64,000 bases of DNA from an uncultured Planctomycetales bacterium. Lineage in GTDB: Bacteria > Omnitrophota > Gorgyraeia > Zapsychrales > JBDRMG01. Below are positions 1 through 64,000 of this stretch, piece after piece (positions within the stretch are counted from its first letter, which is position 1; every line of letters starts with the position of its first letter). The notes beneath the pieces were generated by a model. The model was not told the DNA's origin. It saw only the letters and a list, made by a program, of their open reading frames with translations, and searched no databases. Both the position numbers and the translations under genes were made by a program. Location of the stretch: NCBI GenBank assembly GCA_964478715.1, contig CAYZIY010000001.1, positions 213,196 through 277,195 on the forward strand. Reading direction: 5' to 3'.

Positions 1-25
1 TAAAGAGGAGGATGAGGATTAGCTT

Positions 26-490
26 ATGCAGAAGAAAAAAGAAATTTTGATTATTGACGACGAGCAAGAATTGTGCGAACTGATCAAAGAGGTTTTAGAG
101 CAGACCGATCTTTATCAGGTGAGATGGGTTGGTGACGGAAAGACGGGCTTGAGAAAAATTCAAGAGGATCATCCGGATTTGGTTCTTTTGGATCTGGTCA
201 TGCCGGAAATGAAAGGGGATTATCTGCTTAAAAAAATGCAGGAGAATGCGAATACCAAAAATATTCCTGTTATTATTATTAGCGGTTTGGGCGATGTCCA
301 TTTGGCTCCCAGCTGGAAAAAGGGCCAGACATTTGAAGAAAGAGACCAGGATATCAAGGAGTCAAAACTTTATCCTTCTCTGGCCGATGTTTACGGTGTA
401 AAATATTATCTGCCTAAACCATTTGGCCAAAGAGCCCTTGTTGATCTGGTTGAGAAAATATTCAATCGGCAGTCCAGCGAAGCAGCGTGA
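26..490 (+). CDS. Stand-alone response regulator receiver (REC) protein with an extended alpha4 insertion
   Basis: The protein shows a CheY-like fold: ILIIDDE (beta1), LVLLDLVMPEMKG with the phospho-Asp, IIISGLGD (beta4) and YLPKPF (beta5 Lys). It has a GAGGAGG RBS. A roughly 45-aa insert lies between beta4 and beta5. Confidence 0.85.
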   Translation: MQKKKEILIIDDEQELCELIKEVLEQTDLYQVRWVGDGKTGLRKIQEDHPDLVLLDLVMPEMKGDYLLKKMQENANTKNIPVIIISGLGDVHLAPSWKKGQTFEERDQDIKESKLYPSLADVYGVKYYLPKPFGQRALVDLVEKIFNRQSSEAA

Positions 491-499
491 AGGTGAGTC

Positions 500-1393
500 G
501 TGAAGAAGAAAATATTATTAGCCGAAGATGAAGAGGACTTACGGATTTTGCTTTCAGAGAAACTGGAAGCGGCCGGATATGAGGTCCACGCGGCCGCCGA
601 CGGTGAACAGGCCCTTCAAATGGCCCGAGAAATCAAGCCCGATTTGATCATTTCCGATGTGGTGATGCCCAAAATGGACGGTAACCAGCTTTATAAAGAA
701 CTGCGCAAGCAGGACTTCGGCCGCGATATTCCCTTTCTGGTTCTTACCGCTCGGGCGAAAATGAGGGATTATTTTGAGCTAATGCATGTGGATGACTTCT
801 TGGAAAAGCCGGTTACAGGCAAAGAACTGGTGGAGAAAGTCAAAAACGCTTTAGGCACAGAGGACGCATCTCCTCAGGCGGTTACGCGTAAAAAGCCGGG
901 CCGTTCCGATAAAAAGGATGGAGAAATTGTTGTCAATGACGATATCCCCGATTATGTGGAGAAAGTTCTTGATGCGGAAATGGCTTCTAAATCGGAAGGC
1001 GTCTTGGATTTAAAGGATAAAGAAAGAAAAAAGAATGGCAAGACCAAGAAAATTCTGTTTGTTGAGAGTGAGGTGCCTGTTTATCTCGAACTGCAGGAAT
1101 TACTGCATAAAAGAGGCATCGACAGCGAGGTTGTTTGTTCGGCTGGTGACTGCCTGAAGAAAGCGAAAGAGTATTCTCCGGATCTCATTATAGCCAAATA
1201 TGTTTTGTGCGGAATCGGGACTGATCAATTAATCGAAAGTATCCGGGCTATCGATGGCATGGCCGAAACCCCGGTGATTATCTACAGCGATATTGCTCAG
1301 ATTAAAAGAGATCAAAAGAAAAATACGACGCAAGTGATTATGACTCCCGAAGGCCTGGAGCTTTTGCGTAAAATCAGCGAGATTTTGGGTTAA
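500..1393 (+). CDS. Dual-receiver response regulator (two REC domains, no output domain)
   Basis: REC1 reads KKILLAEDEEDL...DLIISDVVMPKMDG...LVLTARA...FLEKP. After an acidic/Lys-rich linker, REC2 reads KKILFVESE...DLIIAKYVL...PVIIYSD. The start is GTG with a GAAGGTGAG RBS. Confidence 0.8.
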   Translation: MKKKILLAEDEEDLRILLSEKLEAAGYEVHAAADGEQALQMAREIKPDLIISDVVMPKMDGNQLYKELRKQDFGRDIPFLVLTARAKMRDYFELMHVDDFLEKPVTGKELVEKVKNALGTEDASPQAVTRKKPGRSDKKDGEIVVNDDIPDYVEKVLDAEMASKSEGVLDLKDKERKKNGKTKKILFVESEVPVYLELQELLHKRGIDSEVVCSAGDCLKKAKEYSPDLIIAKYVLCGIGTDQLIESIRAIDGMAETPVIIYSDIAQIKRDQKKNTTQVIMTPEGLELLRKISEILG

Positions 1394-1417
1394 TTACCCA
1401 CGGAAAAATTCCTGAAA

Positions 1418-2155
1418 ATGTCCACGATTTTTACTCTCCTGAAGGCTGCCTGTCTGATCCCGTTCTGGGCGGCAATCCTTGCTTTTATTCCCAGCGTGAT
1501 TTATGTCATCATCGAGGAATCCAAAAGGGAAAATCAGCCCAACGAAGATGATTATTCCGAAAATGTTTTTATTATCCGCCGGGAACCCTATTTGCGGAAA
1601 GTCGAGAAATCTTTACTTCAAACAATCGGAGTGATTTATCTGGTCTGTCTTTCGATTTCTGCCGCAACATATTTGGTCAATTTTCTTATTGAGCAAAATA
1701 CGCATTTTAAGCCGCTAGATGTTTTTTCTAGCTTTTCCATCATTTTGTTTTGGATCGCGATTTTGACTTATATTCCTGTGGCCTTCACCTTTATTATCAA
1801 GCAGCCTCATCTTTATCGGAGACGGTACAAGCATGATATTGACCGCCTGCGGGTCATTTTTTATGTTTATGGTTTTGCGATCATGAACTTTTCGTTTATT
1901 TACGCGTATCTGTGGCTCAAAGAACGCGGCCTGGTGATTGAAATAACTCAGTTGCTTTTTGCTTTAGGCATTGTGGCGGCCTGTTCTTTGGCGGTGTCTT
2001 ATGTGCCGATTGTGTTGTATATGATCAGCAGAGAAATTCAGAAAAAGAGAGAAGCGGTTTCTCTTAATGTGGTCTTTGCGATCTACAGCCTGAGTTTTCT
2101 GATTTTCTCCGGCGCTTGCGTGCTCATCTGGGTGTCCGGCCATGTGCCCAGGTGA
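1418..2155 (+). CDS. Polytopic membrane protein, unknown function
   Basis: The ORF has about 7 predicted hydrophobic helices. No recognisable catalytic motif is present. Confidence 0.5.
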   Translation: MSTIFTLLKAACLIPFWAAILAFIPSVIYVIIEESKRENQPNEDDYSENVFIIRREPYLRKVEKSLLQTIGVIYLVCLSISAATYLVNFLIEQNTHFKPLDVFSSFSIILFWIAILTYIPVAFTFIIKQPHLYRRRYKHDIDRLRVIFYVYGFAIMNFSFIYAYLWLKERGLVIEITQLLFALGIVAACSLAVSYVPIVLYMISREIQKKREAVSLNVVFAIYSLSFLIFSGACVLIWVSGHVPR

Positions 2156-2208
2156 TCCCTTCATCTGTTTTCTTGCCTCCTTAACTTATTTCTGTTAAAA
2201 CAAAATGT

Positions 2209-4515
2209 ATGAGAAACGCGTGGTCTCTTCAAATCAAGCCGGGATCCATTGCCTATCTTTTGGGTTTTACGTCCATGGTCAGCCAGATTGTTTTTATGCG
2301 CGAGCTGATCATTGTTTTCTATGGCAATGAGCTGGCTTATGCGCTGATTCTCTCAAGCTGGCTCTTTTGGGTGGGCACAGGGAGTTTTCTCACCAGCCGC
2401 CTTTTGCCAAGATTGCAAGAAGACCAGCGTAAAGCGAGCGTTTTATTTTTGCTTTTTTCTGCCGGCATTTGCTGTTTGTTGCCGATGATGATCGCGATCG
2501 TGCGTTTTCTTCCGCGTTTAGTTGGCGTCAATATCACGCAGACCATGGGCTTAATTTCCATGGGGCTTACTTCGTTTATTTTGCTTTGTCCGCTGACTTT
2601 GATCCTGGGATCTGTATTTGCCTTTCTTTGTTATTATTCTCTGAAGATCAAAAGAAAAGATGCGGCCTCTATCGGCCGGATCTATCGCTGGGAAGCCAAA
2701 GGGGCGGCGGTGGGCGGGCTTGTTTTTTCCTTTCTTTTGATTCATTTGTTTTCGACTCTTGAAATTGTTTTTCTTCTGACGGTGATCAATAGCGGATTTC
2801 TGATTGCTTTAAACCACTCCAGGCGAGTTTTGCTTTGGGGAATAGTTTTCTTAAGCATTGTTTTGATTGCTTTACTAATAAGCGGCGCTCTTAAGACTCT
2901 GGATGACTGGCTGCGCAAAAAACAGTGGGAGCCGCTCTCTGTTGTGGAGGTTCAAGATTCCATCTATGGCAATATTGTATTAACAAAAGAAAATGGGCAG
3001 TACAGTCTCTATGAAAACGGCAGGCATGTGAGCTCTACCGGCGATGAACTCTCCGCCGAAGAGAGCGTTCATTACGCGCTTTTGTCTCATCCTCAGCCCA
3101 GAGAAGTTCTTTTGATCGGAGGCGGATTAACCGGTGCAGTCGAACAAATCCTCAAACATCCGATCCAGCGACTTGACTATATCGAGCTGGATCCAAAGGT
3201 GATTCAAATGGCTTTCAACCATTTCCCGAAAGGTATGGTCCGGCCGCTTAAAGACAAGCGGGTTCAGATCAAAACCATGGACGCGCGCCTTTTCGTGAAG
3301 CAGACGCAGAAGCGTTATGATGTGATCATTGTCAATCTTTCCGATCCGCAGACTGCTTTGGTCAACAGATATTATACGCGGGAGTTTTTTCGGGAAGCGG
3401 CCCGTCTTCTTGAGCCTCAAGGAATGATCTCCTTGGGGGTTTCCTCATCCGAGAATTATCTCAATACCGAGACCCGACGGTTTCTGCGTTCTATTCATGC
3501 TACCCTGCGATCTGTTTTTGCGCAGGTGATCTCGATTCCCGGAGATACCCATTATTTTATTGCCTCTTCCTCTGCAGATGTTCTTAGAGATGATCCCGCT
3601 GTTTTTATTGATCGTCTCAAGCAAAGAGAGATCAACACTCAATATGTCAATGCTGCCTATCTGCCTTTTAAGATGAGCGAGAACCGCCTGCGGCAAATCC
3701 GTGCGATTCTTAAAGGCAGAGGCGTGCTCAATACGGATTTACATCCGCGCACCTATTTGGAGGGGATGCTGTTATCTTCCCGGCGGTTGGGGTCTTCCTT
3801 CAGCAGCTTTCTCGATCATTTTCGTTTTCTTAATCTTGGACTTTTGCTGTTGATTCCTCTGGCGCTTTTTGTCTATGGATTTTGCACTCGGACCAAGTGG
3901 CCCACGCTGGCCGTGTCCACTTCGATTTTAACAACCGGATTTTCAGAAATCATTTTTCAGATTATCGTGATTTTTGCTTTTCAAAGTCTTTATGGATTTG
4001 CTTACTATCGGATCGGTTTGATCATGGCGTCCTTTATGGTGGGGCTGGTGATGGGCGGGTTTCTGGCTGAGCGTCTGATCGCAAGAAAATCGGCGCAGAT
4101 TTTCCGATATTATAAATTCTTGCAGGCCGCTATTTGTTTTTATCCTTTGATTTTACCGTCTGTCTATTTGCTTTTTCATGATATAACGGTCAGCCGGAAT
4201 GTCTTTTTGCTTTCGGGAGTGTTCGCTTTTTTGCCTGTTATCGCCGGCTTGATCGGGGGCTGTCAATATCCTTTGGCGACTTTTATTTGCTCGCATCAGA
4301 ATGAAAAGAGAAGTCGCAGAAGAGCCGATGCGGCCGGTAGGCTGTATGCCCTGGATACCTGGGGAGCGACCCTTGGGGCTTTGCTGACAGCGGTGATTTT
4401 AATTCCGATCTTAGGGATTATCCGGGTTTGCCTGCTGGCGGCGGCGATCAATCTGTCTGTCTATCTGCTTTTGGCGGTGATGCCTTATCCGGCCAGATCA
4501 CCGGAGCGTTTGTAG
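2209..4515 (+). CDS. Spermidine synthase-family (polyamine aminopropyltransferase-like) protein fused to N- and C-terminal polytopic membrane domains
   Basis: A central SAM-MTase/spermidine-synthase core is present: LLIGGGLTGAVEQILKHP, IELDPKVIQMAF and DVIIVNLSDP. Several transmembrane helices flank it at the N-terminus and C-terminus. This is a known 'membrane-bound spermidine synthase-like' architecture. Confidence 0.7.
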   Translation: MRNAWSLQIKPGSIAYLLGFTSMVSQIVFMRELIIVFYGNELAYALILSSWLFWVGTGSFLTSRLLPRLQEDQRKASVLFLLFSAGICCLLPMMIAIVRFLPRLVGVNITQTMGLISMGLTSFILLCPLTLILGSVFAFLCYYSLKIKRKDAASIGRIYRWEAKGAAVGGLVFSFLLIHLFSTLEIVFLLTVINSGFLIALNHSRRVLLWGIVFLSIVLIALLISGALKTLDDWLRKKQWEPLSVVEVQDSIYGNIVLTKENGQYSLYENGRHVSSTGDELSAEESVHYALLSHPQPREVLLIGGGLTGAVEQILKHPIQRLDYIELDPKVIQMAFNHFPKGMVRPLKDKRVQIKTMDARLFVKQTQKRYDVIIVNLSDPQTALVNRYYTREFFREAARLLEPQGMISLGVSSSENYLNTETRRFLRSIHATLRSVFAQVISIPGDTHYFIASSSADVLRDDPAVFIDRLKQREINTQYVNAAYLPFKMSENRLRQIRAILKGRGVLNTDLHPRTYLEGMLLSSRRLGSSFSSFLDHFRFLNLGLLLLIPLALFVYGFCTRTKWPTLAVSTSILTTGFSEIIFQIIVIFAFQSLYGFAYYRIGLIMASFMVGLVMGGFLAERLIARKSAQIFRYYKFLQAAICFYPLILPSVYLLFHDITVSRNVFLLSGVFAFLPVIAGLIGGCQYPLATFICSHQNEKRSRRRADAAGRLYALDTWGATLGALLTAVILIPILGIIRVCLLAAAINLSVYLLLAVMPYPARSPERL

Positions 4516-4681
4516 AAACGGGCTTCTTTTCGTCGTCTCTGATTGTTTGGTGCTTGAAAGACACGAAAGAAAGACGGCAATCGCGCGACAATAAGCAGAG
4601 AAAGAAAGAAGCTTACTCTTTTTAAGAAATCCCGTCGATTGATTCTTGAATCCTGCATTTGATTTTTCCTCCTTTAAATCC

Positions 4682-5656
4682 TTAGGGCCACAGGCCCGGA
4701 ATATTGTTTTGGCAGAATCCGCAGCGGCCCTGGGTAATATGGTTTTCCATAATTCGGTAACCCTGCCGGCGGATGATAATTTTTCCGCACTGCGGGCAAT
4801 AGGTGTGATTGCCCGGATGGCCGGAAACATTACCAACATAAACAAAATGAATGCCCTGACTTTTAGCGATATCATAAGCCCGATTGAGAGTCGCAACCGG
4901 GGTTGGCGGAATATTTCTCAGCTGGTAGACCGGCCAGAAGCGGGAAAAGTGAAGCGGCGTTTCCGTCCCGCAGTTGGCTTTGACCCAGCGGCATAAATCC
5001 CCGATATCTTTCTCGCTGTCATTGAGCGTGGGGATAACCAGATTGGTGAGTTCGATCCACAGGCCTTGCTTCTTCATCGTTAGGATAGCTTCCTGGACCG
5101 GGCGAAGTTTCAAATCACAGATGTCCCGGTAGTAATCTTCACGGATTGATTTCAAATCGACATTGACCGCATGGGTTACCGAGCAGAGCTCGATGAGAGG
5201 TTTTTCTTCGATTGAACCGGCTGTCACCAGGACATTGTAAAGTCCGGCTTCTTTGGCGATCTTCGAAGTATCATAGGTGTATTCATAAAAGATGATCGGG
5301 TCTGTATAGGTATAAGCGATACTGCGGCATTGATTCGCTTTGGCCTGCCGCACAACATCCCCGGGGGGAAGATCAAAATTGTGTGTCTCTTCCGGAGGTC
5401 TTTGAGAGATCTGCCAGTTCTGGCAGAATTTGCAGTGACCGTTACATCCGGCGGTGGCAATCGAAAAAGCGCTGGTTGCCGGAAGAACATGATAAAGAGG
5501 TTTCTTCTCGATCGGATCTATATGCACCGCGCAGGGTTTGCCGTAAACAAGACTGTAAAGTTTTCCGTCGATATTGAGGCGCACGCGGCAGTCGCCGCGT
5601 GCGCCGTTGGTTAAACGGCAGTGTTTAGGACATAATTGGCATTCCACCATACTCAT
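4682..5656 (-). CDS. AmmeMemoRadiSam system radical SAM enzyme (PFL-activase-like)
   Basis: The N-terminus carries a Cys cluster (CQLCPKHCRL...GDC), and the radical SAM CxxxCxxC motif reads CNGHCKFCQNW. Overall similarity is to the AmmeMemoRadiSam family. The start overlaps the upstream gene by 4 bp. Confidence 0.75.
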   Translation of the reverse strand: MSMVECQLCPKHCRLTNGARGDCRVRLNIDGKLYSLVYGKPCAVHIDPIEKKPLYHVLPATSAFSIATAGCNGHCKFCQNWQISQRPPEETHNFDLPPGDVVRQAKANQCRSIAYTYTDPIIFYEYTYDTSKIAKEAGLYNVLVTAGSIEEKPLIELCSVTHAVNVDLKSIREDYYRDICDLKLRPVQEAILTMKKQGLWIELTNLVIPTLNDSEKDIGDLCRWVKANCGTETPLHFSRFWPVYQLRNIPPTPVATLNRAYDIAKSQGIHFVYVGNVSGHPGNHTYCPQCGKIIIRRQGYRIMENHITQGRCGFCQNNIPGLWP

Positions 5657-5883
5657 GGGCTGATGTTTTTAAAATAGCGGGCCGGATGGAGTTTCAGGCC
5701 GGCTTCAGATAATTTTTCTTTTATTTTGTCCACCCGATCGGCAGGTTTCGGAATTTGCGCAGAAACTTTCTGATATATAGACTCATTTTGTTCCGTCTGT
5801 CTGAGGTTTTGGTGAATCAAGGCTCCCAGAAGCGCACAGACAAAGAAGATAAGAAGAATGAATATTTTATCCTGTTTATTCAT
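5653..5883 (-). CDS. Small membrane-anchored protein (76 aa), unknown function
   Basis: The N-terminal TM helix reads IFILLIFFVCALLGALI. The gene is translationally coupled to both flanking genes. Confidence 0.4.
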   Translation of the reverse strand: MNKQDKIFILLIFFVCALLGALIHQNLRQTEQNESIYQKVSAQIPKPADRVDKIKEKLSEAGLKLHPARYFKNISP

Positions 5884-7078
5884 CGAGACAGTCTCTTGAT
5901 TGAACGGTATTTTTCTTCCGCTGTTTAATCCCTCCGATGATTGAACACAACGCTCCCACCGGACAAAAATAACAGCACCAAAAACGGTATTTAAATAAGG
6001 AAATGAGAATAAGCAGGCCCAAAAATAAAAGACCCAGCCAGGTCAATCGGGATCCAAAAAGAAGCACGTAAGGTTCAAAAATAATCGCCTGAGTATTGCC
6101 GAGGATAAAGGCGATCAGCAAACTGGCAAAAAGAACAAGAAAGCGGATATTTCTTAAAAAATCTATTTTACTAGTCGGTTGCAGGCGTTTGATTTTGATT
6201 TTTCTTGCGAACGACCAGGTTATTTCCTGGATACCCCCGAAGGGACATAAGGATCGACAGTAAATATTACGATAGAAAAGGACGCTTAAGAGCGCTAAAC
6301 CGATAATCATAAAAATAAGAGGAAACACGGCCAGGGAAGGTCCTTTTCGCATGGTCAAATTGGCCACGTGAATAATCGAAAACATGGTTTGGGTCAGGAA
6401 ACCGAAGTAAAAGAGGCCGGCTATAATGGCTATCCAGCGCAGCCACTTATTTTTCAAAAAGCTGGCGATAAAAGCAACCACAAAAAGAATAAGAGGAAAA
6501 AAGATCTGGTCCACAGGCCATGCATTTTTCTGATCATTAATGAATTCTCCCTGGAAACTTCCGATCTGGACACTGAGCGCGATGAGGCTTTCTTTCAGCG
6601 TATTTAAGACGGCCTGCGAAGTGACGGTGGCTCCGCTGATGCCGTCAACATCTTCTCCTAAACGGCTTAATGGATTGACGCCTTGATCGACGAGTCGATT
6701 GACATAGCCCTGCAGATCATCCATATAACCGGGTGTCTCCTGATGGGAGAGGACGCGAATACGGGTGACATTTAGCTGAGGGTCTGTCACGACCAGCATC
6801 TCGATCGCTCCGGTATAGCCGATGATATGTTTAGCGAGTTCTGATGTGAGAAAGGCATAAGCCGAAGGTTCTGGTGCTTGAGAAGAAGAGGAATCAAAAA
6901 TTTTATAATAACTGCGGGCGGCTTGGACTCTCTCAATTCGTTGGTTGCCGGAAAGCATGCGGCTGAGTTCTTGCTCGATATCGCTTTGCTGTTTTAAAGC
7001 GGGCGCTTTAAAATACTGCAAGAAAACAAAACCACACAGCGTGATTAGCAGAATGAAGAGCGTATAATTTTTACGCAT
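5876..7078 (-). CDS. FMN-binding-domain membrane protein with polyferredoxin-like Cys motifs (NosR/NapH/RnfG-like)
   Basis: A signal anchor is followed by a periplasmic FMN_bind-like segment (GISGATVTSQAV). Transmembrane helices then carry CPFGG and CYFCPVGALCS 4Fe-4S-type motifs. Confidence 0.6.
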   Translation of the reverse strand: MRKNYTLFILLITLCGFVFLQYFKAPALKQQSDIEQELSRMLSGNQRIERVQAARSYYKIFDSSSSQAPEPSAYAFLTSELAKHIIGYTGAIEMLVVTDPQLNVTRIRVLSHQETPGYMDDLQGYVNRLVDQGVNPLSRLGEDVDGISGATVTSQAVLNTLKESLIALSVQIGSFQGEFINDQKNAWPVDQIFFPLILFVVAFIASFLKNKWLRWIAIIAGLFYFGFLTQTMFSIIHVANLTMRKGPSLAVFPLIFMIIGLALLSVLFYRNIYCRSLCPFGGIQEITWSFARKIKIKRLQPTSKIDFLRNIRFLVLFASLLIAFILGNTQAIIFEPYVLLFGSRLTWLGLLFLGLLILISLFKYRFWCCYFCPVGALCSIIGGIKQRKKNTVQSRDCLDE

Positions 7079-7164
7079 CGCACCCCCTTTCTTCTATTGT
7101 ACTTCCACATAAAGACGAATTCAATATTTGGGACAAAAAGTTATCGATCCGGCCAAGCTTTTAA

Positions 7165-7193
7165 TTGACAAAGGGTCTGTTTCTCTGTAAGAT
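7165..7193 (+). promoter_or_regulatory. sigma70-like promoter (TTGACA-17-TAAGAT)
   Basis: The -35 is a perfect TTGACA. It is followed by a 17-nt spacer and a TAAGAT -10, and sits about 85 nt upstream of the 7276 ORF. Confidence 0.5.
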
Positions 7194-7275
7194 TTTCTCT
7201 GTGCTGCCCGTAAGAAAGGGCGGTTAAAGCCCTCTATAAAGATCCGCGAATTTCAATTTATACGAAAGGATCAAC

Positions 7276-7758
7276 GTGCAACAGCAGATTTTCAATATGA
7301 CATCGGTTCTTCTTTTATTGGCCAGTGTCATCTCACCCATTGTTCTTTGCCTTATTCTCATAAAAATTTTTTCAAAAAAAGGAAACGCCTCGCTATATAG
7401 GGAGGAGAAAGAAATCCTTAAGGAAGATAATGTGAAGGTCTACGATAAAAAATACGGGAAAACATTGTTCGAGCAGGTTACGGTAACGGATCAAAGAATC
7501 ATCGAAAGAGACGATGAAAAGAAAATTGTTATGATTTTTCACTGCGGCGATAAGAAGAAAGATCGAAATTCCGCTACTGAAATCTGGGTTTCAAAAAAAG
7601 ATGATATAGTTGTCATGTGGGATGAGGCGGGTAAGCAGTATCTGAATGTGGATTATCGCGATCAGACAGGAACACCCCAGCCGCCGCGCTGTTATTATTT
7701 CAAGCAAAGTAAGAGATTGGTTGAAGTTTTCGGAGAAAAAAGAAAAACATGGTACTAA
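7276..7758 (+). CDS. Hypothetical protein with N-terminal TM anchor
   Basis: The ORF starts with GTG. It has an N-terminal hydrophobic helix and no known domain. Confidence 0.45.
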   Translation: MQQQIFNMTSVLLLLASVISPIVLCLILIKIFSKKGNASLYREEKEILKEDNVKVYDKKYGKTLFEQVTVTDQRIIERDDEKKIVMIFHCGDKKKDRNSATEIWVSKKDDIVVMWDEAGKQYLNVDYRDQTGTPQPPRCYYFKQSKRLVEVFGEKRKTWY

Positions 7759-7771
7759 ATAAAGGGGAATT

Positions 7772-8020
7772 GTGATGAAAATTAGTTTTTTGCTATTGGC
7801 AGGACTTATCAGTCTTGGCGGATGTTCAAGAGCGCAGAAAATTGCGCCAGCCAAACCCATCGAGGAGATGAATATCAAAGAGTGCCGCCAAAAAGCCGAA
7901 GAGTTGCGCGAGCGCAACATGAAGCTCCAGCTGGATCAGCAAGCCCTGTTGGCGGAGAAAAACAAGAAAATCAAGGAACTCAAAAAGAAGCTGGAAATGT
8001 TCGGCGTTTTTGAAAAATAA
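7772..8020 (+). CDS. Small lipoprotein with coiled-coil
   Basis: The signal peptide has a lipobox (LISLGGC). The remainder is a Lys/Glu-rich coiled-coil. Confidence 0.5.
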   Translation: MMKISFLLLAGLISLGGCSRAQKIAPAKPIEEMNIKECRQKAEELRERNMKLQLDQQALLAEKNKKIKELKKKLEMFGVFEK

Positions 8021-8025
8021 GGCCC

Positions 8026-8808
8026 ATGACTCATTCCTCTGATGCGGGGACAATAGAGAAAGAGGCTCACCGGTTTTTAGTCGAAGAAAACCTTTCGGAG
8101 GCTTTTCGTTTATTCCAGAGGGCCGGTCGGCTTTATCGGTTTGAGAACAATCCCAAGCAGGCGTCTTTGTGTTTTGCTTCGGCCGCCAGCTGCTGGAGCC
8201 AAAAATGCGGAGAGAAGACATTTTTCAATGCGGCCCAATCTTATGAAAGCGCGGCGTGTCAGGCGATCAAGGCCGGTGACTATGAATATGCCGGACTTTT
8301 GTACCGTCAGGCAGCTATCAATTATGAAAGAGACGGAGAATTTTTGCATTTTTCGAAAAGTTTTTATCATTCCAAAGAATGCACCCGGATATTTCTGACC
8401 TGCCGGATTTTTTGTCCTCAAAAAATCAATGCTATTGTCGGAAGCCGGCTAGAGGAAGGGTGGCTGAATTTGGTGAAGGCCTTTGGGGCATGGATTCTAT
8501 TGAGCCTTTCCAGCATGATATGGGGTTACGGGGAGCGTCCGGAGAGAACAATCTTGGCCGCCGCAGGAATTGTTGTGGCGGCGGCGGCCCTCTATGCCAC
8601 CGGCCTTTTAAACGACGGTAACGGTTGTGTTTGTCCCGGATTCTTTCAGTCTCTTTATTACAGCGCGGTGACATTTACAACGCTTGGTTATGGAGACATT
8701 GTTCCCTGCGGGTTGAACAAGGCGGTTGCCATGATCGAGGCCTTTTGCGGAATATTCATTATTCCTTTATTTATTATCGGACTCTCTAGAAAATATTTGA
8801 GAGTCTAA
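8026..8808 (+). CDS. Potassium-channel-family protein (2TM pore with TLGYGD filter) with N-terminal soluble domain
   Basis: The selectivity-filter signature FTTLGYGDIVP is flanked by two transmembrane helices. Confidence 0.75.
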   Translation: MTHSSDAGTIEKEAHRFLVEENLSEAFRLFQRAGRLYRFENNPKQASLCFASAASCWSQKCGEKTFFNAAQSYESAACQAIKAGDYEYAGLLYRQAAINYERDGEFLHFSKSFYHSKECTRIFLTCRIFCPQKINAIVGSRLEEGWLNLVKAFGAWILLSLSSMIWGYGERPERTILAAAGIVVAAAALYATGLLNDGNGCVCPGFFQSLYYSAVTFTTLGYGDIVPCGLNKAVAMIEAFCGIFIIPLFIIGLSRKYLRV

Positions 8809-8833
8809 TGATTTTAATCAGAAAGGAAATTTT

Positions 8834-10279
8834 ATGAGCGGTGTATTTGGATTAGTTGCCCGAGAGAATTGTGCCAAGACATTGATGTACGGGACCGATT
8901 ACCATTCGCATCTCGGAACCGAATATGGCGGTCTGGCTGTCTTGGGCAAGGAATTCGATCGTCGGATCCATAATATCGGCCAGACGCAGTTTAAGTCGAA
9001 ATTTTATGATGATTATCACCAGATGGAAGGCCCTAAAGGAATTGGCGTAATCAGCGACTGCGATGAGCAGCCGATTTATCTGGATTCCAAGTTTGGCCCG
9101 TTTTGCATTGTGACGACCGGGTTGATCGAAAATAAACAGGCTCTTAAAGAGGCCTTATTCCATGACGGGTTGTCTTTCAGTGAAATCAGCAAGTATGACG
9201 TCAATGTTCCGGAGTTGATCGCCAAGCTGATTAGCCGGGGCGAGACTCTCGTTGATGGAATTGAGAAAATGTTCGATGTTATCGAGGGCTCCTGTTCGCT
9301 TCTCGTCCTTAATCACGATGGCATTTATGCGGCAAGGGATCGGCGGGGGTACACGCCGCTTGTTATCGGGCAGAAGAGTGACGAGTGGGCGGTGACATCG
9401 GAAACCAATGCTTTTGAAAATCTGCACTTTAAAGTGAAGAAATTTTTACAGCCCGGTGAAATTGTTTTGTTAAACGAACAGGGAATGGCTCAGCAGAGAC
9501 CGGGAGACGGCTGCCAGCAAATCTGCGCTTTTCTTTGGATATATGCAGGTTTTCCGGCATCTGTCTATGAAGGAATCAATGTGGAAACTGTTCGGGAGCG
9601 ATGTGGCCGGGCCCTGGCCAAGAAAGATGACGATATTGATATTGATGTTGTCTCCGGTGTTCCCGACTCAGGGGTGGCGCATGCGATTGGATACGCGCAG
9701 CAATCTCAAAAACCTTACCGTCGGCCGCTGGTCAAATACACGCCCGGTTACGGACGCAGCTACACGCCGCCGTCGCAGGAGACTCGTGATCTGGTGGCTA
9801 CCATGAAATTGATTCCCATTGAGGATATCATCAAGGGCAATAGCATTGTGGTCTGCGAAGATTCGATTGTCCGCGGGACTCAATTGAAGAATTTTACGGT
9901 TAACAAGTTGTGGGAGCGCGGCGCTAAGGAGATCCATGTTCGTCCTGCCTGTCCGCCTTTGATGTTTCCCTGCCGGTTTTGTTTATCGACCAGAAGTATC
10001 AGCGAGCTGGCCGCCCGCAAGGCGATCCGGGCTTTAGAAGGAGAAGATATCGAGGATATTTCCGGTTATCTCGACCCGGAAAAGGACCAATACAAAAAAA
10101 TAGTCGAATGGATCCGCCAGGATTTGAATGTAACGACTTTGCGTTATCAAACCATTGATGATATGGTGAAGGCGATTGGTCTTCCCAAAGAGAAATTGTG
10201 TTTATATTGCTGGAACGGTAAATGTCCGGCGGAAAACAAGAATTGCAACAAACAAGAACATCAAGCCACAACCGTTTAA
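8834..10279 (+). CDS. Amidophosphoribosyltransferase (PurF)-like protein; N-terminal nucleophile is Ser not Cys
   Basis: The PRTase core is present (DIDVVSGVPDSGVAHAIGY; VCEDSIVRGTQLK). The Ntn-amidotransferase N-terminus reads MSGVFG where PurF has MCG[IV]FG. A C-terminal Cys cluster reads CLYCWNGKC. Confidence 0.7.
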   Translation: MSGVFGLVARENCAKTLMYGTDYHSHLGTEYGGLAVLGKEFDRRIHNIGQTQFKSKFYDDYHQMEGPKGIGVISDCDEQPIYLDSKFGPFCIVTTGLIENKQALKEALFHDGLSFSEISKYDVNVPELIAKLISRGETLVDGIEKMFDVIEGSCSLLVLNHDGIYAARDRRGYTPLVIGQKSDEWAVTSETNAFENLHFKVKKFLQPGEIVLLNEQGMAQQRPGDGCQQICAFLWIYAGFPASVYEGINVETVRERCGRALAKKDDDIDIDVVSGVPDSGVAHAIGYAQQSQKPYRRPLVKYTPGYGRSYTPPSQETRDLVATMKLIPIEDIIKGNSIVVCEDSIVRGTQLKNFTVNKLWERGAKEIHVRPACPPLMFPCRFCLSTRSISELAARKAIRALEGEDIEDISGYLDPEKDQYKKIVEWIRQDLNVTTLRYQTIDDMVKAIGLPKEKLCLYCWNGKCPAENKNCNKQEHQATTV

Positions 10280-10297
10280 CTGCAAGGAGGAAAAATC

Positions 10298-11191
10298 ATG
10301 TATATGAACCTTATCTGGGGTATGATTGTGATGATAGTCGGCTTAGCCATGGCTTTTGGCGGCAGGAAGCATCCGGATTTTAATACCAAAGGGCAAAAGG
10401 CGGCCGGCGGTATCGCTGTTTTAGTTGGAATCGTTTTAATTTTATCGAGTTTTATTCGGATTGTGCCGGCCGGGACGGTCGGGGTGGTTGATATTTTCGG
10501 TCAGGTCTCACCCCAAGAGAGAAAATCAGGACTCAATTTCGTCTTTCCTTTTGCCAAATTAGCGATCATGAACGTTAAAACCGAAGAGATCAAAGAAGTC
10601 ATGGTGGTTCCTTCCAAAGAGGGCCTTTCGATCAAGCTGGATGTCTCGATCCTCTACCGCTTGAATCCCAAAGAGGCGAGCAATATTTACAGCACGGTGG
10701 GTTTGGGATACCGCAATATTGTGATTGTTCCGCAGTTTCGTTCGGCCGCGCGGGGCGCAACGGTTGATTATGAAGCCAAAGCGCTTTATACTTCAGGCCG
10801 GACAGAGGTTGCCGAGAAAATTACAACCAATTTGGAGGAGCTTTTAAGCGAGCGGGGAATCATCCTGGAGAAAGCTTTACTGCGTTCCGTAGAACTTCCC
10901 CACACAGTAGCCCAGGCGATCGAGGTCAAATTGAAAGCTGAACAGGAAGCCGAGCAAATGAAATTCGTCCTTTTGAAAGAACGTAAAGAGGCCGAACGAC
11001 GGATTGTCGAGGCCGAAGGGATTTCTAAAGCGCAGGAGATCATCAATAAAACGCTGACACCGTCTTATTTGCAGCATGAGGCGATTCAGGCCCAGATAAA
11101 AATGGCCGACAGTCCGAACCATACGACGGTTTATATTCCTTCAGGCACTAACGGAATTCCCATTGTCCGGACAGTCGAAGAGAATCAATAA
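10298..11191 (+). CDS. SPFH/band-7 (stomatin/prohibitin/HflKC-like) membrane protein
   Basis: An N-terminal TM helix is followed by a band-7 domain and a coiled-coil (EQEAEQMKFVLLKERKEAERR). Confidence 0.8.
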   Translation: MYMNLIWGMIVMIVGLAMAFGGRKHPDFNTKGQKAAGGIAVLVGIVLILSSFIRIVPAGTVGVVDIFGQVSPQERKSGLNFVFPFAKLAIMNVKTEEIKEVMVVPSKEGLSIKLDVSILYRLNPKEASNIYSTVGLGYRNIVIVPQFRSAARGATVDYEAKALYTSGRTEVAEKITTNLEELLSERGIILEKALLRSVELPHTVAQAIEVKLKAEQEAEQMKFVLLKERKEAERRIVEAEGISKAQEIINKTLTPSYLQHEAIQAQIKMADSPNHTTVYIPSGTNGIPIVRTVEENQ

Positions 11192-11238
11192 AGGAATCAA
11201 CAACAAAAACCGAGAACGGGAACAGAGAAAGGAGTATC

Positions 11239-11820
11239 ATGAACCATTTGATTGTTTACGCCCATCCCAATCCGGAAAGCTTTAATCACGCGATTGTTGA
11301 AGCTTTGAAAAATTCTTTGGAAGAAAAGGAGAATGAAGTAAAAATACGCGATCTTTATAAACTGAAGTTTAGCCCCACGATGACCCAGGAAGAAATGGAA
11401 GCCACAAAAAAGAGTCTCTATGCCGTTGGTGTTCAAAATGAGCATACCGAAATCAAATGGGCCAATATCATTACTTTTATCTACCCCATTTGGTGGGGCG
11501 GGCCTCCGGCTATTCTTAAAGGCTACCTGGATCGTGTTTTGTGTGACGGCTTTGCCTATACCGAAGGCGAAAGCGGAGCCAAGGCGCTTTTGACAGACAA
11601 GAAAGTGTTTACGATCAACACGATTGACGCTCCCGAGGATGTATATCAGAAAAACGAACTATTTAAATCCATGGATTTGATCTGGGATAAGATCACGCTT
11701 CCCTTTGCCGGCATTGAGCCGATCGGCCATAAATATTTTTCATCCGTTTCTTCCTCAAGTGATGAGGACCGCAAAAAAATGCTGGAAGAGGTGGGCGCGC
11801 TGGCGGATCAACTCAAATAA
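11239..11820 (+). CDS. Flavodoxin-like NAD(P)H:quinone oxidoreductase family protein
   Basis: The N-terminus reads MNHLIVYAHPNPESFNHAI and the segment IYPIWWGGPPAILKGYLDRV matches the Flavodoxin_2/NQO fold. Confidence 0.6.
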   Translation: MNHLIVYAHPNPESFNHAIVEALKNSLEEKENEVKIRDLYKLKFSPTMTQEEMEATKKSLYAVGVQNEHTEIKWANIITFIYPIWWGGPPAILKGYLDRVLCDGFAYTEGESGAKALLTDKKVFTINTIDAPEDVYQKNELFKSMDLIWDKITLPFAGIEPIGHKYFSSVSSSSDEDRKKMLEEVGALADQLK

Positions 11821-11984
11821 AAAGACCGCCACTTCAGCCGGGGTGCCCTATCGAAAGGTTTTCTTTCTCTTTTTATTTCCGCATGCTGGAATCACCAGAG
11901 GTCCATTTCCTGATGGAAAGAGTAGAACTAAAGAGGCCGGGAAAAATATTGACATAAGATTAGAATATGCTAATATACTAATAT

Positions 11985-12290
11985 ATGAAAACCAAAATTT
12001 TATCCACTTCTCAACTGGAAACGGCCTCTATTATGCTTAAGGCGGTCGCCCATCCTCTGCGGCTTGAGATCCTCAGACAGCTTAAACAGGAGCCATTGCT
12101 GACGGTGACGGAAATTCAAAAAAGAATCGGCGCCGGTCAATCAATGACATCGCAACATCTTAAAGAACTGAAATCCTGCCGGATTGTGGCCAGCCAAAAG
12201 GAGGGGAATATTCGGCATTACTATTTAGAGAATAGAGATGTCTTGAAGTTGCTTCGTTGTGTCGAAGATTGCTGCCGGAAAAAGAAATAA
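11985..12290 (+). CDS. ArsR/SmtB-family transcriptional regulator
   Basis: A winged helix-turn-helix is present: HPLRLEILRQL...VTEIQKRIGAGQSMTSQHLKELKSCRIV. Confidence 0.8.
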   Translation: MKTKILSTSQLETASIMLKAVAHPLRLEILRQLKQEPLLTVTEIQKRIGAGQSMTSQHLKELKSCRIVASQKEGNIRHYYLENRDVLKLLRCVEDCCRKKK

Positions 12291-12308
12291 AAAAAGGAGA
12301 AGAGAACA

Positions 12309-14834
12309 ATGATCCGACGTTTGACAGAATTGGCTCTAAAGTATCCGAAGATTGTTATGGGGCTGACTGTTTTGTGTGTGGTTCTGGCTGCCTTTCAATA
12401 TCCCAAAATCAAGGTTGATACTGATCCGGAGAACATGCTTCCGGATGATGCGACCGTGCGTGTTTTTCACCATGAAGTTAAAGAAGAATTCGAACTTTAC
12501 GATTTGATTGTGGTGGGGATTGTCAACCGGAAGCATCCGTTGGGGGTTTTTAATGTCCAGACCCTGGGTCATGTTTATGAAATCACAGAAGAAATTAAAA
12601 AGATCGATGGTGTGATTAGCCAGCAAATCATTGCTCCATCGACCAAAGATAATATCGAGCAGGCCGGTATGGGGGCCGTCAAATTCAATTGGCTGATGGA
12701 TGAACCACCTCAAACGGCCGATGAGGCTTTGAGAATTCGCGATGAAGCCCGCGATCATCCCATCTTTGAGGGAACCGTCGTCAGCCATGACGGGCGGGCG
12801 CTGGCGCTTTATATTCCTATCGAGAAAAAAGATTTAAGCTATGAGATTGCCGAGAAAATCAGAGACATTGTGTCCAATTATTCAAAGGAGAGCGAATATC
12901 ATATCACCGGCTTACCCGTGGCCGAGGACCAATTTGGCGTGGAGATGTTTAAGCAGATGGCGATATCCGCCCCCTTGGCGGGTCTGGTTATCTTTCTTCT
13001 CATGTGGATTTTTTTCCGTTCGGCGGCCCTGATTACCGCTCCTATGATTGTGGCGGTAGCTACGGTTTTGATCACAATGGGTCTTCTGATCGGATTCGGG
13101 TTCCCTGTTCATATTATGAGTTCCATGATCCCCATTTTCCTGATGCCGATTGCGGTTTTGGATTCGGTTCATATTCTCAGCGAGTTTTTCGATAAATACA
13201 AACAAATCAGTGACCGCCGAAAGACAATGGTCCATGTGATCGAGGAACTGTTTTCGCCCATGCTTTTTACTTCCCTGACATCGGCTGCCGGATTTTTCTC
13301 GCTTTCTTTTTCACCCATTCCTCCGGTGCAGGTTTTTGGCGTCTTTGTGGCGATTGGGATTCTTTTAGCCTGGATTCTAACGATTACTCTCATTCCAGCA
13401 TATGTGATGTTGCTTCCTGAGAGAATCTTTCATCATTTCGGGAAAAAAGAAAACACGGAGAAATCCACGTTCATGGATCGTATTCTTAAGACCACAAAAA
13501 GAATCACAGTCACAAAGACCAAGCCTGTCCTTGCGATCAGCATGATCATTATGATTTTGTCTTTTTATGGCATCAGCCAAATTCGGGTGAATGATAATCC
13601 GGTTCGCTGGTTTACTCCCGGGCATCCGATCCGGGTGGCCGACCGCGTGCTGAATCATCATTTCGCCGGGACCTATCAGGCCTATTTGGTGATGGAAGCG
13701 AAAGACAAAGAGGCCGAGGTTTTTATCAGACCCCAGATGTTGAAATATGTTGAGGATCTTCAAAAAGCGCTGCGCCAGGAAGGTCTGGCCGGCAAGTCCA
13801 TGACGTTAACCGATATCGTTAAAAAAGTGTATTATGAATTGCTAGGCGGAGATAGAAAGAATAGCGTGATTCCCGATTCGAAGGCGGCCGTGGCCCAATG
13901 CCTGATCTCCTTTGAAAATTCCCATCAGCCCGATGATCTGTGGCATTTTACTACACCCGATTATTCCAAGCTCAATATCTGGTTGCAGCTTAAAAGCGGT
14001 GACAACAGGGATATGGATCGCGTGAGTCGTTTTGTCGATCGCTATATAGAGGAAAACAAACCGCCTTTCAAAATAAAGTACGATTGGGCCGGATTGACCT
14101 ATATCAATGTGGTCTGGCAGGACAATATGGTGAAAGGGATGCTCAAGAATTTTCTGGGGAGTTTTGTGATTGTGCTTTTTATGATGCTGTTTTTATTCCG
14201 ATCCCCGATCAAGGCCTTGATTTCGATGGTCCCTTTGACCGTGACGATTCTTTTTATTTACAGTTTATTGGGATTTCTTGGCAAAGATTATGATATGCCG
14301 GTAGCCGTCTTGTCGGCTCTGACTCTGGGGCTTTCCATTGATTTTGCGATTCATTTTATTCAGCGTTCCATTGAGATCCACCAGCAGAAAGGAAGCTGGG
14401 AAGACACCGCCACAGAGATGTTCACCGGTCCCGGACGGGCTATTTTACGAAACGCCTTGGTCGTGGCAATTGGATTTCTTCCGCTTTTGGCCGCGCCCTT
14501 AATGCCGTATAAAACCGTCGGTTTTTTTATGTTTATGATCATGGCTGTCTCGTCGGTGGCAACTCTATTTATTTTACCGGCGATTATTTCCGTGAATCCC
14601 AAAATGGTCTTTGATATTTCTAAAAAGGCGTTGGGGTGCCGTTGCGGACACTGTATTCTGATCGGGCTCTTTGTGGCCACGGCGGTGGCTTATGTTTTAT
14701 TAGGTTATACGACCGCGCATTGGAGCTGGACGACTTATTCGACAATCGCGGTGATTGTTGTTTTCAGTGCCCTGTGTCATTTTGCTTCAAAACGAAAAAA
14801 ATGCTTAACGCAAGGAGGAGACAATGAAGATTAA
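12309..14834 (+). CDS. MMPL/RND-superfamily exporter
   Basis: The protein is 841 aa with two blocks of about six transmembrane helices separated by periplasmic loops, which is MMPL-like. Confidence 0.8.
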   Translation: MIRRLTELALKYPKIVMGLTVLCVVLAAFQYPKIKVDTDPENMLPDDATVRVFHHEVKEEFELYDLIVVGIVNRKHPLGVFNVQTLGHVYEITEEIKKIDGVISQQIIAPSTKDNIEQAGMGAVKFNWLMDEPPQTADEALRIRDEARDHPIFEGTVVSHDGRALALYIPIEKKDLSYEIAEKIRDIVSNYSKESEYHITGLPVAEDQFGVEMFKQMAISAPLAGLVIFLLMWIFFRSAALITAPMIVAVATVLITMGLLIGFGFPVHIMSSMIPIFLMPIAVLDSVHILSEFFDKYKQISDRRKTMVHVIEELFSPMLFTSLTSAAGFFSLSFSPIPPVQVFGVFVAIGILLAWILTITLIPAYVMLLPERIFHHFGKKENTEKSTFMDRILKTTKRITVTKTKPVLAISMIIMILSFYGISQIRVNDNPVRWFTPGHPIRVADRVLNHHFAGTYQAYLVMEAKDKEAEVFIRPQMLKYVEDLQKALRQEGLAGKSMTLTDIVKKVYYELLGGDRKNSVIPDSKAAVAQCLISFENSHQPDDLWHFTTPDYSKLNIWLQLKSGDNRDMDRVSRFVDRYIEENKPPFKIKYDWAGLTYINVVWQDNMVKGMLKNFLGSFVIVLFMMLFLFRSPIKALISMVPLTVTILFIYSLLGFLGKDYDMPVAVLSALTLGLSIDFAIHFIQRSIEIHQQKGSWEDTATEMFTGPGRAILRNALVVAIGFLPLLAAPLMPYKTVGFFMFMIMAVSSVATLFILPAIISVNPKMVFDISKKALGCRCGHCILIGLFVATAVAYVLLGYTTAHWSWTTYSTIAVIVVFSALCHFASKRKKCLTQGGDNED

Positions 14835-15609
14835 TTATATGATTTTGGGTTTATGCGCACTGCTTTTCCTTTCTCCAAATGCCTGGGCTCTCAGTGCGGA
14901 TGAAATTGTTGAGAAGGCTAACCTGGTTTCTTACTATGCGGGCCAAGACGGAAGCAGTCAGGTGGCTATGACGATCACCGATTCGCGAGGCCGCCAGAGA
15001 AACCGGGAGTTTGCCATTCTTCGAATGAATGTTGAGCGAGGAGGTAAACAGAAGTTTTATGTTTATTTCCATCAACCCGCTGATGTAGCTCGAATGGTGT
15101 ATATGGTCTGGAAACATATCGGTCAGGATGATGACCGCTGGCTTTATCTGCCCGCTTTGGATTTGGTGCGGCGTATTGCGGCCAGCGATAAACGCTCGAG
15201 TTTTGTCGGCTCTCATTTTGTATATGAGGATGTTTCGGGCCGCTCCCCCGAAGCTGATACGCATGAACTGGTTGAAGAAACCGATACAAGCTATCAACTA
15301 AAGAATATTCCCAAAGACAAAAAAAATGTCGAGTTTGCCTACTATTTTGTCTGGGTTGACAAAGACAACTTCATGCCCATGAAGGCCGAATACTATAATG
15401 ATCAGGATGAGTTGATTCGGACTATTGAGGCGCTTGAGGTGAAAGAAATCGAAGGATATCCGACGGTGGTTAAGTCTAAAGTCACGGATCAACTGCGCGA
15501 GGGGCACACGGTGATGGAATTTTCGCAGATTGATTATGATGTGGGTTTAGAGGACAAACTCTTTCAGGAGAGATATCTGAGGCGGCCGCCAGCGAAATGG
15601 ATCAGATAA
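14824..15609 (+). CDS. LolA-like outer-membrane lipoprotein-sorting / DUF1329-family protein
   Basis: The ORF has a signal peptide. It sits in the position and has the size typical of DUF1329 genes downstream of an RND/MMPL gene. Confidence 0.45.
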   Translation: MKINYMILGLCALLFLSPNAWALSADEIVEKANLVSYYAGQDGSSQVAMTITDSRGRQRNREFAILRMNVERGGKQKFYVYFHQPADVARMVYMVWKHIGQDDDRWLYLPALDLVRRIAASDKRSSFVGSHFVYEDVSGRSPEADTHELVEETDTSYQLKNIPKDKKNVEFAYYFVWVDKDNFMPMKAEYYNDQDELIRTIEALEVKEIEGYPTVVKSKVTDQLREGHTVMEFSQIDYDVGLEDKLFQERYLRRPPAKWIR

Positions 15610-15610
15610 G

Positions 15611-16894
15611 ATGGTGTCGATGAAATTGAAAATCATTATTTTATTTCTATTTGCTTTTTTCTTTCAGGCCAAGGCCTATGGCCAGCTGCCGCGGTTTCAC
15701 GGGTTTGTTGAAGGGGCGTATGGCGTGAAGGTCAGCGATGACAAGACCAAGCGTGATGATTTCAATATGCTGGAAGGACGTTTGCAGTTGAAATTCACCC
15801 ACTTTATCGAAGGAGAAAATTGGCTGGCAGAGAAAGGGGGGATTCTAAATTTCAAAGGCGATTTTACCGTGGATGGATATTTCGATGGGGCCACTGATTT
15901 TGAACTGCGCGAGATGAATATTTTGTTTTCTCCTTTTGATTTCATGGATGCCAAGCTGGGTCGGCAGATTCTGACCTGGGGGACCGGTGATTATCTGTTT
16001 ATCAACGACATGTTTCCTAAAGACTATGTGTCTTTTTTTATCGGCCGCCAGGACGAATATCTTAAAAAACCCTCCGATGCGCTGAAATTTTCTTTTTATC
16101 CCGAAGCCTTTAATCTGGATTTTGTGGTGATTCCTTATTTTACGCCCAATACACATGCCAAGGGTGATCGATTGTCGTTTTTTGACAGTTTTCAAGGCGG
16201 GATCGCCGGGGTTAATTCCGACCGCCATCTGGTTTCGCCTTCATTCCAGATGTCGAATAATGAATATGCGCTTCGGATCTATCGGAATTTTGGCGCTACC
16301 GAAGGGGCGTTTTATTATTTTCGCGGATATGATAAATCACCGCGCAGTTATCAGGATGAGGCGGCCAGAAAATTATATTATGAGCGGCTGGATGTTTACG
16401 GGGCGAGCGTGCGCGGGGCCCTTGCCGGCGGCATTGCCAATGCGGAGATTGGATATCAATATTCGCGCGAGGATTCCAGCGGGACGGATCGTCTTATTGC
16501 CAATTCGTTTTTTAAGGCCATGGCCGGTTACAGCAAAGATTTAGGCAATGATCTGAGGATAGGATTCCAATATCTATTTGAACAGCGGCTCAACTATGAT
16601 GATTATGAAGAGAATTTACTTTCACAGGATTTCCGCTTTGATGAGTTCCGTCATCTTTTGACCAATCGAATTACCAAGCTTTACAAAAATCAGACCGTTA
16701 CCGTTTCTTTATTTACATTCTACTCACCATCGGATCGTGACGGGTATGTGCGCCCCAGCGTATCTTATGACCTGACCGATCAGTGGACATTGACCGGCGG
16801 GGCGAATATTCCCTGGGGCGAGGACGATTTAACCGAGTTCGGCCAGATGAAGAAAAATAAGAATGTGTATGTGCGGGTGCGATACAGTTTTTAA
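15611..16894 (+). CDS. Outer-membrane beta-barrel protein (DUF1302-like)
   Basis: A signal peptide is followed by alternating aromatic beta-strand patterns. The ORF ends in ...VRVRYSF with a terminal Phe, as OMPs do. Confidence 0.45.
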   Translation: MVSMKLKIIILFLFAFFFQAKAYGQLPRFHGFVEGAYGVKVSDDKTKRDDFNMLEGRLQLKFTHFIEGENWLAEKGGILNFKGDFTVDGYFDGATDFELREMNILFSPFDFMDAKLGRQILTWGTGDYLFINDMFPKDYVSFFIGRQDEYLKKPSDALKFSFYPEAFNLDFVVIPYFTPNTHAKGDRLSFFDSFQGGIAGVNSDRHLVSPSFQMSNNEYALRIYRNFGATEGAFYYFRGYDKSPRSYQDEAARKLYYERLDVYGASVRGALAGGIANAEIGYQYSREDSSGTDRLIANSFFKAMAGYSKDLGNDLRIGFQYLFEQRLNYDDYEENLLSQDFRFDEFRHLLTNRITKLYKNQTVTVSLFTFYSPSDRDGYVRPSVSYDLTDQWTLTGGANIPWGEDDLTEFGQMKKNKNVYVRVRYSF

Positions 16895-16920
16895 TTGCTC
16901 AATAAGAAAGGAAAAAGGAC

Positions 16921-17100
16921 ATGGAAAAAATACTGCGAGGGATCGCCGGAACATTTATTATTATCAGTGTAGTTCTGGCTTATTATGTGGATGAGCGCTG
17001 GCTGTTGTTTACACTTTTTGTGGGAGTGAATCTTTTTCAGTCTGCTTTTACGAACTGGTGTCCGATGATGGCAATTTTAAGGAAACTGGGAATAAAATAA
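16921..17100 (+). CDS. DUF2892 (YgaP-like) small inner-membrane protein, 59 aa
   Basis: This ORF is not in the supplied ORF track. It translates as MEKILRGIAGTFIIISVVLAYYVDERWLLFTLFVGVNLFQSAFTNWCPMMAILRKLGIK, which matches the DUF2892 signature (RxxxG...G.NL.QS..T.WCP). Confidence 0.55.
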   Translation: MEKILRGIAGTFIIISVVLAYYVDERWLLFTLFVGVNLFQSAFTNWCPMMAILRKLGIK

Positions 17101-17103
17101 AAT

Positions 17104-17133
17104 TTGACTAATTGAAAGAGAAGTTTTTATAAT
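17104..17133 (+). promoter_or_regulatory. sigma70-like promoter (TTGACT-18-TATAAT)
   Basis: Near-consensus promoter elements lie about 50 nt upstream of the desulfoferrodoxin start. The RBS is AGAGGAGG. Confidence 0.5.
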
Positions 17134-17183
17134 AACATCTTAAGCATCATAGAAATAAAATCCAGCAAAAAGAGGAGGCAGTT

Positions 17184-17573
17184 ATGATTGAAAAAAAGAG
17201 AATTTACAAATGCGAGAAGTGCGGCAATGTGGTCGAGTCGCTGTGGAACGGGAAACCGGATATTTCCTGCTGCGGTCAGGTGATGAAGGCTCTTGAGCCC
17301 AATACGGTGGATGCCGCTAAGGAAAAACACGTTCCGGTGATCGAAAGAAACGGTAATCAGGTGACCGTGAAGATCGGAAGCGAGCCTCATCCGATGACCG
17401 GTGAACATTATATTCTTTGCGTGGAATTGCTCTGCGGCGATCAAGTGTATCGTTATGATTTCAAAGAAGGCGACACTAAGGCGGAGGCAACCTTTCTGAT
17501 TGATGAGAAAGAAACGAATTTAAAGGCTCGTGAGTTTTGTAATTTGCACGGACTCTGGGCCACGGCAAAATAA
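17184..17573 (+). CDS. dfx: Desulfoferrodoxin (2Fe superoxide reductase)
   Basis: The N-terminal desulforedoxin Cys4 site reads CEKCGNV...SCCGQ. The C-terminal SOR domain has KHVPVIE and a centre of His and Cys ligands. Confidence 0.85.
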   Translation: MIEKKRIYKCEKCGNVVESLWNGKPDISCCGQVMKALEPNTVDAAKEKHVPVIERNGNQVTVKIGSEPHPMTGEHYILCVELLCGDQVYRYDFKEGDTKAEATFLIDEKETNLKAREFCNLHGLWATAK

Positions 17574-17581
17574 GAAAACCA

Positions 17582-18382
17582 GTGACAGTTCCCTCTTTTC
17601 AGTATCTTTTCGGTCCAGTGTATTCCTGGCGTCTCGGTATTTCTTTAGGGATTGATCCGATCTCCTGTGGTGAGAAAGTCTGTAACTTTGACTGTTTGTA
17701 TTGTCAATTGGGCCGCACGACTAAGCCGCAGCAAGTTCGAAAAGTTTTTGTTTCCACGGAAAAGATCATTCACGAAATTCAGCACCTGCCGAATATACAG
17801 ATTGATTATTTGACATTTTCTTCGCGCGGGGAGCCCACCTTGGCCGAAAATCTCGGTGAGATAATCCGGGAAATCCGTAGCATCCGCTCAGAGAAAATCG
17901 CGGTTATCACCAATGCCTCTTTGATGCATTTAGAAGAGGTCAAGGGGGATCTGCTGGGCATTGATCACTGCATGGCCAAGCTGGATGCCTGCACTCAAGA
18001 TTTGCTTTTTTCCGTGAACCGGCCGGTGCACGCCCTTCAATTAAACCGGATCATCGAGGGTCTGAAAGAATTTCGCAAAAAATTTCAAGGGAAGCTTTCT
18101 CTGCAGGTGATGTTAATTCAGGAAAATAAAGATTATGCCAAAGAGATCGCGCAGATGATCGGCGTGATTGGCGCCGATGAAATTCAACTCAATACACCTT
18201 TGCGTCCGTCTAATTCCCGGCCTTTGTTCGAGGGGGAATTAAGGCAAATCCAGAAATATTTTTCCCATCTTCCTGTCGTTAATGTTTACGATAAAGAGCG
18301 TAAAGAAATTGCACCCCTCGATTCCCGGGCCACAGCCCGACGACATGGCTCATTTTCAGCGGGCGATCAAGAAAAATCATAA
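17582..18382 (+). CDS. Radical SAM domain protein
   Basis: The CxxxCxxC motif reads CNFDCLYCQLG. The gene lies 9 nt downstream of dfx and is probably co-transcribed. Confidence 0.75.
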   Translation: MTVPSFQYLFGPVYSWRLGISLGIDPISCGEKVCNFDCLYCQLGRTTKPQQVRKVFVSTEKIIHEIQHLPNIQIDYLTFSSRGEPTLAENLGEIIREIRSIRSEKIAVITNASLMHLEEVKGDLLGIDHCMAKLDACTQDLLFSVNRPVHALQLNRIIEGLKEFRKKFQGKLSLQVMLIQENKDYAKEIAQMIGVIGADEIQLNTPLRPSNSRPLFEGELRQIQKYFSHLPVVNVYDKERKEIAPLDSRATARRHGSFSAGDQEKS

Positions 18383-18442
18383 ATATTGCATACTTTTGAA
18401 ATAGAGACAGATGTGTGACAAAGGGCTAATTTCTTGTCGATA

Positions 18443-18489
18443 GCACAATATGTTGTATAAAATTACTTGACAATCACAATATATAGTAC
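18443..18489 (+). promoter_or_regulatory. Two NrdR-box-like 16-bp sites (gcACAATATgtTGTat and tCACAATATATAGTac) 31 bp apart
   Basis: Each site matches 13 of 16 positions of the acaCwAtATaTwGtgt consensus. Spacing is about three helical turns. Box 2 fills the spacer of the RNR promoter. Confidence 0.5.
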
Positions 18490-18495
18490 TAGAAT
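18467..18495 (+). promoter_or_regulatory. sigma70-like promoter (TTGACA-17-TAGAAT) of the RNR gene
   Basis: A perfect -35 and a good -10 lie about 45 nt upstream of the ATG. The RBS is GAAGGAGG. Confidence 0.55.
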
Positions 18496-18541
18496 TTCGT
18501 TTACACAAATGCCACACACCCAAAAGAGAAGGAGGCCGTCC

Positions 18542-20818
18542 ATGAGTCTTAAGGTTTCAGCCAATGCGATGAAGGTTCTAGAAAGACGCTATCTAAAAAA
18601 AGATGAAACCGGCAAGGTGATCGAAAGCCCTGAGCAAATGTTTCGCCGGGTGGCTAAAGCCATTGCCGCAGTGGATGAAGATTACGGAGCTGAAGCCAAA
18701 GACATCAACAGGCTGGAAGACAATTTCTATTCCATGATTGCCAGTCTCGAGTTCATGCCTAATTCTCCGACTCTGATGAATGCCGGCCGTCCTTTGGGCC
18801 AGCTGAGTGCTTGTTTTGTATTGCCGATCGAAGATTCTATGACCTCCATTTTTGAAACTCTTAAAGCGACGGCCATTATCCATAAAACCGGCGGGGGAAC
18901 CGGATTCAGTTTTTCGCGTCTGCGCGAGAAAAACAGTATTGTTCAGGCCACGGGCGGCGTGGCATCTGGACCGATTTCATTTATGAAAGTTTTTGACGGC
19001 GCAACACAAGCAGTTAAGCAGGGCGGGACCCGCCGGGGAGCTAATATGGGGATCTTAAGAATCGATCATCCCGATATCCTGGAGTTTATCACTTGCAAGC
19101 AGGAAGATAAAGAGATCAGCAATTTCAACATCTCCGTTGCTGTGACAGAGAAATTTTGGAAGGCTTTGGAAAAAGATGAAGATTATGAGCTGATTTCTCC
19201 GCATACCAAAAAGGTGATTAAGAGAATTAGCGCCCGCGAAGTTTTCAAGCTGATTGTTAAAAGTGCCCACCGAAATGGGGAACCCGGATTGATTTTTATA
19301 GACAAGATGAATGAGTTTAATCCCACTCCGGCGATTGGTCAATATGAGGCTACGAATCCTTGCGGGGAACAGGTTCTGCTTCCCTATGAAAGTTGTAATT
19401 TGGGATCCATTAATTTACTGAGGATGATCAAGAAAACCGACAAAGGTTATGATCTTGACTGGGACAAGCTGGAAGACACGGTGCGTAAGGCCGTGCATTT
19501 TCTAGATAATGTGATTGATGCCAACAAGCATCCGATTCAAGAGATTGAAGATAAAACCAAGCTGACCCGCAAAATCGGTTTGGGTGTGATGGGCTGGTCT
19601 TCGCTGTTAGCCCGGATGGGCATTCCTTACGATACGAAGGAAGCGGTTGATTTGGCCGAGCACGTGATGTCGTTTATCTTAACCGAAGCGCGTTTAAAAT
19701 CGCTGGAGCTGGCCAAAGCCAAAGGCGTGTTTCCGGCATTTTCAAAAAGCATTTATGCCAAAGGCGGCAAAAAAAGACGCTTTCGTAATGCAACGCTGAC
19801 AACGATTGCCCCCACCGGAACGATTAGCATTATCGCCGGGCCGTGCTCTTCGGGGATCGAACCGATTTTTTCCATTTGTTATTACCGCAATGTAATGGAT
19901 AAAACCAGGCTGGTAGAAACCGATCCGGTCTTTGAGCAGATTGCCAAAGAGCGCGGATTTTATTCGGCCGAATTGATGAAGAAGATCGCTGAAGAGGGGG
20001 ATATCAAGGATATTGAAGAAATTCCCGATGATGTTAAAAAAGTCTTTATCACCTCGCATCATATTGCTCCTGAGTGGCACATTCGGATGCAGGCAGCATT
20101 TCAGAAATACACCGACAATGCGGTTTCCAAAACAATTAATTTTCCTAACGAAGCCAGCGAACAGGATGTCGAGGAAGCTTACCGGCTTTCCTATCAGCTT
20201 GGCTGTAAGGGTATCACCGTTTATCGCGACGGCAGTCGTCAGGAACAGGTCTTAAATATTTCTAAAAAAGAAGCCCAGAATAAGGCCCAGGAGCAACCGA
20301 AGGCGATACGCGGTCCGCGGCCCAGGCCGGAAGTGATGACCGGAACAACATCCAAAATTCTGACCGGCTGTGGGAATCTGTATGTGATTATCAATAATGA
20401 TGAAAACGGCAACCCATTTGAAGTTTTTACTCAAATCGGAAAAACCGGCGGATGCGCATCCAGTCAGCTGGAGGCCATCGGACGGTTGGTATCTTTGGCT
20501 TTGCGCTCAGGGGTAGATCCCAATGTGATTCAGGAACAGCTGAAAGGGATTCGCTGTCCGATTCCCTCCTGGGATAAAGGTGGTCGGGTGTTTTCTTGTG
20601 CGGATGCGATTTCTAAGATCCTAGAAAACCGGCTGAAGACCAAGCCGTTTGTTCAGGTAGTTGAATCTGGCTCACCGCAGAAAGACAAGAAGGAGAAAGT
20701 TCTTGTCGGCTCCAAGCGAAGAGGCAATATGGTCGGTGTCTGCCCCGATTGCCGAAGCCCCCTGCATCACGAAGAGGGGTGCCTGAAGTGCTACGGCTGC
20801 GGGTATTCGAAATGCTGA
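18542..20818 (+). CDS. nrdJ: Class II (adenosylcobalamin-dependent) ribonucleoside-diphosphate/triphosphate reductase
   Basis: Active-site signatures are NPCGEQVLLPYESCNLGSINL and TIAPTGTIS. A C-terminal Cys-rich zinc ribbon reads CPDCRSPLHHEEGCLKCYGCG. The start is placed at the ATG with a GGAGG RBS, where the ORF track extends to 18467. Confidence 0.9.
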   Translation: MSLKVSANAMKVLERRYLKKDETGKVIESPEQMFRRVAKAIAAVDEDYGAEAKDINRLEDNFYSMIASLEFMPNSPTLMNAGRPLGQLSACFVLPIEDSMTSIFETLKATAIIHKTGGGTGFSFSRLREKNSIVQATGGVASGPISFMKVFDGATQAVKQGGTRRGANMGILRIDHPDILEFITCKQEDKEISNFNISVAVTEKFWKALEKDEDYELISPHTKKVIKRISAREVFKLIVKSAHRNGEPGLIFIDKMNEFNPTPAIGQYEATNPCGEQVLLPYESCNLGSINLLRMIKKTDKGYDLDWDKLEDTVRKAVHFLDNVIDANKHPIQEIEDKTKLTRKIGLGVMGWSSLLARMGIPYDTKEAVDLAEHVMSFILTEARLKSLELAKAKGVFPAFSKSIYAKGGKKRRFRNATLTTIAPTGTISIIAGPCSSGIEPIFSICYYRNVMDKTRLVETDPVFEQIAKERGFYSAELMKKIAEEGDIKDIEEIPDDVKKVFITSHHIAPEWHIRMQAAFQKYTDNAVSKTINFPNEASEQDVEEAYRLSYQLGCKGITVYRDGSRQEQVLNISKKEAQNKAQEQPKAIRGPRPRPEVMTGTTSKILTGCGNLYVIINNDENGNPFEVFTQIGKTGGCASSQLEAIGRLVSLALRSGVDPNVIQEQLKGIRCPIPSWDKGGRVFSCADAISKILENRLKTKPFVQVVESGSPQKDKKEKVLVGSKRRGNMVGVCPDCRSPLHHEEGCLKCYGCGYSKC

Positions 20819-20842
20819 AATATTAACAGGGTTTATATGTTT

Positions 20843-20880
20843 GCGGCCCGCCATCAATTTGATGGCGGGCCGCTCTATTT
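20843..20880. terminator. Rho-independent terminator (14-bp perfect stem GCGGCCCGCCATCA/TGATGGCGGGCCGC)
   Basis: A GC-rich hairpin lies 25 nt after the nrdJ stop and is followed by a T-rich tract. Confidence 0.7.
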
Positions 20881-20900
20881 ATGTCGGTCTTATTTATACA

Positions 20901-20929
20901 TTGCAAAGGATATTCAGCTTCGTTATAAT
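20901..20929 (+). promoter_or_regulatory. sigma70-like promoter (TTGCAA-17-TATAAT) giving a probable leaderless transcript
   Basis: The -10 ends 6-7 nt before the ATG at 20936, and no RBS lies between them. Confidence 0.45.
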
Positions 20930-20935
20930 TACGCT

Positions 20936-21277
20936 ATGGAAATTGTTAGAAATACCATCAGCCTTAATCAATTACAAGCAATAGCTCAAAGGACGTTTGG
21001 TGATATGGTGAAAGCTGTCATTGATGTAGATCAGGAAATTATTGCCATTGATGCGGAACTGCATTCTGATTTAGAAGCTTTTTTGCTTGAAAACGGTTCA
21101 AAACAAAAGGATCTATGGGGTATTAATTTGTATCCCGACGCACAGGGAAATGATTTCGTGGAATTCGATTCCATGATTAATATACGTCCTTCTCAAGGAA
21201 ACAGGTCTCGAGGCGTAGATGATGCTTCGATTCGAACCGGAATCATAGATGTTGTTGATAAAAGGATTCAAAAATGA
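20936..21277 (+). CDS. Hypothetical protein (113 aa)
   Basis: The ORF MEIVRNTISLNQLQAIAQ... has no recognised domain. Its start was chosen at the ATG after the terminator and promoter, where the track extends upstream through the terminator. Confidence 0.45.
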   Translation: MEIVRNTISLNQLQAIAQRTFGDMVKAVIDVDQEIIAIDAELHSDLEAFLLENGSKQKDLWGINLYPDAQGNDFVEFDSMINIRPSQGNRSRGVDDASIRTGIIDVVDKRIQK

Positions 21278-21615
21278 CGATCCAGCATAAGGAGCTCGCA
21301 AAGGGAAGATGGAGCAAATTTTCTATTATTGAGCAGTTGGCTCATATTGGCAGTGAAATCAGCCGGGCTCTCAATTGGCGGGCGAAAGAAAATCAGGACT
21401 ATTGCGATCGAGCGGTAGAACGCGCGCTTGAGCTGATCGATCTTACCCTGTGCTCAGTAAGCGGTTTGGCCCGTAAAAAAGAAATGACCCGAATCAGAGA
21501 GGCGCTGCTTGATTTTTTCTACGGACAAAACGAATTTTCCTCTACCGAAGAATCCTGGCGAATGTATTTCGATCATTTCGCTTATGCTGCACGAAAAAGC
21601 AGATCAACTACGTAA
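21274..21615 (+). CDS. Hypothetical protein (113 aa), translationally coupled to upstream ORF
   Basis: The start overlaps the upstream stop in an ATGA. Function is unknown. Confidence 0.45.
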   Translation: MTIQHKELAKGRWSKFSIIEQLAHIGSEISRALNWRAKENQDYCDRAVERALELIDLTLCSVSGLARKKEMTRIREALLDFFYGQNEFSSTEESWRMYFDHFAYAARKSRSTT

Positions 21616-22035
21616 TCACTACGTGGTCTGATGGAATTCTTAAATTACGCACTCAAGTACGTACTTTATTTTGAGAAAAGAAAAAGTTTATGCCTCTTTA
21701 AGCGTGAATCTTTTTTTTCGAATGAGAATGAATAATGAGAAAGACAGGCAAGCAGAGAGAGTAAGCAGAAGGTGCTAGATAAGTGCCACGAGCGGCACTA
21801 ATCTGTCCTGCCCGATATTTCAAAATTTCAACATGAGCGCTGTTCGCAGCATTCATCGGTACCCATTTTTCTCTACGCGGAATGCCATGTCTCTGAGAGC
21901 GTGGATGGATAGCTTTTAATAGCTTCTTAATAGTTTTTGATTCAACAAAACAGTTGCAAATTTCTGTTTTTTAGTTACGATAGTAATGTTTAAATATTTC
22001 CGCAATCAATCTTCTTTTTTAAAGAAAGGTATCCC

Positions 22036-25000
22036 ATGGAACGCAAGCAAATCATGATCGACGGAAACGAAGCCGCGGCGCGCGTGGCACACAAAGTTAG
22101 CGAAGTCATTGCGATTTATCCGATCACTCCCTCATCGCCGATGGGGGAATGGGCTGATGCCTGGTCGGCTCAAGGGCAAACCAATATCTGGGGAACGGTT
22201 CCCTTTGTCCAGGAGATGCAGTCTGAAGGAGGGGCAGCTGGTGCTGTCCATGGCGCTACGCAGACCGGAGCGCTCACGACCACTTTCACCGCCTCCCAGG
22301 GTCTGCTTCTGATGATTCCTAATATGTACAAAATCGCCGGCGAATTAAGCCCGGCGCTTTTTCATGTCTCGGCACGATCCGTGGCCTGCCAGGCGCTTTC
22401 GATTTTTGGTGATCATAGCGATGTGATGGCGGCTCGTCAAACCGGTTTTGCTCTTTTAGCCTCTGGCTCCATTCAGGAAGTTATGGATATGGCTTTGATC
22501 GCCCATGCTTCATCGCTGGAAACCCGTGTTCCTTTTCTGCACTTTTTTGATGGTTTCCGTTCTTCTCATGAGATTCAAAAAATTGAGGAAATCGGTGATG
22601 ATGTGATCAAAGCTTTGATCAATGACGAAAGAGTTATTGAGCATCGTCAACGTGCGCTCTCGCCGGATCATCCGGTGCTGCGTGGGACCGCCCAGAATCC
22701 GGATGTCTTTTTCCAGGCCCGGGAGACGGTTAATCCATTTTACGAAAAATGTCCCGGGGTGGTTCAGGAGATGATGAATAAATTTGCCAAACTCACCGGA
22801 AGGCAATATCATTTATTTGATTATTACGGAGCCAAAGATGCCGAACGCGTTATTATTTTGATGGCTTCAGGGATTGAAGCGGCTCATGAGGCCGTGGATT
22901 ATTTGACCGGAGAAGGCGAAAAAGTTGGGGTCTTGAAGGTTCGGCTCTATCGTCCATTTTCGGCTAAGGATTTTATGGATGCGATTCCGTCTTCTGCGAG
23001 GGTTTTGGCCTGCCTAGACCGCACCAAAGAGCCCGGCAGTATCGGTGAGCCGCTTTACCTGGACGCGGTCACGGCCATCAAGGAAGACCCTCGGATCAAT
23101 CCTAAAATTATCGGTGGACGCTACGGATTGTCTTCGAAGGAATTCACCACAGCGATGGTCAAAGGCGTGTTTGATGAAATGAAAAAGGACAACCCCAAGA
23201 ATCATTTTACCGTCGGCATCAAAGATGATGTCACTCATACCAGCATCGAATACGACGAAAACTTCAAGACCGAAGACGAACAGGGTGTGCAGGCAATTTT
23301 CTATGGTCTGGGATCGGATGGGACCGTCAGCGCCAACAAAAATTCTATCAAGATCATCGGAGAAGGCACAAAGAACTACGCGCAAGGATACTTTGTTTAC
23401 GATTCCAAGAAAGCGGGATCGGTTACGGTTTCCCACCTGCGTTTTGGCCCCAATCCCATCCATTCCACTTATCTGGTGAGCGCGGCCAATTTCATCGGTT
23501 GTCATCAATTTGTTTTCCTTGAAAAATATGATGTCCTTAAAAAAGCCAAGCCGGAGGCGGTTTTTCTTTTAAATAGCCCTTATGGCAAGAACGAGGTCTG
23601 GGATAAGGTTCCTAAGGAAGTTCAAGAGCAGATCATCGATAAGAAACTCAAATTTTACGTAATCGATGCTTACAAGGTCGCCGAGGAAACCGGCATGGGG
23701 GTGCGTATTAACACGATTATGCAGACTTGTTTCTTTGCGATTTCAGGTGTTTTACCCAAAGAGGAAGCTATCGAGCAGATAAAAAAATCCATTCAGAAAA
23801 CCTACGGCAAAAAGGGCGAGGAAATAGTGAAGAAGAATTACCATGCTGTTGATCAGACCTTGGTTAATTTACATCAAATTGATGTACCTCAAAAGGCCAC
23901 CAGCCAAATTGAAAAACCACCGGTGGTCAGTTCTGAGGCCCCGGAGTTTGTTCAGATGGTTACCTCCAGAATCATGGCCGCCGAGGGTGACGAATTGCCG
24001 GTGAGTGCTTTGCCCTGTGACGGAACTTATCCGACCGGAACGACAAAATGGGAAAAGCGCAATGTGGCCCTGCAGTGCCCGGTTTGGAACCCGGATATTT
24101 GCATCCAGTGCGGCAAGTGTGCGATGGTCTGTCCGCATGCGGTGATCCGGATGAAAGTTTACGATTCTAAGGAGCTTAAAGGCGCTCCGGAAACATTAAA
24201 ATCGACAGATGCCAAAAATAAAAATTGGGCCGGAAAAAAATGCACGATCCAAGTATCTGTGGAGGATTGTACCGGTTGTGGAGCTTGTGTGTTTACCTGT
24301 CCAGCCAAAAGCAAAGAGGATCCCAAGAAAAAAGCGATCAATATGCATCCTCAGATTCCGTTGAGGGAAATAGAAAAAAAGAACTGGGAATTTTTCCTCA
24401 AGATTCCTGAAATGGATCGTAATCTCGTGAATAAAAAGATGGTCCGTGAGGCTATGGTTCTGCAGCCCTTGTTTGAATTTTCAGGTGCTTGCGCTGGTTG
24501 CGGAGAGACGCCTTACGTGAAATTAATCACCCAGCTTTATGGTGATCGCATGGTGATTGCTAATGCGACCGGGTGTTCTTCGATTTACGGAGGGAATCTG
24601 CCGACCACTCCTTACACGACCAATCTAGAGGGTAAGGGGCCGGCCTGGTCCAATTCTCTGTTTGAAGATAATGCTGAATTCGGGTTCGGATTTCGCCTGA
24701 CGATTGACAAGCAAACCGAGTATGCCTGTGAGCTTTTAAAGAAGGTTTCCTCCCAAGTCGGAGAACAGGTGGCGCAAGGTATTCTCAATAATGCCCAGGC
24801 CGATGAGCCGGCTATCTTTAAACAGCGCAAGATGGTGGAACAGCTTAAAGAAAAGCTAAAAACGGTAAAAAGCAATGAGGCCAAACAACTTTTGAGTGTG
24901 GCGGATATGCTGGTCAAAAAGAGTGTTTGGATCTTAGGCGGTGACGGATGGGCTTACGACATCGGTTACGGTGGATTAGATCACGTTTTGGCTTCAGGAC

Positions 25001-25602
25001 GCAACGTCAATATTCTCGTTTTGGATACGGAAGTGTATTCCAATACCGGTGGGCAGGCATCCAAGGCGACACCTCGGGCAGCTGTGGCTAAATTTGCGGC
25101 CAGCGGTAAGCCAGTAGCCAAAAAAGATCTGGCACGTATGGCCATGACCTACGGCACGGTGTATGTCGCTCAGATTGCAATGGGAGCCAATGATATGCAG
25201 GCGCTCAAAGCGACGACCGAAGCCGAAAATTATGACGGTCCGTCTCTGATTATTGCCTACAGTCATTGCATCGCCCATGGCATCAATATGACAACCGCAA
25301 TGAACAATCAGAAAATGGCGGTGGCCAGCGGTTATTGGCCGCTGTTTCGCTACCATCCGGATCTAGCCAAGGAAGGGAAGAATCCTTTCATGCTCGATTC
25401 GCAGGAGCCGAAGATGCCATTCGCCGAGTTTGCTTACAATGAAAATCGTTTCAAGATGCTTACAAAGTCGATGCCGGAGCATGCCAAGAAACTGATTGAA
25501 GAGGCCCAAAGAGATGTGGATAATAAATGGAAGATCATTGACGCTTTGGTTGCCGGAACCGATCCGGCCAGTTTAAAGAAAGAGCCGGTAACGGTAAAAT
25601 AA
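22036..25602 (+). CDS. nifJ: Pyruvate:ferredoxin (flavodoxin) oxidoreductase, single-polypeptide NifJ/PFOR type
   Basis: The 1188-aa protein has two ferredoxin CxxCxxCxxxCP motifs (CIQCGKCAMVCP; CTGCGACVFTCP). The TPP domain is marked by GGDGWAYDIGYGGLDH. Confidence 0.95.
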   Translation: MERKQIMIDGNEAAARVAHKVSEVIAIYPITPSSPMGEWADAWSAQGQTNIWGTVPFVQEMQSEGGAAGAVHGATQTGALTTTFTASQGLLLMIPNMYKIAGELSPALFHVSARSVACQALSIFGDHSDVMAARQTGFALLASGSIQEVMDMALIAHASSLETRVPFLHFFDGFRSSHEIQKIEEIGDDVIKALINDERVIEHRQRALSPDHPVLRGTAQNPDVFFQARETVNPFYEKCPGVVQEMMNKFAKLTGRQYHLFDYYGAKDAERVIILMASGIEAAHEAVDYLTGEGEKVGVLKVRLYRPFSAKDFMDAIPSSARVLACLDRTKEPGSIGEPLYLDAVTAIKEDPRINPKIIGGRYGLSSKEFTTAMVKGVFDEMKKDNPKNHFTVGIKDDVTHTSIEYDENFKTEDEQGVQAIFYGLGSDGTVSANKNSIKIIGEGTKNYAQGYFVYDSKKAGSVTVSHLRFGPNPIHSTYLVSAANFIGCHQFVFLEKYDVLKKAKPEAVFLLNSPYGKNEVWDKVPKEVQEQIIDKKLKFYVIDAYKVAEETGMGVRINTIMQTCFFAISGVLPKEEAIEQIKKSIQKTYGKKGEEIVKKNYHAVDQTLVNLHQIDVPQKATSQIEKPPVVSSEAPEFVQMVTSRIMAAEGDELPVSALPCDGTYPTGTTKWEKRNVALQCPVWNPDICIQCGKCAMVCPHAVIRMKVYDSKELKGAPETLKSTDAKNKNWAGKKCTIQVSVEDCTGCGACVFTCPAKSKEDPKKKAINMHPQIPLREIEKKNWEFFLKIPEMDRNLVNKKMVREAMVLQPLFEFSGACAGCGETPYVKLITQLYGDRMVIANATGCSSIYGGNLPTTPYTTNLEGKGPAWSNSLFEDNAEFGFGFRLTIDKQTEYACELLKKVSSQVGEQVAQGILNNAQADEPAIFKQRKMVEQLKEKLKTVKSNEAKQLLSVADMLVKKSVWILGGDGWAYDIGYGGLDHVLASGRNVNILVLDTEVYSNTGGQASKATPRAAVAKFAASGKPVAKKDLARMAMTYGTVYVAQIAMGANDMQALKATTEAENYDGPSLIIAYSHCIAHGINMTTAMNNQKMAVASGYWPLFRYHPDLAKEGKNPFMLDSQEPKMPFAEFAYNENRFKMLTKSMPEHAKKLIEEAQRDVDNKWKIIDALVAGTDPASLKKEPVTVK

Positions 25603-25624
25603 AAATAAAATAGGAAATTATGAC

Positions 25625-25661
25625 GGGCTGAAATCACGTAGTGATTTCAGCCCTTTTTCTT
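25625..25661 (+). terminator. Rho-independent terminator (GGGCTGAAATCAC-gta-GTGATTTCAGCCC + TTTTTCTT)
   Basis: A 13-bp perfect stem with a 3-nt loop and a T-tract lies 23 nt after the PFOR stop. Confidence 0.8.
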
Positions 25662-25743
25662 GACCCGTAAAGAAAATTGTCCCTTGCTCCATCTGCTGTT
25701 TCGCAGTACAATCAAAAAAAGAATAAAGGAAAACAAATGCATC

Positions 25744-27531
25744 ATGTCCATCCAGAAAACCAAAAAACAAATCACGGATGATCTCAAAGGTCACGAGCGG
25801 CCCTTTCGCAATCTCATCGAATCGCTTAAAACCGGAGTGTACATGGCGGATTCTCAAGGCCGCCTGATTTACGCCAACCGTTCCTATGTGCAGATACTCG
25901 GTTACAAAAGTAAGAAAGAACTCTTTGGCGTTAATATTGAGAAGCGGCTTTACGGCAACCCGGATGACCGGCGGAAATTTTTAAAACGCATGCGCCAGGA
26001 TGGTTTTGTTAAAGACTATGAAGTCAAAAATAAGCGAAAAGACGGTTCGGAAATTATTCTTTCTGTCACCAGCAATCTTATCCGCAATGATTTGGGGCAT
26101 ATTGTGGGAACCGAAGGGATCGTCCGTGACATCACTGAGGAAAAAAGGGCTCAAGAAGCGATTCGCCGGGAAAAGGATTTCAGTCAGGCCCTGCTGGATA
26201 CAATTCCTTTTGGCATGGAGATTGTCGATGAAAACGGGATGATTCTATTTCTTAATAATCAGTTTAAGATATTATTCGGCTCAAAAGCGATCGGAAAAAA
26301 ATGTTGGGAGCTCTACAAAGACAATAAAAAGCAGTGTTCGATGTGCCCTTTGTTGAAGGGAATTAAGATTGGCGAAACGAAAACAATTGAAACCGCGGCT
26401 GCTCTTGGCGGACGTTCTTTTGAAATCACGCATACGGGTATGCTTTATGAAGGCAGAAGAGCCATATTGGAAATATTTAAAGATGTTACTGCGCGTAAAG
26501 AAGCTGAGCGGAAACTAAAGATTACTCGGGAGACATTAAAAACTGAAAAACAAAAATTGGAACAGGTCTTGGGGATTGACCAGCGGATCAGCTCCATTTT
26601 GGAAATCAATCATCTGGTCGACTTCATTATTGAGAAGGCCAGCGATATTTTAGAAGCCCAGCGCTGCTCGCTGATGCTTCTTGATCCGCAAACTCAGGAA
26701 TTGATCATCAAAGGCGCGATCGGCCTTGATGAAGATATCATTAAAAACACCAGATTAAAAATTGGTGAACAGATCGCCGGTCGGGTAGCCAAGGAGGGCA
26801 AGCCGCTTTTGGTAGTCAATATCGAATCACAAAAACCTATTGCCCGCAGAAACCGGCCGACTTATCAAGGTAAATCCTTTATTTCGGTTCCCATCAAACT
26901 GCACAATAAAATCGTAGGCGTAGTTAATATTTCCGATAAAGATTCTCTAAAGGAAGATGTGTTTAATCACATTGATTTGAAGATTCTCTCGACCATCGTT
27001 CGTCAGGCAGCAATCGCTATCGAAAACGCAAACTATTACAAGGAGCTCGAGTATCTCTCCAGCTCCGATTCTTTGACCGGACTTTACAATCACCGCTATT
27101 TTGTCAAACGTCTCGATCAGGAAATCGACCGCTCCAAAAGATACCCCAAAGCCTTATGCTTGATGATTGTCGATGTGGATGATTTCAAATCGTACAATGA
27201 TTCCTTTGGCCATCTGGAGGGCGATCATCTTTTAAAGGTAGTCGCCAAACTGCTCAAAAATAGTTTACGATCTGTTGACATTGTCTGCCGCTATGCCGGC
27301 GATGAATTTACGGTGATTCTTCCGGAGACGGACATGAAGGGAGCTCATCGGATCGCCGAAAAAATTCTTGCGGCCACGAAGTCTCTGAAACTCAAGCAAT
27401 CTGTGTCTTTAAGTATTGGCATCTCTTTGTGCACGCCGAAAATGGATCGCTACGATCTGATCATGAAAACCGATCAGGCCTTGTATCAGGCGAAAAAAGA
27501 GGGCAAAGATAAAATATGTACTTTTTCTTAA
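25744..27531 (+). CDS. PAS-GAF-GGDEF diguanylate cyclase
   Basis: A PAS/PAC region (GVYMADSQGRLIYANRSY...) is followed by a second sensory domain and a GAF-like domain. The C-terminal GGDEF domain reads RYAGDEFTVILPETD, with an RxxD I-site-like KRYPKALCLMIVDVDDF. The start is the ATG at 25744, where the ORF track begins at an upstream TTG. Confidence 0.9.
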   Translation: MSIQKTKKQITDDLKGHERPFRNLIESLKTGVYMADSQGRLIYANRSYVQILGYKSKKELFGVNIEKRLYGNPDDRRKFLKRMRQDGFVKDYEVKNKRKDGSEIILSVTSNLIRNDLGHIVGTEGIVRDITEEKRAQEAIRREKDFSQALLDTIPFGMEIVDENGMILFLNNQFKILFGSKAIGKKCWELYKDNKKQCSMCPLLKGIKIGETKTIETAAALGGRSFEITHTGMLYEGRRAILEIFKDVTARKEAERKLKITRETLKTEKQKLEQVLGIDQRISSILEINHLVDFIIEKASDILEAQRCSLMLLDPQTQELIIKGAIGLDEDIIKNTRLKIGEQIAGRVAKEGKPLLVVNIESQKPIARRNRPTYQGKSFISVPIKLHNKIVGVVNISDKDSLKEDVFNHIDLKILSTIVRQAAIAIENANYYKELEYLSSSDSLTGLYNHRYFVKRLDQEIDRSKRYPKALCLMIVDVDDFKSYNDSFGHLEGDHLLKVVAKLLKNSLRSVDIVCRYAGDEFTVILPETDMKGAHRIAEKILAATKSLKLKQSVSLSIGISLCTPKMDRYDLIMKTDQALYQAKKEGKDKICTFS

Positions 27532-27554
27532 ACATTGTCTCCCCCTAGAGGGCA

Positions 27555-28841
27555 ATGAAGTATTACGCCGATCTTCATATCCACTCGCAGTATTCCCGCG
27601 CCACAAGCAAAAAACTGAATCTGGAATATCTTTCCTATTGGGGACAGCTTAAAGGATTACAGTTGATCAGCACGGCGGATTTTACTTATCCCCGGTGGAT
27701 GCAAGAGCTCAAGGAGAAGCTTAAGCCGGCCGAGGAAGGATTTTTGAAACTCAAGAAAAAGTATGATCAATTGGCGCGCACGCAACTGCCGGTTGCCTGT
27801 CGGGGAGAGATACGTTTTGTTCTTTCGACGGAGATCAGTAATATTTATAAAAAGAATGATCGCGTTCGTAAGGTGCATAATATCGTGTTTGTTCCGGATT
27901 TTCAGGCCGCGGAAAGAATTCAAAGGACGCTGGATCAGATTGGCAATATTACCTCCGATGGGAGGCCAATCCTGGGGCTGGATTCCAGAGATCTTTTGGA
28001 GATTGTTCTGGAATCCAGCCCCAGCAGTTTCTTAATCCCCGCCCATATCTGGACGCCGTGGTTCTCGGTATTGGGATCCAAAAGCGGATTTGATTCAATC
28101 GAAGAGTGTTACGGCGATCTCAGTGATCATATCTTTGCCTTAGAGACTGGACTTTCTTCAGATCCGGCTATGAATGGGCGCTTAAGCAAACTGGATCGTT
28201 TTGTTTTGGTTTCCAATTCTGATGCTCACTCGCCGGAAAAACTGGCTCGCGAAGCCAATATTTTTGATACAAAATTTTCTTATCCGGATATGCTCAAATC
28301 TCTCAAAGATAGGAAAGATCAAGGATTATCAGGAACCATCGAATTTTTTCCTGAAGAAGGCAAATACCACTATGATGGCCATCGCAGCTGTGGGATGCGC
28401 ATGAGTCCAGCTGATACCATTAGAAACAAGGGGCTCTGTCCGAAGTGTGGCAAAAAAGTAACCGTGGGCGTGATGGCCCGGGTTGAAGAACTGGCTGATC
28501 AGCCGCTGGGACGAAAGTCGCCCAACAGTCGTCCCTTTTTCAGCTTGATTCCCCTGGCAGAAATCATTGGCCAGGTGCGTGGTGTTGGACCGGGCTCCAA
28601 AAGTGTCCAGTCTCTTTATCACCATCTGCTGGTTCATTTAGGCAGTGAGCTTTCCATTTTGATGGATGTCCCGTTGGGCCAAATCCAAAAAATCGGTGGA
28701 AACTTATTGGTTGAGGCTATCGATCGGGTGCGACGGGGAAATGTCCACATCGATGCGGGTTACGACGGTGAATACGGCAAGGTCCGTATTTTCTCACCCC
28801 AAGAACGGGAAGCTTTCGATCATCAAATGGCTTTCTTTTAA
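27555..28841 (+). CDS. PHP-domain protein, EndoQ-like (TIGR00375-type) nuclease with C-terminal zinc ribbon
   Basis: The N-terminal PHP motif is YADLHIHSQYS, with later His and Asp ligands. A Cys cluster reads HRSCGMR...CPKCGKK. Confidence 0.6.
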   Translation: MKYYADLHIHSQYSRATSKKLNLEYLSYWGQLKGLQLISTADFTYPRWMQELKEKLKPAEEGFLKLKKKYDQLARTQLPVACRGEIRFVLSTEISNIYKKNDRVRKVHNIVFVPDFQAAERIQRTLDQIGNITSDGRPILGLDSRDLLEIVLESSPSSFLIPAHIWTPWFSVLGSKSGFDSIEECYGDLSDHIFALETGLSSDPAMNGRLSKLDRFVLVSNSDAHSPEKLAREANIFDTKFSYPDMLKSLKDRKDQGLSGTIEFFPEEGKYHYDGHRSCGMRMSPADTIRNKGLCPKCGKKVTVGVMARVEELADQPLGRKSPNSRPFFSLIPLAEIIGQVRGVGPGSKSVQSLYHHLLVHLGSELSILMDVPLGQIQKIGGNLLVEAIDRVRRGNVHIDAGYDGEYGKVRIFSPQEREAFDHQMAFF

Positions 28842-28842
28842 T

Positions 28843-30369
28843 ATGATCCATTCGTCATCATTTCAGCACAATGAATGCCAGAGGCAGGCGATAGAGCATC
28901 CAAATGCCCATCTTCTCATTAGCGCCGGACCGGGAACTGGAAAGACCCATACCTTGACTCACCGGATTGCCTTTATCGCGGCCAGAAATAATGCGATCAA
29001 GAATATTCTGGCGATCACCTTCACCCAAAAAGCCGCCGCAGAGATGAAAAGTCGGCTTAAGACTCTGCTTGGTGATCAGGCTGAACAAATCACCATCGGA
29101 ACATTCCATGCCTTTTGTCATCAGGTGCTCTTGAAATACCAATCACAGACCGCTTTACCTAAGGATTTTTCTATTGCCACACCTTCGCAGATCGAAGAGA
29201 TTACCGGTCAGCTGTGGCCCCAATGGGGCCGGCGTCAGCGGGCAGAGCATTGTCACAAAATCGCCAAAAGTAAATCAGGGATTGGCGGATGCGAAAATCT
29301 GAAAGAAACAAAGCTGTACAATCTTTTTTTAAGAGAACGGAAGCTGATCGATTTTGATGATCTGCTTCAAGAAACCGTTTTATTGCTTGAAAGAAATCCT
29401 TCTGTGCGCAAGGAGATTCGGCAGACACACCGTTTTATTTTTGTTGATGAGTATCAAGACATCAATCCTGTTCAAAGGCAATTACTCAAAATGCTTGTCA
29501 GTCCATCAACATACTTAACGGCGATTGGTGATCCTCACCAGGCAATTTACGGATTCCGGGGAAGTGATGCCCGTGTCTTCGATTCTTTCAAAGAGGATTT
29601 TTCCGATGCTACGGTCATGACGTTGAATGAAAATTACCGCAGCGGTCAGAATATCCTGACGGCTAGTCGTCAAATGTTGTCAAAAAAATCTGAAGGAACT
29701 GTGCCGGAGCTGATCGCCAGAATCTATTCGGAGGGACACTTGATTGTTCATTCAACGGCCAGTGACAAAGCCGAAGCTGAATATGTGGTTTACCGGATTG
29801 AGCAACTAATCGGGGGTATTAGTCATTTTTCAAGGGATTCCGGCCGCACGGATAACAGTGAAAATCAAGAGTACACGTTTGGAGACATCGCCATCTTATT
29901 TCGCCTGCATGCCCAGAAGAAGATTTTGCTTGAAGCTTTGCGGCGAAGCGGCATTCCGGCCACCGAGTGTTTTGGATTTCTGGATCAACCGACAGATAGA
30001 GAAGAATCTTATCGGGACAAAAAAGAAACAGTTTCTCTTTTAACGCTTCATGCGGTCAAAGGGTGTGAGTTTCCGGTTGTTTTCATCGTCGGTTGCGAGG
30101 ACGGCTTGCTGCCTTTACATCTTGAGGATATGGAAGGTGATCCCATAGAGGAGCGCCGTCTTTTTTACGTGGGGATGACCCGGGCCAAAGAGAGATTGTA
30201 TCTGACGCATGCCCGGCGACGTTTTGTTTTCGGTCAGCGTTTGGAAAATCCTGTTTCCCCGTTTGTCGATGATATTCAGGAAAATTTGAAAACCATGGAA
30301 AGACTTCAACAATCGCGTAAAGCTGATAAAATAAAAAAAATTGAAAGCCAGATGAGTCTATTTGAATAG
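28843..30369 (+). CDS. UvrD/Rep/PcrA-family SF1 DNA helicase (short form)
   Basis: Helicase motifs present are Walker A (AGPGTGKT), motif II (FVDEYQD), TFHAFC, VKGCEFPVVFIVG and YVGMTRAKE. The start is taken at the ATG 1 nt after the upstream stop, because the track ORF would overlap that gene by 175 nt. Confidence 0.85.
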   Translation: MIHSSSFQHNECQRQAIEHPNAHLLISAGPGTGKTHTLTHRIAFIAARNNAIKNILAITFTQKAAAEMKSRLKTLLGDQAEQITIGTFHAFCHQVLLKYQSQTALPKDFSIATPSQIEEITGQLWPQWGRRQRAEHCHKIAKSKSGIGGCENLKETKLYNLFLRERKLIDFDDLLQETVLLLERNPSVRKEIRQTHRFIFVDEYQDINPVQRQLLKMLVSPSTYLTAIGDPHQAIYGFRGSDARVFDSFKEDFSDATVMTLNENYRSGQNILTASRQMLSKKSEGTVPELIARIYSEGHLIVHSTASDKAEAEYVVYRIEQLIGGISHFSRDSGRTDNSENQEYTFGDIAILFRLHAQKKILLEALRRSGIPATECFGFLDQPTDREESYRDKKETVSLLTLHAVKGCEFPVVFIVGCEDGLLPLHLEDMEGDPIEERRLFYVGMTRAKERLYLTHARRRFVFGQRLENPVSPFVDDIQENLKTMERLQQSRKADKIKKIESQMSLFE

Positions 30370-30396
30370 GGTTTGGAAAGAGAAGAGAGATCTATC

Positions 30397-31305
30397 ATGA
30401 AAAGATTTTTTGTTATCTGCGGCGGGATTTATCTTCTTTTTGTTTGTTTAATCTGCGTACTTTTGTCCGTGATGATGGTTGTGGTTCCGGGATCGGAAAG
30501 AGTCGATTTAAACCAGAGCCTTTTGATGCAGATTCTCGGAGCTGTTTTATATGGGTCCCTGGCTGTTCTTTTTGGCGCGATGGCTGTGGGACTTTTTCGT
30601 TTGAAGAATTGGGCAAGAATTGGCACGCTGATCATTTCCTTTCTTGCTCTCTTTTTGGGATTGATCATGATTGCGGCTATGTTTCTTTTTCCCATACCGC
30701 AGACAGTGAGTGCTCGCCAGGGTGTACCAGATATGGGGCAGGTAAGAGCTATTATGAGCACGTTTTCTTTTATTTTCTTTCTTGCGATTCCTCTGGCATA
30801 CATTATTCTTTTGAGTGTTAAATCTATCCGAGTTTTGTTTACCGGGGAAACGACTGAGAACAGCGAGGAAGTTGGGCGGGGCATTCCTTTAGGCATTAAG
30901 ATGATCGGAGCGCTAAATTGCCTTTCCGCATTTAATCTAGTAACAGTTTGGTTTCATCCCGTTTTTTTTAAGATACAAATAGGCCCATTGATTATTGGGG
31001 GAATATGGTCTCGCATTCTTTTTTTTGTAACGAGTCTTGCGACATTCTTTATCGGAATCGGGTTTTTCAAATTAAAAAAATCAGCCTGGATCGGATTTAT
31101 TGCGCTTTCTGTTTATGGGGCATGCATTCTGTTAGCCAACATTATTTTTCTAAATCCAATGATCTTAAAGGAAATCATTCCAGATCAGCAAAAGTCAATA
31201 CCATGGACAGTTGAAAGCCTTAAAGCGCTTTTATCGATAAATCTCATTTGGCAGCTTGCTCTGCTTTGGTATACCATCAAAAAGAAAAAACATTTTACTA
31301 CTTAA
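30397..31305 (+). CDS. Polytopic membrane protein, unknown function
   Basis: About 8 transmembrane helices are predicted. No motif is recognised. Confidence 0.45.
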   Translation: MKRFFVICGGIYLLFVCLICVLLSVMMVVVPGSERVDLNQSLLMQILGAVLYGSLAVLFGAMAVGLFRLKNWARIGTLIISFLALFLGLIMIAAMFLFPIPQTVSARQGVPDMGQVRAIMSTFSFIFFLAIPLAYIILLSVKSIRVLFTGETTENSEEVGRGIPLGIKMIGALNCLSAFNLVTVWFHPVFFKIQIGPLIIGGIWSRILFFVTSLATFFIGIGFFKLKKSAWIGFIALSVYGACILLANIIFLNPMILKEIIPDQQKSIPWTVESLKALLSINLIWQLALLWYTIKKKKHFTT

Positions 31306-31321
31306 AAGGAAAGGTAAGAAA

Positions 31322-31837
31322 ATGGCTGAGAAAATGAAGATTGTGATGATTGATGATGAGAAAGATTTATGCTTGATGGTGAAAGATAATTTGGAAGACC
31401 AGGGAAAGTTTGAGGTGGCAACAACTACAGATCCCACTCAAGCCCGGGATTTATGCCTTCAAGAAAAACCGGATATTATTCTTCTGGATATTGTGATGCC
31501 GAAACTCGAGGGCACTCAAGTGATCCGCCTCTTGCGGGAAGATGCGCAGCTTAAAGATACTCCAATTATTGTCTTAAGCGGATTAGGCGAAATGGCCTAT
31601 TCTAAACGGGGCAACAGGTGGAGTTGGCAGCCCAATCAGCCTCTGGTACGCCAACGAAGCGAGAATGTTATCAAGGAACGCAGCACGGATGTGGCCGCCG
31701 AGAAATATGATGTTGAAGCTTATTTGCACAAACCGTTTTCGACTGAGTCTTTGGTTGAGACTCTTCAGAGGGTTTTTAAGGAGCAGCAGAAAAGAAAGCA
31801 ACAGCAGCAGGAAGAAGAGCGTCGTCCCGGTATCTGA
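31322..31837 (+). CDS. Stand-alone REC protein with Trp-rich alpha4 insertion and Gln/Glu-rich tail
   Basis: REC elements are MKIVMIDDEKD, IILLDIVMPKLEG and IIVLSGLGE. The insert reads RGNRWSWQPNQP... before YLHKPF. The start is the ATG following an AAGGAAAGG RBS. Confidence 0.8.
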   Translation: MAEKMKIVMIDDEKDLCLMVKDNLEDQGKFEVATTTDPTQARDLCLQEKPDIILLDIVMPKLEGTQVIRLLREDAQLKDTPIIVLSGLGEMAYSKRGNRWSWQPNQPLVRQRSENVIKERSTDVAAEKYDVEAYLHKPFSTESLVETLQRVFKEQQKRKQQQQEEERRPGI

Positions 31838-31876
31838 TTCTTTAATTTTGAAATTTCCGTTTTACGGGGATTTGCA

Positions 31877-32356
31877 ATGGATAAAAAAATTCTTGTTGTC
31901 GATGATGAAGCCGAGCTTTGCGAGATGATGCAGCGTGTTTTAGCTAAACGCGGTTACCAGGTCATCGCTACCACAGATTCCAAACAAGCTTTAGATTTAT
32001 GCAAAAGCGAGCTTCCGGATTTGATCATTCTCGATATCATGATGCCGGAGTTAAAAGGCGATGCCGTGATTGAGCTTTTAAAAGGCGATCCGAAGACCCG
32101 GCATATTAAAATCATTGTCGCTAGCGGTCATGGCGAAATGGTTTATGATAGTAAGCAGGACAAGTGGTGCTGGATGCCCAATGAGCCCAATGTGGAAGAT
32201 CACAATGAACGGGTTGATGACCGTTGGCCTTCCCGGGCGGCGGAAGCATTGGGCGCGCAGCATTATCTCAAGAAACCTTTTATGCCCGTAACGCTTTTGT
32301 CTGTTGTGAAGGATGTTTTAGCGAAGAAATCCGACGAGCAACAAGACGATCAATAA
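31877..32356 (+). CDS. Stand-alone REC protein with Trp-rich alpha4 insertion (paralogue of 31322..31837 and 26..490)
   Basis: REC elements are KKILVVDDEAEL, LIILDIMMPELKG and IIVASGHGE. The insert reads KQDKWCWMPNEP... before YLKKPF. Confidence 0.8.
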   Translation: MDKKILVVDDEAELCEMMQRVLAKRGYQVIATTDSKQALDLCKSELPDLIILDIMMPELKGDAVIELLKGDPKTRHIKIIVASGHGEMVYDSKQDKWCWMPNEPNVEDHNERVDDRWPSRAAEALGAQHYLKKPFMPVTLLSVVKDVLAKKSDEQQDDQ

Positions 32357-35300
32357 GCCAGTTGGGCGCCGATATTTTTCTCCACTTTTTTAATCGGCAT
32401 CTTTAAACGCTTGGCATAATCTTTCACCTGGTCTTTACCGATTTTTCCCAGAGAAAAGTAACACGACTGCGGATGGGAAAAATAGAATCCGCAGATGCTG
32501 GCAGCCGGTCTCATCATGCAGGTTGTGGTAAGCTTGATTTTGGTTTGCTTCGATCCTCCTAAAAGTTTGAGGATCGAATTTTTTTGAGTATGATCGGGGC
32601 AGGCGGGATATCCCGGGGCCGGACGAATACCTTGATAGCGTGTTTGCCAGAGGTCTTTTTTACTCAGATTTTCTTTTTTGGCATATCCCCAAAGCTGTTT
32701 GCGGACTATTTCGTGAAGCTTTTCGGCAAAGGCTTCAGCGAGACGGTCGGCCAGAGATTTAAGAAGGATGCTTCGGTAGTCATCATTATCTTTTTGAAAA
32801 AATTTAAGTGATTTTTCAATCTTCAAACCTGTTGTGACCGCGAATAAGCCGAGAGTATCGTAAAGACCGGAATGTTTAGGTGCAATGAAATCGGACAGAC
32901 ACAAAAGGGGATGATCAGAATCTTTAAGATATTGTTGGCGTAAAAAGGCAAAACGGACCGCAAAGCGATCCGTTTTGCCTTTGGGATAAACCCACACATC
33001 GTCCTGTTTGCTATTAGCTTGAAAGAAGCCGACCGTACCTTTGATCGTTAGCAAATTTTTCTTCACGATGTCGTTTAGCATTTCCTGAGCATCCTGAAAA
33101 AGGGCTTGAGCCGCTTTGGCGCTGGGCCCCTTGCTTAAAAGAGCGGGGTAAACGCCTCTTAATTCCCAAGCATGAAAGAAAGGAGTCCAGTTAATGTAGC
33201 TGATTAAGTCCGAAAGACGGATGCAATGAACGGATTTTGCTCCATAAAACGTCGGGACTGGAATGTCTGCTTTCTGCCAGTCGATCTTGATTATTTTTGA
33301 GCGGGCGTTTTTAAGCGGAATCAGCTGCTTCTGGGCCTGGGATTTTTCATAATTCTGATACAGGTGTTCGTACTGTGCCGAGACGGTTTTGATGAATTCT
33401 TCTTTCTTGCCGGGATCAATTAGCTTGGATGCAATTGTTGCTGAGAGAGAAGCGTCTTTGACATGTACCGCAAATCCACGGTAGTCTTTGGCTATTTTAA
33501 TCGCCGTATATTGTGGGCTGGTTGTAGCTCCGCCGATCAAAAGCGGAATGCGTAATCCTTGATTCTGCATTTTTTGGGCGACTCGACTCATTTCTTCTAA
33601 AGAAGGAGTGATTAAGCCGCTGAGGCCCACCAGATCAACATTTCTTTTGCGTGCTGCTTCCACAATTTTGTCTCCGGGAACCATAATTCCTAAGTCAATG
33701 ACAACAAAATTATTACACGCCAGAACAACGCCGGCGATATTTTTCCCGATATCATGCACATCTCCTTTAACAGTTGCCAATAAGATTTTTCCGGCAGGCT
33801 TGTTCTTTGATTTGGTTTTATGTTGTTCCATGTGAGGCTGAAGATAACCGACCGCTTTTTTCATGACCCGTGCGCTCTTGATCACCTGGGGTAAAAACAT
33901 TTTGCCACAACCAAAAAGCTCACCGACTTTTTTCATCCCATCCATCAAAGGGCCTTCGATGATACGTAAAGGATTCTTGATTTTTGTGCAGGTTTCGTCC
34001 AAATCCTTTTCAATAAAATCGACAGTGCCTTTGATCAGGGCATGCGTAAGACGCTTTTCAACAGGGAGTTTGCGCCAACTCAATTCTTTTTTAGATGAAG
34101 TTTTTTGGGATTCCATTTCTTGCGTCAATGCAATGAGGCGGTCCGTGGCATCGGGTCGGCGGTCAAAATAAACATCCTCAATGCGTTGTCGAATATTTTT
34201 GGGGATTTTGTCATAAACGGTTGTTATGCCGGGATTGACGATTCCCATATCCAAACCGTTTTTGATGGCGTGAAAAAGGAAAATCGAATGCATGGCCTCC
34301 CGGATGGTATTATGCCCGCGCAGGGCAAAAGAAACATTACTGATCCCGCCGCTGACCAGTGCGCCGGGGCAGGACTTTTTGATTTCTTTGACGGCCTTAA
34401 AAAAATCAAGGGCGCATCGGTTATGTTCTTTCATTCCCGTTGCAACCGTTAGAACATTGGGATCAAAAATAATATCTTCGGCCGGAAATTCAAGGTCCTT
34501 GTGCAGCAAACGGTAGGCTCTTTTGCAAATTTCGACTTTACGTTTGGCCGATGTCGCCTGTCCTTTTTCATCAAAGGCCATGACCACAACTGCCGCGCCC
34601 AAGCGTTTGATCAGGCGGGCCTGTTGTTTAAAATTCTCCTCTCCCTCTTTAAGGCTGATCGAATTGACAATGCTTTTTCCTTGCGCGCATTTCAGGCCGC
34701 CTTCAATGACATCAAACCGGGACGAGTCGATCATGAGGGGCACCCGGGCAATGTCGGGTTCGGCAGACAATAATCGCAGAAAACGGACCATGGTTTTTCG
34801 GGAATCCAGGAGAGGTTCATCCATATTCACATCAATCACCTGGGCACCAGCTTCTACTTGTTGACGCGCGATAGAGAGGGCCTGTTCAAATTTTTCCTCA
34901 ACGATCAGGTTTCTGAATTTCTTCGAACCGGCCACATTAGTGCGTTCGCCGATATTAACGAAGTTTGCCTTGGAGCCGATGACAAGCGGTTCGAGTCCGC
35001 TGAAGGCGGGTCTTTTTATTGGAGACTTAGGCGATCGCGGAGGAATGTTTCTGAGCTTATCCGCGATCGCCCGAATATGATCCGGCCGTGTGCCGCAACA
35101 ACCGCCAACTAAATTGACAAGTCCCTTTGCGGCAAATTCTTCAAGGAATTTTGCCATCTGTTTTGGCGATTGATCATAAGCTCCCAGCTCATTGGGCAAT
35201 CCGGCATTAGGATAACAGCTGACAAAGCAGGGCACCAGCCCGGAGAGTTCTTCGATGAAAGGGCGCATATCTTTAGCTCCGGAAGCGCAATTCAAGCCAA

Positions 35301-36033
35301 TAGCAAGCGGGCGGGTATGCGCAACGGAAATCCAGAAGGCTTCGATGGTCTGGCCGGAAAGATTGCGTCCGCTTTTATCGGCTACCGTAGCAGAGATGAT
35401 AATAGGAACTGCTCGATTTTCTTTCTGGAAGACACTTTCTATGGCAAAGAGAGCTGCTTTGCAGTTGAGAGTATCAAAGACAGTCTCAACCAAAAATAGA
35501 TCAATTCCCCCTGCCAGTAATCCACGGGCCTGCTCACTGTAAGCCAGGACCAATTCATCGAAAGTAACATTGCGCCGGGATGGATCATCTACATCGGGAG
35601 AAAGCGTGGCACTGCGGTTGGTCGGGCCCATCGATCCGGCGACAAAACGGGGTTTCTTTTTGTCTTTTTGGGAATAAAAAGCGGCCGCTTTGACGGCTAT
35701 TTTGGCGGATGCCTGGTTAATCTCAAAAACATGATCCTGAAGCTGGTAATCGGATAAACTTAAAGAGGTGGCATTAAAGCTATTGGTTTCAATAATATCA
35801 GCATCGGCATCTAGATAATCTCGATGAATTGCTTCGATGATTTTTGGCTGAGTCAGACACAGAACATCGTGGCACCCAATTAACGGAACGGGATGATTGA
35901 TAAAACGCTCACCGCGATAGGCCTGCTCATCGAGTCGACGGGTCTGGATTTCGGTTCCTGTTGCTCCGTCCAAAATAACGATGCGTTCTTTCAAGATGGA
36001 AAAGAGGGGGTGATTATTCTTTTCTTTGTTCAT
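32350..36033 (-). CDS. metH: Cobalamin-dependent methionine synthase (5-methyltetrahydrofolate-homocysteine methyltransferase), full length
   Basis: The protein carries a homocysteine S-methyltransferase domain with the CGTRPDH zinc site and a pterin-binding domain. The B12-binding DxHxxG reads GDVHDIGKNI, and an AdoMet activation domain sits at the C-terminus. The start is taken at the ATG giving MNKEKNN, where the track extends to an upstream TTG. Confidence 0.95.
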   Translation of the reverse strand: MNKEKNNHPLFSILKERIVILDGATGTEIQTRRLDEQAYRGERFINHPVPLIGCHDVLCLTQPKIIEAIHRDYLDADADIIETNSFNATSLSLSDYQLQDHVFEINQASAKIAVKAAAFYSQKDKKKPRFVAGSMGPTNRSATLSPDVDDPSRRNVTFDELVLAYSEQARGLLAGGIDLFLVETVFDTLNCKAALFAIESVFQKENRAVPIIISATVADKSGRNLSGQTIEAFWISVAHTRPLAIGLNCASGAKDMRPFIEELSGLVPCFVSCYPNAGLPNELGAYDQSPKQMAKFLEEFAAKGLVNLVGGCCGTRPDHIRAIADKLRNIPPRSPKSPIKRPAFSGLEPLVIGSKANFVNIGERTNVAGSKKFRNLIVEEKFEQALSIARQQVEAGAQVIDVNMDEPLLDSRKTMVRFLRLLSAEPDIARVPLMIDSSRFDVIEGGLKCAQGKSIVNSISLKEGEENFKQQARLIKRLGAAVVVMAFDEKGQATSAKRKVEICKRAYRLLHKDLEFPAEDIIFDPNVLTVATGMKEHNRCALDFFKAVKEIKKSCPGALVSGGISNVSFALRGHNTIREAMHSIFLFHAIKNGLDMGIVNPGITTVYDKIPKNIRQRIEDVYFDRRPDATDRLIALTQEMESQKTSSKKELSWRKLPVEKRLTHALIKGTVDFIEKDLDETCTKIKNPLRIIEGPLMDGMKKVGELFGCGKMFLPQVIKSARVMKKAVGYLQPHMEQHKTKSKNKPAGKILLATVKGDVHDIGKNIAGVVLACNNFVVIDLGIMVPGDKIVEAARKRNVDLVGLSGLITPSLEEMSRVAQKMQNQGLRIPLLIGGATTSPQYTAIKIAKDYRGFAVHVKDASLSATIASKLIDPGKKEEFIKTVSAQYEHLYQNYEKSQAQKQLIPLKNARSKIIKIDWQKADIPVPTFYGAKSVHCIRLSDLISYINWTPFFHAWELRGVYPALLSKGPSAKAAQALFQDAQEMLNDIVKKNLLTIKGTVGFFQANSKQDDVWVYPKGKTDRFAVRFAFLRQQYLKDSDHPLLCLSDFIAPKHSGLYDTLGLFAVTTGLKIEKSLKFFQKDNDDYRSILLKSLADRLAEAFAEKLHEIVRKQLWGYAKKENLSKKDLWQTRYQGIRPAPGYPACPDHTQKNSILKLLGGSKQTKIKLTTTCMMRPAASICGFYFSHPQSCYFSLGKIGKDQVKDYAKRLKMPIKKVEKNIGAQLAY

Positions 36034-36197
36034 CACTATCAGAGTAGATGAAAAAAATCTGGTTGTCAATTGCGGAAGTTATTTTCAGGCGTCAGGTATC
36101 AGCTGACATTTAAGACTCTTTTTTAGTGGTTTATCGTGTCTCTTCAAAAATTTCCAAGGATGTGCTATGATTCTTTTGCCTAAAAGGGGAGTCTGTC

Positions 36198-36872
36198 ATG
36201 CAACTAACCGGAAGCTGGGTTGATTATGTCATTGTTTTTTGGGCTGGCGTTTTAGTCAGTTTCTCACCATGTATCTATCCTCTGATTCCGATCACCGCAT
36301 CCTTTATCGGGGGTGTGAATCCTCGTCAATCAAAGTTTTTCGGATTTTTTGTCTCCGTGATTTATGTTTTTGGCCTGGCTGTTTCCTACAGCGCTTTGGC
36401 CGTTGTGGCGGCTTTAACCGGACGCTTTTTCGGTGATATTCAAAATCATCCTGTTGTTTATTTTATTATTTCCGGTTTTCTTTTTTTCTTCGGCTTAACC
36501 ATGCTTCATGTCATTCCCCTGGGGATGATCGGATTGGATTTTAAAAAGAAGATCAAGATTCAAAACACCTGGTCGGTTCTTGTCTTTGGAATGGCGGCCG
36601 GTCTCATTGTCAGCCCCTGCACAGCGCCTATTTTGGGGACGATCTTGCTCTACATTTCCTCTAAGCAAAATATCATTCATGCGGTCAGCCTGATGTTTGT
36701 TTTCTCTTATGGTGTGGGTTTTCTTCTGATTATTGTCGGAACTTTCTCTGGTTTGCTCAGCGGCCTGCCAAAGTCCGGCGCCTGGATGAATTTCGTCCGA
36801 TATCTTTGCGCTACTGTTTTATTTCTGGCAGCGAGCTATTTTCTGATTAAGGGAATCCGCCTGATGATTTGA
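36198..36872 (+). CDS. ccdA: Cytochrome c-type biogenesis protein CcdA / DsbD transmembrane-domain family
   Basis: Six transmembrane helices are predicted, with the two conserved Cys in FSPCIYPLIP and VSPCTAPILG. Confidence 0.75.
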   Translation: MQLTGSWVDYVIVFWAGVLVSFSPCIYPLIPITASFIGGVNPRQSKFFGFFVSVIYVFGLAVSYSALAVVAALTGRFFGDIQNHPVVYFIISGFLFFFGLTMLHVIPLGMIGLDFKKKIKIQNTWSVLVFGMAAGLIVSPCTAPILGTILLYISSKQNIIHAVSLMFVFSYGVGFLLIIVGTFSGLLSGLPKSGAWMNFVRYLCATVLFLAASYFLIKGIRLMI

Positions 36873-36936
36873 ATCGCAAAAACAAGATTTCTCCCCTTTA
36901 GTGAATAGACTTTTGCTATAATAACGTCGGTGCCTC

Positions 36937-39267
36937 ATGAAAGATTTATACGCTAAATATACTTCTGACGATCTTTGGTGTATCAAAGAAAACGAATTTC
37001 AGAAGAGCCTTCAAAATGTTCGCGAAAGCCAGTTCTGCATCGGAAACGGTTTTTGCGCAACACGCGGTGTTTGTGAAGAGATTCCCCCCGGAGCTCGTCC
37101 CGGAACCTATCTGGCCGGACTCTTTGATCATATGACCGCCCAGGTAGCCGAGCTGGTCAATTTTCCCAATCCTTTTCATGTGAAATTCACCGTTAACGGG
37201 GAGAAACTGGGGGTTGTTTCTATGGATGTCAATCAGCATGACCGGGCTTTAAATATGCACGATGGCCTTTTGATGCGTCGCACCATCTATTCAGATAGCC
37301 GAAAAAGACGCTACAGTTATCAGTCTCTTCGTTTTTTGTCGATGGCCCGAAAGAATATGGGTGTGATGCAAGTGGCCCTAACCGCTTTGGACGCCGATGC
37401 TACCGCTGAATTGCAAACAGGCGTTGATACCTCGGTTTATAACAGCGGTGTTGTCACCGAAGGAAACAAGAAACACTTTCGCGTCAAGGAGATCGCTCAA
37501 GAAAACAATTCTTCTTTTTTAAGCGTGCAAACCTACGAAAAGAAACATATCGTTATTTACCGCAGCGGATTCTATTATACGGATGGCGGAAAAAAAATAT
37601 TTTCCGACGATAATATTATCCGCCTCAAGTTGAAAAAGAAAAGGACGCTTATCCTGACGATTGTTTTTACGGTTCACGCCTTAGGTTATGATGCGCAAGA
37701 GTATAAAAAAATGAAAGCTCTCTCCAAAAAAGAGTTTTCCAAAGTTTTTCGACTTCAGTTCCAAAATCATTTGAATCAGCATATACGTTTCTGGCGCGAT
37801 CTGTGGACTATTGCGGATGTCAAGATTGAAGGCACGGCCAATATTCAGAAAAATTTGCGGTTTAATATTTACCATATGATTATTTGCGGTCATTGGGATA
37901 AGGGATTATCTAGTATCGGCGCACGGACGTTAAGCGGGGAAGGCTATCGCGGTCATGTTTTTTGGGATACAGAGATTTTTATGCTGCCTTTTTATGCCGC
38001 TGTCATGCCGGACGTCGCCAAGAATATGCTCATCTATCGATATAAAAGATTAGAGAAAGCCCGCCAGATTGCGTTGGAAAATGGGTATCGGGGAGCTATG
38101 TTTCCCTGGGAATCTGCCGATAGCGGTGTTGATGAAACCCCGCAGTGGGCAAAAGACTTAGACGGCAAGATTATCAAGATCAAAACCAATCAGCTTGAGC
38201 AGCATATCACGGCTGATATCGCTTATGCCTGTCATCATTATTTTCTGATGACAGCCGATCAGGAATTTATGTTCGGGATGGGTTATGAAATCATTGTCGA
38301 GGCAGCACGTTTTTGGGCCTCTCGTGTTGAGCAAAACAAAAGCAGGAAATACGAAATTCGTGATGTCATCGGGCCTGACGAGTTTCATATTCATGTCAAT
38401 AATAATGCCTATACGAATTTGATGGCCAAATGGAATTTATTAACGGCCTATAAATTGGCCGGAGATATCCAAAAAGACGATCCGCGCCATTGGCGCAAAA
38501 TCAAAGACAAGATCAATATAACCAAAAAAGAAATTGCTCGCTGGAAACACATCGCTCCTCGAATCGTTTGCAATATTCGAAAGGATAAAGTTATTGAGCA
38601 ATTTGACGGATTCTTCAAAAAGAAACATATCGAAATCATCAATTTTGATGAAAACTTTCTGCCCCTTCTTCCGGATGGGATCCAAGTTCAGGATTATAAT
38701 AAGACACAATTCGTCAAACAGGCCGATGTGCTGATGGTTTTGTATCTTTTGGGGGATTATTTTTCATTTAAAACAAAACAGAGTAATTTTTATTATTATG
38801 TAGATCGCACGCTTCATAAATCGTCCCTGTCGCCTGCTATACATTGCTTGATGGCACTGGATGTTTCTTCGATGGGGCGGGCTTATCAGTTTTTTAACGT
38901 GTCATTACGCGCCGATACCAGTAATTTGCACGGCAATACCCATGAGGGTGTGCACGCGGCTTCCCTGGGCGGAACCTGGCAGGCGGTCGTAAACGGGTTT
39001 GCCGGCATTCAAATAAAAAACGGAATTTTAAGCATCTCTCCGAGGATGCCCAAGACCTGGGGGAGAATTAAATGCGCTTACCATTTTCTCGGCCAGCTCT
39101 ACAAAATTGAAACCCAAAACCATCAGGTAAAGATCAGAATTTGCGGCAAAAGAAAAAGGAAGGTCAAGATTTTGGCCTTTGGCAAGTTGAGAACTGTTTC
39201 GTCTAATCGCGATTATGTTTTTAAACGCGTGAGAGTCTGCAAAAGTCAAAGAAATTCCTATCTCTAA
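36937..39267 (+). CDS. Glycoside hydrolase family 65 disaccharide phosphorylase (maltose/kojibiose/trehalose phosphorylase-like)
   Basis: A GH65 N-terminal beta-sandwich is followed by an (alpha/alpha)6 core. The catalytic-acid segment is IGPDEFHIHVNNNAYTN. Confidence 0.85.
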   Translation: MKDLYAKYTSDDLWCIKENEFQKSLQNVRESQFCIGNGFCATRGVCEEIPPGARPGTYLAGLFDHMTAQVAELVNFPNPFHVKFTVNGEKLGVVSMDVNQHDRALNMHDGLLMRRTIYSDSRKRRYSYQSLRFLSMARKNMGVMQVALTALDADATAELQTGVDTSVYNSGVVTEGNKKHFRVKEIAQENNSSFLSVQTYEKKHIVIYRSGFYYTDGGKKIFSDDNIIRLKLKKKRTLILTIVFTVHALGYDAQEYKKMKALSKKEFSKVFRLQFQNHLNQHIRFWRDLWTIADVKIEGTANIQKNLRFNIYHMIICGHWDKGLSSIGARTLSGEGYRGHVFWDTEIFMLPFYAAVMPDVAKNMLIYRYKRLEKARQIALENGYRGAMFPWESADSGVDETPQWAKDLDGKIIKIKTNQLEQHITADIAYACHHYFLMTADQEFMFGMGYEIIVEAARFWASRVEQNKSRKYEIRDVIGPDEFHIHVNNNAYTNLMAKWNLLTAYKLAGDIQKDDPRHWRKIKDKINITKKEIARWKHIAPRIVCNIRKDKVIEQFDGFFKKKHIEIINFDENFLPLLPDGIQVQDYNKTQFVKQADVLMVLYLLGDYFSFKTKQSNFYYYVDRTLHKSSLSPAIHCLMALDVSSMGRAYQFFNVSLRADTSNLHGNTHEGVHAASLGGTWQAVVNGFAGIQIKNGILSISPRMPKTWGRIKCAYHFLGQLYKIETQNHQVKIRICGKRKRKVKILAFGKLRTVSSNRDYVFKRVRVCKSQRNSYL

Positions 39268-39273
39268 AGGCGG

Positions 39274-40470
39274 GTGGTTATGTCTGTCAAAAGACGTAAA
39301 AGAAAATTAAGCATCGCCCATTTTCACTGGGGTTTTCCGCCGATTATTGGCGGAGTGGAGACTCACTTAACCATTCTTCTTCCAGCTTTTGCCTGTCGGG
39401 GTCATAAAGTGAGTTTACTCACCGGAAGCTTCGAAAGCGTTCCTATGGAAGATACTTATCGCGGTGTTCACATCAGGCGTACTCCGCTTATGGATCTCAA
39501 TTGGTTGGTGAAAAGAGGATTAAATGGACTGGAAAATGATATCAAAAAATGCTTTCTTCGATTTGTCAACGAATTCAAGCCGGACATTTTGCATGCTCAC
39601 AATATGAATTATTTCAGCAAGGTTCATGCCCTGGCCCTTGAGGATATTGCCCGCAAAAAAGGGATTCCGCTTCTTTTGACCGCCCATAATGCCTGGGATG
39701 ATGAACTCTTTCTGGATCTGACCATCAAAATAAACTGGAGCCATATTATTTCGGTGAGTCATTTTATCGAAAGAGAAATTTTGGGTTTGGGCTATTCGCA
39801 CCGGAAGGTTACAACGGTTCATCATGGGATTGACGAAAAAATGTTTCATCCGAAACTTAATCCCAAACCGATCTTTAAAAAATATCCCCAGCTGAAAGAC
39901 AAAAAAATTATCTTTCATCCGGCCCGCATGGGTTTAGCCAAAGGCTGCGATGTGAGCATCAAGGCCATGAATTCTGTGATCAAGCGGTTTCCCCGGACCA
40001 TGCTGGTTTTGGCCGGGACAAAGAATATTATCGACTGGAAGCAAACGCAGCAGAAAGATATTGCGTATATGCTGCATCTAATTGATATTTTCAAAATCAA
40101 AAATAATGTGTTGATTGACATCTATGCCTTGGATGAAATGCCGAGGCTTTATGCCGCTTCCGATGTCTGTATCTATCCTTCCAGTGCCTTTGAGCCTTTT
40201 GGTTTGACGATGCTCGAATCTATGGCCTGCGCCAAGCCGATGATTGTCAGTAATATGGGCGGCATGCCGGAAATTATCCGCGACAGCATTAATGGTTTTG
40301 TTATTCCGGTTAAAGATTTCGAAGAATTGACTAACAGGATTATTCAGTTGTTGTCCGATGAGACCTTATGTGATCGACTGGGAAGTACGGGCCGCTTGAT
40401 GGTTGAAAAAGGATTTACCCGTAAACAAGTGGCCGATTCTACTTTGAGCCTTTACCGCAGGTATTGTTAA
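39274..40470 (+). CDS. GT4-family glycosyltransferase
   Basis: The fold is GT-B. The motif FEPFGLTMLESMACAKP (E-x7-E) is present. Confidence 0.8.
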   Translation: MVMSVKRRKRKLSIAHFHWGFPPIIGGVETHLTILLPAFACRGHKVSLLTGSFESVPMEDTYRGVHIRRTPLMDLNWLVKRGLNGLENDIKKCFLRFVNEFKPDILHAHNMNYFSKVHALALEDIARKKGIPLLLTAHNAWDDELFLDLTIKINWSHIISVSHFIEREILGLGYSHRKVTTVHHGIDEKMFHPKLNPKPIFKKYPQLKDKKIIFHPARMGLAKGCDVSIKAMNSVIKRFPRTMLVLAGTKNIIDWKQTQQKDIAYMLHLIDIFKIKNNVLIDIYALDEMPRLYAASDVCIYPSSAFEPFGLTMLESMACAKPMIVSNMGGMPEIIRDSINGFVIPVKDFEELTNRIIQLLSDETLCDRLGSTGRLMVEKGFTRKQVADSTLSLYRRYC

Positions 40471-40476
40471 AATCGC

Positions 40477-41463
40477 TTGAACATCTTCTGCATGATGAGA
40501 GAAACACAAATCTTTCCGCCTCAAATCAAGAAAAATCCTAAATATGGTTCCCTGGAGCCGCTTGTGCTGGCCCAGCAGCAGAGTCGCTTTCCATTGAATC
40601 CGAATGTTTTCTTTTTTCGCGAAGCTCCCTTAATCGTCGAGATCGGTTTTGGGTTAGGAGATTTTCTGATTGGACAGGCTCTTAGCCACTCGCAACAGAA
40701 CTTTTTAGGTATCGAATATCAGTGGATGCCTGTCTACAAGACTCTTAAAAAGATCCATAAACACAGAATCGAGAATATTCGCATTCTTTTTCTCGATGCG
40801 CGTTTCGCCTTCAAGGTTGTTTTCGCTCCCCGAAGTATTACCAAAATCTATGCGCTTTTTGCAGATCCCTGGTTTAAAAAAAGACATATCCAGCATCGAT
40901 TATTTTCAAAATCATTTCTCAAGAACATGCATCGGTGTTTGAAAATAAACGGGCAAGCGGAAGTTGTGACCGATGATCAATACTATTGCGACTGGATTTG
41001 GGGCCAACTGGCAGGAATCGATTTGCACAAAAAGTATTCCAAAATCGCTCCCGGTTTTAACACGAAATATGAACGAAAATGGATTAAGGCCGGGGTGAGA
41101 AAATTTCATCAGATTCTATTAGAGAAAGAGAAGGATATCGCAAAAGAAACAATTAGGGAGGAGGCTATTTTGAAAACATATTGGCTCAATGAATTTGATC
41201 CGGAGAGATTATCTCTGCAAGATATTCGCCAAGACTTGGCGGTTACTTTCAAAGAATTTCTTTTTGATTCCAAGAAAAAGACTGGCATGATTTACGCGAT
41301 TGCCCGAGAAGGTCACTGTTCTCAGGAATTCTGGATTACCGTAAAAAAGGCCGGTCAGCGCTGGAAAATAGCCTTAAGCGAAGGCTGTCTGGTCTTGCCC
41401 ACCGAAGGGGTGCATTGTTCTCTTGAAGCGGTTTACCGGGCCTGTTTGCAAACTACACCTTGA
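40477..41463 (+). CDS. trmB: tRNA (guanine46-N7)-methyltransferase TrmB-like with ~110-aa C-terminal extension
   Basis: TrmB signatures are IVEIGFGLGDFL, FLGIEY and LFADPWFKKRH. Confidence 0.7.
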   Translation: MNIFCMMRETQIFPPQIKKNPKYGSLEPLVLAQQQSRFPLNPNVFFFREAPLIVEIGFGLGDFLIGQALSHSQQNFLGIEYQWMPVYKTLKKIHKHRIENIRILFLDARFAFKVVFAPRSITKIYALFADPWFKKRHIQHRLFSKSFLKNMHRCLKINGQAEVVTDDQYYCDWIWGQLAGIDLHKKYSKIAPGFNTKYERKWIKAGVRKFHQILLEKEKDIAKETIREEAILKTYWLNEFDPERLSLQDIRQDLAVTFKEFLFDSKKKTGMIYAIAREGHCSQEFWITVKKAGQRWKIALSEGCLVLPTEGVHCSLEAVYRACLQTTP

Positions 41464-41528
41464 AGATCAAGAAAAAGAGGAATAGCGCTTGTTTTTCTGT
41501 TTAATCCCCCATACGATAAATTATCGGT

Positions 41529-42455
41529 ATGAATAAATCACTTTCGCATGTGACTCTCTTTTTTAAAGGCTTCTGCATCGGAGTGGCCAATATCATTCCG
41601 GGTGTTTCCGGCGGGACTATGGCCTTCATCTTGGGTATTTATGAAGATCTTCTTGATGCAATTCGGTCCTTTGACAGAAAATTCTTTACGGATTTATTGG
41701 CCCTGAAGCTTGCAGCGGTTTGCCATCGACCTGCATGGATTTTCTTGGGATTAGTTATTCTAGGGGTCCTCTCAGCCACTTTTTCATTATCAAGACTGCT
41801 GGATTGGCTTTTAAACGAACATGCTGTCAGTGTTTACGGTTTTTTCTTTGGGTTGATTATTTCTTCCGTTATTTTGGTGTCCCGGGCGGTTAAAAAATGG
41901 AACTCGCTGGTCATTATCGGCCTGGTGCTTAGTTCAATTATATCTTTCTTCCTGGTGGGGCTAGTTCCCGTACAGACACCACAGGCCTCATGGTTTGTGT
42001 TTTTGGCCGGAGCACTGGCCATTTGCGCCATGATTTTACCTGGAATATCCGGGGCCTTTATTCTCCTTCTCATTGGAAAATATCAATACATCCTTTCGGC
42101 GATCAATGATCGCGACGTCACGATCCTTTCTGTTTTCGGGGCCGGTGCCGGCATCGGCTTGTTTCTTTTTTCTCATTTTCTGGGATGGCTGCTAAGACGC
42201 TGGCATGATCTGGTGATGATTATCTTAACAGGACTGATGATCGGCAGTTTAAGGAAAATATGGCCCTGGAAGCAGACTCTGCAATTTATAATAGATGCCC
42301 GAGGCGAGATCATTCCTCTTGTACAAAGAAATATCATTCCGAATTTGAACGATCCCCAAACGCTCGGAACTGTTTTGTTGGCGTTCTTTGGATTTCTATC
42401 TGCTTTTGGATTAGAATTACTTTCGCAAAATGAAAAAGGGAAGGATCTACGATGA
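41529..42455 (+). CDS. DUF368-family membrane protein (PopT-type polyprenyl-phosphate transporter family)
   Basis: Two GxSGxT-type signatures are present (GVSGGTMAFILG; PGISGAFILLLIG). About 8 transmembrane helices are predicted. Confidence 0.7.
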   Translation: MNKSLSHVTLFFKGFCIGVANIIPGVSGGTMAFILGIYEDLLDAIRSFDRKFFTDLLALKLAAVCHRPAWIFLGLVILGVLSATFSLSRLLDWLLNEHAVSVYGFFFGLIISSVILVSRAVKKWNSLVIIGLVLSSIISFFLVGLVPVQTPQASWFVFLAGALAICAMILPGISGAFILLLIGKYQYILSAINDRDVTILSVFGAGAGIGLFLFSHFLGWLLRRWHDLVMIILTGLMIGSLRKIWPWKQTLQFIIDARGEIIPLVQRNIIPNLNDPQTLGTVLLAFFGFLSAFGLELLSQNEKGKDLR

Positions 42456-43618
42456 AAAGAAATGAGGCCTATACGATTCCGGAAATCATGACTGTTTTGG
42501 TGCTTTTTGTCCTGATCGGGCTAGCGATTTTGACCGCTTTCAATGTGGTTAAAAATTCCTACTTTCGGGGAGTAACCCAAATTGAACTTCAGGATAAAGC
42601 TCGTTTTGCCTCAGCCCGAGTAACCAGTGAATTGTCCATTTCGGCACCTAGCCGGGTTTCTCTTTATCGCTGTCCTGATTCTCCCGATAATGTTTGTCAC
42701 GGCGGTGTCGTGGCTTTCCAGACGCCGGTTGTCAATGATTTTGTTATTGCCGGAAGCATTTATAAACGGCCTGTCGGGGCAAGACGCTTGGCCAAATGGG
42801 GATACGATGGAAGAGAGGTTGATGAAAGAATTATTTACATGGTGCCTAAGGCCAATAATCCTCAGCTTGGCAGCTATGCGCATCAGTTGATTCGCTTGAC
42901 CCGTAAACCCTATTGCGGAGACGGTTTTTGCGATGTTTCTCACGGGGAGGATGAGGGGCTGACATTTTGCAGCGCCGATTGTCTTTGCGGTAATGGACAC
43001 TGCAGTCTATTGGAATCTGTAGATACATGTGAAGATGATTGTTTTTGCGGTAATGGAACGTGTGATATGGGAGAGGATGATGTTCTCTGTGGCCAAGATT
43101 GTTTTTGCGGAAACGGCCGCTGTGATCCCGGTGAAGCTGGCGCAGGTTGTGAGGATTGCAGTGATTGCGGCAACGGAATTTGTGAATCAGGTGAGAGTAA
43201 TGCCGGTTGCAGCATTGATTGCTCGTGTCCCAACGGGAGTTGTGATCCGGATGAAAATTCCGATACCTGTCCGGCCGATTGTCCTGTCGCATCTCTGAGA
43301 AATTTAGATATCCAATGGATAGAGGATTTTTTTGTCCAGAAGGCCTTTGCTCAGGACATTCCTGATCCACCGGATATTGCGGCCTATGAACAGTTACCCG
43401 ACTTGCTTGAAAAAAATAATTATTTTATCCGCGTTATTGCCGATAAAGTGCAGGCCATTTATTTTGAAGGTATTCCCGGCCCCGGGACAGGCGGAATGCG
43501 GGCGCCAGAAAATGTGAGGGTTTACATCAAGATGCAAAATTCGGGCAATCCATTTGCTCAAGAGTTAAATATATATCATATGGCTACAGCCCGATTGATC
43601 AATTCCGGGCTAGATTAA
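42452..43618 (+). CDS. Type IV pilin/pseudopilin-like protein (Ala at -1) with five tandem CGNGxC cysteine-rich repeats
   Basis: The N-terminus MKRNEA|YTIPEIMTVLVLFVLIG parallels the prepilin consensus G|FTLIELMVV, with Glu at +5. The central region repeats DC[FL]CGNGxC...C..DC five times. The ORF overlaps the DUF368 gene by 4 bp. Confidence 0.55.
   Translation: MKRNEAYTIPEIMTVLVLFVLIGLAILTAFNVVKNSYFRGVTQIELQDKARFASARVTSELSISAPSRVSLYRCPDSPDNVCHGGVVAFQTPVVNDFVIAGSIYKRPVGARRLAKWGYDGREVDERIIYMVPKANNPQLGSYAHQLIRLTRKPYCGDGFCDVSHGEDEGLTFCSADCLCGNGHCSLLESVDTCEDDCFCGNGTCDMGEDDVLCGQDCFCGNGRCDPGEAGAGCEDCSDCGNGICESGESNAGCSIDCSCPNGSCDPDENSDTCPADCPVASLRNLDIQWIEDFFVQKAFAQDIPDPPDIAAYEQLPDLLEKNNYFIRVIADKVQAIYFEGIPGPGTGGMRAPENVRVYIKMQNSGNPFAQELNIYHMATARLINSGLD
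42977..43283 (+). repeat. Five in-frame tandem repeats (~57-63 bp) beginning GATTG(T/C)yTTTGCGG(T/A)AA(T/C)GG
   Basis: Direct reading shows the consecutive GATTGT...TGCGGnAAnGG units. These encode the Cys-rich protein repeats. Confidence 0.8.
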
Positions 43619-43713
43619 TGAAAATAATAGGGGAGTCTTTGTTGTCGGTTTCTAGAATAAAATATTCGTAACTCATTTTATTGCATTAGATTGCATGCCA
43701 ATAATAGAATTTT

Positions 43714-43905
43714 ATGGAAAACGGTTTCTCAATAATGATGTTTATGTTTAGTAATACTGGTTATCTTAAGGATATCAATTATACTTTTATCAAGAGGTTG
43801 AAAAAGGTTGTCCGCCGCAGTGTTATGGTGAACAGCAAAACTATAGGGCCCCTTGGATGGTATGGGTGCAACCAGTTGCCAACTAAAAAGGAATTTTCTT
43901 GGTAA
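43714..43905 (+). other. Candidate small gene (63-aa ORF) or sRNA bounded by a promoter-like site (TTGCAT-18-TAGAAT) and an intrinsic terminator
   Basis: A promoter-like site lies at about 43681-43710 and ends 3 nt before the ATG, so the transcript would be leaderless. A terminator sits at 43911-43940. The ORF has no recognisable domain. Confidence 0.3.
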
Positions 43906-43910
43906 ACATG

Positions 43911-43940
43911 ATCCATCCCGCTGGGGGATGGATTTTTTTT
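43911..43940 (+). terminator. Rho-independent terminator (ATCCATCCC-gctg-GGGATGGAT + T8)
   Basis: A perfect 9-bp stem is followed by eight T. It lies immediately before the GGAG RBS of the 43952 gene. Confidence 0.75.
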
Positions 43941-43951
43941 CGGAGAACAAG

Positions 43952-46762
43952 ATGAGTTGTTTGATATCATTAAAATGTCGAAATGAAAATGGCCAGGCTA
44001 TTCTTTTAGGCGTGATCGGTCTGACTCTTTTATTGGTGGGGGTGGCTACGGCTCATTTTATCCAAACGACCAACGCGGCTTTGGTTTTGCGGACAGAAAA
44101 TAAGAATAATATGGCTTTGTTCAATGCCCAAAGAGGATTGGAATATGTCGTTTATGAATTAGCTTTTGCAGCACCAGAGCCGATTAACTGGTTTACTCAC
44201 CAAGCTCAAAGTGATCAATCACTTGTTTATGCCGAAGGGAATTTTTTTGCAGAATATGGGATTCAGTTGGGAAATATAAACGAAATTTATTACGATGCGG
44301 ATAATCCGCAAGATAGCGGATATCGCTCTAAGTTGGATCAAGAAGTGCAGTTTATCGCGAAAATTTATAATGATCCTTCCAATATTTTAAATCAAGCTAA
44401 TAAGATCATATTGGTCAAAGGCATTAGCGGTGATACCCAACGCATGATTGCCAGCAGGGTGGACTTGACCTCTTTGTATGAATACTTTATTTTTGACCCC
44501 AATTCCGGGCGTAGCATTCGCGGTAATCTAGATGCTGGCGGAGGCCGCATTCATATCAATGGTGACGTGACGCTTTTCGGCAATGCCCAGATTTTTAATT
44601 TGGGGGAACTTAATGTCAACGGCTATTTTATATACGATTCTATACGTTTTTATGTTCCCATGTATGACACAACAGCTATTCCGGCAGGTGAAGTCGGAGG
44701 ACCCGCTGCGGGTGTTACGGGGATGTTTGTGGATGATCAATACCGGACATTGGCTCCTCGCTTTGACGATGGTCTTCCCGGGACGGTGACGTGGGCCCAG
44801 ATGCAGGGGATTGATGATGCCGATGGTAATCCGAATTGGAAAGTGGGAGCGTGCAGCGGAATGTCTGATGAGTCGCAATGCGCTTTTAGTGATTTGAGCG
44901 GTCCTCAAAAATACTATTCGCTGGAAAAACTGATTTATCACGCGAATCCATTTACTGGAAGCGGCATTGGGACGCTCCAGGGTGATCGCTGGGGATCTGT
45001 GTGCGAAAAAGGGAACACGGGTGTTTTTAGCGGCTGCGGAAGTACTTACGGCCGGGAGGAAGACGGCCATATCTGGGAATTTCGTCATCCGCATCTGTAT
45101 CCGGATTCATACATGTATAAGAATTACGGACAATCGGATGAAATGGTTGCGCCGACAAAAATTCAACCTGTTGGCGGCGGATCATTGATCCCTATCCCCA
45201 ATCGATTAAATACGAGCTATCGCTGGGATAAATATTATTTTGACGGGTCCCAGGGTCGTTCGAGAATGTATGACGGAGAACGCTATGCATATCCTCCGCC
45301 GGGTACATATGATCCACAGACCCAATGTCCCGAGCCTTATTGCGCGGACGTTCAATATTTGAATACAGAACTACAGGCTCAGGACTGGATTGATTTTTTG
45401 AGGTACGACAATGATAATGACGGGGACGGGATCGGCGATTTATACGGGGTGATTAAAGACAGAAATACCGGGGGAGAGCCGATTAGCCCTCCGGTTTTTG
45501 ATCAAGCCAGATATCAGTCAACTGCACAAAACGAAGGGATCTATATTAGAAATACTGTCCCATCGGATGAATGGAATAATTATGAATACCGTGGGTCAGA
45601 AACAGCATTGAGCCGAGTGAATACTTATTATCGGGATCCCGATAAGACTTTGGATAATAACGGAAGCTATGAAGTCTACATCAAGGGGGTTTCCGATCCC
45701 CTGGTTCCTGATAATGAAGGACAGATCAAAATGAATATTGAGGGAGATGAACTTGTATTATTTGAGAAGAAAGGCTTCTACAATACTCGCTCTACGCTCT
45801 GGACTCAGGTTATTCAGATGAACATTTGTAATCTCAAAAGGGCCATTGACGCGGGTGATTTGGAGTTGGACGAAAATATCTTTTACTCCGATTGGGGAGT
45901 GGCCTTAGCTTGCGCCGAAGAAATCATTGATGGAGGGATGACGGTGATTACCGAAGGAGATGCCTTTACCATCGGCAATGTCAATGTTGATACCGATGAT
46001 CCCAGTAATTTAGATAATCCAGGCTTTGAGCCGGCAGCCATCATAACCGATCGCATGTTTCAGGTTTTATCCGAAGATTTTAATTATCCTCAGGAATTAC
46101 CCGAGCTGGGCAATCACCCTGATTACGACCATAATTTCGGCTATGTCCCTGAGTCGGTCAATCGGCAGTGGATGCATGATCATGATCCGGACAATCCGGG
46201 GGACCCGACGGTTGAAGCCGTGATGCCCAATAAAGTCAGAAATGATGTTTATGTCAATATTTCGGTTCTGGGTGAAAGAGCCACTGACCAAGATGTAGGA
46301 TGGCATCTCGGTTTGGAAATGTGGTCATGGTATGAGGATTGGCTTAATGACGGGGAGGCCGATATCCATGAATTCGAAACATTTACCCGAGGCACGCGTT
46401 TGGATCTTCCTGATGGCGCTTTTGAATCCAAATTTGATTATGGCGGATTAGATATTTCGGTCAATCGCCGTTGCGATCCGACCTGCGGGGCAATTCCTAA
46501 TGGCTGGCCGAGCTGTCGAGGATGTTCGAACTATTGCGATGGGACCGATCCCGATAATCCCTGCCCGGGAAGCTCTACAGGTGTTTTTCCCATCATCTGC
46601 TGTGGTCATCGGAGTGGGCTTTTGGCTTGGGAAAATCGTTATTTGACGGATGGTTTCCCTCCTGGAGATTTACCGGGATTATCTCTAGAGGTCTGGTATC
46701 CCCTTCCCAATACGGAGGAAAACTGGACGACGCATTGCAAACTCTTACAAGGGAATGTGTGA
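43952..46762 (+). CDS. Large secreted/anchored protein (937 aa) with PilX_N-like N-terminus; possible pilus-tip/PilY1-like adhesin
   Basis: The N-terminus NGQAILLGVIGLTLLLVGVATA resembles the PilX_N hydrophobic segment. The rest is Asp, Asn and Gly-rich with many Cys near the C-terminus. The start is the ATG after the terminator, where the track extends upstream. Confidence 0.45.
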   Translation: MSCLISLKCRNENGQAILLGVIGLTLLLVGVATAHFIQTTNAALVLRTENKNNMALFNAQRGLEYVVYELAFAAPEPINWFTHQAQSDQSLVYAEGNFFAEYGIQLGNINEIYYDADNPQDSGYRSKLDQEVQFIAKIYNDPSNILNQANKIILVKGISGDTQRMIASRVDLTSLYEYFIFDPNSGRSIRGNLDAGGGRIHINGDVTLFGNAQIFNLGELNVNGYFIYDSIRFYVPMYDTTAIPAGEVGGPAAGVTGMFVDDQYRTLAPRFDDGLPGTVTWAQMQGIDDADGNPNWKVGACSGMSDESQCAFSDLSGPQKYYSLEKLIYHANPFTGSGIGTLQGDRWGSVCEKGNTGVFSGCGSTYGREEDGHIWEFRHPHLYPDSYMYKNYGQSDEMVAPTKIQPVGGGSLIPIPNRLNTSYRWDKYYFDGSQGRSRMYDGERYAYPPPGTYDPQTQCPEPYCADVQYLNTELQAQDWIDFLRYDNDNDGDGIGDLYGVIKDRNTGGEPISPPVFDQARYQSTAQNEGIYIRNTVPSDEWNNYEYRGSETALSRVNTYYRDPDKTLDNNGSYEVYIKGVSDPLVPDNEGQIKMNIEGDELVLFEKKGFYNTRSTLWTQVIQMNICNLKRAIDAGDLELDENIFYSDWGVALACAEEIIDGGMTVITEGDAFTIGNVNVDTDDPSNLDNPGFEPAAIITDRMFQVLSEDFNYPQELPELGNHPDYDHNFGYVPESVNRQWMHDHDPDNPGDPTVEAVMPNKVRNDVYVNISVLGERATDQDVGWHLGLEMWSWYEDWLNDGEADIHEFETFTRGTRLDLPDGAFESKFDYGGLDISVNRRCDPTCGAIPNGWPSCRGCSNYCDGTDPDNPCPGSSTGVFPIICCGHRSGLLAWENRYLTDGFPPGDLPGLSLEVWYPLPNTEENWTTHCKLLQGNV

Positions 46763-47218
46763 TACTGTGATACGTGAATAATTAATTTTATAGATTCCCT
46801 TAAGCTTGGCCCTTGACTTGAGCGAATTTTCTAAGCGTTTTTGGCAACCGCCTTTAACAACCGAAAATTTTGTCGAAGCTTTGTTGAGACCTGCGATTTT
46901 CGGCCGGTTTTCCCCTGGATTCCTTCTTTCAAATATTTCCTGCCGACTAGGTATATTTCTTTTGCTTCTGGAAACCGGTCGGGAGATCGATTTTTCGGTG
47001 GCCTGAAGACAGAAAGGGAGATACGCTGGCTATTTCCACCATGGGCGTTATCGCATCGCTTGTGATAGGAATTCTCTTAAGCTTGATGTTGCCTGATAAA
47101 TATTTAATTGATTCTGGCCAGAGAATTATTTTTGCTTTGCTTATGGCCACATTGATCGATGTTTTTCTCAGAAAAATTAGCAACAAAAGTTTTCCAGAAT
47201 CACGAACAATGTTGACGA

Positions 47219-47566
47219 TTAGCTACTCCCGGGGGATGCTATTCGGCAGAATCGCCCAGCAGATGGGCGTCCATGGTCTGTTTGGTTTTTTCTTGGCTTG
47301 TGTGGTTGCCGGGTAGTCCAAGGCTCTTTCAGAAAAAAACACGTCAGGTCATTTCCCAGATGGTCTTTGCGATAATCCGCCAGGAGGTTGAAGAATCGGC
47401 TCTTTCCGATACAGAGGATTGATTGCACATGTTCGCGTTTGATTTCGCCGTTAAGATACTGCTGGATAAGATCTTTGACTTGTTCATTAGTAGATTTTTT
47501 GTGGATTTGTTTTGCCATACAGGGCTTCCTTTCCATAGAGGTCAAGTATGACTTAAAGGTGTTCAC
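47219..47566 (-). pseudogene. HTH-domain protein fragment, possibly a transposase N-terminal remnant
   Basis: The first 50 aa (MAKQIHKKSTNEQVKDLIQQYLNGEIKREHVQSILCIGKSRFFNLLADYRKD) look like an HTH. The remaining 60 aa are low-complexity. It sits in a roughly 940-bp gene-poor region with inverted repeats. Confidence 0.25.
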
Positions 47567-47701
47567 TTTTTAATAGAAATCTCTTTAAAAACTGTCCATT
47601 TTTAATTTGGAAATGATAAAGCTAAATATCTTGCTTTTCTTTTGTGATATTTTTGTTAAAATAATAAAGATAGAACATAATAAAAAAAGGTAGGATACGC
47701 T

Positions 47702-48103
47702 ATGGCAAAAAAAATTCTTGTTGTCGATGATGACCCAACCGTTGTACACTTGATCCAATCTCGCATGGAAGTCAACGGGTATGAAGTGATCTCCGCTTCC
47801 GATGGAGAAGAGGGCTTGAAATTTGTTCGGGATTATGAGCCGAATTTGGTTTTGCTTGACGTGATTCTGCCAAAAATGGATGGGTATACTTTTGTTAAAG
47901 AATTTAAAAAGATTGCAGATCTGAAAACCATTCCCGTCATTGTCATGACCGTTAAAAGCCAGCTTCAGGATCTCTTCAAGCAAGAAGGCATTGAGGCCTA
48001 TATTATCAAACCCATCAAGCTTCAGGATTTATTGAAAAAGGTCGAGTCTTATATCGGACCCGCTCAAGGCCCAAGCAATCCGCAATCCCAGCAAGGAACA
48101 TAA
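47702..48103 (+). CDS. CheY-like stand-alone response regulator receiver
   Basis: REC elements are KKILVVDDDPTVVHLI, LVLLDVILPKMDG, VIVMTVK and YIIKPIK. Confidence 0.85.
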   Translation: MAKKILVVDDDPTVVHLIQSRMEVNGYEVISASDGEEGLKFVRDYEPNLVLLDVILPKMDGYTFVKEFKKIADLKTIPVIVMTVKSQLQDLFKQEGIEAYIIKPIKLQDLLKKVESYIGPAQGPSNPQSQQGT

Positions 48104-48138
48104 GAACTTATCCATTGGTTCAAATTGACGTCGAGAAA

Positions 48139-49653
48139 ATGAAAAGAGTTTTCTCAATCTTAACGGTTATCTTCTTGTTTTCATCCGTTGCCTGTGGTGA
48201 AACTTTCATCAAAAGACCGAATGTCAGCGGGCGTTTTTATGACAGCCACCCGGCCCAGCTTTCTCAAAAGATCGATATCTATTTTCAGCAGGCGGATATT
48301 AAGCCATGGGAAAAGAATATCCAAATCTTAATGGCGCCTCATGCTGGTTATGCGTTCTCCGGGCCAGTTGCCGCCTATGCCTACAAGGCTGCTTCGAGGC
48401 AGCGGCCCAAAACGATTATTATCTTGGCATCTACTCATTTTCACCGTTTTCAGGGAGTTTCTATCTGGCCCAAAGGACAATTCGAGACGCCTTTAGGCGC
48501 TTTGCCTGTTGATGAGGAGATGACCCAGCAGCTGATCAATTATGACCAGCAGTTTCGGTTTTATCGCAAAGCGTTCGATCAAGAGCATTCCCTGGAAGTC
48601 CAGCTGCCATTTTGCCAAAAGACATTCTCAGATTTTAAGATCGTTCCTTTAATAATGGGGCAGCCAGATTTTGAGATCAGTCAGAAATTGGCTGAAGCTC
48701 TCAATGCCGTGATCGCTCAGCGGAATGATGTTTTGATTGTCATAAGCACGGACATGTCTCATTATAAGCCGGATCAAAAAGCCCGAATAATTGATAGAAA
48801 AACCACGGAGGCTCTAGAAAATTTTAAAATTGAAAAACTGTGGCGGGGATGCCAAAACCGGACAATGGAATTATGCGGGTATTCTTCGGTTGTGACCGGA
48901 CTTCTTTATGCGCGCTTAAGAGGTTTCGGTGGAATTCAAGTGCTGCATTACGGGAATTCGGCGGATGCTTCTGGTGATCAAAGCCGGGTTGTCGGATATA
49001 TGGCGGCTGTCATTTACGAAAAGGAAGATAGAAACTCAAAGCCAAAGAAAGGACAGGCTATCCAAATGAATCCGGACAAAAGAAATGACAGGACGGCCCC
49101 GTTGACTTTAAAACAGAAAACAAAATTGATTGAAGTGGCCAGAGACGCGATCGAGACATTCGTCCTCAGCCAGAAAAAGATTGATCTTAATAATAATGAT
49201 CCGAGGCTGCAGGAAGAAGAAGGCGCTTTTGTCACCATCCACAAAAATGGCCGGTTGCGTGGGTGTATCGGAAATATTATCGGACGCAGACCGTTGATTC
49301 AAACTGTCCGCGATATGGCGATTGCCGCGGCCGTTGATGATCCGCGCTTCCCGCCTTTAAAAAAAGAAGAATGGCAAGATATCGATGTAGAAATTTCTGT
49401 TTTATCCAAGCCGTGGCGCATGCAAGATCCAGACGAATTTCGGGCTGGAGTTCACGGAGCTATTATCCGACGGGGATTCAATCAAGGCGTCTTTCTGCCG
49501 CAGGTGGCTACGGAATTCAGCTGGGGCCGCGACGAATTTCTTTCCCATCTGTGCGCTCACAAGGCGGGTCTGCCGTCTGATGCGTGGAAGGACCCCCGCA
49601 CAGAAGTCCAGTTATTTACAGCCGAGGTTTTTAGCGAGAAGGACATCAAATAA
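48139..49653 (+). CDS. MEMO1-family (AmmeMemoRadiSam protein B) fused to AMMECR1 domain (protein A), with N-terminal lipoprotein-type signal peptide
   Basis: MEMO1 motifs are MAPHAGYAFSG, DMSHY and CGYSS. The AMMECR1 motif is GAFVTIHKNGRLRGCIGNI. The N-terminus reads MKRVFSILTVIFLFSSVAC|G. Confidence 0.8.
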   Translation: MKRVFSILTVIFLFSSVACGETFIKRPNVSGRFYDSHPAQLSQKIDIYFQQADIKPWEKNIQILMAPHAGYAFSGPVAAYAYKAASRQRPKTIIILASTHFHRFQGVSIWPKGQFETPLGALPVDEEMTQQLINYDQQFRFYRKAFDQEHSLEVQLPFCQKTFSDFKIVPLIMGQPDFEISQKLAEALNAVIAQRNDVLIVISTDMSHYKPDQKARIIDRKTTEALENFKIEKLWRGCQNRTMELCGYSSVVTGLLYARLRGFGGIQVLHYGNSADASGDQSRVVGYMAAVIYEKEDRNSKPKKGQAIQMNPDKRNDRTAPLTLKQKTKLIEVARDAIETFVLSQKKIDLNNNDPRLQEEEGAFVTIHKNGRLRGCIGNIIGRRPLIQTVRDMAIAAAVDDPRFPPLKKEEWQDIDVEISVLSKPWRMQDPDEFRAGVHGAIIRRGFNQGVFLPQVATEFSWGRDEFLSHLCAHKAGLPSDAWKDPRTEVQLFTAEVFSEKDIK

Positions 49654-49746
49654 AAAGAGTGTGCGAAATCATTGATTTTGCTCTCTTTTTGAATTAAAAT
49701 ACATCTGCGATAAAGGCTCAAGAGATCAATAACAAAGGAGAACCAT

Positions 49747-50151
49747 ATGGCTGCTCAAAAGAGAAGTTTTTTTAGAGTCACAGAATTCCAGAAACCATTT
49801 TTAAATCTCGTCATAGGATTGGCTGTTATTACGCTAACCATGATGGTTGTTTGCATCGGATTTCTCCTTTATGATGTATCCACTTTTATTGTGGATCCGC
49901 AAAGCACGGTTAACACCATGAAGGCCATGGTGTATTTACTTTTAATTCTCCTTCCATTGATTTTGATGGGAGGCATCTTTTGGGCCTATTACATTACCAG
50001 TAAGGTGATTGGTCCCTTTGAGCGGTTGATCCGAGAGCTTGATGAAATTCTGGAAACAGGAAAGAAAAAGCATCTGCAGACTCGACAGGGTGACCGGCTG
50101 GCCAAGGAGATGCTCAAGCGTATTAATGCCTTGATCGATCGCATGTCATGA
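49747..50151 (+). CDS. Small membrane protein (2 TM + C-terminal helix)
   Basis: Two hydrophobic helices are followed by a charged amphipathic tail. Confidence 0.45.
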   Translation: MAAQKRSFFRVTEFQKPFLNLVIGLAVITLTMMVVCIGFLLYDVSTFIVDPQSTVNTMKAMVYLLLILLPLILMGGIFWAYYITSKVIGPFERLIRELDEILETGKKKHLQTRQGDRLAKEMLKRINALIDRMS

Positions 50152-50504
50152 AGTTGCCTTTCAGCGGTCTTTTTTTCTTTCTGTTGATCTCCGGAGTTGT
50201 ATTTGCCCATCCCCCAGATGCGATCCATTTATCCTATCAAGAGGATACTCAGATTCTCAAGATTGTGGTCGATCATAACGCCCGTAATATCAGAGATCAT
50301 TTTATCCGACGAATTGTTGTTCTACACAATAAACAGGAAATAAGAGATGAGATTTTTCCAACTCAGAGTGATCATCAGACGCAGATAATGGATGTTTCTC
50401 TCAAGGCAGAGAATGGCGACCGTATTCGGGTAAAAGCCTATTGTTCGCAGGCGGGATACAAAGAGAAGACTCTCGATATAGTCTTAGAAGAAGATGATAA
50501 ATAG
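50148..50504 (+). CDS. Small secreted protein, unknown function
   Basis: The signal peptide reads MKLPFSGLFFFLLISGVVFA. The gene overlaps the upstream gene by 4 bp. Confidence 0.45.
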   Translation: MKLPFSGLFFFLLISGVVFAHPPDAIHLSYQEDTQILKIVVDHNARNIRDHFIRRIVVLHNKQEIRDEIFPTQSDHQTQIMDVSLKAENGDRIRVKAYCSQAGYKEKTLDIVLEEDDK

Positions 50505-50522
50505 ATAAGATGGCAGGATAAA

Positions 50523-50570
50523 AAATCCCGCCCTTTTAGACAGAAGTCCAAAAGGGCGGGATTTATTTTT
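50523..50570. terminator. Bidirectional rho-independent terminator (15-bp stem AAATCCCGCCCTTTT/AAAAGGGCGGGATTT) between convergent genes
   Basis: A perfect 15-bp inverted repeat has A-runs upstream and T-runs downstream. Confidence 0.8.
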
Positions 50571-50586
50571 AGATGCTGTGGCTGTC

Positions 50587-51483
50587 TTATCTCAGTAGTG
50601 TTTTCACTCTAGTATCCGTAGCCGGATCTTCCGGAGGCGGTGGCGGAGGAAGAACCGGATCTGATGGCTCCTGAGGTGCGCTCAATTCAAAGTGAGCATA
50701 ACCTCCGCTGGTTTCCTCTTCAATACATTCCGGGGCTGGACCTTTGCTGCTTAAATATTCAGAAAGATAAGTCAGGTCTTCGATGTTGATGGCTCCATCT
50801 GCATTGACATCGCCCGTACCTTCGGCCAAAGCCGCTCCTGAGCGGAACATGAAATTCGCCAAATGAACAGCATCTTGTTGATTCACGGCGGCATCATTAT
50901 TGATATCGGCACAAGAATAATACACTCTTATTTCCGGATCACAGATTGGCGCAGGACCGCTGCCGCTGATAAATTGGCTTAAAAAGACCACATCGCTGAT
51001 ATTTCTGGCGCCGTCTCCGTTCATATCACAATCCTCATCAGGGATTGTGCCATCATTTAAGATAGCATCGGCATCAGCATAATTGATTTTATTATCTTTA
51101 TTGACATCCGCGCAAGGCGCCTGGCGATAACTGGGGCAAAGCGGTGCCGGTCCGCCCTGAAGAAGATAATCATTCAGATAATTTAAATCCACAACATTAA
51201 CAATACCATCTAAATTCATATCGGCTGCATGTTCAAGCGGAGGAGGCGACCCCTGGTGAAACATATATTGAATCAAATAGGGCAGGTCCATCAAATGGAC
51301 CATTCCGTTTCCATCCACATCACCGCAGACAAAATTGCTGGGAAGGGAAGGATAGACCGGTGTTTCGTCTCCGGCATTATCCGTTGCTCCGCTAAAATCC
51401 CAGCTGCCATCAGCTGCATAAGCCAATGACTGTGCACCAACAAACAATACGCAAATAACTAAACCTGTGATTAATTTTTTCAT
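50587..51483 (-). CDS. Secreted protein composed of six dockerin-type (EF-hand-like Ca-binding) repeats plus Pro-rich C-terminus
   Basis: The signal peptide is MKKLITGLVICVLFVGAQSLAYA. Six DxNxDGxxNxxD...L..[YF]L segments follow, for example DMNLDGIVNVVDLNYLNDYLL and DVNADGAINIEDLTYLSEYL. The tail reads PPPPPPEDP. The RBS is GAGGAGGG. Confidence 0.7.
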   Translation of the reverse strand: MKKLITGLVICVLFVGAQSLAYAADGSWDFSGATDNAGDETPVYPSLPSNFVCGDVDGNGMVHLMDLPYLIQYMFHQGSPPPLEHAADMNLDGIVNVVDLNYLNDYLLQGGPAPLCPSYRQAPCADVNKDNKINYADADAILNDGTIPDEDCDMNGDGARNISDVVFLSQFISGSGPAPICDPEIRVYYSCADINNDAAVNQQDAVHLANFMFRSGAALAEGTGDVNADGAINIEDLTYLSEYLSSKGPAPECIEEETSGGYAHFELSAPQEPSDPVLPPPPPPEDPATDTRVKTLLR

Positions 51484-51522
51484 TTTTATTCCCTCCTCTG
51501 AAAATTTCTTTTGCTGCCCAAT

Positions 51523-51555
51523 AAAAAAACCTGCATCCTTTTCTGAATACAGGTT
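51523..51555 (-). terminator. Intrinsic terminator/attenuator hairpin (ACCUGUA...UGCAGGU + U7) in the 5' leader of the dockerin gene
   Basis: On the minus strand a 7-bp stem with a 12-nt loop is followed by TTTTTTT. It lies about 25 nt upstream of the RBS and downstream of the riboswitch aptamers. Confidence 0.55.
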
Positions 51556-51571
51556 CGTCTGGTCATATACC

Positions 51572-51662
51572 GTCTTGATTCGGCAGCCAGGCTATCCTGT
51601 TTAAGGACCCTTAACTTTGCGCCCCCGCCTTCCGGCGCACACAAAATGTGTGTCAACTGATA
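51572..51662 (-). ncRNA. c-di-GMP-I (GEMM-I)-like riboswitch aptamer, copy 2 (gene-proximal)
   Basis: The minus-strand sequence reads ...GCGCC-GGAA-GGCG GGGGCGCAAAGUU AAGGGUCCUUAAAC...GGCUGCCGAAUC. It has a GNRA-capped hairpin followed by GCGCAAAG, and a 3' UGCCGAA element. It is related to copy 1 but a weaker match. Confidence 0.45.
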
Positions 51663-51695
51663 ATGCAGTTGAGGTTTACCTTTATCGTCAAGCGT

Positions 51696-51800
51696 TCTTA
51701 ATTCGGTAGCTAGGCTGCCCTATATCCTTATAAGCCTCTACCATAGGGCCCTGTGGCTTTGCGAGATCATCTTGCGATGATTGTGCTTTTGTCGTTAAGA
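51696..51800 (-). ncRNA. c-di-GMP-I (GEMM-I)-like riboswitch aptamer, copy 1
   Basis: The minus strand reads UCUUAA-CGACAAAA-GCACAA-UCAUC-[GCAA]-GAUGAU-CUCGCAAAGCC-ACAGGGCCCUAUGG...AUAGGGCAGCC-UAGCUACCGAA-UUAAGA. P1 pairs UCUUAA with UUAAGA. P2 has a GNRA loop. The CGCAAAGCC and UACCGA elements align with Vibrio Vc2 GCAAAC-CAUUC-[GAAA]-GAGUGG-GACGCAAAGCC...GGUUACCGA. Confidence 0.65.
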
Positions 51801-52072
51801 GACGTGAATACGGATTTTAAAGAACGATTGCTTCTAAACATAAGCATAAAACATAATCGAGGTCTATGCCAAAGATATTTTGAGAAAGTTGTGTTTTTTT
51901 GAAAACGTTTTCTTTAATTTTCTTACTTGCTGTAAATAAATAAGTTATAATAACAAGATTTTATCATGCCAAGAAAAAAACATGGACGTTTTTATGAAGC
52001 AGAAGTAAAATACAAACGTAAAATGAAGCCTGTTAAACATACAACGGTGTTATTCAACAGAAAACGGAACCG

Positions 52073-53968
52073 ATGATGAGAATAATAAAATTGTTGTTAC
52101 TATTAATCATAATATTAATACTTATTGTTGGAATCGTCGGATTTATTTTTATTAAGACATTTGACGCGAATCAATATCGCGATCAAATTGCCCAATGGAT
52201 GACGACATCGATTGGGCGACCGGTTTCCTTGGAATCACTGGAGCTGGCCGTTGCCATTCGGGAGGGACTTTCCCTTTATATTAAAGGAATCCAAATGGAT
52301 CAAGACCCACAAACAGCTACTGGAAATATGGTTTCTATCGAGAAGATCAGAATGAATATTCTTCTTGAACCTTTTCTTTTCAAAAGAGAAATTCATGTTT
52401 CAGCCATTGAGGCTGTTTCTCCTCATATTCGTCTTATTCGTTTAGCCGATCAGAAGCGCAAGAGCGCGGCTTTGGCCCAACCCGTCTCGCAAGAGAGCAC
52501 TGACTTAGCCGAAGAGGATCGGAAAAGAGTTGAGGGAGGTTCGAGAGCCGAATCGGGTCAATCCGCTTTTCCATTATTGGGTGTAGCAGTAAAGAATTTT
52601 CGGATTACAGACGGTCTTATTTCTTATGAAGATAAGACGCAAGAGGCATTTACCGCATTAAAGATCAGTAATATCGATGTGAAGATACAGGATTTTCAGC
52701 TTCAGGAATGGACCGATTTTGTCCTGAAAGCCGCGTTTTTGAGCTCCCGACAGAATATCGACTTAAAAGGATCTTTGCGGTTTGATTTAGAGCAGCTGCG
52801 TTTGCAATTTGAAGAAACCCATCTTCAAATCGACTTGGGTTTTGTTTCGATCGATCAATTGCAAGAAACCTTTCCTGCTCTTAGCGCTTGTCGGATCAAA
52901 GACAATTGGGCAGGTGATCTGAGTATCTCGATAGTGGATAGCCAAATGACGTTAAAAGGACTTAGCATCCTGGATGCCAGAGGATCTTTGTCAAAGGGAT
53001 TTCTCAACTGTGCGGTTATGCCTTTTGCTTTAGAGAATATTTCAGCGAATTTTCTGGCGGATCAGAAAGATTTTAAGCTGAAGAATTTCCAGGCGATCAC
53101 ACTCGCCCAGCAACAAGAATCGGGGGAGATCGCGGCCAGCGGAACGATCAATGATTATTTAAAGGATCAAGTATTCCGTTTGGATCTGGATCTTAAGAAA
53201 TTGAATTGTGCCAATCTCATCCCTCAGTCAAAAAGCGAGGTTAAGGTCGAAGGGTTCTTAAGCGGGAATTATCAACTCTCCGGAGAGGGTCTTTCTTCAG
53301 AGACAATATTCAATCTGCTCAAAGGGCAAGGGACATTTAGCCTGGAATCAGGAAAGCTGAAAAATATCAATGTCTTAAAAGAGGTCTTTCAAAAGATGTC
53401 AGTTATTCCCGGCCTGGCCGAAGATTTGGAGCAGAACTTAAGCGAAACATACAAAGAGAAACTTAAAGCCACAGATACAATCATTAAGGAGAATCAATTT
53501 ATTACCTCAGTCCAGGGGCGGAATCTGAATATTGAAGAATTTCGTGTCTCTACCGATTCCTTTGAACTTCGAGGGGAGGGGGCATTAGATCTAGAAAGGC
53601 AAATTAAATTGAGGGCGGCTTTGCAAATTCTTCCGGAATTATCGACAGCGATGGTTCAGACTGTTGAAGAGCTTGATTTCATCAGGGAATCAAACGGAAG
53701 AATTACTTTTCCTGTTGTTATTCAGGGACAAATTCCGCAGTTGAGTTATCGTCCGGATGTGGAATATCTGGGTCAGAATATATTTAAAAATCGAGGGAAA
53801 CAGGAGCTTAAAAAACTTCTTGGTGATGTTTTAGGGACAGATAAAGAAAAACAACAGAAGCAGGCGGATTCCCAAGATGATCAAAGTGATCCTGATCGGC
53901 TAACGCAACCGGAGTCATCAGCTGAGGAAAAACTCGTGGATGATTTACTGGACATGATTTTTAATTAG
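52073..53968 (+). CDS. AsmA-family protein (outer-membrane biogenesis/lipid transport-like)
   Basis: An N-terminal TM anchor precedes a long periplasmic AsmA-like beta-rich region. The tail is acidic. Confidence 0.55.
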   Translation: MMRIIKLLLLLIIILILIVGIVGFIFIKTFDANQYRDQIAQWMTTSIGRPVSLESLELAVAIREGLSLYIKGIQMDQDPQTATGNMVSIEKIRMNILLEPFLFKREIHVSAIEAVSPHIRLIRLADQKRKSAALAQPVSQESTDLAEEDRKRVEGGSRAESGQSAFPLLGVAVKNFRITDGLISYEDKTQEAFTALKISNIDVKIQDFQLQEWTDFVLKAAFLSSRQNIDLKGSLRFDLEQLRLQFEETHLQIDLGFVSIDQLQETFPALSACRIKDNWAGDLSISIVDSQMTLKGLSILDARGSLSKGFLNCAVMPFALENISANFLADQKDFKLKNFQAITLAQQQESGEIAASGTINDYLKDQVFRLDLDLKKLNCANLIPQSKSEVKVEGFLSGNYQLSGEGLSSETIFNLLKGQGTFSLESGKLKNINVLKEVFQKMSVIPGLAEDLEQNLSETYKEKLKATDTIIKENQFITSVQGRNLNIEEFRVSTDSFELRGEGALDLERQIKLRAALQILPELSTAMVQTVEELDFIRESNGRITFPVVIQGQIPQLSYRPDVEYLGQNIFKNRGKQELKKLLGDVLGTDKEKQQKQADSQDDQSDPDRLTQPESSAEEKLVDDLLDMIFN

Positions 53969-53978
53969 GGATCGATAA

Positions 53979-54479
53979 ATGGCTTTTGTTTATCAGGGAA
54001 AATTTCTTAACATCCACAGAGAAAAACACGTTTTACCCAATAAACGCAAAGCGGTCATAGAAAAGGTCGTTCATCCCGGGGCCGTTGCTATTGTCGCTTT
54101 CCTAAGCCGCAATCATATTGTTCTATTGAAGCAATATCGTCCGGTGATCGGTCGTTTTATCCTCGAAATTCCTGCCGGGACGCTCAAAAGAAATGAACGG
54201 CTGCTGACATGCGCTCGGCGCGAGCTAAAGGAAGAAACAGGCTATACGGCCCGGCAGTGGCACCGGCTCGCGAGTCTTTATCCGGTGCCCGGTTATTCGA
54301 CCGAAAGAATCATCTTATATCAGGCCCGCCAGTTGACGCAGAGAGAAATCTGCCGCGAACCGGATGAAGTCATGAAGGTCAAAATTTATAATCGCAGTGA
54401 AATACGAAAATTATTTGTCGCTAAGAAAATCCAAGATACTAAGACCTTAAGCGCTCTGGCTTTGTGCGGATGGATTTAA
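53979..54479 (+). CDS. NUDIX hydrolase (ADP-ribose pyrophosphatase-like)
   Basis: The Nudix box reads GTLKRNERLLTCARRELKEETGY. Confidence 0.85.
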   Translation: MAFVYQGKFLNIHREKHVLPNKRKAVIEKVVHPGAVAIVAFLSRNHIVLLKQYRPVIGRFILEIPAGTLKRNERLLTCARRELKEETGYTARQWHRLASLYPVPGYSTERIILYQARQLTQREICREPDEVMKVKIYNRSEIRKLFVAKKIQDTKTLSALALCGWI

Positions 54480-54489
54480 AGGGAGTATA

Positions 54490-55293
54490 ATGTCAAAAAC
54501 AAAAACGTATACGAGAAAGCGCAATCTTTTTGATCCGGCCTCAAAGACGCCGTTTCGATTAAGCCGCTCTAAACTTGAAAATTTTATCCAATGTCCAAGA
54601 TGCTTTTATCTAGACCGTCGTCTGGGTGTGGCGCAACCCTCGCTGCCGGCTTTTACTCTCAATTCGGCGGTGGATGCCCTTTTAAAAGTCGAGTTTGATT
54701 CTTACCGCTTGCAGCAGAAACCCCATCCTTTTATGACACAATCGGGATTATCCTTAATTCCCTATGCTCATCCGGAACTCGAAAGCTGGCGACATAATTT
54801 TAAAGGAATCCGCCATCATCATCAAGCGTCTAATTTTATGCTTTTCGGTGCTATTGATGATATTTGGGTTGATCAAAAGGGCCAATTGTTCATCGTTGAT
54901 TATAAAGCGACCAGTACGAATGCTGAAATCACGCTTGACAGTGAATATCGCCAGGCCTACAAGCGTCAAATGGAGATTTACCAGTGGCTCTTTCGCCAGA
55001 ATAGATTTTCTGTTTCTTCCACCGGTTATTTTGTTTATTGCAATGCCGTTAAAGATTATGGTTATTTTGATAAAAAATTGAATTTCAAATTGCATTTAAT
55101 TGAGTATCGAGGGCATGACCATTGGGTGGAGCAAAGTCTTCTTGATGCCCGCGAGTGTTTGTCCGATGATCAGCTTCCTTCTTACGGGGAAGATTGTGAA
55201 TATTGCCGATATCGACGGGGAGCCGATCAATTTGAAGCACAAAAGAATTCTGAAACATCATCCGGAAATGAAAAGCAGGGAGAGTTATTTTAG
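54490..55293 (+). CDS. PD-(D/E)XK nuclease superfamily protein with Cys cluster (Cas4/RecB-nuclease-like)
   Basis: The nuclease motif reads GAIDDIW...IVDYK (D...D-x-K). Cys occur at CPRC near the N-terminus and CEYC at the C-terminus. Confidence 0.55.
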   Translation: MSKTKTYTRKRNLFDPASKTPFRLSRSKLENFIQCPRCFYLDRRLGVAQPSLPAFTLNSAVDALLKVEFDSYRLQQKPHPFMTQSGLSLIPYAHPELESWRHNFKGIRHHHQASNFMLFGAIDDIWVDQKGQLFIVDYKATSTNAEITLDSEYRQAYKRQMEIYQWLFRQNRFSVSSTGYFVYCNAVKDYGYFDKKLNFKLHLIEYRGHDHWVEQSLLDARECLSDDQLPSYGEDCEYCRYRRGADQFEAQKNSETSSGNEKQGELF

Positions 55294-55384
55294 GTTCTTA
55301 AGATCAAGAGGTGCTGTCTGAGAAAAACTTGTTTTTTGCTGCATTTCAGTGTAGACTAAGGACAGTGTAGAAAACACAAGGAGA

Positions 55385-55421
55385 AAACAAACAGCCACGG
55401 AGGAGAGGCTGTTTGTTTTTT
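55385..55421 (+). terminator. Rho-independent terminator (12-bp stem AAACAAACAGCC/GGCTGTTTGTTT + T-run)
   Basis: The terminator lies 17 nt upstream of the PilZ-protein start codon. Confidence 0.6.
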
Positions 55422-55438
55422 AAGAGAGGATAAGGATT

Positions 55439-56491
55439 ATGAGCTGGTTTCGATTAAAAATGCCTTCGGTTTATCAGGTGGAGGCGCGCGGTAGCTTTCG
55501 GATCAATGAGCGCTTTCCGTTGATTTGGCATCTAAAAGACAGTTCCGTTGGCTCAACGGCGCTCGTGCGCAACTTAAGCGCCACCGGGATGATGCTTGAG
55601 GCGGATATTCAAAGCCCTCCTCCGGTGGACAGTGTTTTATCTTTCGAAATCAAAGGCGATCATCCCTTGGGCGTGATTCCGCCTTTGGGCCGAATTGTTT
55701 GGAGTAAACCAAAATCCTGTATTTCTTCCCGCTCTTTGTACGGCATTGAATTCATCGAGCCGGTCCAGGACATTTTGTTGCGTCTGCGTGAATTTATTCA
55801 GCAGAAAATTATCCGAATGGAGAATGCAGAAAGGGTAAAAGCAAGGATAGGCATCGTTCTTTTTATTATCTTGACTGCAGTTTTGGCTTTCTGTTTGTTT
55901 CAGCAAAATGCTATTCACCGCAATTATGAAAAATCCTATCATCTAATGACAGCTAGTTCCCAGGCCCAGGCATCGACATATGGCGAATTACGCATGCAAT
56001 ATCAGAATCAGAGGGAAGTTCTTAAGGTAATTTCGATCGATTTAAGCAAATCTCAGGCTCTCTTAGAAGAAACCGAAGTCATGTTGACCTCTGTTCGAAA
56101 GGAAAGCGAGGCCGCTTTGGGCCGGCTCAACAGCGAAATTAATAATTTACATCAAAAGAATTCGGCTTTATCCGATCAGTTGGAAGAAGCGCAAGGTCAA
56201 CTGGCTGTGTATGAGGTTAACCCCGACAATTTGGATGAAGCTAAGGCCATTCTTTCTTTTCATCAAGCAATGATTGCCAAGATAAAAAGAAAGATCAATA
56301 ATCTAAGACAGCAGGCTCGCATGGCTTATGTGAAGGTCCAGAAAAAGAGAGACGAATACGCTTTAGCCATGGGAAATAATGGTTTTATTATCAAAAACGG
56401 AAAGCCTGTTCCCCCATATCAGTCTGAATATTACTCCCGCATGAAGCGGTCTTCCCCTGAGATCGAAATCGACGTAACGCTGGTGGAATAA
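55439..56491 (+). CDS. PilZ-domain protein with TM helix and long C-terminal coiled-coil
   Basis: The N-terminal PilZ-like motifs are an RxxxR region (EARGSFRINER) and NLSATG (D/NxSxxG). A TM helix (IVLFIILTAVLAFCLF) is followed by heptad-rich sequence. Confidence 0.55.
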   Translation: MSWFRLKMPSVYQVEARGSFRINERFPLIWHLKDSSVGSTALVRNLSATGMMLEADIQSPPPVDSVLSFEIKGDHPLGVIPPLGRIVWSKPKSCISSRSLYGIEFIEPVQDILLRLREFIQQKIIRMENAERVKARIGIVLFIILTAVLAFCLFQQNAIHRNYEKSYHLMTASSQAQASTYGELRMQYQNQREVLKVISIDLSKSQALLEETEVMLTSVRKESEAALGRLNSEINNLHQKNSALSDQLEEAQGQLAVYEVNPDNLDEAKAILSFHQAMIAKIKRKINNLRQQARMAYVKVQKKRDEYALAMGNNGFIIKNGKPVPPYQSEYYSRMKRSSPEIEIDVTLVE

Positions 56492-56570
56492 AAATCCAAA
56501 AAATTGTCGGTTTGGATAATTTAGGCAATATTTTCTTGTTTGCCCGATGAGTCCTTTGTAAAATGAGAAG

Positions 56571-57077
56571 ATGAAAAACTATTGGATTATTCTTCTTTTA
56601 ATCTTTATTCTGGTTTCCTGCCAGCATCCACCCCCAAAGACATCGTTCATGGGCGAAAAACCTTCAACCTTCGATCAGCTCACCGGTATTATTATTACCC
56701 AGCTTGAGGATTTTCGCCGTCAACATGGTTATTATGCCCCTCAAGAAGGCATTTTGCGCTTTCGGGCTATTGGATTGAATGCCAAAGAATGGGAAGATGT
56801 GGCCTATGAGGGAATTATTTATGATCCGCGCGGAAGTCAGATACGGCTTTTTCCGGCTAAAGGATACACCATTTTTATTAAAGATAAAAACGATCGCATG
56901 AGGATTGTCTCCCACAATCTATGGTGGAATATTATTTATGATCTCAAAAGCCAGGCGTGGTATTTGGAGCGTATTCATCCCGATGATAGGCTCAAAATTG
57001 AAACGTTAACTATAAAAAAAGATACGTCTTATCGGTCTGAGGATTATCTGGAACAATTGAGTAATGAGTCCAAATAA
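56571..57077 (+). CDS. Lipoprotein, unknown function
   Basis: The signal peptide with lipobox reads LILVSC. Confidence 0.45.
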   Translation: MKNYWIILLLIFILVSCQHPPPKTSFMGEKPSTFDQLTGIIITQLEDFRRQHGYYAPQEGILRFRAIGLNAKEWEDVAYEGIIYDPRGSQIRLFPAKGYTIFIKDKNDRMRIVSHNLWWNIIYDLKSQAWYLERIHPDDRLKIETLTIKKDTSYRSEDYLEQLSNESK

Positions 57078-57825
57078 AGAAATATCCAGTCTTGATAGAG
57101 CTATCATTCCCATTTCTTATGAATTGAAACTTACTCGCCGGTGTTCAACGATGGAGATTCGGGTGAATTCTCGGGGTGCAGTTAAGGTTCTGGCGCCGTA
57201 CTGGTGCCGCAAAAAAGAGATTAAGGATTTTATCCATTCCAGGTCTCAGTGGATCCTGCGGCAAGTCGATCATATGAAAAGAGAAAACGGAGGGATCATC
57301 AACTGCCTTTTGCATCCGGGAGCTCATCTATTTTTTCTGGGTTCTCGTTATCCGCTTGTGGTTGAAAAGGGCGAGGGAAGAAAAACCTATGTCGAATTTG
57401 ATGGAGCCCGCTGGGTGATACGCCTTTGTAACGGAATCTCTGATTCCAGAAAAAGAAATGAGCTTAAAAAGGGACTCAAGAAATGGTTTAAGGATCAGGC
57501 CGAAGAACTTTTAGGCGGGCGTGTTTTTCAGCTCTCCCGTCGGATGGGCGTGCTTCCCAAGCGGGTCAGTATTCGGCAACAAAAGAGTATCTGGGGAAGC
57601 TGTAATGCACATTTGCAGTCCTTAAATCTAAACTGGAAAATTATCATGGCCCCTTTTGAGGTTATTGATTATTTAATTATTCACGAATTATGCCACTTAC
57701 GCATTCCCAATCATTCCCAAAGATTCTGGCAGGAAATTAAAAGCTTTGCCCCCGATTATCAAAAGCAGCAGAAGTGGCTTAAGGACCATTCCCGCGAATT
57801 GGCCCTTTTAGACGATCCCTCATGA
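57064..57825 (+). CDS. YgjP/DUF45-type zinc metallopeptidase (M48-like, HExxH)
   Basis: The motif IIHELCHL is present at the characteristic C-terminal position. Confidence 0.7.
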   Translation: MSPNKEISSLDRAIIPISYELKLTRRCSTMEIRVNSRGAVKVLAPYWCRKKEIKDFIHSRSQWILRQVDHMKRENGGIINCLLHPGAHLFFLGSRYPLVVEKGEGRKTYVEFDGARWVIRLCNGISDSRKRNELKKGLKKWFKDQAEELLGGRVFQLSRRMGVLPKRVSIRQQKSIWGSCNAHLQSLNLNWKIIMAPFEVIDYLIIHELCHLRIPNHSQRFWQEIKSFAPDYQKQQKWLKDHSRELALLDDPS

Positions 57826-58043
57826 TCACGATTTCTGTAAAAGTTATTCCTCACGCCAAAAGGAATCTTATCAAAAAAGAAGGGGATTTCTTTAAGATTT
57901 ATCTCAATGCGCCGGCCATAGAAGGCAAGGCCAATCAGGCATTGATCCGCTTTCTCGCCCAACATTATAGAGTCGCCAAAAGCGCTGTGGTTATTACAAA
58001 AGGATTGAAATCGCGCTTTAAAACAGTTATGATAAAAAAATAA
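57822..58043 (+). CDS. DUF167 (YggU/UPF0235) family protein
   Basis: The 73-aa ORF (ISVKVIPHAKRN...YLNAPAIEGKANQALIRFLA) matches the YggU pattern. It overlaps the upstream gene by 4 bp. Confidence 0.65.
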   Translation: MITISVKVIPHAKRNLIKKEGDFFKIYLNAPAIEGKANQALIRFLAQHYRVAKSAVVITKGLKSRFKTVMIKK

Positions 58044-58067
58044 TATTTTTCCAAAATGGAGGTTGCT

Positions 58068-58517
58068 ATGTTAGTTCAAAAAATTACCGACGATTACAAA
58101 CAGGCTATGAAAGACAGGAACGCTCTGAAATCTTCGACATTGAGTTTTTTAAGGGCCCAGATCAAGAATTTTCAGATTCAGCAGAAAAATGATCAGGTCA
58201 ATGATGCGGATGTTCTTTCTCTTATCAAAAGACAGGTCAAGCAGCGCGTTGACTCCATCGATCAGTTTGAAAAAGGCGGACGCAATGATCTCGTTGAGAA
58301 AGAAAAAGCAGAACTCAGAATTTTAAAATCCTATCTTCCCGAAGAGTTCACTGATGAAGAGCTGGAAAATATTGTTCGAGAGGCCATTAGTGAATCCCTG
58401 GCTTCTTCGATCAAAGATATGGGGAAAGCGATGAAGCATGCCGTCATGAAGGCTGCCGGACGGGCTGACGGTAAACGAATTAGTGAATGCGTTAAAGGAA
58501 TGTTGTCTCAAATGTGA
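58068..58517 (+). CDS. GatB/YqeY-domain protein
   Basis: The sequence ITDDYKQAMKDRNALKSSTLSFLRAQIKN is YqeY-like. The start is taken at the ATG 6 nt after GGAGG. Confidence 0.7.
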   Translation: MLVQKITDDYKQAMKDRNALKSSTLSFLRAQIKNFQIQQKNDQVNDADVLSLIKRQVKQRVDSIDQFEKGGRNDLVEKEKAELRILKSYLPEEFTDEELENIVREAISESLASSIKDMGKAMKHAVMKAAGRADGKRISECVKGMLSQM

Positions 58518-59311
58518 TTCAAGAGTTGCCGTTTATGAGTAAAAAAATATTTCTTAGAGCTTTCTATTTGCTGATTATTTGCTGCGGATTATTTTTTATT
58601 TGGCTTTCCGATCAGTATGTTGTTCCCATTATCATGTATCACAGCGTCGCAAAAGTCCGGCCGAAGACAGCCAATATCATTGATCCTGTGCGTTTTTCCT
58701 GGCAGATGGATTTTCTTAAAAAAAACGGTTATGAAGTCATCAGTTTGGCTGAGCTTGTTGAGGCCAAGAGCGCCGGAATACCTCTATCCCGCCGCAGTGT
58801 CGTTCTGACTTTTGATGATGGATACGAAGATAATTACATCCGGGCCTATGAAATTCTCAAAGAGAAGGGATTCCCCGCTATTATCTTTGTAGGCGCTAGC
58901 CAAGTCGGCGATCCGGCATATCTCAGCTGGCGCCAGATTAAAGAGATGGAAGAGTTTGATGTAACGGTGGGAAGCCATACGCTCAACCAAGCCTATTTGC
59001 CGGACTTATCGCCAAGAGAAGCTTTTGCCCAAATTCGATTCAGCAAAAACATTCTGGAAGAAAAGCTGAATCATCCGGTTGATTTTCTTTCTTATCCGAC
59101 CGGCGGTTTCAGTGAGCAAATCAAAGACATGGTAAAATCTAGCGGATATTTGGCTGCCTGCACGACTAATCGCGGAGAGGATGACCTTAACCGCGATCTC
59201 TATGAGCTTAAGAGAATTCGTTTTAGCAATAAGGATAATAATCCAGTGATTCTCTGGGCCAAACTTTCCGGTTACTACAATTTTTTCCGTAAAGATAAAC
59301 AGCCCTATTGA
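58514..59311 (+). CDS. Polysaccharide deacetylase (CE4/NodB-homology) with N-terminal TM
   Basis: NodB motifs are VVLTFDDGYEDNY and HT. Confidence 0.8.
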   Translation: MIQELPFMSKKIFLRAFYLLIICCGLFFIWLSDQYVVPIIMYHSVAKVRPKTANIIDPVRFSWQMDFLKKNGYEVISLAELVEAKSAGIPLSRRSVVLTFDDGYEDNYIRAYEILKEKGFPAIIFVGASQVGDPAYLSWRQIKEMEEFDVTVGSHTLNQAYLPDLSPREAFAQIRFSKNILEEKLNHPVDFLSYPTGGFSEQIKDMVKSSGYLAACTTNRGEDDLNRDLYELKRIRFSNKDNNPVILWAKLSGYYNFFRKDKQPY

Positions 59312-59350
59312 CGTTTTTGAAATTTTTCGCTATGATAAAATTTCATTTAA

Positions 59351-62300
59351 ATGAACAGCCTTATGCCTCAAGCACATAGAAACACATCAGCATCCGAATA
59401 CGCCTTAAATGAAAAAGGCGCTTTTCTGATTCACAATTACAATAAATCTAACGCTTTTTGTAACTTTTTCCCTGGAGTGGCCGGTTTATGGGGGATTCCC
59501 ATGTGGGTATTTTATGTCAATCGAGGTCAGTGTATCTCAAGTTTCGGGGTGGAGAGCAAGGACAAGGCTATTATGGAGTTTCAGCCGGCCGATAAAGCCT
59601 ATCGCATGACATCTCATCAGGGTTTTCGTACATTTATGAAAGTCAGCAGAGATCGCAAAGTTTTTTTTTATGAGCCATTTGCCGAAACGATCGCCAATAA
59701 CCAGTTTGTGCGTAGTCAGGAAATGGCGATTACATCCCATGATTTGACGATTGAGGAAATTAATGAAACTCTGGGCCTCAAGGTCCGGGTGAATTATTTT
59801 ACTGTTCCCTCTGAAAATTTTGCCTCTCTCGTACGGGATATTACAATCACCAATCTATCAAGCAAACATTGTTATCTTGATTTGGTCGACGGCATGCCGG
59901 TCATTGTTCCTTTTGGCGTCAACCATCAGCTTCAGAAAGATATTTCGCGTACCGTTCAAGCGTGGAATCAGGTGAATAATTTCAAAGCAAAAGCGCCGAT
60001 TTATAATCTTAAAGTGAAGATTGCCGATCGTCCGGAAGTAGAGACCATTGAAGGAGGACATTTCTTTTTCAGTCTCATGCACAACGGATACAAACCTAAG
60101 CCCCTCTCTGTGGTCATTGATCCGGTTTGTGTTTTTGGTAGCCATTTGGATTACAATATTCCAGACCTTTTTCTGAAACAAAAGAAATTTAATGTTCCCC
60201 GCCGGCAAATGTCGAGCAATCGTTCTGTTAGCGCCATGAGTCATGCTTTTTTGGATTTGCCCGCAAAAGGGGATCAGAGAATAACATCTTTCTTTGGCCA
60301 TACTCATAATATTGATGAGATTAGTCAAATATTAGCTAAAACGAGGAAGAAAGATTATATTGCCAAGAAATCTGAGGAGAACGAGCGAATTATCAAGGAT
60401 ATTAAGAATTATTGCCTAACCAACAGCTCATCGAAGGCCTTGAATCATTATTGCGGTCAGACATTTCTTGATAATGTTTTGCGTGGTGGGCTGCCTCAGT
60501 GTATTGAAGCCGATGACGGACGGATTGTTTTTAATGTGTATAGTCGTAAACACGGCGATCTGGAGAGGGATTATAATTATTTTGTGCTGGCTCCAACCTA
60601 TCTATCCCAGGGAAACGGAAATTACCGGGATGTGAATCAAAACAGGCGCAATGATGTGTGGTTTGATACGCGGGTGAGAGAAAGCCATATCTTGCAGTTT
60701 CTTAATCTTCTTCAGGCCGACGGATACAATCCTTTGGTTGTCCAGGGGACAGCTTTTTCGATCGATAGTACGCATAAAATCGAACAATTTGTTAATGAGT
60801 TCGGGCAGGGGCGAGGCAAGACGCACCTGAAAAAACTGTTGTCAAAGAAATTCCAGCCCGGACAGTTATTAAAAACTATCGAAGAAGAGAAAATCAAACT
60901 CAAGGTTCCAGGAGACGAATTTCTTAAGAGAATTCTCAGACATTGTCAAAAGCATGATGTCGCTCGGCATGGAGAAGGATTTTGGAGCGATCATTGGACG
61001 TACTGTCTGGATCTTCTAGAGCGTTATTTCGCGCTTTATCCGGAAGATAAGAAAAAGCTATTTCTCGAGCAGAATCAATTCAAGTTTTTTTATAACAGGT
61101 ATCATATCTTACCGCTTGACCAGAGATTCGTTCTTACTCCGCGCGGTGTGCGTCAATACCATTCCGTTAAGAAGCTGCCTCGCGAGATGCTCCCGCCTCA
61201 GTACGATGGACAGCTTAGGGCAAAGGAAGGGAAGGGAGATGTTTATTTTACAAACCTTTTTGTCAAATTATTGTGTACTATTGTCAATAAAGCGGCTACG
61301 TTTGATCCCAGCGGTGTGGGTATAGAAATGGAAGGCGGCAAGCCCAATTGGTATGATGCTCTTAACGGGCTCCCTGGCTTGATGGGGTCTTCTCTCAATG
61401 AAACGCTCGAATTAAAACGCTGGTGTCTCTTTGTCCGTCGAGTTATTGAAGACTTGGATCTTAAAGACCACCAAGAGTTGTATGTATTTGAAGAGCTTTG
61501 TAGTTTGATGTCAGCCTTGCATGATCTTTTGGCAACGCAACAGGATGATTTGTCTTACTGGCGGCGTTCTAATGAAGTTAAAGAACACTACCGGCGCCGT
61601 ATTCTCGAGGGAATTGACGGACACGAGAAGGCCGTCCCGATCTCTTCGATCGATAAATTCCTGGAACGGGTGATCTGTAAGTGTGATTGCGCTCTTGAAA
61701 AGGCCAAAGATAGCCACGGACTTTTAAGAACTTATTTTACGCATGAAGTAACACAATACGATGAGTTGGAACGAACAGGATTCGATGGATGCCCTTTGGT
61801 TCATCCTCTGAATTTCAAGATGAGGGCTTTGCCGCTTTTCTTGGAAGGTTTTGTCCATGCCATGCGTGTTCAGAAAGATCAAATCCGAGCCAGGGCTTTG
61901 TATCAAAAGGTAAGAGGGAGCCGTCTTTTTGATAAAAAATTAAAGATGTATCGTTGCAATGACGACCTTTCGGGCGAGAGTCCTGAAATAGGCCGCTGTC
62001 ATGTGTTTCCGCCGGGTTGGTTGGAGAATCAGTCAATCTGGCAACACATGCAGAAGAAGTTTCTTTTGGAATTGTTGCGCTATGGCTTATACGAAGAATT
62101 TTTTAATAATATGAAAAAGACATTGATTCCGTTTTTAAACCCCAAAAGATATGGGCGCAGTATTTTGGAGAATTCTTCATTTATTGTTAGTTCAGCACAT
62201 GAAGATGTTAAACTGCATGGAAAAGGTTTCGTGGCGCGCTTAAGCGGGACCACAGCGGAATGGCTTCATATCTGGCTGATCTTGAATGCGGGAGAAACTC

Positions 62301-62659
62301 CTTTTGCGATAGATCAGAAGGGGAGTCTCGAATTGTGCTTCAAACCGATACTACCCGGTTGGATGTTTACAAAACGCGAATCTGTGATCGAACGATTCGA
62401 CAGAAATCATGTATATAAAAAGATGGTGATGCCCAAAAATACTTATGCGTTTCATTTTTTAGGAACTACTCTTGTGGTTTATCATAATCCTCGTCGGCGC
62501 GATACTTTCGGCAAGAATAAGGCTTCGATAGAGAGAATCCTCATTTCCTATCCGGATCATCGGGATCCTATCCATATATCCGGAAACTGTGTTCCCTCCC
62601 AATATGCGCTCGATATCAGAAATAACAAAGTCAATCGCATCGACGTTTACATGAAATAG
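59351..62659 (+). CDS. Large conserved hypothetical protein (1102 aa); possibly an (alpha/alpha)6 glycoside hydrolase/phosphorylase-like fold
   Basis: No signal peptide is present. A weak resemblance to GH94-like NWYDALNGLPG was noted. There is no secure domain call. Confidence 0.4.
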   Translation: MNSLMPQAHRNTSASEYALNEKGAFLIHNYNKSNAFCNFFPGVAGLWGIPMWVFYVNRGQCISSFGVESKDKAIMEFQPADKAYRMTSHQGFRTFMKVSRDRKVFFYEPFAETIANNQFVRSQEMAITSHDLTIEEINETLGLKVRVNYFTVPSENFASLVRDITITNLSSKHCYLDLVDGMPVIVPFGVNHQLQKDISRTVQAWNQVNNFKAKAPIYNLKVKIADRPEVETIEGGHFFFSLMHNGYKPKPLSVVIDPVCVFGSHLDYNIPDLFLKQKKFNVPRRQMSSNRSVSAMSHAFLDLPAKGDQRITSFFGHTHNIDEISQILAKTRKKDYIAKKSEENERIIKDIKNYCLTNSSSKALNHYCGQTFLDNVLRGGLPQCIEADDGRIVFNVYSRKHGDLERDYNYFVLAPTYLSQGNGNYRDVNQNRRNDVWFDTRVRESHILQFLNLLQADGYNPLVVQGTAFSIDSTHKIEQFVNEFGQGRGKTHLKKLLSKKFQPGQLLKTIEEEKIKLKVPGDEFLKRILRHCQKHDVARHGEGFWSDHWTYCLDLLERYFALYPEDKKKLFLEQNQFKFFYNRYHILPLDQRFVLTPRGVRQYHSVKKLPREMLPPQYDGQLRAKEGKGDVYFTNLFVKLLCTIVNKAATFDPSGVGIEMEGGKPNWYDALNGLPGLMGSSLNETLELKRWCLFVRRVIEDLDLKDHQELYVFEELCSLMSALHDLLATQQDDLSYWRRSNEVKEHYRRRILEGIDGHEKAVPISSIDKFLERVICKCDCALEKAKDSHGLLRTYFTHEVTQYDELERTGFDGCPLVHPLNFKMRALPLFLEGFVHAMRVQKDQIRARALYQKVRGSRLFDKKLKMYRCNDDLSGESPEIGRCHVFPPGWLENQSIWQHMQKKFLLELLRYGLYEEFFNNMKKTLIPFLNPKRYGRSILENSSFIVSSAHEDVKLHGKGFVARLSGTTAEWLHIWLILNAGETPFAIDQKGSLELCFKPILPGWMFTKRESVIERFDRNHVYKKMVMPKNTYAFHFLGTTLVVYHNPRRRDTFGKNKASIERILISYPDHRDPIHISGNCVPSQYALDIRNNKVNRIDVYMK

Positions 62660-62668
62660 ATTCAGAAA

Positions 62669-63805
62669 TTATAAAGCGGCAAGGACTTCTTTGGCGGCAC
62701 GCTCAAGGGCACCTTGGTCTCCGAGAATATGCTTGATTTTTTCAAGAGCAACTTTCATCTCAGAGGATCGCTTTTCGGTGAGAATTTTCGATATTTCCAG
62801 GGCAATTGAGGTGGATGTGGCCTCAAACTGGATGCATTCCGGAACAATCTTCTTCCCCGCTACAACATTGACCAGACCAATATAAGGGATCTTGATAAAC
62901 AATTTCGCTAGGATCCAGGTGAGAAGAGATGTTTTATAAACAATCACCATGGGTTTTTTTAAAATGGCAGTCTCCAGCGTTGCGGTTCCCGAGGCGACGA
63001 TGCAAACATTGCAGGCGTTGATTCCTTCATAATAATAATCCGAAATAATTTTTAAGGGGATATTTTTATTTTGAATGTAAGGTTCAAAAAACGAAGTATC
63101 CAGAGACAGGGCGCGTAATAATAGAAATTGAGTTTGAGGGTATTGACGATGAATGATTTCGGCCGAGTTCAGCATCACCGGAAGCAATCGTTCGATTTCT
63201 TTCTTCCTGCTGCCGGGCAAAATTCCTATAATTGGTTTTTTATGGTCAAAATTGACAGAAGAAAGCAAATCTTTGCGGTCTTTTTTTAATGTCATCGTGT
63301 CCAAAAGCGGATGCCCGACGCAGGTGGCTTCGATCCCGTGTTTTTGATAAAGATTCTTTTCGAAAGGGAAAAAGACGATTATCTTATCGATGTATTTCTT
63401 GACAATTTCAACTCTGTTTTCTTTCCAGGCCCAGACTTGAGGGCTGATATAATAAATAATCTTAATGTGATGTTTCTTCAATTCTTTGGCCAGGCGCAGG
63501 TTGAAACCGGGGAAGTCTATAAGGATAACAGCATCGACTTTTCGCAGGAGAGCCTCTTGTACGATCAGATGAAAAACTTTTCGGATTTCGAAATAATTTC
63601 GGATGACTTCAGTAAATCCCACAACCGCCAAATCGGCGAGATAATAATCGATATGTACGCCTGCCTCTTCCATCCTTCTGCCGCCGACACCGCTAAATAC
63701 AATTTGCGGATCAAGGGCATGGATGGTCTTGATCAAATGAGCGCCATGCATGTCTCCGGAGGCTTCTCCGGCGACAATCATGAGATGTTTTTGGGATTCT
63801 TGCAT
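62669..63805 (-). CDS. lpxB: Lipid-A-disaccharide synthase
   Basis: The N-terminus reads MIVAGEASGDMHGAHLI. The GT19 fold is recognisable throughout. Confidence 0.9.
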   Translation of the reverse strand: MQESQKHLMIVAGEASGDMHGAHLIKTIHALDPQIVFSGVGGRRMEEAGVHIDYYLADLAVVGFTEVIRNYFEIRKVFHLIVQEALLRKVDAVILIDFPGFNLRLAKELKKHHIKIIYYISPQVWAWKENRVEIVKKYIDKIIVFFPFEKNLYQKHGIEATCVGHPLLDTMTLKKDRKDLLSSVNFDHKKPIIGILPGSRKKEIERLLPVMLNSAEIIHRQYPQTQFLLLRALSLDTSFFEPYIQNKNIPLKIISDYYYEGINACNVCIVASGTATLETAILKKPMVIVYKTSLLTWILAKLFIKIPYIGLVNVVAGKKIVPECIQFEATSTSIALEISKILTEKRSSEMKVALEKIKHILGDQGALERAAKEVLAAL

Positions 63806-64000
63806 ATTTGATCGGTGATCTCAAGGGCCAGCTGAAGAGCCTCTTTTCCCTCTTGGCCGCTGATCAGAGGTTGTTGGTCATTGATAATGCAGTCGATGAA
63901 AGACTCCAGTTCTCTTTTAAGAGGTTGTTCTTTCTCAATGGGCAGAGCATGCTTGGAGATGAGTGTGCCGTGCTTGCGGTACACGTGGGCTTCCTGATTC
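63778..64000 (-). CDS. Gfo/Idh/MocA-family oxidoreductase, C-terminal part (gene continues beyond window)
   Basis: The C-terminal dimerisation-domain-like sequence is ...GQEGKEALQLALEITDQI. The ORF is open to the window edge. Confidence 0.45.
   Translation of the reverse strand, partial: NQEAHVYRKHGTLISKHALPIEKEQPLKRELESFIDCIINDQQPLISGQEGKEALQLALEITDQICKNPKNIS

Follow-up and report, generated by a model that had tools for sequence, protein, structure and literature searches.

The AMMECR1/Memo/radical SAM (AmmeMemoRadiSam) trio, two of whose three parts are conserved from archaea to humans, is divided in the window (the whole 64-kb stretch of DNA analyzed here). The radical SAM gene lies in a minus-strand operon with an FMN-binding membrane protein, and the Memo and AMMECR1 partners are encoded elsewhere. 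This arrangement raises the question of what the membrane protein does for the radical SAM enzyme and on which side of the membrane the two would meet. A literature search returned no paper on this system itself. The open reading frames described in the original prediction are all present and its family assignments held, but its interpretation missed a fourth gene of the operon and a neighboring gene for a 768-aa membrane protein.

The 324-aa product of 4682..5656 (minus strand) matches the AmmeMemoRadiSam radical SAM model TIGR04337 with 362.4 bits (cutoff 220) over profile positions 11-333, and Pfam Radical_SAM with 59.7 bits. The next-best family is the glycyl-radical activase PflA at 39.7 bits (cutoff 231.75), and NrdG reaches 32.2 bits (cutoff 131.15). 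The AmmeMemoRadiSam assignment made from the sequence is thus borne out, and activase models do not outscore it. The cluster motif CX3CX2C is C71-NGH-C75-KF-C78; further cysteines are located at C6/C9/C13/C23 and in a C-terminal CxxC...CxxC, and the cysteines, including those of CX3CX2C, are invariant across 19 homologues. Profile searches detected neither a SPASM nor a RiPP-recognition domain. No solved structure of the TIGR04337 family was found; the closest solved fold for a relative fused to an N-terminal signal is PflA (TM 0.79-0.80 on target). PflA, whose physiological reductant is flavodoxin, an FMN protein, is likewise a small radical SAM enzyme and acts on protein. In contrast to PflA, the window enzyme has the extra N-terminal four-cysteine motif and the C-terminal CxxC...CxxC, no glycyl-radical enzyme gene lies near it, and its score to the PflA model is far below the cutoff. 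The enzyme has no signal peptide of its own and lacks approximately the first 10 positions of the TIGR04337 profile, so that its match is not full length, whereas its fused relatives cover positions 1-333.

Memo (protein B) and AMMECR1 (protein A) are fused in one reading frame at 48139..49653 on the plus strand, as had been proposed, with TIGR04336 at 274.5 bits (cutoff 26, residues 33-300), TIGR04335 at 180.9 bits (cutoff 99, residues 337-506), and Pfam Memo and AMMECR1 at 211.6 and 184.8 bits. The Memo-AMMECR1 fusion is already in the literature (PMC2034487). The ATG at 48139 is the likely start (alternative start 48115), and a CheY-like receiver gene lies just upstream. With 42.5 kb between the fusion and radical SAM genes, the three-gene system is indeed split; the fusion and enzyme genes are neighbors in 28 of the 80 related loci. 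A signal peptide, MKRVFSILTVIFLFSSVA, ends immediately before a cysteine, the sequence MKRVFSILTVIFLFSSVAC fits a permissive lipobox pattern, and the fusion is probably a lipoprotein. An N-terminal hydrophobic signal is present in each of the 27 fusion homologues examined, and by eye it terminates in cysteine in about 18 and is of the signal-peptidase-I type in the rest; a stricter lipobox expression matched 11 of the 27. The claim of a lipoprotein-type signal therefore stands with respect to export and in part with respect to lipoprotein type. The three products pass all three AmmeMemoRadiSam family models, and the radical SAM enzyme has CX3CX2C and the extra cysteine motifs. The window differs from the known system in the distance between its genes, in the missing profile positions 1-10, in its exported partners, and in added conserved parts: an RdhC-like FMN/Fe-S protein, two small putative strand donors, and a SpeE-like protein.

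The 400-aa product of 5876..7078 (minus strand) is an RdhC/PceC-type ('NapH-like') membrane redox protein that matches FMN_bind PF04205 (56.3 bits, GA 22, residues 87-165) and Fer4_5 PF12801 (46.3 bits, split over two stretches). An N-terminal TM helix is followed by the FMN_bind domain, with the flavinylation motif S148-G-A-T151 in the context D145-G-I-S-G-A-T151, and then by about five more TM helices; two CX3CP motifs (C274, C368) lie within K/R-rich loops. Hydropathy and the positive-inside rule, which were used for topology in place of a trained predictor, predict that the CX3CP motifs are on the cytoplasmic side and that the FMN_bind domain faces outward. Matches to NosR (73 bits, cutoff 1000), NapH (43.2 bits, cutoff 213), and RnfG (51.8 bits) are below cutoff, and RnfG is the closest solved relative; homologues with 28-30% identity sit in rdhA-rdhB-rdhC operons. 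The N-terminal anchor, the predicted outward FMN_bind domain with SGAT, the multi-TM core, and the two predicted cytoplasm-side CX3CP motifs are shared with RdhC/PceC and NosR. In contrast to those systems, no rdhB lies nearby and no nosZ, nap, or rdhA gene was found within 12 kb, the C-terminal ferredoxin dicluster domain present in close relatives is missing, and a radical SAM enzyme is proposed as the acceptor. With two CX3CP motifs and no dicluster domain, the label 'polyferredoxin' overstates what the protein contains. A flavinylation survey describes ApbE-flavinylated FMN_bind domains with [S/T]GA[S/T] as extracytosolic electron-transfer modules, and NapH-like proteins as modular components that move electrons across the membrane and partner many oxidoreductases (PMC8238504). 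The main text of the survey mentions no FMN_bind-radical SAM pairing, and the available part of its supplement holds no Memo, AMMECR1, or spermidine-synthase entries and lists Radical_SAM/PF04055 neighbors in Dehalococcoides (PMC8238504). An ApbE motif expression gave no match in the 64-kb window or in the 80 related loci.

The minus-strand operon consists of four genes, encoding the FMN/Fe-S protein, a 76-aa single-TM anchor (5653..5883), the radical SAM enzyme, and a 57-aa twin-arginine mini-protein (4485..4658). The 76-aa gene overlaps both of its neighbors. Translational coupling through ATGA had been claimed for both junctions; the ATGA is present between the 76-aa and radical SAM genes, but the 400-aa and 76-aa genes overlap by 8 nt, ATGAATAA. 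A programmed -1 frameshift from the 76-aa frame into the radical SAM frame at the ATGA was rejected because there is no slippery site, because several genomes encode the two separately, and because in one relative (locus L008) the 76-aa counterpart is fused to the FMN/Fe-S protein instead. Directly upstream of the 400-aa gene a consensus scan found a promoter-like site, TTGAAT-17-TACAAT (7096..7124, minus strand), a possible operon promoter of a kind whose number does not exceed the shuffled expectation.

In order to determine whether the FMN_bind and radical SAM genes co-occur elsewhere, as the original prediction proposed to check, 80 independent genome loci around radical SAM homologues were collected in a scan seeded with the enzyme. 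Of these, 18 have an FMN_bind partner and span Omnitrophota, Elusimicrobia, Planctomycetota, Nitrospirota, Chlamydiae, Auribacterota, and UBP3. All 18 are among the 35 loci without a twin-arginine (Tat) signal fused to the enzyme, as against 0 of the 45 with one (Fisher p=1.3e-8, from the 77 loci classified by script, 18/34 versus 0/43; the remaining three were classed by eye). A sensitive FMN_bind HMM searched against 630 kb of Tat-class sequence found no match. At least four radical SAM subclades show the association, with differing gene orders and with five partner architectures: RdhC-like, RdhC-like with a Fer4 dicluster, FMN_bind only, fused to a SpeE-like protein, and fused to DsbD_2. 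Among homologues of the 400-aa protein, the closest three (33-36% identity) keep the order FMN/Fe-S gene, (78-aa gene), 324-aa radical SAM gene, 46-50-aa ORF, and convergent Spermine_synth gene. Cross-phylum synteny and gene fusions thus support the proposal of the FMN_bind/Fe-S protein as a dedicated redox partner. Donation from the cytoplasmic side, which that proposal implied, is disfavored: the FMN domain is predicted to face outward, and therefore, if the 400-aa protein reduces the radical SAM enzyme, the site of donation is most likely the periplasm.

An enzyme receiving electrons in the periplasm would have to be exported, and the fourth gene of the operon bears on how this might occur. 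The 57-aa ORF is unannotated and in no protein collection. Its ATG is preceded at 9 nt by a Shine-Dalgarno sequence, AGGAGG, and at its 3' end it shares 31 nt with the convergent 768-aa gene. It consists of MQDSRINRRDFLKR, a hydrophobic stretch, and a C-terminus ending in RRKEARFYKRSGDLAG, which is the N-terminal strand motif of radical SAM relatives that is missing from the window enzyme. The twin-arginine consensus S/T-R-R-x-F-L-K is matched by S-R-I-N-R-R-D-F-L-K-R followed by the hydrophobic VSFFLSLLIVARL. Scores to the curated Tat models, 13.2 bits for TIGR01409 (cutoff 16.7) and 12.4 for PF10518 (GA 22.7), are both under threshold and count against export. Some relatives pass a Tat model (a small ORF at L010 with 25.1 bits; enzyme extensions at L031 and L045 with 22.8 and 18.0), and the L008 homologue bears the NCBI name 'twin-arginine translocation signal domain-containing protein'.

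In 45 of the 80 radical SAM homologues an N-terminal RRxFLK signal is fused to the enzyme itself, followed by a KEA+FY+KL motif directly before VxCxLCP, and the TIGR04337 profile begins at this motif. When 10 N-terminal sequences were tested, TIGR01409 was the sole family match in nine and above cutoff in two. Radical SAM enzymes are regarded as cytoplasmic, and these signals are therefore surprising in themselves; with 45 of 80 family members Tat-signaled, the enzyme would work outside the cytoplasm in many lineages. Among 29 loci with a bare enzyme, 28, comprising all with downstream sequence, have a homologous downstream mini-ORF with both elements. An HMM built from 19 such mini-ORFs matches, outside their own family, only the N-terminal extensions of Tat-fused radical SAM enzymes. 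The mini-ORF is thus homologous over its whole length to the Tat-signal extensions and is found just where the extension is absent. An AF2 model of one fused enzyme (pLDDT 86.5) has signal residues 1-28 disordered and the motif ordered (pLDDT 94), with Y45-K47 forming a strand that adjoins strand V53-C55, placed to pair with it as a hairpin. At three loci (L029, L060, L066) that have neither a twin arginine nor a mini-ORF, the enzyme is instead fused to a hydrophobic anchor of the KK type, an arrangement that does not fit Tat export. Neither tatA nor tatC was found in the 64-kb window (tblastn with the L002 TatA and TatC returned noise only); the lack of tatA, tatC, and apbE genes there also counts against export by this route.

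The same strand motif recurs upstream of the enzyme. The 76-aa protein is predicted from its charge to be oriented N-in with its tail outward, and the tail terminates in GLKLHPARYFKNISP, which copies the N-terminal strand motif of the radical SAM family. Joined to the enzyme, the tail extends the TIGR04337 alignment to positions 2-333 from 11-333; the gain from either small-protein tail is 0.6-1.5 bits, and this small size is a point against the docking scheme. The docking motifs of the 76-aa and 57-aa proteins would also compete for a position that only one strand occupies in fused enzymes. Homologous tails close the upstream gene in 12 related loci. In L008, L009, and L013 that gene is the full FMN/Fe-S protein, with an extra TM helix between its RdhC-like cytoplasmic C-terminus and the motif. 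In L011, L012, and L015 it is a secreted FMN_bind-only protein, with the motif after the domain and no TM helix between, and here the motif can therefore only meet a periplasmic partner.

The commonest neighbor of the radical SAM family is a spermidine-synthase-like membrane protein, represented in the window by the convergent 768-aa gene at 2209..4515 (plus strand); a counterpart adjoins the enzyme gene in about 40 of the 80 loci, and in five Pirellulales genomes it is fused to FMN_bind+Fer4_5. The protein matches Spermine_synth PF01564 (98.7 bits, GA 22.9) and the fused MFS/spermidine synthase model NF037959 (96.7 bits, cutoff 40), and has a 7+7 TM layout with the spermidine-synthase-like domain in the center (approximately residues 236-539). 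The family-averaged hydropathy profile and loop charge counts (20.4 versus 5.5 K+R, in 30 of 30 homologues) predict that this domain is periplasmic. In SpeE structures, dcSAM and amine are bound by the acidic residue in GGG[D/E]G and by the leading Asp in D-x-[S/T]-D-P. These acids are replaced in the 768-aa protein (GGGLTG, NLSDP), as its alignment to 1uir also gives (E to L, D to N); among the 30 homologues the GGG[D/E]G acid is L/M/V/A, and the first Asp of DxxDP is Asn in 21. The protein thus resembles PRK03612/NF037959 as a polytopic membrane protein in which a Spermine_synth domain (89 bits to 1uir, the SpeE of T. thermophilus) is embedded, and differs from them in the family-wide replacement of key acids, the predicted periplasmic location of the domain, and the linkage of its gene to TIGR04337.

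Taken together, these results are consistent with an outward-facing AmmeMemoRadiSam variant built like an RdhABC module, in which a Tat-hitchhiking radical SAM enzyme is fed by a flavinylated conduit, a reading to which we give an even chance. The 57-aa protein would bind the folded, cluster-loaded enzyme by β-strand complementation and carry it through Tat as a hitchhiker, and the exported enzyme would stay attached to the membrane on its outer side. The CX3CP Fe-S sites would relay electrons from a cytoplasmic or membrane donor to the covalently attached FMN in the periplasm, which would act as a flavodoxin surrogate and reduce the [4Fe-4S] cluster of the enzyme. The PflA-like enzyme and the Memo-AMMECR1 lipoprotein may then act on a protein or envelope substrate. 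The layout is similar to that of RdhA (a Tat-exported Fe-S enzyme), RdhB (a small anchor), and RdhC. Hydrogenases and formate dehydrogenases are established cases of Tat hitchhiking (PMC10924467). In HybO/HybC, FdnG/FdnH, and DmsA/DmsB a signal-less Fe-S protein is likewise encoded beside a twin-arginine partner, but the carrier proposed here is 41-87 aa long, with little beyond the signal and one passenger β-strand, and its gene lies downstream of the passenger gene.

It is possible, but in our estimation unlikely, that the radical SAM enzyme stays in the cytoplasm and that the RdhC-like protein bridges the compartments by electrons only. Its CX3CP clusters would then exchange electrons with the enzyme or with cytoplasmic donors, and its FMN would serve the exported Memo-AMMECR1 lipoprotein; the enzyme would modify its target before export, for example the Memo-AMMECR1 precursor, and the two small proteins would either tether to the membrane or be unconnected with this. 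The window enzyme has no signal of its own, the mini-protein is under the Tat HMM cutoffs, and the anchored relatives lack a twin arginine. SAM and Fe-S assembly are cytoplasmic, and we know of no indication that SAM is available in the periplasm, which also counts against export; Memo-family proteins are metal-dependent redox proteins and could accept electrons from FMN. A cytoplasmic enzyme is difficult to reconcile, however, with canonical Tat signals on the enzyme itself in 45 of the 80 family members, with a mini-ORF homologous throughout to those signal extensions and present exactly where they are missing, or with a docking motif on secreted FMN_bind-only proteins.

We consider it improbable that the 57-aa ORF is a RiPP-like precursor whose C-terminal motif is modified by the radical SAM enzyme before Tat export. 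Precursor peptides are frequent among small ORFs beside radical SAM genes, the conserved C-terminal motif contains aromatic residues, and the enzyme core is like that of PflA, which acts on a protein loop. However, fused relatives have this motif as an ordered strand at the N-terminus of the enzyme itself, and neither a SPASM nor a RiPP-recognition domain was found; FMN-binding proteins and anchors carry the motif as an appendage too, and a docking element therefore fits better than a substrate. Adjacency without shared function, with the 400-aa protein a generic respiratory NapH/NosR-like quinol dehydrogenase, would agree with the modularity and many oxidoreductase partners of NapH-like proteins in the flavinylation survey (PMC8238504) and with the service of its next-closest homologues to reductive dehalogenases, but is already disfavored as very improbable by the overlapping reading frames, the recurrence across subclades with varied orders and architectures, the Rosetta-stone fusions of the FMN protein to other cluster members, the empty Tat-class loci, and the lack of nosZ, nap, or rdhA nearby.

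The export reading carries a broader claim that we advance tentatively, at somewhat under even confidence: that this radical SAM chemistry is extracytoplasmic and TIGR04337 enzymes are Tat substrates across many bacterial phyla, that in a large group to which the window belongs the signal now exists as a separate protein of about 50 residues, a detachable Tat signal acting in trans that also contributes the first β-strand of the enzyme, and that an RdhC-like flavinylated conduit supplies the electrons. To our knowledge, acceptors for NapH-like flavinylated proteins are mostly lacking, and the radical SAM enzyme is a proposed one. If the claim is true, Tat targeting by a protein of about 50 residues that serves as signal peptide in trans would be of a new kind. 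The published prediction of RNA base modification for AmmeMemoRadiSam is a poor fit to an extracytoplasmic system; export would count against it for bacterial AMMECR1/Memo/radical SAM and would indicate an envelope substrate. An exported system with a dedicated transmembrane electron supply and a conserved SAM-fold membrane partner would offer concrete handles on function, narrowing the location of the substrate, the choice of reductant in vitro, and the partners for co-expression.

The 324-aa protein encoded at 4682..5656(-) scored 362.4 bits against TIGR04337 in profile searches (cutoff 220), far above its scores against PflA (39.7) and NrdG (32.2), and on these scores it is classified, as originally predicted, as the AmmeMemoRadiSam radical SAM enzyme and not as a glycyl-radical activase. 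Structure comparison gave PflA as the nearest fold to its core; no solved structure of any family member was found. The closest matches assign the window to Omnitrophota. The gene overlaps that of a 76-aa protein (p76, 5653..5883(-)), which in turn overlaps a 400-aa FMN/Fe-S gene (5876..7078(-)). The original prediction had ATGA overlaps coupling all three genes; this holds for the p76/radical SAM junction, whereas the 400-aa and 76-aa genes share 8 nt, ATGAATAA.

The 400-aa protein matched FMN_bind (56.3 bits) and, in two stretches, Fer4_5 (46.3 bits), in agreement with its earlier description as a NosR/NapH-like FMN_bind and Fe-S membrane protein, and scored well under the cutoffs of the NosR, NapH and RnfG models. 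"Polyferredoxin" is too strong a name, because the protein has only two CX3CP motifs and lacks the ferredoxin dicluster domain present in close relatives. It contains an N-terminal helix and a flavinylation motif, S148-G-A-T151; the CX3CP motifs sit in K/R-rich loops, and RnfG is nearest to the FMN domain among solved structures. The nearest relatives (33-36% identity) share the locus arrangement of the window: the FMN/Fe-S gene is followed, in some cases after a 78-aa gene, by a radical SAM gene (324-325 aa) and a 46-50-aa ORF, with a Spermine_synth membrane gene converging on them. The next (28-30% identity) are RdhC proteins from rdhA-rdhB(VcrB)-rdhC operons adjoining Tat genes. The protein belongs with the "NapH-like" transmembrane electron carriers flavinylated by ApbE, which hold their FMN domain outside the cytosol and for most of which no partner is known (PMC8238504). 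In the closest relatives (L006:620-1466, contigs of homologues P0002, P0003 and P0004), two divergent 2Fe-2S_thioredx (NuoE-like) genes, candidate cytoplasmic electron donors, lie upstream of the FMN/Fe-S gene; they are absent at that position in the window.

Eighty loci around TIGR04337 homologues (48-67% identity, many phyla; the best 80 of at least 554 matches) were searched with the window proteins and with profiles built in this analysis. The proposed co-occurrence was borne out in other genomes: an FMN_bind partner was present in 18 of the 80 loci, distributed over at least four subclades of a neighbor-joining tree of the radical SAM core, with gene order varying among clades. The partner takes five forms, namely a stand-alone RdhC-like protein, an RdhC-like protein with an added ferredoxin domain, a secreted FMN_bind-only protein (loci L011, L012, L015), a fusion to a DsbD_2 domain (L029, L060, L066), and a fusion to the spermidine-synthase-like membrane protein in a single ~1300-aa ORF (five Pirellulales genomes). 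The DsbD_2 fusions (L029:7961-9706, L060:1744-3435, L066:5585-7252) also contain Fer4_5 and lie directly upstream of KK-anchored radical SAM enzymes. The partner motif is T-H-A-T or T-Q-A-T, not [S/T]-G-A-[S/T], at L011:9430-10008, L013:8476-9801 and L015:7918-8541, and the partners of L009, L042, L049 and L069 do not match the simple flavinylation pattern. In three Omnitrophota loci (L011:8673-9437, L012:8759-9499, L076:4518-5237) the gene for the FMN_bind-only protein or the anchor is closely preceded by that for a membrane protein with what looks by eye like an Lgt-like (prolipoprotein diacylglyceryl transferase) N-terminus.

The 80 radical SAM N-termini fall into three classes. Forty-five carry a twin-arginine signal (e.g., LTRREFLK, DRRRFLK), a linker, and a KEA+FY+KL motif directly before the conserved VxCxLCP; six have a hydrophobic anchor followed by the same motif, three of these relatives having KK-type anchors without twin arginine or mini-ORF; and 29, like the window enzyme, are bare, beginning at VxCxLCP. 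Each bare enzyme with downstream sequence (28/29) is followed by a 41-87-aa ORF in which a twin-arginine (or RK/KR) signal-like segment precedes the motif, repeated here at the C-terminus. The window has a 57-aa ORF of this kind at 4485..4658(-), MQDSRINRRDFLKR...RRKEARFYKRSGDLAG, with an AGGAGG Shine-Dalgarno sequence 9 nt before its ATG. It is not in protein collections and scores under the cutoffs of curated Tat models; annotations of its relatives read hypothetical protein or, once, Tat-signal protein. An HMM built from 19 mini-ORFs and run against 22,430 six-frame ORFs recovered its own family at 43-74 bits; the next-best matches were the N-terminal extensions of Tat-fused enzymes, aligned along nearly the whole model, and after these came only two weak hits, to further small ORFs beside bare enzymes. 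The 57-aa ORF and the 768-aa gene converge and share 31 nt at their 3' ends (4485..4515); a convergent overlap of this kind also occurs in L006, again of 31 nt, and in L008, of 25 nt.

In fused proteins the TIGR04337 profile opens precisely with the motif, and the window enzyme begins at profile position 11. An AlphaFold2 model of the fused homologue P0143 (pLDDT 86.5) shows a disordered signal and an ordered motif region (pLDDT 94), with the Y45-K47 strand adjoining V53-C55, the stretch where bare enzymes begin, and placed so that hairpin pairing is possible. Both results speak for the motif as part of the enzyme fold. Bare enzymes therefore lack an integral strand, which is encoded by a neighboring gene, joined to an export signal.

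In loci of the Omnitrophota type the motif also ends the gene that precedes the radical SAM gene, as GL.P.EA+Y[WYF]K. The product of this preceding gene is a small anchor such as p76 (tail ...GLKLHPARYFKNISP, colinear with TIGR04337 positions 2-10), a complete RdhC-like protein, or an FMN_bind-only protein that is secreted. The motif tail follows secreted FMN_bind domains directly, and in L008, L009 and L013 an extra helix stands between it and the RdhC-like protein, whose own C-terminus is cytoplasmic; three independent architectures therefore place it at the outward face of the membrane, with topologies here and below assigned by simple rules. Two tails, those of the 57-aa protein and p76, compete for a single strand position.

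FMN_bind partners are confined to enzymes without a fused Tat signal (18/35 vs 0/45; Fisher p=1.3e-8, computed on the 77 script-classified loci, 18/34 vs 0/43, the other three being classed by eye), and even a sensitive domain HMM found no FMN_bind in Tat-class loci. A DUF362 gene lies directly upstream (-1) of 12 Tat-fused enzymes (L016, L045, L046, L053, L054, L057-L059, L061, L064, L075, L080) and of none outside that class. About half of these 12 genes have a twin-arginine signal of their own, and in Tat-fused loci the DUF362 protein may stand in for the FMN partner.

The predicted fusion of Memo and AMMECR1 was confirmed at 48139..49653(+) (alternative start 48115; TIGR04336, 274.5 bits; TIGR04335, 180.9 bits); its predicted signal peptide ends in ...LFSSVA followed by C. 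All fusion homologues examined have an N-terminal signal peptide, about two thirds with a Cys ending the hydrophobic region, and the fusion adjoins the radical SAM gene in 28/80 loci. Immediately upstream in the window is a CheY-like receiver gene (47702..48103; 85.6 bits), one of at least five stand-alone receivers (also 26..490, 500..1393, 31256..31837 and 31877..32356); Pfam was applied to this one, the rest being judged by sequence or precomputed annotation.

The commonest radical SAM neighbor overall (~40/80 loci) is the spermidine-synthase-like membrane gene, found in the window at 2209..4515(+), convergent to the operon, and encoding 768 aa (NF037959, 96.7 bits). A family-averaged hydropathy profile gave 7+7 helices, and the asymmetry in loop charge (20.4 vs 5.5 K+R, in 30/30 homologues) predicts that the spermidine-synthase-like domain lies outside. 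In true aminopropyltransferases, acidic residues bind dcSAM and the amine (SpeE structures); in contrast, this family has them replaced throughout: GGG[D/E]G has L/M/V/A in place of its acid, and DxxDP mostly has Asn in place of its first Asp.

Other redox genes occur in the window. At 17582..18382 another Radical_SAM protein of 266 aa (54.6 bits) directly follows a 129-aa Cys-rich ORF (region 17184..18382) whose N-terminus, KCEKCGNVVE, looks desulfoferrodoxin-like. A CcdA/DsbD_TM thiol-disulfide membrane protein (36198..36872, 124.9 bits) and a Flavodoxin_2 protein (11239..11820, 144.9 bits) have no evident operon link, and a 1188-aa ORF (22036..25602), whose N-terminus resembles pyruvate:ferredoxin oxidoreductase, is a possible source of low-potential electrons.

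Beside the demonstrated gene content, conserved linkage, fusions, and complementarity of fused and split signals, we propose a mechanism in which the 57-aa protein would dock on the folded radical SAM enzyme and take it through Tat as a hitchhiker, a route that has been reviewed (PMC10924467). The enzyme would stay at the membrane surface after export, and the RdhC-like protein would move electrons across the membrane, by way of Fe-S clusters, to the covalently bound FMN. This FMN could then reduce the radical SAM cluster, much as flavodoxin reduces PflA. The layout parallels that of RdhA (a Tat-exported Fe-S enzyme), RdhB (a small anchor) and RdhC. We judge the chances of this export-and-conduit model as a whole to be evenly balanced. 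Against it, the mini-protein of the window scores under the Tat cutoffs, no tat or apbE genes were found within the 64-kb window, SAM is not known to be supplied in the periplasm, the KK-anchored relatives have neither a twin arginine nor a mini-ORF, and two tails vie for the one strand position. In its main rival, which we consider rather unlikely, the radical SAM enzyme remains cytoplasmic and the conduit serves the exported Memo-AMMECR1 protein. Less likely than either is that the mini-protein is a RiPP-like substrate of the enzyme, a reading we find improbable. Chance adjacency of the radical SAM and FMN genes, set beside their recurrence across subclades, also ranks below both and is very improbable.

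Three elements, namely the AmmeMemoRadiSam system, the class of NapH-like conduits and Tat hitchhiking, were individually known before. In the portions of the literature available to us, no description was found of the three in combination, of Tat signals on a radical SAM family, of a stand-alone signal-plus-strand mini-protein, or of a link between the enzyme and a SpeE-like membrane protein. A published proposal is that AMMECR1, the radical SAM enzyme and a Memo-type dioxygenase act together in RNA base modification (PMC2034487), a function that is hard to square with exported components.

Follow-up and report, generated by a model that had tools for sequence, protein, structure and literature searches.

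A conserved c-di-GMP-I riboswitch precedes the gene for a three-dockerin protein, predicted to be exported, beside asmA

The 64-kb stretch of DNA analyzed here (the window) carries, beside an asmA-like gene, a gene for an exported protein (export is predicted) that consists of three type-I-like dockerin modules only, preceded by two c-di-GMP-I aptamers and an intrinsic terminator. The asmA-adjacent riboswitch-dockerin unit is conserved across the window and two other genomes, L003 and L016. We read it, at a probability of about 0.6, as a conserved riboswitch-gated three-dockerin unit with OFF logic of the Cd1 type, the product of which would act as a multivalent, non-catalytic docking protein. 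The features of the gene and its leader are collected in Table 1.

Table 1. Features of the dockerin-only gene and its leader, in order of transcription (window positions; aa, residues of the encoded protein)
Feature	Position	Strand	Basis and remarks
Upstream box AAGAAAACGTTTTC, possible regulator site or UP-like element	51901..51914	(-)	Leader alignment
Promoter-like TTGGCA-N18-TATGCT	51843..51872	(-)	Consensus scan; predicted
c-di-GMP-I aptamer 1 with P1 helix (UCUUAA/UUAAGA)	51696..51800	(-)	Rfam RF01051, fold
Aptamer 1 P2 3' strand GGAUAUAGG, candidate antiterminator strand	51719..51727	(-)	Pairing with terminator 5' strand
c-di-GMP-I aptamer 2 with P1 helix (CUUGA/UCAAG)	51573..51692	(-)	Rfam RF01051, fold
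Intrinsic terminator GAACCUGUAUUC-AGAAAA-GGAUGCAGG + U7	51523..51556	(-)	Scan, folding
Post-terminator motif AUUGGGCAGC	51513..51522	(-)	Complementary to aptamer 2 3' end (GCUGCCGAAU)
Strong RBS GAGGAGGG, 7 nt 5' of ATG	51491..51498	(-)	Read from sequence
Dockerin-only CDS, 298 aa	50587..51483	(-)	ORF with ATG start
Predicted signal peptide, aa 1–23, MKKLITGLVICVLFVGAQSLAYA/A cleavage	51415..51483	(-)	By inspection
Dockerin module 1, aa 53–116, Cys53/Cys116 flanking	51136..51327	(-)	Pfam 40.2 bits
Dockerin module 2, aa 124–181, Cys124/Cys181 flanking, extra Cys152	50941..51114	(-)	Pfam 27.1 bits
Dockerin module 3, aa 191–253, Cys191/Cys253 flanking	50725..50913	(-)	Pfam 47.8 bits
C-terminal tail, aa 254–298, end ...KTLLR	50590..50724	(-)	Low-confidence model, without family match
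3' terminator, 19-bp hairpin, common to the convergent operon	50523..50564	(-)	Scan; strong, bidirectional, after stop codon

Domain composition and predicted structure of the protein

The first-pass annotation had described the gene product as a signal peptide, six dockerin repeats and a PPPPPP tail, with neither a catalytic nor a cohesin domain, and this description is confirmed for the 298-aa ORF. An exact copy of the protein is present in NCBI and in two Logan assemblies. By inspection, the signal peptide is of the Sec/SPase I type (MKK, then LITGLVICVLFVGA, then QSLAYA/AD), a lipobox is absent from the N-terminus, and the N-termini of the orthologues P0120, P0115 and P0040 resemble it. 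The protein is acidic, with 45 Asp and Glu residues versus 10 Lys and Arg. In the C-terminal tail, which is probably disordered, the PPPPPP stretch (aa 279–284, nt 50632–50649) is followed by EDPATDTRVKTLLR and the stop codon; P0120 likewise has a Pro-rich stretch and then ends in ...STMLR. The gene is monocistronic, positioned between a divergent asmA-like neighbor and a convergent one.

Six D-x-[DN]-x-[DN] Ca-loops, starting at aa 55, 88, 126, 153, 193 and 225, make up the three dockerin modules. Loops of this family carry Asp or Asn at positions 1, 3, 5, 9 and 12; repeats 3 (DVNKDNKINYAD) and 5 (DINNDAAVNQQD) are degenerate at some positions, and the first repeat of module 2 is shortened. 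Pfam Dockerin_1 (PF00404) matches the whole protein with 80.5 bits (E=1e-22), and each module, scored alone, exceeds the cut-off of 22.9 bits, while no other Pfam or NCBIfam domain, catalytic or cohesin, reaches its cut-off. An EF-hand or thrombospondin type-3 identity was dropped, as EF-hand_7 reaches 29.4 bits where 30 are required, the remaining EF-hand models reach 6.7–13.7 where the cut-offs are 25–26, and TSP_3 gives no match at E<=10.

With alignment A1, AF2 modeled only module 1 confidently because the homologue matches covered one module, and the prediction was rerun with alignment A2. The model contains six main helices, two per module, that follow the Ca-loops, with pLDDT values of 93–97 for module 1, and of ~70–76 and ~66–83 for modules 2 and 3 (both with A2); in the tail, pLDDT falls below 50 for aa 256–274 and 286–298, with aa 275–285 outside these segments. 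All 26–28 high-probability Foldseek matches in the PDB are dockerins (TM by target 0.7–0.85, rmsd 1.4–2.4 Å), the top match being 8x39, a double-dockerin from C. thermocellum, which aligns over 133 columns spanning two modules. The dockerin assignment of the first-pass annotation was thus borne out both by PF00404 and by structure prediction of the paired repeats.

Leader with two c-di-GMP-I aptamers and one terminator

The first-pass annotation had placed the gene under a c-di-GMP riboswitch, and the gene does lie directly behind c-di-GMP-I aptamers, although these form a tandem pair with one terminator. Aptamer 1 matches RF01051 at 51797..51702 (-) with 50.2 bits (E=7.7e-07), and its P1 helix is closed in the minimum-energy fold. 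Aptamer 2 matches at 51690..51579 (-) with 37.1 bits (E=0.0013), clearing the gathering score of 35 by only 2 bits; it carries a 45-nt three-hairpin insertion in P1b, and its P1 is closed in the fold (z=-3.3). The two aptamers are 3–11 nt apart, with 3 nt between the P1 helices. At the positions corresponding to G20, A47 and C92 of Vc2, read by model position from the RF01051 alignment, aptamer 2 has G, A and C and aptamer 1 has A, A and C, the deviating A being at model position 11, the equivalent of G20.

Sixteen nucleotides separate P1 from the terminator in the window, and neither aptamer overlaps it. The terminator hairpin (51556..51527) has a folding energy of -15.6 kcal/mol (z=-5.9) and is followed by seven U. 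From this arrangement, the tandem aptamers probably feed one shared terminator, by which they are predicted to be coupled to expression.

Conservation of the unit beside asmA

A word-indexed search that returned the exact self match and single-module matches only had suggested an orphan protein; this was overturned by an exhaustive HMMER search, in which end-to-end relatives were found. Six Cys are conserved in the end-to-end alignment of these relatives, and by this sequence comparison the protein is one of a family whose members consist only of several Cys-bracketed dockerins. The dockerin subtype itself is known from uncultivated lineages of diderms, Zixibacteria and Thermoanaerobaculia among them, and its relatives are appended to varied exported enzymes (NosD-like, glucose dehydrogenase-like, Kelch and peptidases). 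One relative, P0055, combines a faint cohesin match with dockerins.

Syntenic loci beside asmA were found in two other genomes (L003, and L016 with two genes, L016a and L016b), one of which is a MAG labeled Candidatus Omnitrophota. One or two c-di-GMP-I aptamers and a terminator precede all four asmA-adjacent dockerin-only genes, and no riboswitch was found at dockerin-only or dockerin-bearing loci elsewhere (six, among L004–L007 and L019–L023). The order of the unit is upstream box, TTGGCA-N18-TATnCT promoter, aptamer or aptamers, linker, terminator and the gene for the dockerin-only exported protein. The promoter aligns in 4/4 riboswitch-dockerin leaders, and the upstream box (AAGAAAmCGyTTkn) is near-invariant in the same four, with its last two positions variable; the linker is about 17–25 nt long, and the terminator reads AACCUGyA...UGCAGGUU-U7. 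In L003, L016a and L016b the terminator persists despite sequence changes, one of them compensatory and several one-sided. The post-terminator motif AUUGGGCAGC is identical in the window and L003 and missing from L016. The dockerin-only proteins of the unit are 28–33% identical, versus 35–57% for the neighboring proteins.

Against RF01051 the orthologous leaders score 35.8–66.4 bits, with 54 and 66 for the second aptamers, and the L003 aptamers contain structured insertions of about 55–95 nt. The Rfam register of the upstream aptamer in L003 (35.8 bits), with its apparent A at G20, was ruled out by folding; the 5' half of this aptamer is GACGAUAAAGGCAAACCCGUUGUGAAACGGG at ~5587–5620, followed by the ~95-nt insertion, and has G at the G20 position. 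A metagenome scan for the leader motif CAGGTTTTTTN{0,3}ATTGGGCAGC returned eight loci, none of which has a riboswitch (0/8), and which are therefore taken as chance matches. The recurrence at syntenic asmA loci, with aptamers, marks the gene as a conserved, lineage-specific regulon member and not part of a cellulosome, and the association of riboswitch and dockerins in three genomes strengthens the central point of the first-pass annotation.

Switch polarity and ligand identity

In c-di-GMP-I riboswitches, aptamer and terminator coexist in Cd1, an OFF switch, and are mutually exclusive in pilM, an ON switch (PMC9262584). Since the aptamers and terminator of the window do not overlap and the terminator 5' strand is complementary to the P2 3' strands of the aptamers, Cd1-type logic is most likely. 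The P2 3' strand of aptamer 1 (GGAUAUAGG) and the terminator 5' strand (CCUGUAUUC) can form 9 bp at -12.0 kcal/mol, a value reached by 0.2% of shuffles, and the unconstrained minimum-energy fold already contains this pairing when the transcript has not yet reached the terminator 3' strand. Complementarity of P2 3' strands to the terminator 5' strand is reached by fractions of shuffles of 0.002 and 0.025 in the window, 0.051 and 0.18 in L003, 0.023 in L016a and 0.032 in L016b. These segment-specific tests were picked post hoc, once the folds were known, and L016a and L016b are paralogues, so that the evidence for OFF polarity is suggestive only. A broader test, which counted the terminator 5' nucleotides that pair with the aptamer in minimum-energy folds, gave nothing above chance, 29–44% of shuffles doing as well, and for this reason the antiterminator is not claimed as proven. 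At equilibrium the terminator fold is favored by about 8 kcal/mol, so any antiterminator must work kinetically. No convincing complementarity for sequestration of the RBS was seen by eye in the leader.

On balance the predicted polarity leans toward OFF. In the mechanism that we propose, occupancy of the aptamers by c-di-GMP would decide transcriptional read-through into the dockerin-only gene. Unliganded aptamers would supply a strand to capture the terminator 5' strand, an antiterminator pairing that leaves the gene ON, while c-di-GMP would lock the aptamers, allow the terminator to form and turn the gene OFF; as both aptamers feed a single terminator, the gene would be fully shut off only when each is occupied. 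An OFF switch implies expression at low c-di-GMP, at odds with a simple adhesin reading. The first-pass annotation had favored regulated docking or adhesion over a cellulosomal role; the non-cellulosomal context stands, adhesion is an inference only, and a platform closer to the Cd1 OFF switch means that c-di-GMP may repress the gene, which misfits an adhesin induced in the sessile state.

The opposite polarity, in which c-di-GMP prevents termination and the triple dockerin is made when cells are attached, to cross-link cohesin-bearing surface proteins or cells, is a rival reading that we hold to be unlikely. Many c-di-GMP and cGAMP riboswitches before surface, pilus and adhesin genes are ON switches (pilM, Geobacter GEMM-Ib), c-di-GMP/c-AMP-GMP riboswitches of the Desulfobacca acetoxidans tandem clusters are predicted to be ON (PMC9481103), and an adhesin role has been proposed for the dockerin repeats of Omnitrophota (PMC10066038; bioRxiv 10.1101/2023.11.21.568195). 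Three leaders, in addition, have a post-P1 linker complementary to the aptamer 3' strand, as a three-state ON design would need. The terminator, however, is complete in itself, with the P1 3' strand lying outside it; by eye, and unscored, the linker has no convincing complementarity to either terminator strand by which it could serve as a ligand-dependent antiterminator, and the complementarity that does rise above shuffles joins aptamer-internal strands to the terminator 5' strand, which is the OFF arrangement.

The ligand of aptamer 1 bears on the same gate. Vc2 becomes bispecific through the G20A change, and aptamers that naturally have A there are either bispecific or selective for cGAMP (PMC6140456, PMC6456294). 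With its A at the G20 equivalent, aptamer 1 could therefore bind 3',3'-cGAMP or both dinucleotides, and because one expression platform is common to both aptamers, a gate can be envisaged in which aptamer 1 senses 3',3'-cGAMP, aptamer 2 senses c-di-GMP and a single terminator integrates the two. Such a two-ligand design appears improbable: the A is not conserved, since 6/6 related aptamers of the orthologous leaders have G at this position, and the only GGDEF protein of the window carries, by eye, what we take to be the canonical residue (...GHLEGD...) and not the Hypr Ser. Nor does the A alone confer selectivity (PMC6140456).

Genomic context and role of the protein

Judged from its gene content, the host is anaerobic and, by LpxB and AsmA, a diderm; it shares synteny with the Candidatus Omnitrophota MAG, and the context of the gene is non-cellulosomal. 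As the first-pass annotation had noted, the window offers no cohesin partner: Cohesin (PF00963) has no match among its ~56 ORFs, and the L003 and L016 flanks gave no cohesin either. When all six frames were searched using a local dockerin HMM, no second dockerin was detected in the 64 kb, in which there is likewise no scaffoldin, CBM, cellulase or dockerin-tagged enzyme, and the sole glycoside-hydrolase match is a GH65 protein without a dockerin. In keeping with the preferred reading, GGDEF, PilZ and DsbD-like proteins are among the products of the window. Its other proteins include a Memo-AMMECR1 neighbor, AsmA and PFOR.

Under the preferred reading, the product would fold with Ca2+, with a disulfide between the flanking cysteines clamping each module, and, once exported from the cytoplasm, would serve as a multivalent docking element without catalytic activity, cross-linking or occupying cohesin-like partners whose genes lie elsewhere. 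The fast divergence of these proteins and their variable number of modules fit a surface or partner-interaction role, as judged from the alignments, and a function as multivalent docking adaptor or decoy would be in keeping with it. A more specific version, which we regard as speculative and quite unlikely, casts the dockerin-only proteins as soluble products, repressed by c-di-GMP, that act as competitors or adaptors at the cohesin-like receptors of dockerin-bearing surface proteins, the Omnitrophota giants included. At low c-di-GMP, free multivalent dockerins would be exported and docking sites occupied or re-wired, leading to detachment or re-targeting; at high c-di-GMP, filling of the two aptamers would silence the gene and leave the sites free for stable attachment to host or prey.

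The protein might instead act with no cohesin at all, as a partner-independent Ca2+-binding protein of the envelope that buffers or bridges Ca2+ or binds polysaccharide or the surface of prey or host. We consider this rather unlikely, although the sequence is very acidic, the putative recognition positions 10, 11, 17, 18 and 22 vary among the six repeats, and the window and the L003 and L016 flanks are free of cohesins; Peer and colleagues are also said to have reported, in 2009, that non-cellulosomal dockerin-like modules often occur in genomes without recognizable cohesins. Against it, the complete paired-repeat architecture and fold of a dockerin are kept in 3/3 modules, the subtype recurs as an appendage of exported enzymes of many kinds, as would be expected of a docking tag, and P0055 joins its faint cohesin match to dockerins. 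A true cellulosome component, in which a dockerin protein lacking an enzyme would insert into a scaffoldin that serves to degrade polysaccharide, would account for the Dockerin_1 score and the fold matches to cellulosomal dockerins, and cellulosome producers do have multi-dockerin proteins that lack a catalytic domain (PMC12484212). This reading was rejected and is highly improbable, given the lack of cohesin, CBM and dockerin-tagged enzymes in the window and the L003 and L016 flanks; in addition, the 64 kb hold no scaffoldin or cellulase and a GH65 protein without dockerin, the host has the LpxB and AsmA of a diderm and is syntenic with a Candidatus Omnitrophota MAG, and the Cys-bracketed subtype comes from uncultivated diderms such as Zixibacteria and Thermoanaerobaculia.

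Implications

Dockerins outside cellulosomes abound in uncultivated bacteria, and no function is known for multi-dockerin proteins. Conservation of the unit over three divergent genomes suggests that the cell needs to switch this protein sharply by the signal that governs the choice between a free and an attached state. The unit therefore provides a testable entry both to the roles of dockerins outside cellulosomes and to the regulation of attachment in Omnitrophota, which are thought to be host-dependent nanobacteria. Its leader is a compact natural case of two c-di-GMP-I aptamers with one terminator, unusual structured insertions and one G20A variant. If the soluble-competitor version were true, a second messenger would for the first time be seen to control a cohesin-dockerin-type interaction network, and attachment in this uncultivated, host-dependent phylum would gain its first regulatory handle.

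Comparison with known systems

The modules share with type I dockerins (PF00404; C. thermocellum Cel48S and Xyn10B) the paired 22-residue repeats, each with a D-x-N-x-D-G...D Ca-loop and a helix. They differ from cellulosomal type I dockerins in that three modules stand in a row with no attached catalytic or binding domain, in the conserved Cys pair that brackets each module (C-G-D... and ...GPAP-x-C), and in their setting, a diderm of a non-cellulolytic lineage with no cohesin in the window or the L003 and L016 flanks. The multi-dockerin proteins of cellulosome producers are also tandem modules, some without a partner domain. They include the C. thermocellum double-dockerins (Clo1313_0689 dDoc, PDB 8X39/8X3A, and a stand-alone one) and the triple to septuple dockerins of R. 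flavefaciens and Oscillospiraceae, and their function is stated as unknown (PMC12484212); unlike the present protein, those of the Gram-positive cellulosome systems have known scaffoldins.

Both aptamers score at least the Rfam gathering score and resemble the c-di-GMP-I (GEMM-I) riboswitches Vc2, Cd1 and Bc3-5, and the self-contained terminator downstream of the aptamer is as in Cd1 (PMC9262584). Tandem doublets of c-di-GMP-I aptamers are common, with 347 reported, and are filed under multiple expression platforms (PMC9481103), whereas the leader described here has one terminator and no platform between the aptamers. It further departs from known c-di-GMP-I switches in its large structured insertions, the A at G20 in aptamer 1 and the new type of cargo. 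In the literature searched, no link between a dockerin and a c-di-GMP riboswitch was found, the sole co-occurrence being in an unrelated review.

The giant dockerin-type proteins and ORFs of Omnitrophota, probably the same phylum, also have non-cellulosomal dockerin repeats, for which a role in attaching to host or prey has been proposed (PMC10066038; bioRxiv 10.1101/2023.11.21.568195). Those proteins run from thousands to more than 30,000 aa, with many domains and membrane anchors, whereas the present protein is a soluble one of 298 aa with predicted riboswitch control. In Clostridioides difficile, a c-di-GMP-II riboswitch precedes the gene for the adhesin CD2831 and a c-di-GMP-I riboswitch that for the protease ZmpI. 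These genes, and the flagellar ones behind Cd1, share with the unit the placement of a cyclic-dinucleotide riboswitch before a single gene for an exported or surface protein with a bearing on attachment, but they belong to other, unrelated organisms and protein families and differ in how the riboswitch is arranged. Neither the molecule nor the mechanism is new; the unit joins a known riboswitch class and a known protein module in a new, conserved association.

A triple-dockerin exported protein

The first-pass annotation had described the ORF as a signal peptide followed by six dockerin repeats, with no cohesin partner in the window, and had proposed a search with Pfam Dockerin_1; that description stands. 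The N-terminus is a Sec signal by inspection (MKK, a hydrophobic core and AYA↓A), and D-x-[DN]-x-[DN] loops begin at six positions, aa 55, 88, 126, 153, 193 and 225. Scanned at full length, the protein matches Dockerin_1 at E=1e-22, and the repeat pairs scanned singly score 40.2, 27.1 and 47.8 bits against a cut-off of 22.9 bits; because each pair passes alone, the six repeats constitute three dockerin modules. An EF-hand or thrombospondin type-3 reading of the repeats is rejected: every EF-hand model falls below its own cut-off in the Pfam scan, and thrombospondin type-3 is absent from the listed Pfam matches. The mature protein is strongly acidic (D+E 45, K+R 10). The flanks of the module block, 29 residues on the N-terminal side and 45 on the C-terminal side, the latter including PPPPPP at aa 279–284, match no Pfam family, and pLDDT is <50 over most of both stretches. 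Cohesin was matched by none of the ~56 window ORFs scanned, and a local dockerin HMM run over all six reading frames of the window detected no second dockerin.

Structure prediction from a first alignment was confident for module 1 only (pLDDT 93–97); when genuine full-length relatives were aligned instead, each of the three modules reached pLDDT 66–83. Foldseek matches to the PDB for both models are essentially all solved dockerins (TM 0.7–0.85, rmsd 1.4–2.4 Å), the top match being 8X39, the double-dockerin of C. thermocellum Clo1313_0689, which covers two modules.

Table. Positions of the dockerin gene, its leader elements and other window genes
Feature	Position	Strand	Remarks
Upstream box AAGAAAACG(C/T)TTTC	51901-51914	-	
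Promoter-like site	51843-51872	-	
c-di-GMP-I aptamer 1	51797..51702	- (coding strand)	Rfam, 50.2 bits
c-di-GMP-I aptamer 2	51690..51579	- (coding strand)	Rfam, 37.1 bits, gathering score 35
Post-terminator motif AUUGGGCAGC	51513-51522	-	
Dockerin-only CDS	50587..51483	-	298 aa
C-terminal ending ...KTLLR	50590-50604	-	
PAS-GAF-GGDEF protein	25660-27531	+	motif AGDEF
DsbD/CcdA-type membrane protein	36198-36872	+	DsbD_TM E=3.7e-36
Cys-rich protein	43853-46762	+	969 aa
Memo-AMMECR1 fusion	48115-49653	+	
Two-TM and exported proteins	49747-50504	+	134 aa and 118 aa, overlapping genes
PilZ-domain protein	55439-56491	+	coiled-coil tail
Apparently cytoplasmic protein	59351-62659	+	1102 aa

Relatives and the conserved regulatory unit

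A word-indexed homologue search returned the identical protein together with single-module matches and no other relatives; the identical protein is also encoded on two Logan contigs, both 100% identical to the window. At E<=1e-3, an exhaustive HMMER search returned 10,349 proteins, many of them purely tandem dockerins and several matching aa 52–258 as a single block; indexed searching can miss repeat-rich, fast-evolving families, and HMMER gave full-length members at 28–34% identity. End-to-end alignment was obtained with P0115 (257 aa), P0120 (308 aa), P0042, P0067 and the C-terminal half of P0040 (437 aa). The bracketing cysteines 53, 116, 124, 181, 191 and 253 are all aligned in most of the six sequences compared, Cys124 alone being strictly invariant, and the Cys-G-D...GPAP-x-Cys bracket recurs in single-module relatives. 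The bracketing cysteines are predicted to form a disulfide clamp, one per module.

P0120, listed at NCBI as 'dockerin type I domain-containing protein [Candidatus Omnitrophota bacterium]', is encoded at a locus syntenic with the window (L003, GCA_043812495.1), the common order being response regulator, Memo-AMMECR1, 134-aa membrane protein, 118-aa exported protein, dockerin gene, asmA, PD-(D/E)XK, PilZ, 168-aa protein and YgjP. Identity is 30–57% for the neighbours (35–57% for most) and 28% for the dockerin proteins, which diverge faster. The shared gene order suggests that the window organism, too, is a member of Omnitrophota. The P0115 gene adjoins NUDIX and asmA in a second relative (L016, GCA_964515035.1) and is preceded there by the 437-aa dockerin-only gene; each of this tandem pair (3990-6774) comes with a separate c-di-GMP-I leader and terminator, the entire regulatory unit having been duplicated locally. 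Two c-di-GMP-I aptamers lie upstream of the L003 dockerin gene (Rfam), two upstream of the 437-aa gene (65 and 66 bits, RF03167, same clan, 12 nt apart) and one upstream of the 257-aa gene (56 bits). Aptamers precede all four asmA-adjacent genes, in agreement with the earlier claim of a dockerin-only exported cargo of a c-di-GMP riboswitch, and since the unit recurs with its aptamers at syntenic loci, it is a lineage-conserved feature and no one-genome accident.

Rfam placed no such riboswitch at six loci of other groups with dockerin-only or dockerin-bearing products, those of P0165, P0164 and P0167 (the group next to Impact_N) and of P0067, P0042 and P0055. A T-box leader lies at 5832-6019 of locus L019, near a 474-aa dockerin-only gene of another group (P0164), with no c-di-GMP riboswitch at that locus; the T-box suggests that this group comes from a Firmicutes-like organism. 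The window protein and its positional orthologue P0120 end in ...KTLLR and ...STMLR, each after a Pro-rich stretch; this type of ending is missing from the L016 proteins and could be a short C-terminal signal or chance (n=2).

Architecture of the leader

Aptamers 1 (upstream) and 2 (downstream) fold separately, closing P1 helices UCUUAA/UUAAGA and CUUGA/UCAAG, respectively, that are 3 nt apart with no terminator between the aptamers. A self-contained terminator hairpin, GAACCUGUAUUC-AGAAAA-GGAUGCAGG plus U7 (−15.6 kcal/mol, z=−5.9), lies 16 nt past the aptamer 2 P1 and is followed by GAGGAGGG and the ATG. The dockerin gene is monocistronic, with the asmA-like gene upstream divergent, the two small downstream genes convergent, and a 19-bp bidirectional terminator past its stop codon. 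All four leaders share a promoter-like TTGGCA-N18-TATnCT, an upstream box (AAGAAAACGCTTTC, or AAGAAAACG(C/T)TTTC) lying ~30 nt before it, a linker of 17–25 nt and the terminator AACCUGyA...UGCAGGUU-U7, whose stem shows a single fully compensatory exchange and several changes on one side only across the leaders. The box may be a putative transcription-factor site acting on top of the riboswitch.

Aptamer 2 carries a three-hairpin insertion of 45 nt in P1b. The L003 aptamers (5576-5765 and 5772-5912) carry insertions of ~95 and ~55 nt and are otherwise canonical c-di-GMP-I; both contain the hairpin module CCGGCRUAGCURAAYGCGAAAGC..AGCGAAGCCGG, and the upstream one is mis-registered by Rfam because of its large insertion. 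Aptamer 1 carries A in place of Vc2 G20 (model position 11), an equivalence mapped by model position (the nucleotide just 5' of the G21-C46 pair) that fits the placement of A47 in the same alignment; the six other aptamers in the related leaders all carry G. G20A renders Vc2 bispecific, natural variants with A are either cGAMP-selective or bispecific (PMC6140456, PMC6456294), and A at this position marks GEMM-I variants that sense cGAMP or are bispecific. The post-terminator motif AUUGGGCAGC, which by its position would be present in read-through transcripts alone, is identical in L003 (~5962-5971), directly past the U-run, and is in neither L016 leader; it is complementary over 9–10 of 10–11 nt to the aptamer 2 3' end, GCUGCCGAAU.

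Polarity of the switch

The order of aptamers, terminator and RBS is conserved, and the dockerin gene is probably controlled at transcription termination. In pilM, an ON switch, formation of the aptamer excludes the terminator and vice versa; in Cd1, an OFF switch, both can be present together and the competing structure is an antiterminator (PMC9262584). All four leaders follow the Cd1 arrangement, with a self-contained terminator set apart from the aptamer. The terminator 5' strand is complementary to the aptamer P2 3' strand. With the fraction taken as the share of shuffles matching the observed complementarity, window aptamer 1 pairs GGAUAUAGG with CCUGUAUUC (9 bp, −12.0 kcal/mol, fraction 0.002) and aptamer 2 ACAGG with CCUGU (0.025), L003 aptamer 1 pairs AAACAGG with CCUGUUU (0.051) and aptamer 2 AGGGA with UCCCU (0.18), and L016a, one of the two L016 leaders, pairs UAAUAGG with CCUAUUA (0.023), the other, L016b, giving 0.032. 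The pairing is retained though the sequences vary between genomes. For the window transcript up to the terminator loop, the unconstrained minimum-energy fold contains the aptamer-1-to-terminator helix; once the terminator 3' strand is added, the terminator fold wins by ~8 kcal/mol. Such behaviour has been described for the transient Cd1 antiterminator (PMC9262584).

We therefore favour, at about 60%, an OFF switch in which the aptamers are locked by c-di-GMP, letting the terminator form and silencing the gene. This figure is held down because the complementarity tests were picked post hoc, after the folds were seen, because L016a and L016b are paralogous, and because a broader antiterminator test gave no difference from chance. 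An ON switch is less likely. Under the favoured OFF switch, full shut-off would need both aptamers filled.

Other genes in the window

The guanine-specifying ...GHLEGD... of the GGDEF protein is by eye canonical and non-Hypr-like, and L003 has a PilZ gene at the syntenic position; with the two window genes, c-di-GMP synthesis and protein-level sensing are encoded nearby. The DsbD_TM match indicates an envelope thiol-disulfide redox protein, which may bear on the Cys-bracketed dockerins. The trio of Memo-AMMECR1, 134-aa and 118-aa genes is kept beside the L003 dockerin gene, where the 118-aa gene is doubled; the 118-aa protein of the window has a weak desulfoferrodoxin-like match (E=0.028). Neither the 969-aa protein, which has an N-terminal hydrophobic segment with a pseudopilin-like start, nor the 1102-aa protein has a Pfam match at E<=1.

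Role of the protein and relation to known systems

The exported protein has no enzyme or anchor domain. Putative recognition residues differ between its three complete modules, and paralogues differ in how many modules they have, with >3 in the 437-aa L016 protein against three in the window; judged from the leader, expression would be tightly switched. Related dockerins of this subtype are fused to many unrelated exported enzymes, the pattern expected of a docking tag, and one combines dockerins with a faint cohesin match. Our best reading is that the window protein would act as a soluble multivalent docking piece, either as an adaptor or cross-linker or, if expressed at low c-di-GMP, as a competitor for docking sites. 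A partner-independent Ca2+-binding role is also conceivable. Partnerless multi-dockerin proteins are known in cellulosome producers, with function stated as unknown (PMC12484212), and dockerin repeats in Omnitrophota giant proteins have been proposed for host or prey attachment (PMC10066038; bioRxiv 10.1101/2023.11.21.568195).

The riboswitch class, dockerin modules and dockerin-only multi-module proteins are already known, as are tandem c-di-GMP-I arrangements (347 doublets; PMC9481103). Within the searchable literature no paper connects dockerins to c-di-GMP riboswitches, the sole co-mention coming from a review about mechanical forces in pathogenesis that is unrelated to the subject. What appears to be new is the association of a dockerin-only protein with a c-di-GMP riboswitch, the recurrence of that association at syntenic loci of Omnitrophota-type genomes, a family of Cys-bracketed triple-dockerin proteins, and a layout in which two aptamers with large insertions share one terminator.

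Follow-up and report, generated by a model that had tools for sequence, protein, structure and literature searches.

Two adjacent GEMM-I aptamers upstream of a single terminator in the leader of an Omnitrophota dockerin gene, a probable OFF-type riboswitch

A 64-kb stretch of DNA (hereinafter referred to as the window) was analyzed, and all coordinates given here are those of the window. Its host belongs to Omnitrophota, in agreement with the candidate-phylum-like character noticed in a previous reading made without database searches (hereinafter the sequence-only reading). A dockerin gene was found on the minus strand, as were the riboswitch, the terminator and the ribosome-binding site (RBS) in its leader (Table 1). 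The gene product of 298 aa contained a Sec-type signal peptide (MKKLITGLVICVLFVGAQSLAYA), four stretches matching Dockerin_1 (PF00404, 80.5 bits), flanking Cys residues, and a Pro-rich tail, so that the earlier description of a secreted dockerin-repeat protein holds. The gene is followed by a terminator of its own and the next ORFs (50148..50504 and 49747..50151) lie on the opposite strand, indicating that the regulated unit is monocistronic. No credible ORF was identified in the upstream spacer (51484..52072), which had also been read as non-coding before; only a 56-aa ORF starting with TTG was present over the aptamers. The promoter-like hexamers in this spacer are regarded as a weak candidate, since such sites were no more frequent in the region than in shuffled sequences. 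Signaling by c-di-GMP was also represented in the window, namely by a PilZ protein and by a GGDEF protein whose GHLEGD motif is canonical.

Table 1. Positions of the features in the leader and the regulated gene (window coordinates).
Feature	Position	Strand	Basis or remark
Promoter-like hexamers TTGGCA-18-TATGCT	51843..51872	(-)	9/12 matches; weak candidate only
Aptamer 1 (GEMM-I fold)	51696..51800	(-)	RF01051, 50.2 bits, model positions 1-87
Three-base linker ACG between both P1 helices	51693..51695	(-)	P1 strand coordinates
Aptamer 2 (GEMM-I fold)	51574..51692	(-)	RF01051, 37.1 bits, model positions 1-87
P2 insertion (34 nt) in the 5' strand of aptamer 2	51638..51671	(-)	Two hairpins
Candidate antiterminator	51549..51600	(-)	Folding energies
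Intrinsic terminator, 12-bp stem and U7 run	51520..51556	(-)	Sole expression platform
RBS GAGGAGGG	51491..51498	(-)	7 nt 5' of the ATG at 51483
Regulated dockerin gene	50587..51483	(-)	Translation and PF00404 matches
Gene-end terminator, 19-bp stem and T run	50523..50564	(-)	3' of the dockerin gene

When the whole window was scanned against 4227 Rfam families at their gathering scores, exactly two matches were obtained, both to RF01051 (c-di-GMP-I) on the minus strand. Copy 1 (51797..51702; E=7.7e-07) and copy 2 (51690..51579; E=0.0013) exceeded the gathering score of 35 bits, and neither alignment was truncated. The sequence-only reading had staked its proposal on two such matches, and its riboswitch interpretation is supported. 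The presence of two above-threshold GEMM-I aptamers in the leader of the dockerin gene is thus confirmed. RF01786 (c-di-GMP class II) matched neither copy. RF03167, a related clan model for the GGC variant, was rejected; its scores of 47.4 bits and, for copy 2, 42.8 bits fell short of the gathering score (59 bits), and the canonical CGCAAAG was present in both copies. Matches to Lnt, SSRC10, and mir-2208 were weak and at chance level.

In aptamer 1, P1 (UCUUAA/UUAAGA) pairs 51800-51795 with 51701-51696, P2 is AUCAUC-GCAA-GAUGAU, and P3 comprises 13 bp with one C.A mismatch. P1 and the GCAA-looped P2 had been recognized at these positions (51800..51696) from the letters alone, and the 3' motifs and the RBS named at that time were also present. 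The position equivalent to G20 of the Vibrio cholerae riboswitch Vc2 was occupied by A (A51787) in both the cmscan and MAFFT alignments, the A47-equivalent was A51760, and the CC for C92, which like G20 and A47 contacts the ligand in Vc2, was found at 51706-51705. Aptamer 2, whose 5' boundary had been placed at 51662, starts at 51692. Its P1 (CUUGA/UCAAG) pairs 51692-51688 with 51578-51574, its P3 has 12 bp, the canonical G (G51680) is located at the G20 position, the A47-equivalent is A51618, and the CC lies at 51583-51582. The GGAA-capped hairpin seen previously exists (CGCC-GGAA-GGCG), but it forms just the end of a P2 helix containing an insertion. This insertion measured 34 nt by reading of the helices and 45 nt as the cmscan insert state, and it contained the hairpins CAACUG-CAUUAU-CAGUUG and CACACA-UUU-UGUGUG. 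The segment folded alone at -20.6 kcal/mol, with CCU/GGG closing three hairpins, and a continuous 7-bp P2 with its GNRA loop remained beside the self-contained insertion hairpins. It occurred once in the window, and its identity as a dispersed repeat or mobile element was rejected.

Both copies retained the conserved core bases (AAA-R-G, CGCAAAG, and AGCC..GCU.CCGAA) and all of the helices P1, P2, and P3, with 3' ends reading ACCGAA and GCCGAA. All 27 enforced pairs of aptamer 1, from which the C.A mismatch was left out, and all 22 pairs of aptamer 2 were standard. Between the copies, two full compensatory changes were identified from the Infernal alignment and the pair lists (A-U to G-C in P1 and C-G to U-A in P3), together with four further changes that were one-sided or wobble-compatible. 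The comparison was based on Infernal because a MAFFT alignment of 12 aptamers shifted the P3 register by one column between the copies. Since P1 and the flanking bases are alike in both copies, the aptamers appear to have arisen by local duplication.

The pair had been described as reproducing the layout of Vc2 (RF01051) element by element. The overall agreement stands: both aptamers share with Vc2 the three-helix junction of P1, P2, and P3, a GNRA loop on P2, the CGCAAAG strand with the intercalating A47, and the 3' end ..GCU.CCGAA, and G20 is kept in aptamer 2. The match of every element does not, because the CUAA/AUG tetraloop-receptor segment is absent (its columns are deleted in both alignments), the P2 loops are GCAA (aptamer 1) and GGAA (aptamer 2) instead of GAAA, A replaces G20 in aptamer 1, and P2 of aptamer 2 contains the 34-45 nt insertion. 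In lacking the receptor segment, the two aptamers presumably resemble the receptor-less 'type 2' GEMM-I RNAs.

The P1 helices of the aptamers are separated only by ACG (51695-51693), and this three-base linker leaves no room for a separate expression platform of aptamer 1. No terminator-like site was found between the aptamers on the minus strand. Downstream of aptamer 2, a terminator was identified that consisted of a 12-bp stem (GAACCUGUAUUC/GGAUGCAGGUUU; 51556-51527), a 6-nt loop, and a U7 run. The terminator, its U7, and its position between aptamer 2 and the RBS had been recognized earlier, although its stem had been counted as 7 bp. It is assigned to the leader because no minus-strand gene lies upstream of it.

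A candidate antiterminator was found in which the linker and the 5' strand of the terminator (CCAGACGAACCUGU) are base-paired with a stretch of aptamer 2 made up of the 3' strand of P3, J3/1, and the 3' strand of P1 (ACAGGAUAGCCUGG...). The energy of this hairpin was -16.9 kcal/mol, versus -14.9 for the terminator. Among 1000 shuffles of this segment, which had been chosen a priori, 4 reached the duplex energy (-18.3); the same energy was attained somewhere in 114 of 500 shuffles of the whole leader, so that the support for the antiterminator is positional only. Within the leader, the strongest partner of the linker plus terminator 5' strand was the 3' half of aptamer 2. Whether P1 formation competes with the terminator had been posed earlier as a question for constrained folding. 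Both terminator strands lie outside the aptamer and overlap neither P1 nor any other aptamer strand; unless ligand locks aptamer 2, its 3' half is free to engage the 5' strand of the terminator.

In folding snapshots, the state of the terminator was decided by aptamer 2 alone. When aptamer 2 was enforced, the terminator formed, and in the snapshots with the 5' end at 51810 its 5' strand was essentially unpaired. When aptamer 2 was not enforced, the terminator 5' strand paired with 51596-51600 in aptamer 2 if aptamer 1 was enforced, and with 51720-51727 in aptamer 1 with the 5' end at 51810. At equilibrium, minimum-free-energy folding yielded the terminator in all states, with or without bound ligand, and the distinction between ON and OFF is therefore a kinetic argument.

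We consider it probable that the leader is a dual-aptamer GEMM-I riboswitch of the OFF type, in which one shared terminator controls the monocistronic gene of four dockerin stretches. With a little less assurance, folding favors transcriptional control in the OFF direction, laid out as in Cd1. Binding of the ligand, predicted to be c-di-GMP, to aptamer 2 with its G20 would lock the 3' half of this aptamer, leaving the terminator 5' strand free; the terminator would then form and the dockerin gene would be silenced. In the ligand-free state, this 3' half would instead engage the linker together with the terminator 5' strand, allowing read-through. Aptamer 1, having no platform of its own, would most likely act as a second sensor of lower affinity or relaxed specificity that may help aptamer 2 to fold or sharpen the response. 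When cyclic-dinucleotide levels are high, synthesis of the dockerin protein, read as a soluble and multivalent part of the apparatus for cell-surface attachment, would be expected to stop. Cd1 of Clostridioides difficile is a c-di-GMP-I transcriptional OFF switch with the P-A-T-H scheme (PMC9262584). The order of aptamer, switching strand, and terminator strand is the same in both leaders, each allows base-pairing of the aptamer 3' strand to the 5' strand of the terminator, and the ligand is predicted to favor termination in the window leader as well. In contrast, Cd1 has one aptamer and precedes a flagellar operon, whereas the window leader has two fused aptamers and precedes the gene of a secreted protein with dockerin modules.

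The direction of the switch may also be the opposite, with the ligand preventing termination and the dockerin protein being induced at high c-di-GMP. For surface or adhesion genes, c-di-GMP more often switches expression ON, and it usually promotes attachment factors, among them many adhesins. The c-di-GMP-I/c-AMP-GMP examples of D. acetoxidans were predicted to be ON switches (PMC9481103). Equilibrium folds cannot discriminate the direction, and when the 5' end was set at 51835, the terminator 5' strand was captured by an upstream segment of the leader (51826-51834), upon its emergence in all four states and slightly later in three of four, which indicates that unmodelled long-range pairings exist. 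An ON switch is nevertheless unlikely in view of the arrangement of the strands: no terminator strand overlaps an aptamer strand, the terminator formed with aptamer 2 enforced, the 17-nt linker was read as containing no segment complementary to either terminator strand, and the best partner of the linker and terminator 5' strand is the one expected of an OFF switch.

Tandem arrangements of c-di-GMP-I aptamers are well known, with 347 doublets and 12 triplets catalogued (PMC9481103). The catalogued doublets and Bc3-5 of Bacillus thuringiensis resemble the window leader in having several class-I aptamers per leader, for which a sharper or more digital response is expected. Unlike the window pair, with its aptamers 3 nt apart upstream of one terminator, such tandems are described as complete pseudo-cooperative units in which each aptamer has its own platform. 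The window leader does not have that feature; its short linker and one downstream platform are those of a dual-aptamer, single-platform riboswitch. We further identified 15 other closely adjacent, Rfam-confirmed c-di-GMP-I pairs in at least five other phyla, some of them being the same sequence in both collections (L110, L111, L127, L132, L134, L136, L169, L176, L178, and L142; L004, L025, L072, L080, and L096 from metagenomes). Their hosts included Armatimonadota, Acetothermia, Fraserbacteria, Gaiellales, Clostridia, and Acetoanaerobium. As in the window, where the distance between model ends is 11 nt, the aptamers of these pairs are 9-32 nt apart and share one downstream platform. They differ in that the platform is mostly translational and overlaps the RBS, the scores are 57-82 bits, and none is from Omnitrophota or located 5' of a dockerin gene. 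The novelty that had been claimed for the tandem is accordingly modest. A comparable layout of two homologous aptamers, a short linker, and a single expression platform is found in the glycine riboswitch, but its RNA family and ligand are unrelated.

Because aptamer 2 scored barely above the gathering score and has an unusual insertion in one P2 strand, it could be impaired. A related possibility is that only one aptamer is functional while its duplicate decays, the decaying copy being aptamer 2, disabled by its insertion, or the platformless aptamer 1. The score of aptamer 2, 37.1 bits, is below the range of the other adjacent pairs, and aptamer 1 combines the C.A mismatch in P3 with a non-canonical ligand-contact base. 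Decay is improbable, however, since every helix and all conserved core bases are kept in both copies and the changes separating the copies are compensatory or compatible with wobble pairing. Moreover, the insertion hairpins are self-contained and leave the 7-bp P2 and its GNRA loop intact, and the sharing of one platform by two adjacent aptamers recurs elsewhere, as the other pairs show.

The base at position 20 raises the question of ligand specificity. In GEMM-Ib RNAs, which bind 3',3'-cGAMP or are bispecific, the signature is A at the Vc2 G20 equivalent (A14 of Gs1761), and the affinities of the G20A variant of Vc2 were 53 nM for c-di-GMP and 120 nM for cGAMP, compared with pM-range binding of c-di-GMP by the wild type (PMC6140456). 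Specificity was also shifted by an A/G difference in the aptamers of D. acetoxidans (PMC9481103). The signature base was present only in aptamer 1, for which weaker binding of c-di-GMP and/or acceptance of 3',3'-cGAMP is therefore expected. Because the leader is identical in two independent SRA assemblies, A51787 is not an assembly error. The A/G combination was found in none of the 15 other adjacent pairs, in which all aptamers have G except the first aptamer of L096 (C), and this pairing of A20 with G20 is the only unusual feature of the leader.

On this basis, the leader could be a heterotypic device in which a cGAMP-leaning GEMM-Ib aptamer (aptamer 1) is fused to a c-di-GMP-sensing GEMM-I aptamer (aptamer 2) and the shared terminator integrates the two messengers. 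The A/G difference and the shift of binding toward cGAMP caused by A (PMC6140456, PMC9481103) are in line with such a device, but we regard it as rather improbable: A20 alone yields bispecific and not cGAMP-selective aptamers, the terminator state was set by aptamer 2 in the folding snapshots, and cGAMP riboswitch signaling has so far been documented in Geobacter/Desulfuromonadales-type lineages. In addition, no cGAMP synthase was visible within the window. The sole GGDEF protein was rejected as a Hypr-GGDEF because its GHLEGD motif has the guanine-specific Asp at the specificity position, a 297-aa receiver protein was rejected as a GGDEF enzyme because it contains no GGDEF domain, and no CD-NTase or DncV-like Pfam match was obtained among the window ORFs scanned. 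The tandems of Geobacter, e.g., GSU2885, have the tandem arrangement and the A at the G20 equivalent in common with aptamer 1 (PMC6456294), but they are Ib/Ib pairs under a Hypr-GGDEF cGAMP synthase. If the heterotypic device were real, it would place cGAMP signaling outside the lineages with proven GEMM-Ib riboswitches, and two messengers would control an extracellular dockerin protein in a host-associated candidate phylum.

Finally, a chance resemblance or a structured spacer that is not a riboswitch, for which nothing but the marginal score of copy 2 speaks, is extremely improbable given two adjacent matches to the same family on the same strand at the E-values above among 4227 families, their location in a 5' leader ahead of a terminator and an RBS, and a leader folding energy of z=-4.5 relative to shuffles.

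Omnitrophota are uncultured, mostly ultra-small, and possibly predatory or host-dependent bacteria, for which dockerin-repeat surface proteins have been proposed as attachment devices (bioRxiv 10.1101/2023.11.21.568195). The leader places cyclic-dinucleotide riboswitch control in this phylum and, through its link to a secreted dockerin-only protein, offers a testable handle on the timing with which an attachment component is deployed or withdrawn by these cells. The fusion of two aptamers upstream of a single platform recurs across several phyla; the literature found gives c-di-GMP-I tandems separate platforms, and the fused form is not singled out there. Neither the RNA class nor its occurrence in tandem nor the A20 variant is new, and the leader is a real but largely ordinary new example. 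Its A/G difference provides a compact natural test of specificity or affinity divergence between paralogous aptamers in one leader.

No close homologue of the dockerin protein was found among 5.8 billion proteins, the search returning only the protein itself and weak matches to dockerin modules alone. No related leader emerged when the metagenome and genome collections were scanned by pattern, no Rfam match was located upstream of the three distant dockerin homologues fetched, and a genome scan for synteny with the neighboring Memo/AMMECR1 protein found nothing. The homologues of this neighbor were all from Omnitrophota, with identities of 55% or less, and the taxonomic assignment of the host is based on them. 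Two SRA contigs carried the locus at 100% identity and hence provided no variation. Within the leader itself, the 3' halves of the two aptamers were mutually complementary (GGCAGCC/GGCUGCC plus flanks) and were paired in the ligand-free minimum-free-energy fold, a hint from the energy model that the two aptamers may be interdependent.

Exactly two matches were obtained when the whole 64-kb window was scanned against Rfam 15 at gathering thresholds, both to the c-di-GMP-I family (RF01051, gathering score 35) and both on the minus strand: aptamer 1 at 51797..51702 (50.2 bits, E=7.7e-07) and aptamer 2 at 51690..51579 (37.1 bits, E=0.0013), each covering model positions 1-87. The tandem riboswitch proposed in the sequence-only reading, with this RF01051 threshold as its own test, was thus genuine and correctly interpreted, and the leader of the dockerin-repeat gene (50587..51483) is a new representative of a known riboswitch family. 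In a permissive scan of 51400..52100, the sister model RF03167 scored 47.4 and 42.8 bits, below its gathering score of 59, no class-II c-di-GMP riboswitch was matched, and the remaining extra matches were at chance level. Identity with the GGC variant was rejected, because both aptamers carried the canonical CGCAAAG and RF03167 scored below gathering. No earlier description of such a riboswitch in Omnitrophota or before a dockerin-type gene was found in the literature.

In aptamer 1, as read on the minus strand of 50400..52400, P1 (UCUUAA/UUAAGA) enclosed a P2 (AUCAUC-GCAA-GAUGAU) flanked by a G-C/C-G clamp and followed by the CGCAAAG strand, a P3 of 13 pairs with one C.A mismatch, and the 3' end GCUACCGAA. 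The P1 of aptamer 2 (CUUGA/UCAAG) was separated from that of aptamer 1 by ACG only. The start of this copy had been placed at 51662, which overlooked its true 5' part, CUUGACGAUAAAGGUAAACC, the counterpart of UCUUAACGACAAAAGCACAA in aptamer 1; aptamer 2 begins at 51692. Its P2 was unusual in that CCU (51674-51672) and CGCC (51637-51634) paired with the uninterrupted 3' strand GGCGGGG, with GGAA as the loop, the insertion between them occurring once in the window. The P2 insert state comprised 45 nt in the Infernal alignment, and the P2 segment folded alone gave three hairpins closed by CCU/GGG (-20.6 kcal/mol). The CUAA/AUG tetraloop-receptor columns were absent from both aptamers in the Infernal alignment, and the P2 loops were GCAA and GGAA rather than GAAA.

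Features of the riboswitch leader (window positions)
Feature	Position	Strand	Description
Aptamer 1 incl. P1	51800..51696	-	sequence reading and RF01051 alignment
Aptamer 2 incl. P1	51692..51574	-	sequence reading and RF01051 alignment
P2 insertion of aptamer 2, 34 nt	51671-51638	-	two hairpins bulging from P2 5' strand
Leader terminator	51556..51520	-	12-bp stem GAACCUGUAUUC-AGAAAA-GGAUGCAGGUUU, inside U7 run
RBS GAGGAGGG	51498-51491	-	ATG at 51483

The hairpin with a U7 run that had been proposed between aptamer 2 and the RBS was present as a terminator, with a stem of 12 bp instead of 7. It was assigned to the leader because no minus-strand gene was found upstream of it, the neighbouring AsmA-family gene (52073..53968) being divergent. 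A promoter-like site at 51872..51843 (-) was no better than chance. Both terminator strands lay outside the aptamer, and no complement to either was found in the 17-nt linker. With aptamer 2 held in its consensus fold, the terminator still formed, and its 5' strand was essentially unpaired at the stage when the 3' strand was not yet out (5' end 51810). With aptamer 2 unenforced, the 5' strand paired with ACAGG (51600-51596), the P3 3' strand of aptamer 2, both when the aptamer-2 region was folded alone and in the full leader with aptamer 1 held folded; with no aptamer enforced (5' end 51810), it paired with GGAUAUAG (51727-51720) in aptamer 1. The aptamer-2 antiterminator hairpin (51600..51549) reached -16.9 kcal/mol and the terminator hairpin -14.9 kcal/mol. 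When the linker plus terminator 5' strand was tested for duplex formation along the whole leader in sliding 32-nt windows, it paired best with the 3' half of aptamer 2 (-18.3 kcal/mol); 4 of 1000 shuffles of this segment attained that value, as did 114 of 500 whole-leader shuffles, and the aptamer-1 pairing (-10.7) was reached in 43 of 500 of the latter. Once its 3' strand was present, the terminator was the minimum-free-energy structure in every state, so the argument for an OFF switch is kinetic. With a transcript 5' end set near 51835, an upstream segment also paired with the terminator 5' strand in folding. The leader shares the P-A-T-H layout described for the Clostridioides difficile OFF switch Cd1 (PMC9262584), and since the antiterminator/terminator folding matches it, the leader is predicted with moderate confidence to be an OFF switch.

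Aptamer 1 had no platform of its own. The 3' halves of the two aptamers paired extensively in the ligand-free equilibrium fold, through near-palindromic GGCAGCC/GGCUGCC cores and their flanks, so that locking of aptamer 1 by ligand would release aptamer 2 to fold, as one possible route to joint action. Directly 5' of aptamer 1, AAUCCGUAUUCA (51805-51816, -) resembled the terminator 5' strand AACCUGUAUUCA. Directly after the U tract, UAUUGGGCAGC (51513-51523, -) resembled UAUAGGGCAGC of the aptamer 1 P3 and was also complementary to the end of aptamer 2, GCUGCCGAAU. These short repeats may be remnants of a longer duplicated unit or additional switching elements.

At the column of G20 in the Vibrio cholerae reference aptamer Vc2, aptamer 1 carried A51787 and aptamer 2 carried G51680, in the Infernal alignments and in a MAFFT alignment to which ten aptamers of other loci were added. 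Both window aptamers had the adenine equivalent to A47 and the 3'-strand CC, and A51787 of aptamer 1 was present in two independent SRA assemblies, 100% identical across the leader. In Vc2, G20 recognises one guanine of c-di-GMP by its Hoogsteen face (Keller et al., 2018; PMC6140456), and an A stands at the equivalent position in GEMM-Ib riboswitches for 3',3'-cGAMP (PMC6140456). Reported values for Vc2 G20A are 53 nM for c-di-GMP and 120 nM for cGAMP, the wild type lying in the pM range for c-di-GMP (PMC6140456), and in three D. acetoxidans aptamers that are otherwise alike, the same A/G difference was shown to shift specificity (Sherlock et al., 2022; PMC9481103). That this leader integrates two messengers, cGAMP and c-di-GMP, is nevertheless improbable. 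Nothing similar to a cGAMP synthase was found among the window ORFs scanned. The PAS-GAF-GGDEF protein (25660-27531, +), with an AGDEF site and the canonical guanine-specifying Asp (GHLEGD), is by its motifs of diguanylate-cyclase rather than Hypr-GGDEF type. Besides this GGDEF gene, the c-di-GMP signalling genes in the vicinity include a PilZ gene: a 350-aa protein encoded 4 kb from the riboswitch (55439-56491, +) combined an N-terminal PilZ domain, which is a c-di-GMP receptor domain, with a long coiled-coil-like tail.

P1 and its flanks were alike in both aptamers although the family as a whole does not conserve P1, which points to an origin by local duplication. Between the copies, pairing was kept through double changes in P1 (A-U to G-C) and P3 (C-G to U-A), together with one-sided or wobble-compatible changes at the P2 base (C-G to U.G) and in P3 (C-G to U.G, G-C to G.U, C.A to U.G); this qualitative comparison of two paralogous sequences is suggestive of structural constraint on both. 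Pattern scans of both collections, metagenomes and genomes, brought up no related leader. Among 5.8 billion proteins, the 298-aa product matched others weakly and through dockerins only, and no riboswitch lay upstream of three of these distant relatives.

The c-di-GMP-I class is the most frequent among tandem riboswitches, with 347 doublets and 12 triplets, and its tandems are treated as full units, each with a platform of its own (PMC9481103; PMC12452182), whereas the window leader has fused aptamers and one platform. Tandem GEMM-Ib riboswitches are reported in Geobacter (PMC6456294). Metagenome contigs and species-representative genomes were scanned for a 3' block 10-40 nt from the 5' block of a second aptamer; after filtering, 15 adjacent pairs were confirmed by Rfam, some being the same sequence in both collections, so the fused architecture is recurrent. 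They came from Armatimonadota, Acetothermia, Fraserbacteria, Gaiellales, Clostridia, Acetoanaerobium and unassigned contigs, with model ends 9-32 nt apart (11 nt in the window). An RBS followed immediately in most pairs, a terminator in a few; at loci L110, L111, L132, L134, L169, L176/L025, L080 and L004, the 3' end of the second aptamer (...CCGAAGGAG) was continuous with the RBS and start codon. By sequence, most adjacent pairs in other phyla have a single translational platform. Rfam clan competition reported RF03167 (c-di-GMP-I-GGC) as best for L004, L072, L080, L082, L110, L111 and others, a naming artefact, as canonical CGCAAAG was carried. The A/G combination at position 20 was not found in this small sample of 15 pairs, and about 4 of the 26 single aptamers from the first scan had A. 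All aptamers of the pairs had G there except the first of L096 (7495-7706, +; C in AAAC-GC-AAA), a possible further specificity variant; this metagenome contig carried the two aptamers 9 nt apart and also an M-box riboswitch.

The regulated gene was monocistronic, being followed by a 19-bp terminator (50564..50523) and convergent ORFs. Besides four Dockerin_1 matches (PF00404, 80.5 bits) together with flanking cysteines, its product has a signal peptide of the Sec type and a tail rich in proline. In a preprint on giant genes of Omnitrophota, extracellular proteins rich in dockerins are proposed to attach the cells to a host or to prey (10.1101/2023.11.21.568195). The leader merits bench study for its combination of A20 and G20 on one terminator, for the insertion in P2, and for the OFF logic predicted for a soluble protein with four dockerins. 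In the window, no Pfam match was found for four plus-strand ORFs (43853-46762, 59351-62659, 27555-28841 and 42452-43618; 969, 1102, 428 and 388 aa), and no recognisable output domain in five plus-strand receiver-domain proteins (26-490, 500-1393, 31256-31837, 31877-32356 and 47702-48103). Memo (AmmeMemoRadiSam B) and AMMECR1 (A) are fused in a protein encoded at 48115-49653 (+). The same fusion is shared by hundreds of homologues labelled Omnitrophota (49-55% identity), and the named homologues of this protein were all from Candidatus Omnitrophota at <=55% identity, which places the host as a deep-branching member of Omnitrophota.
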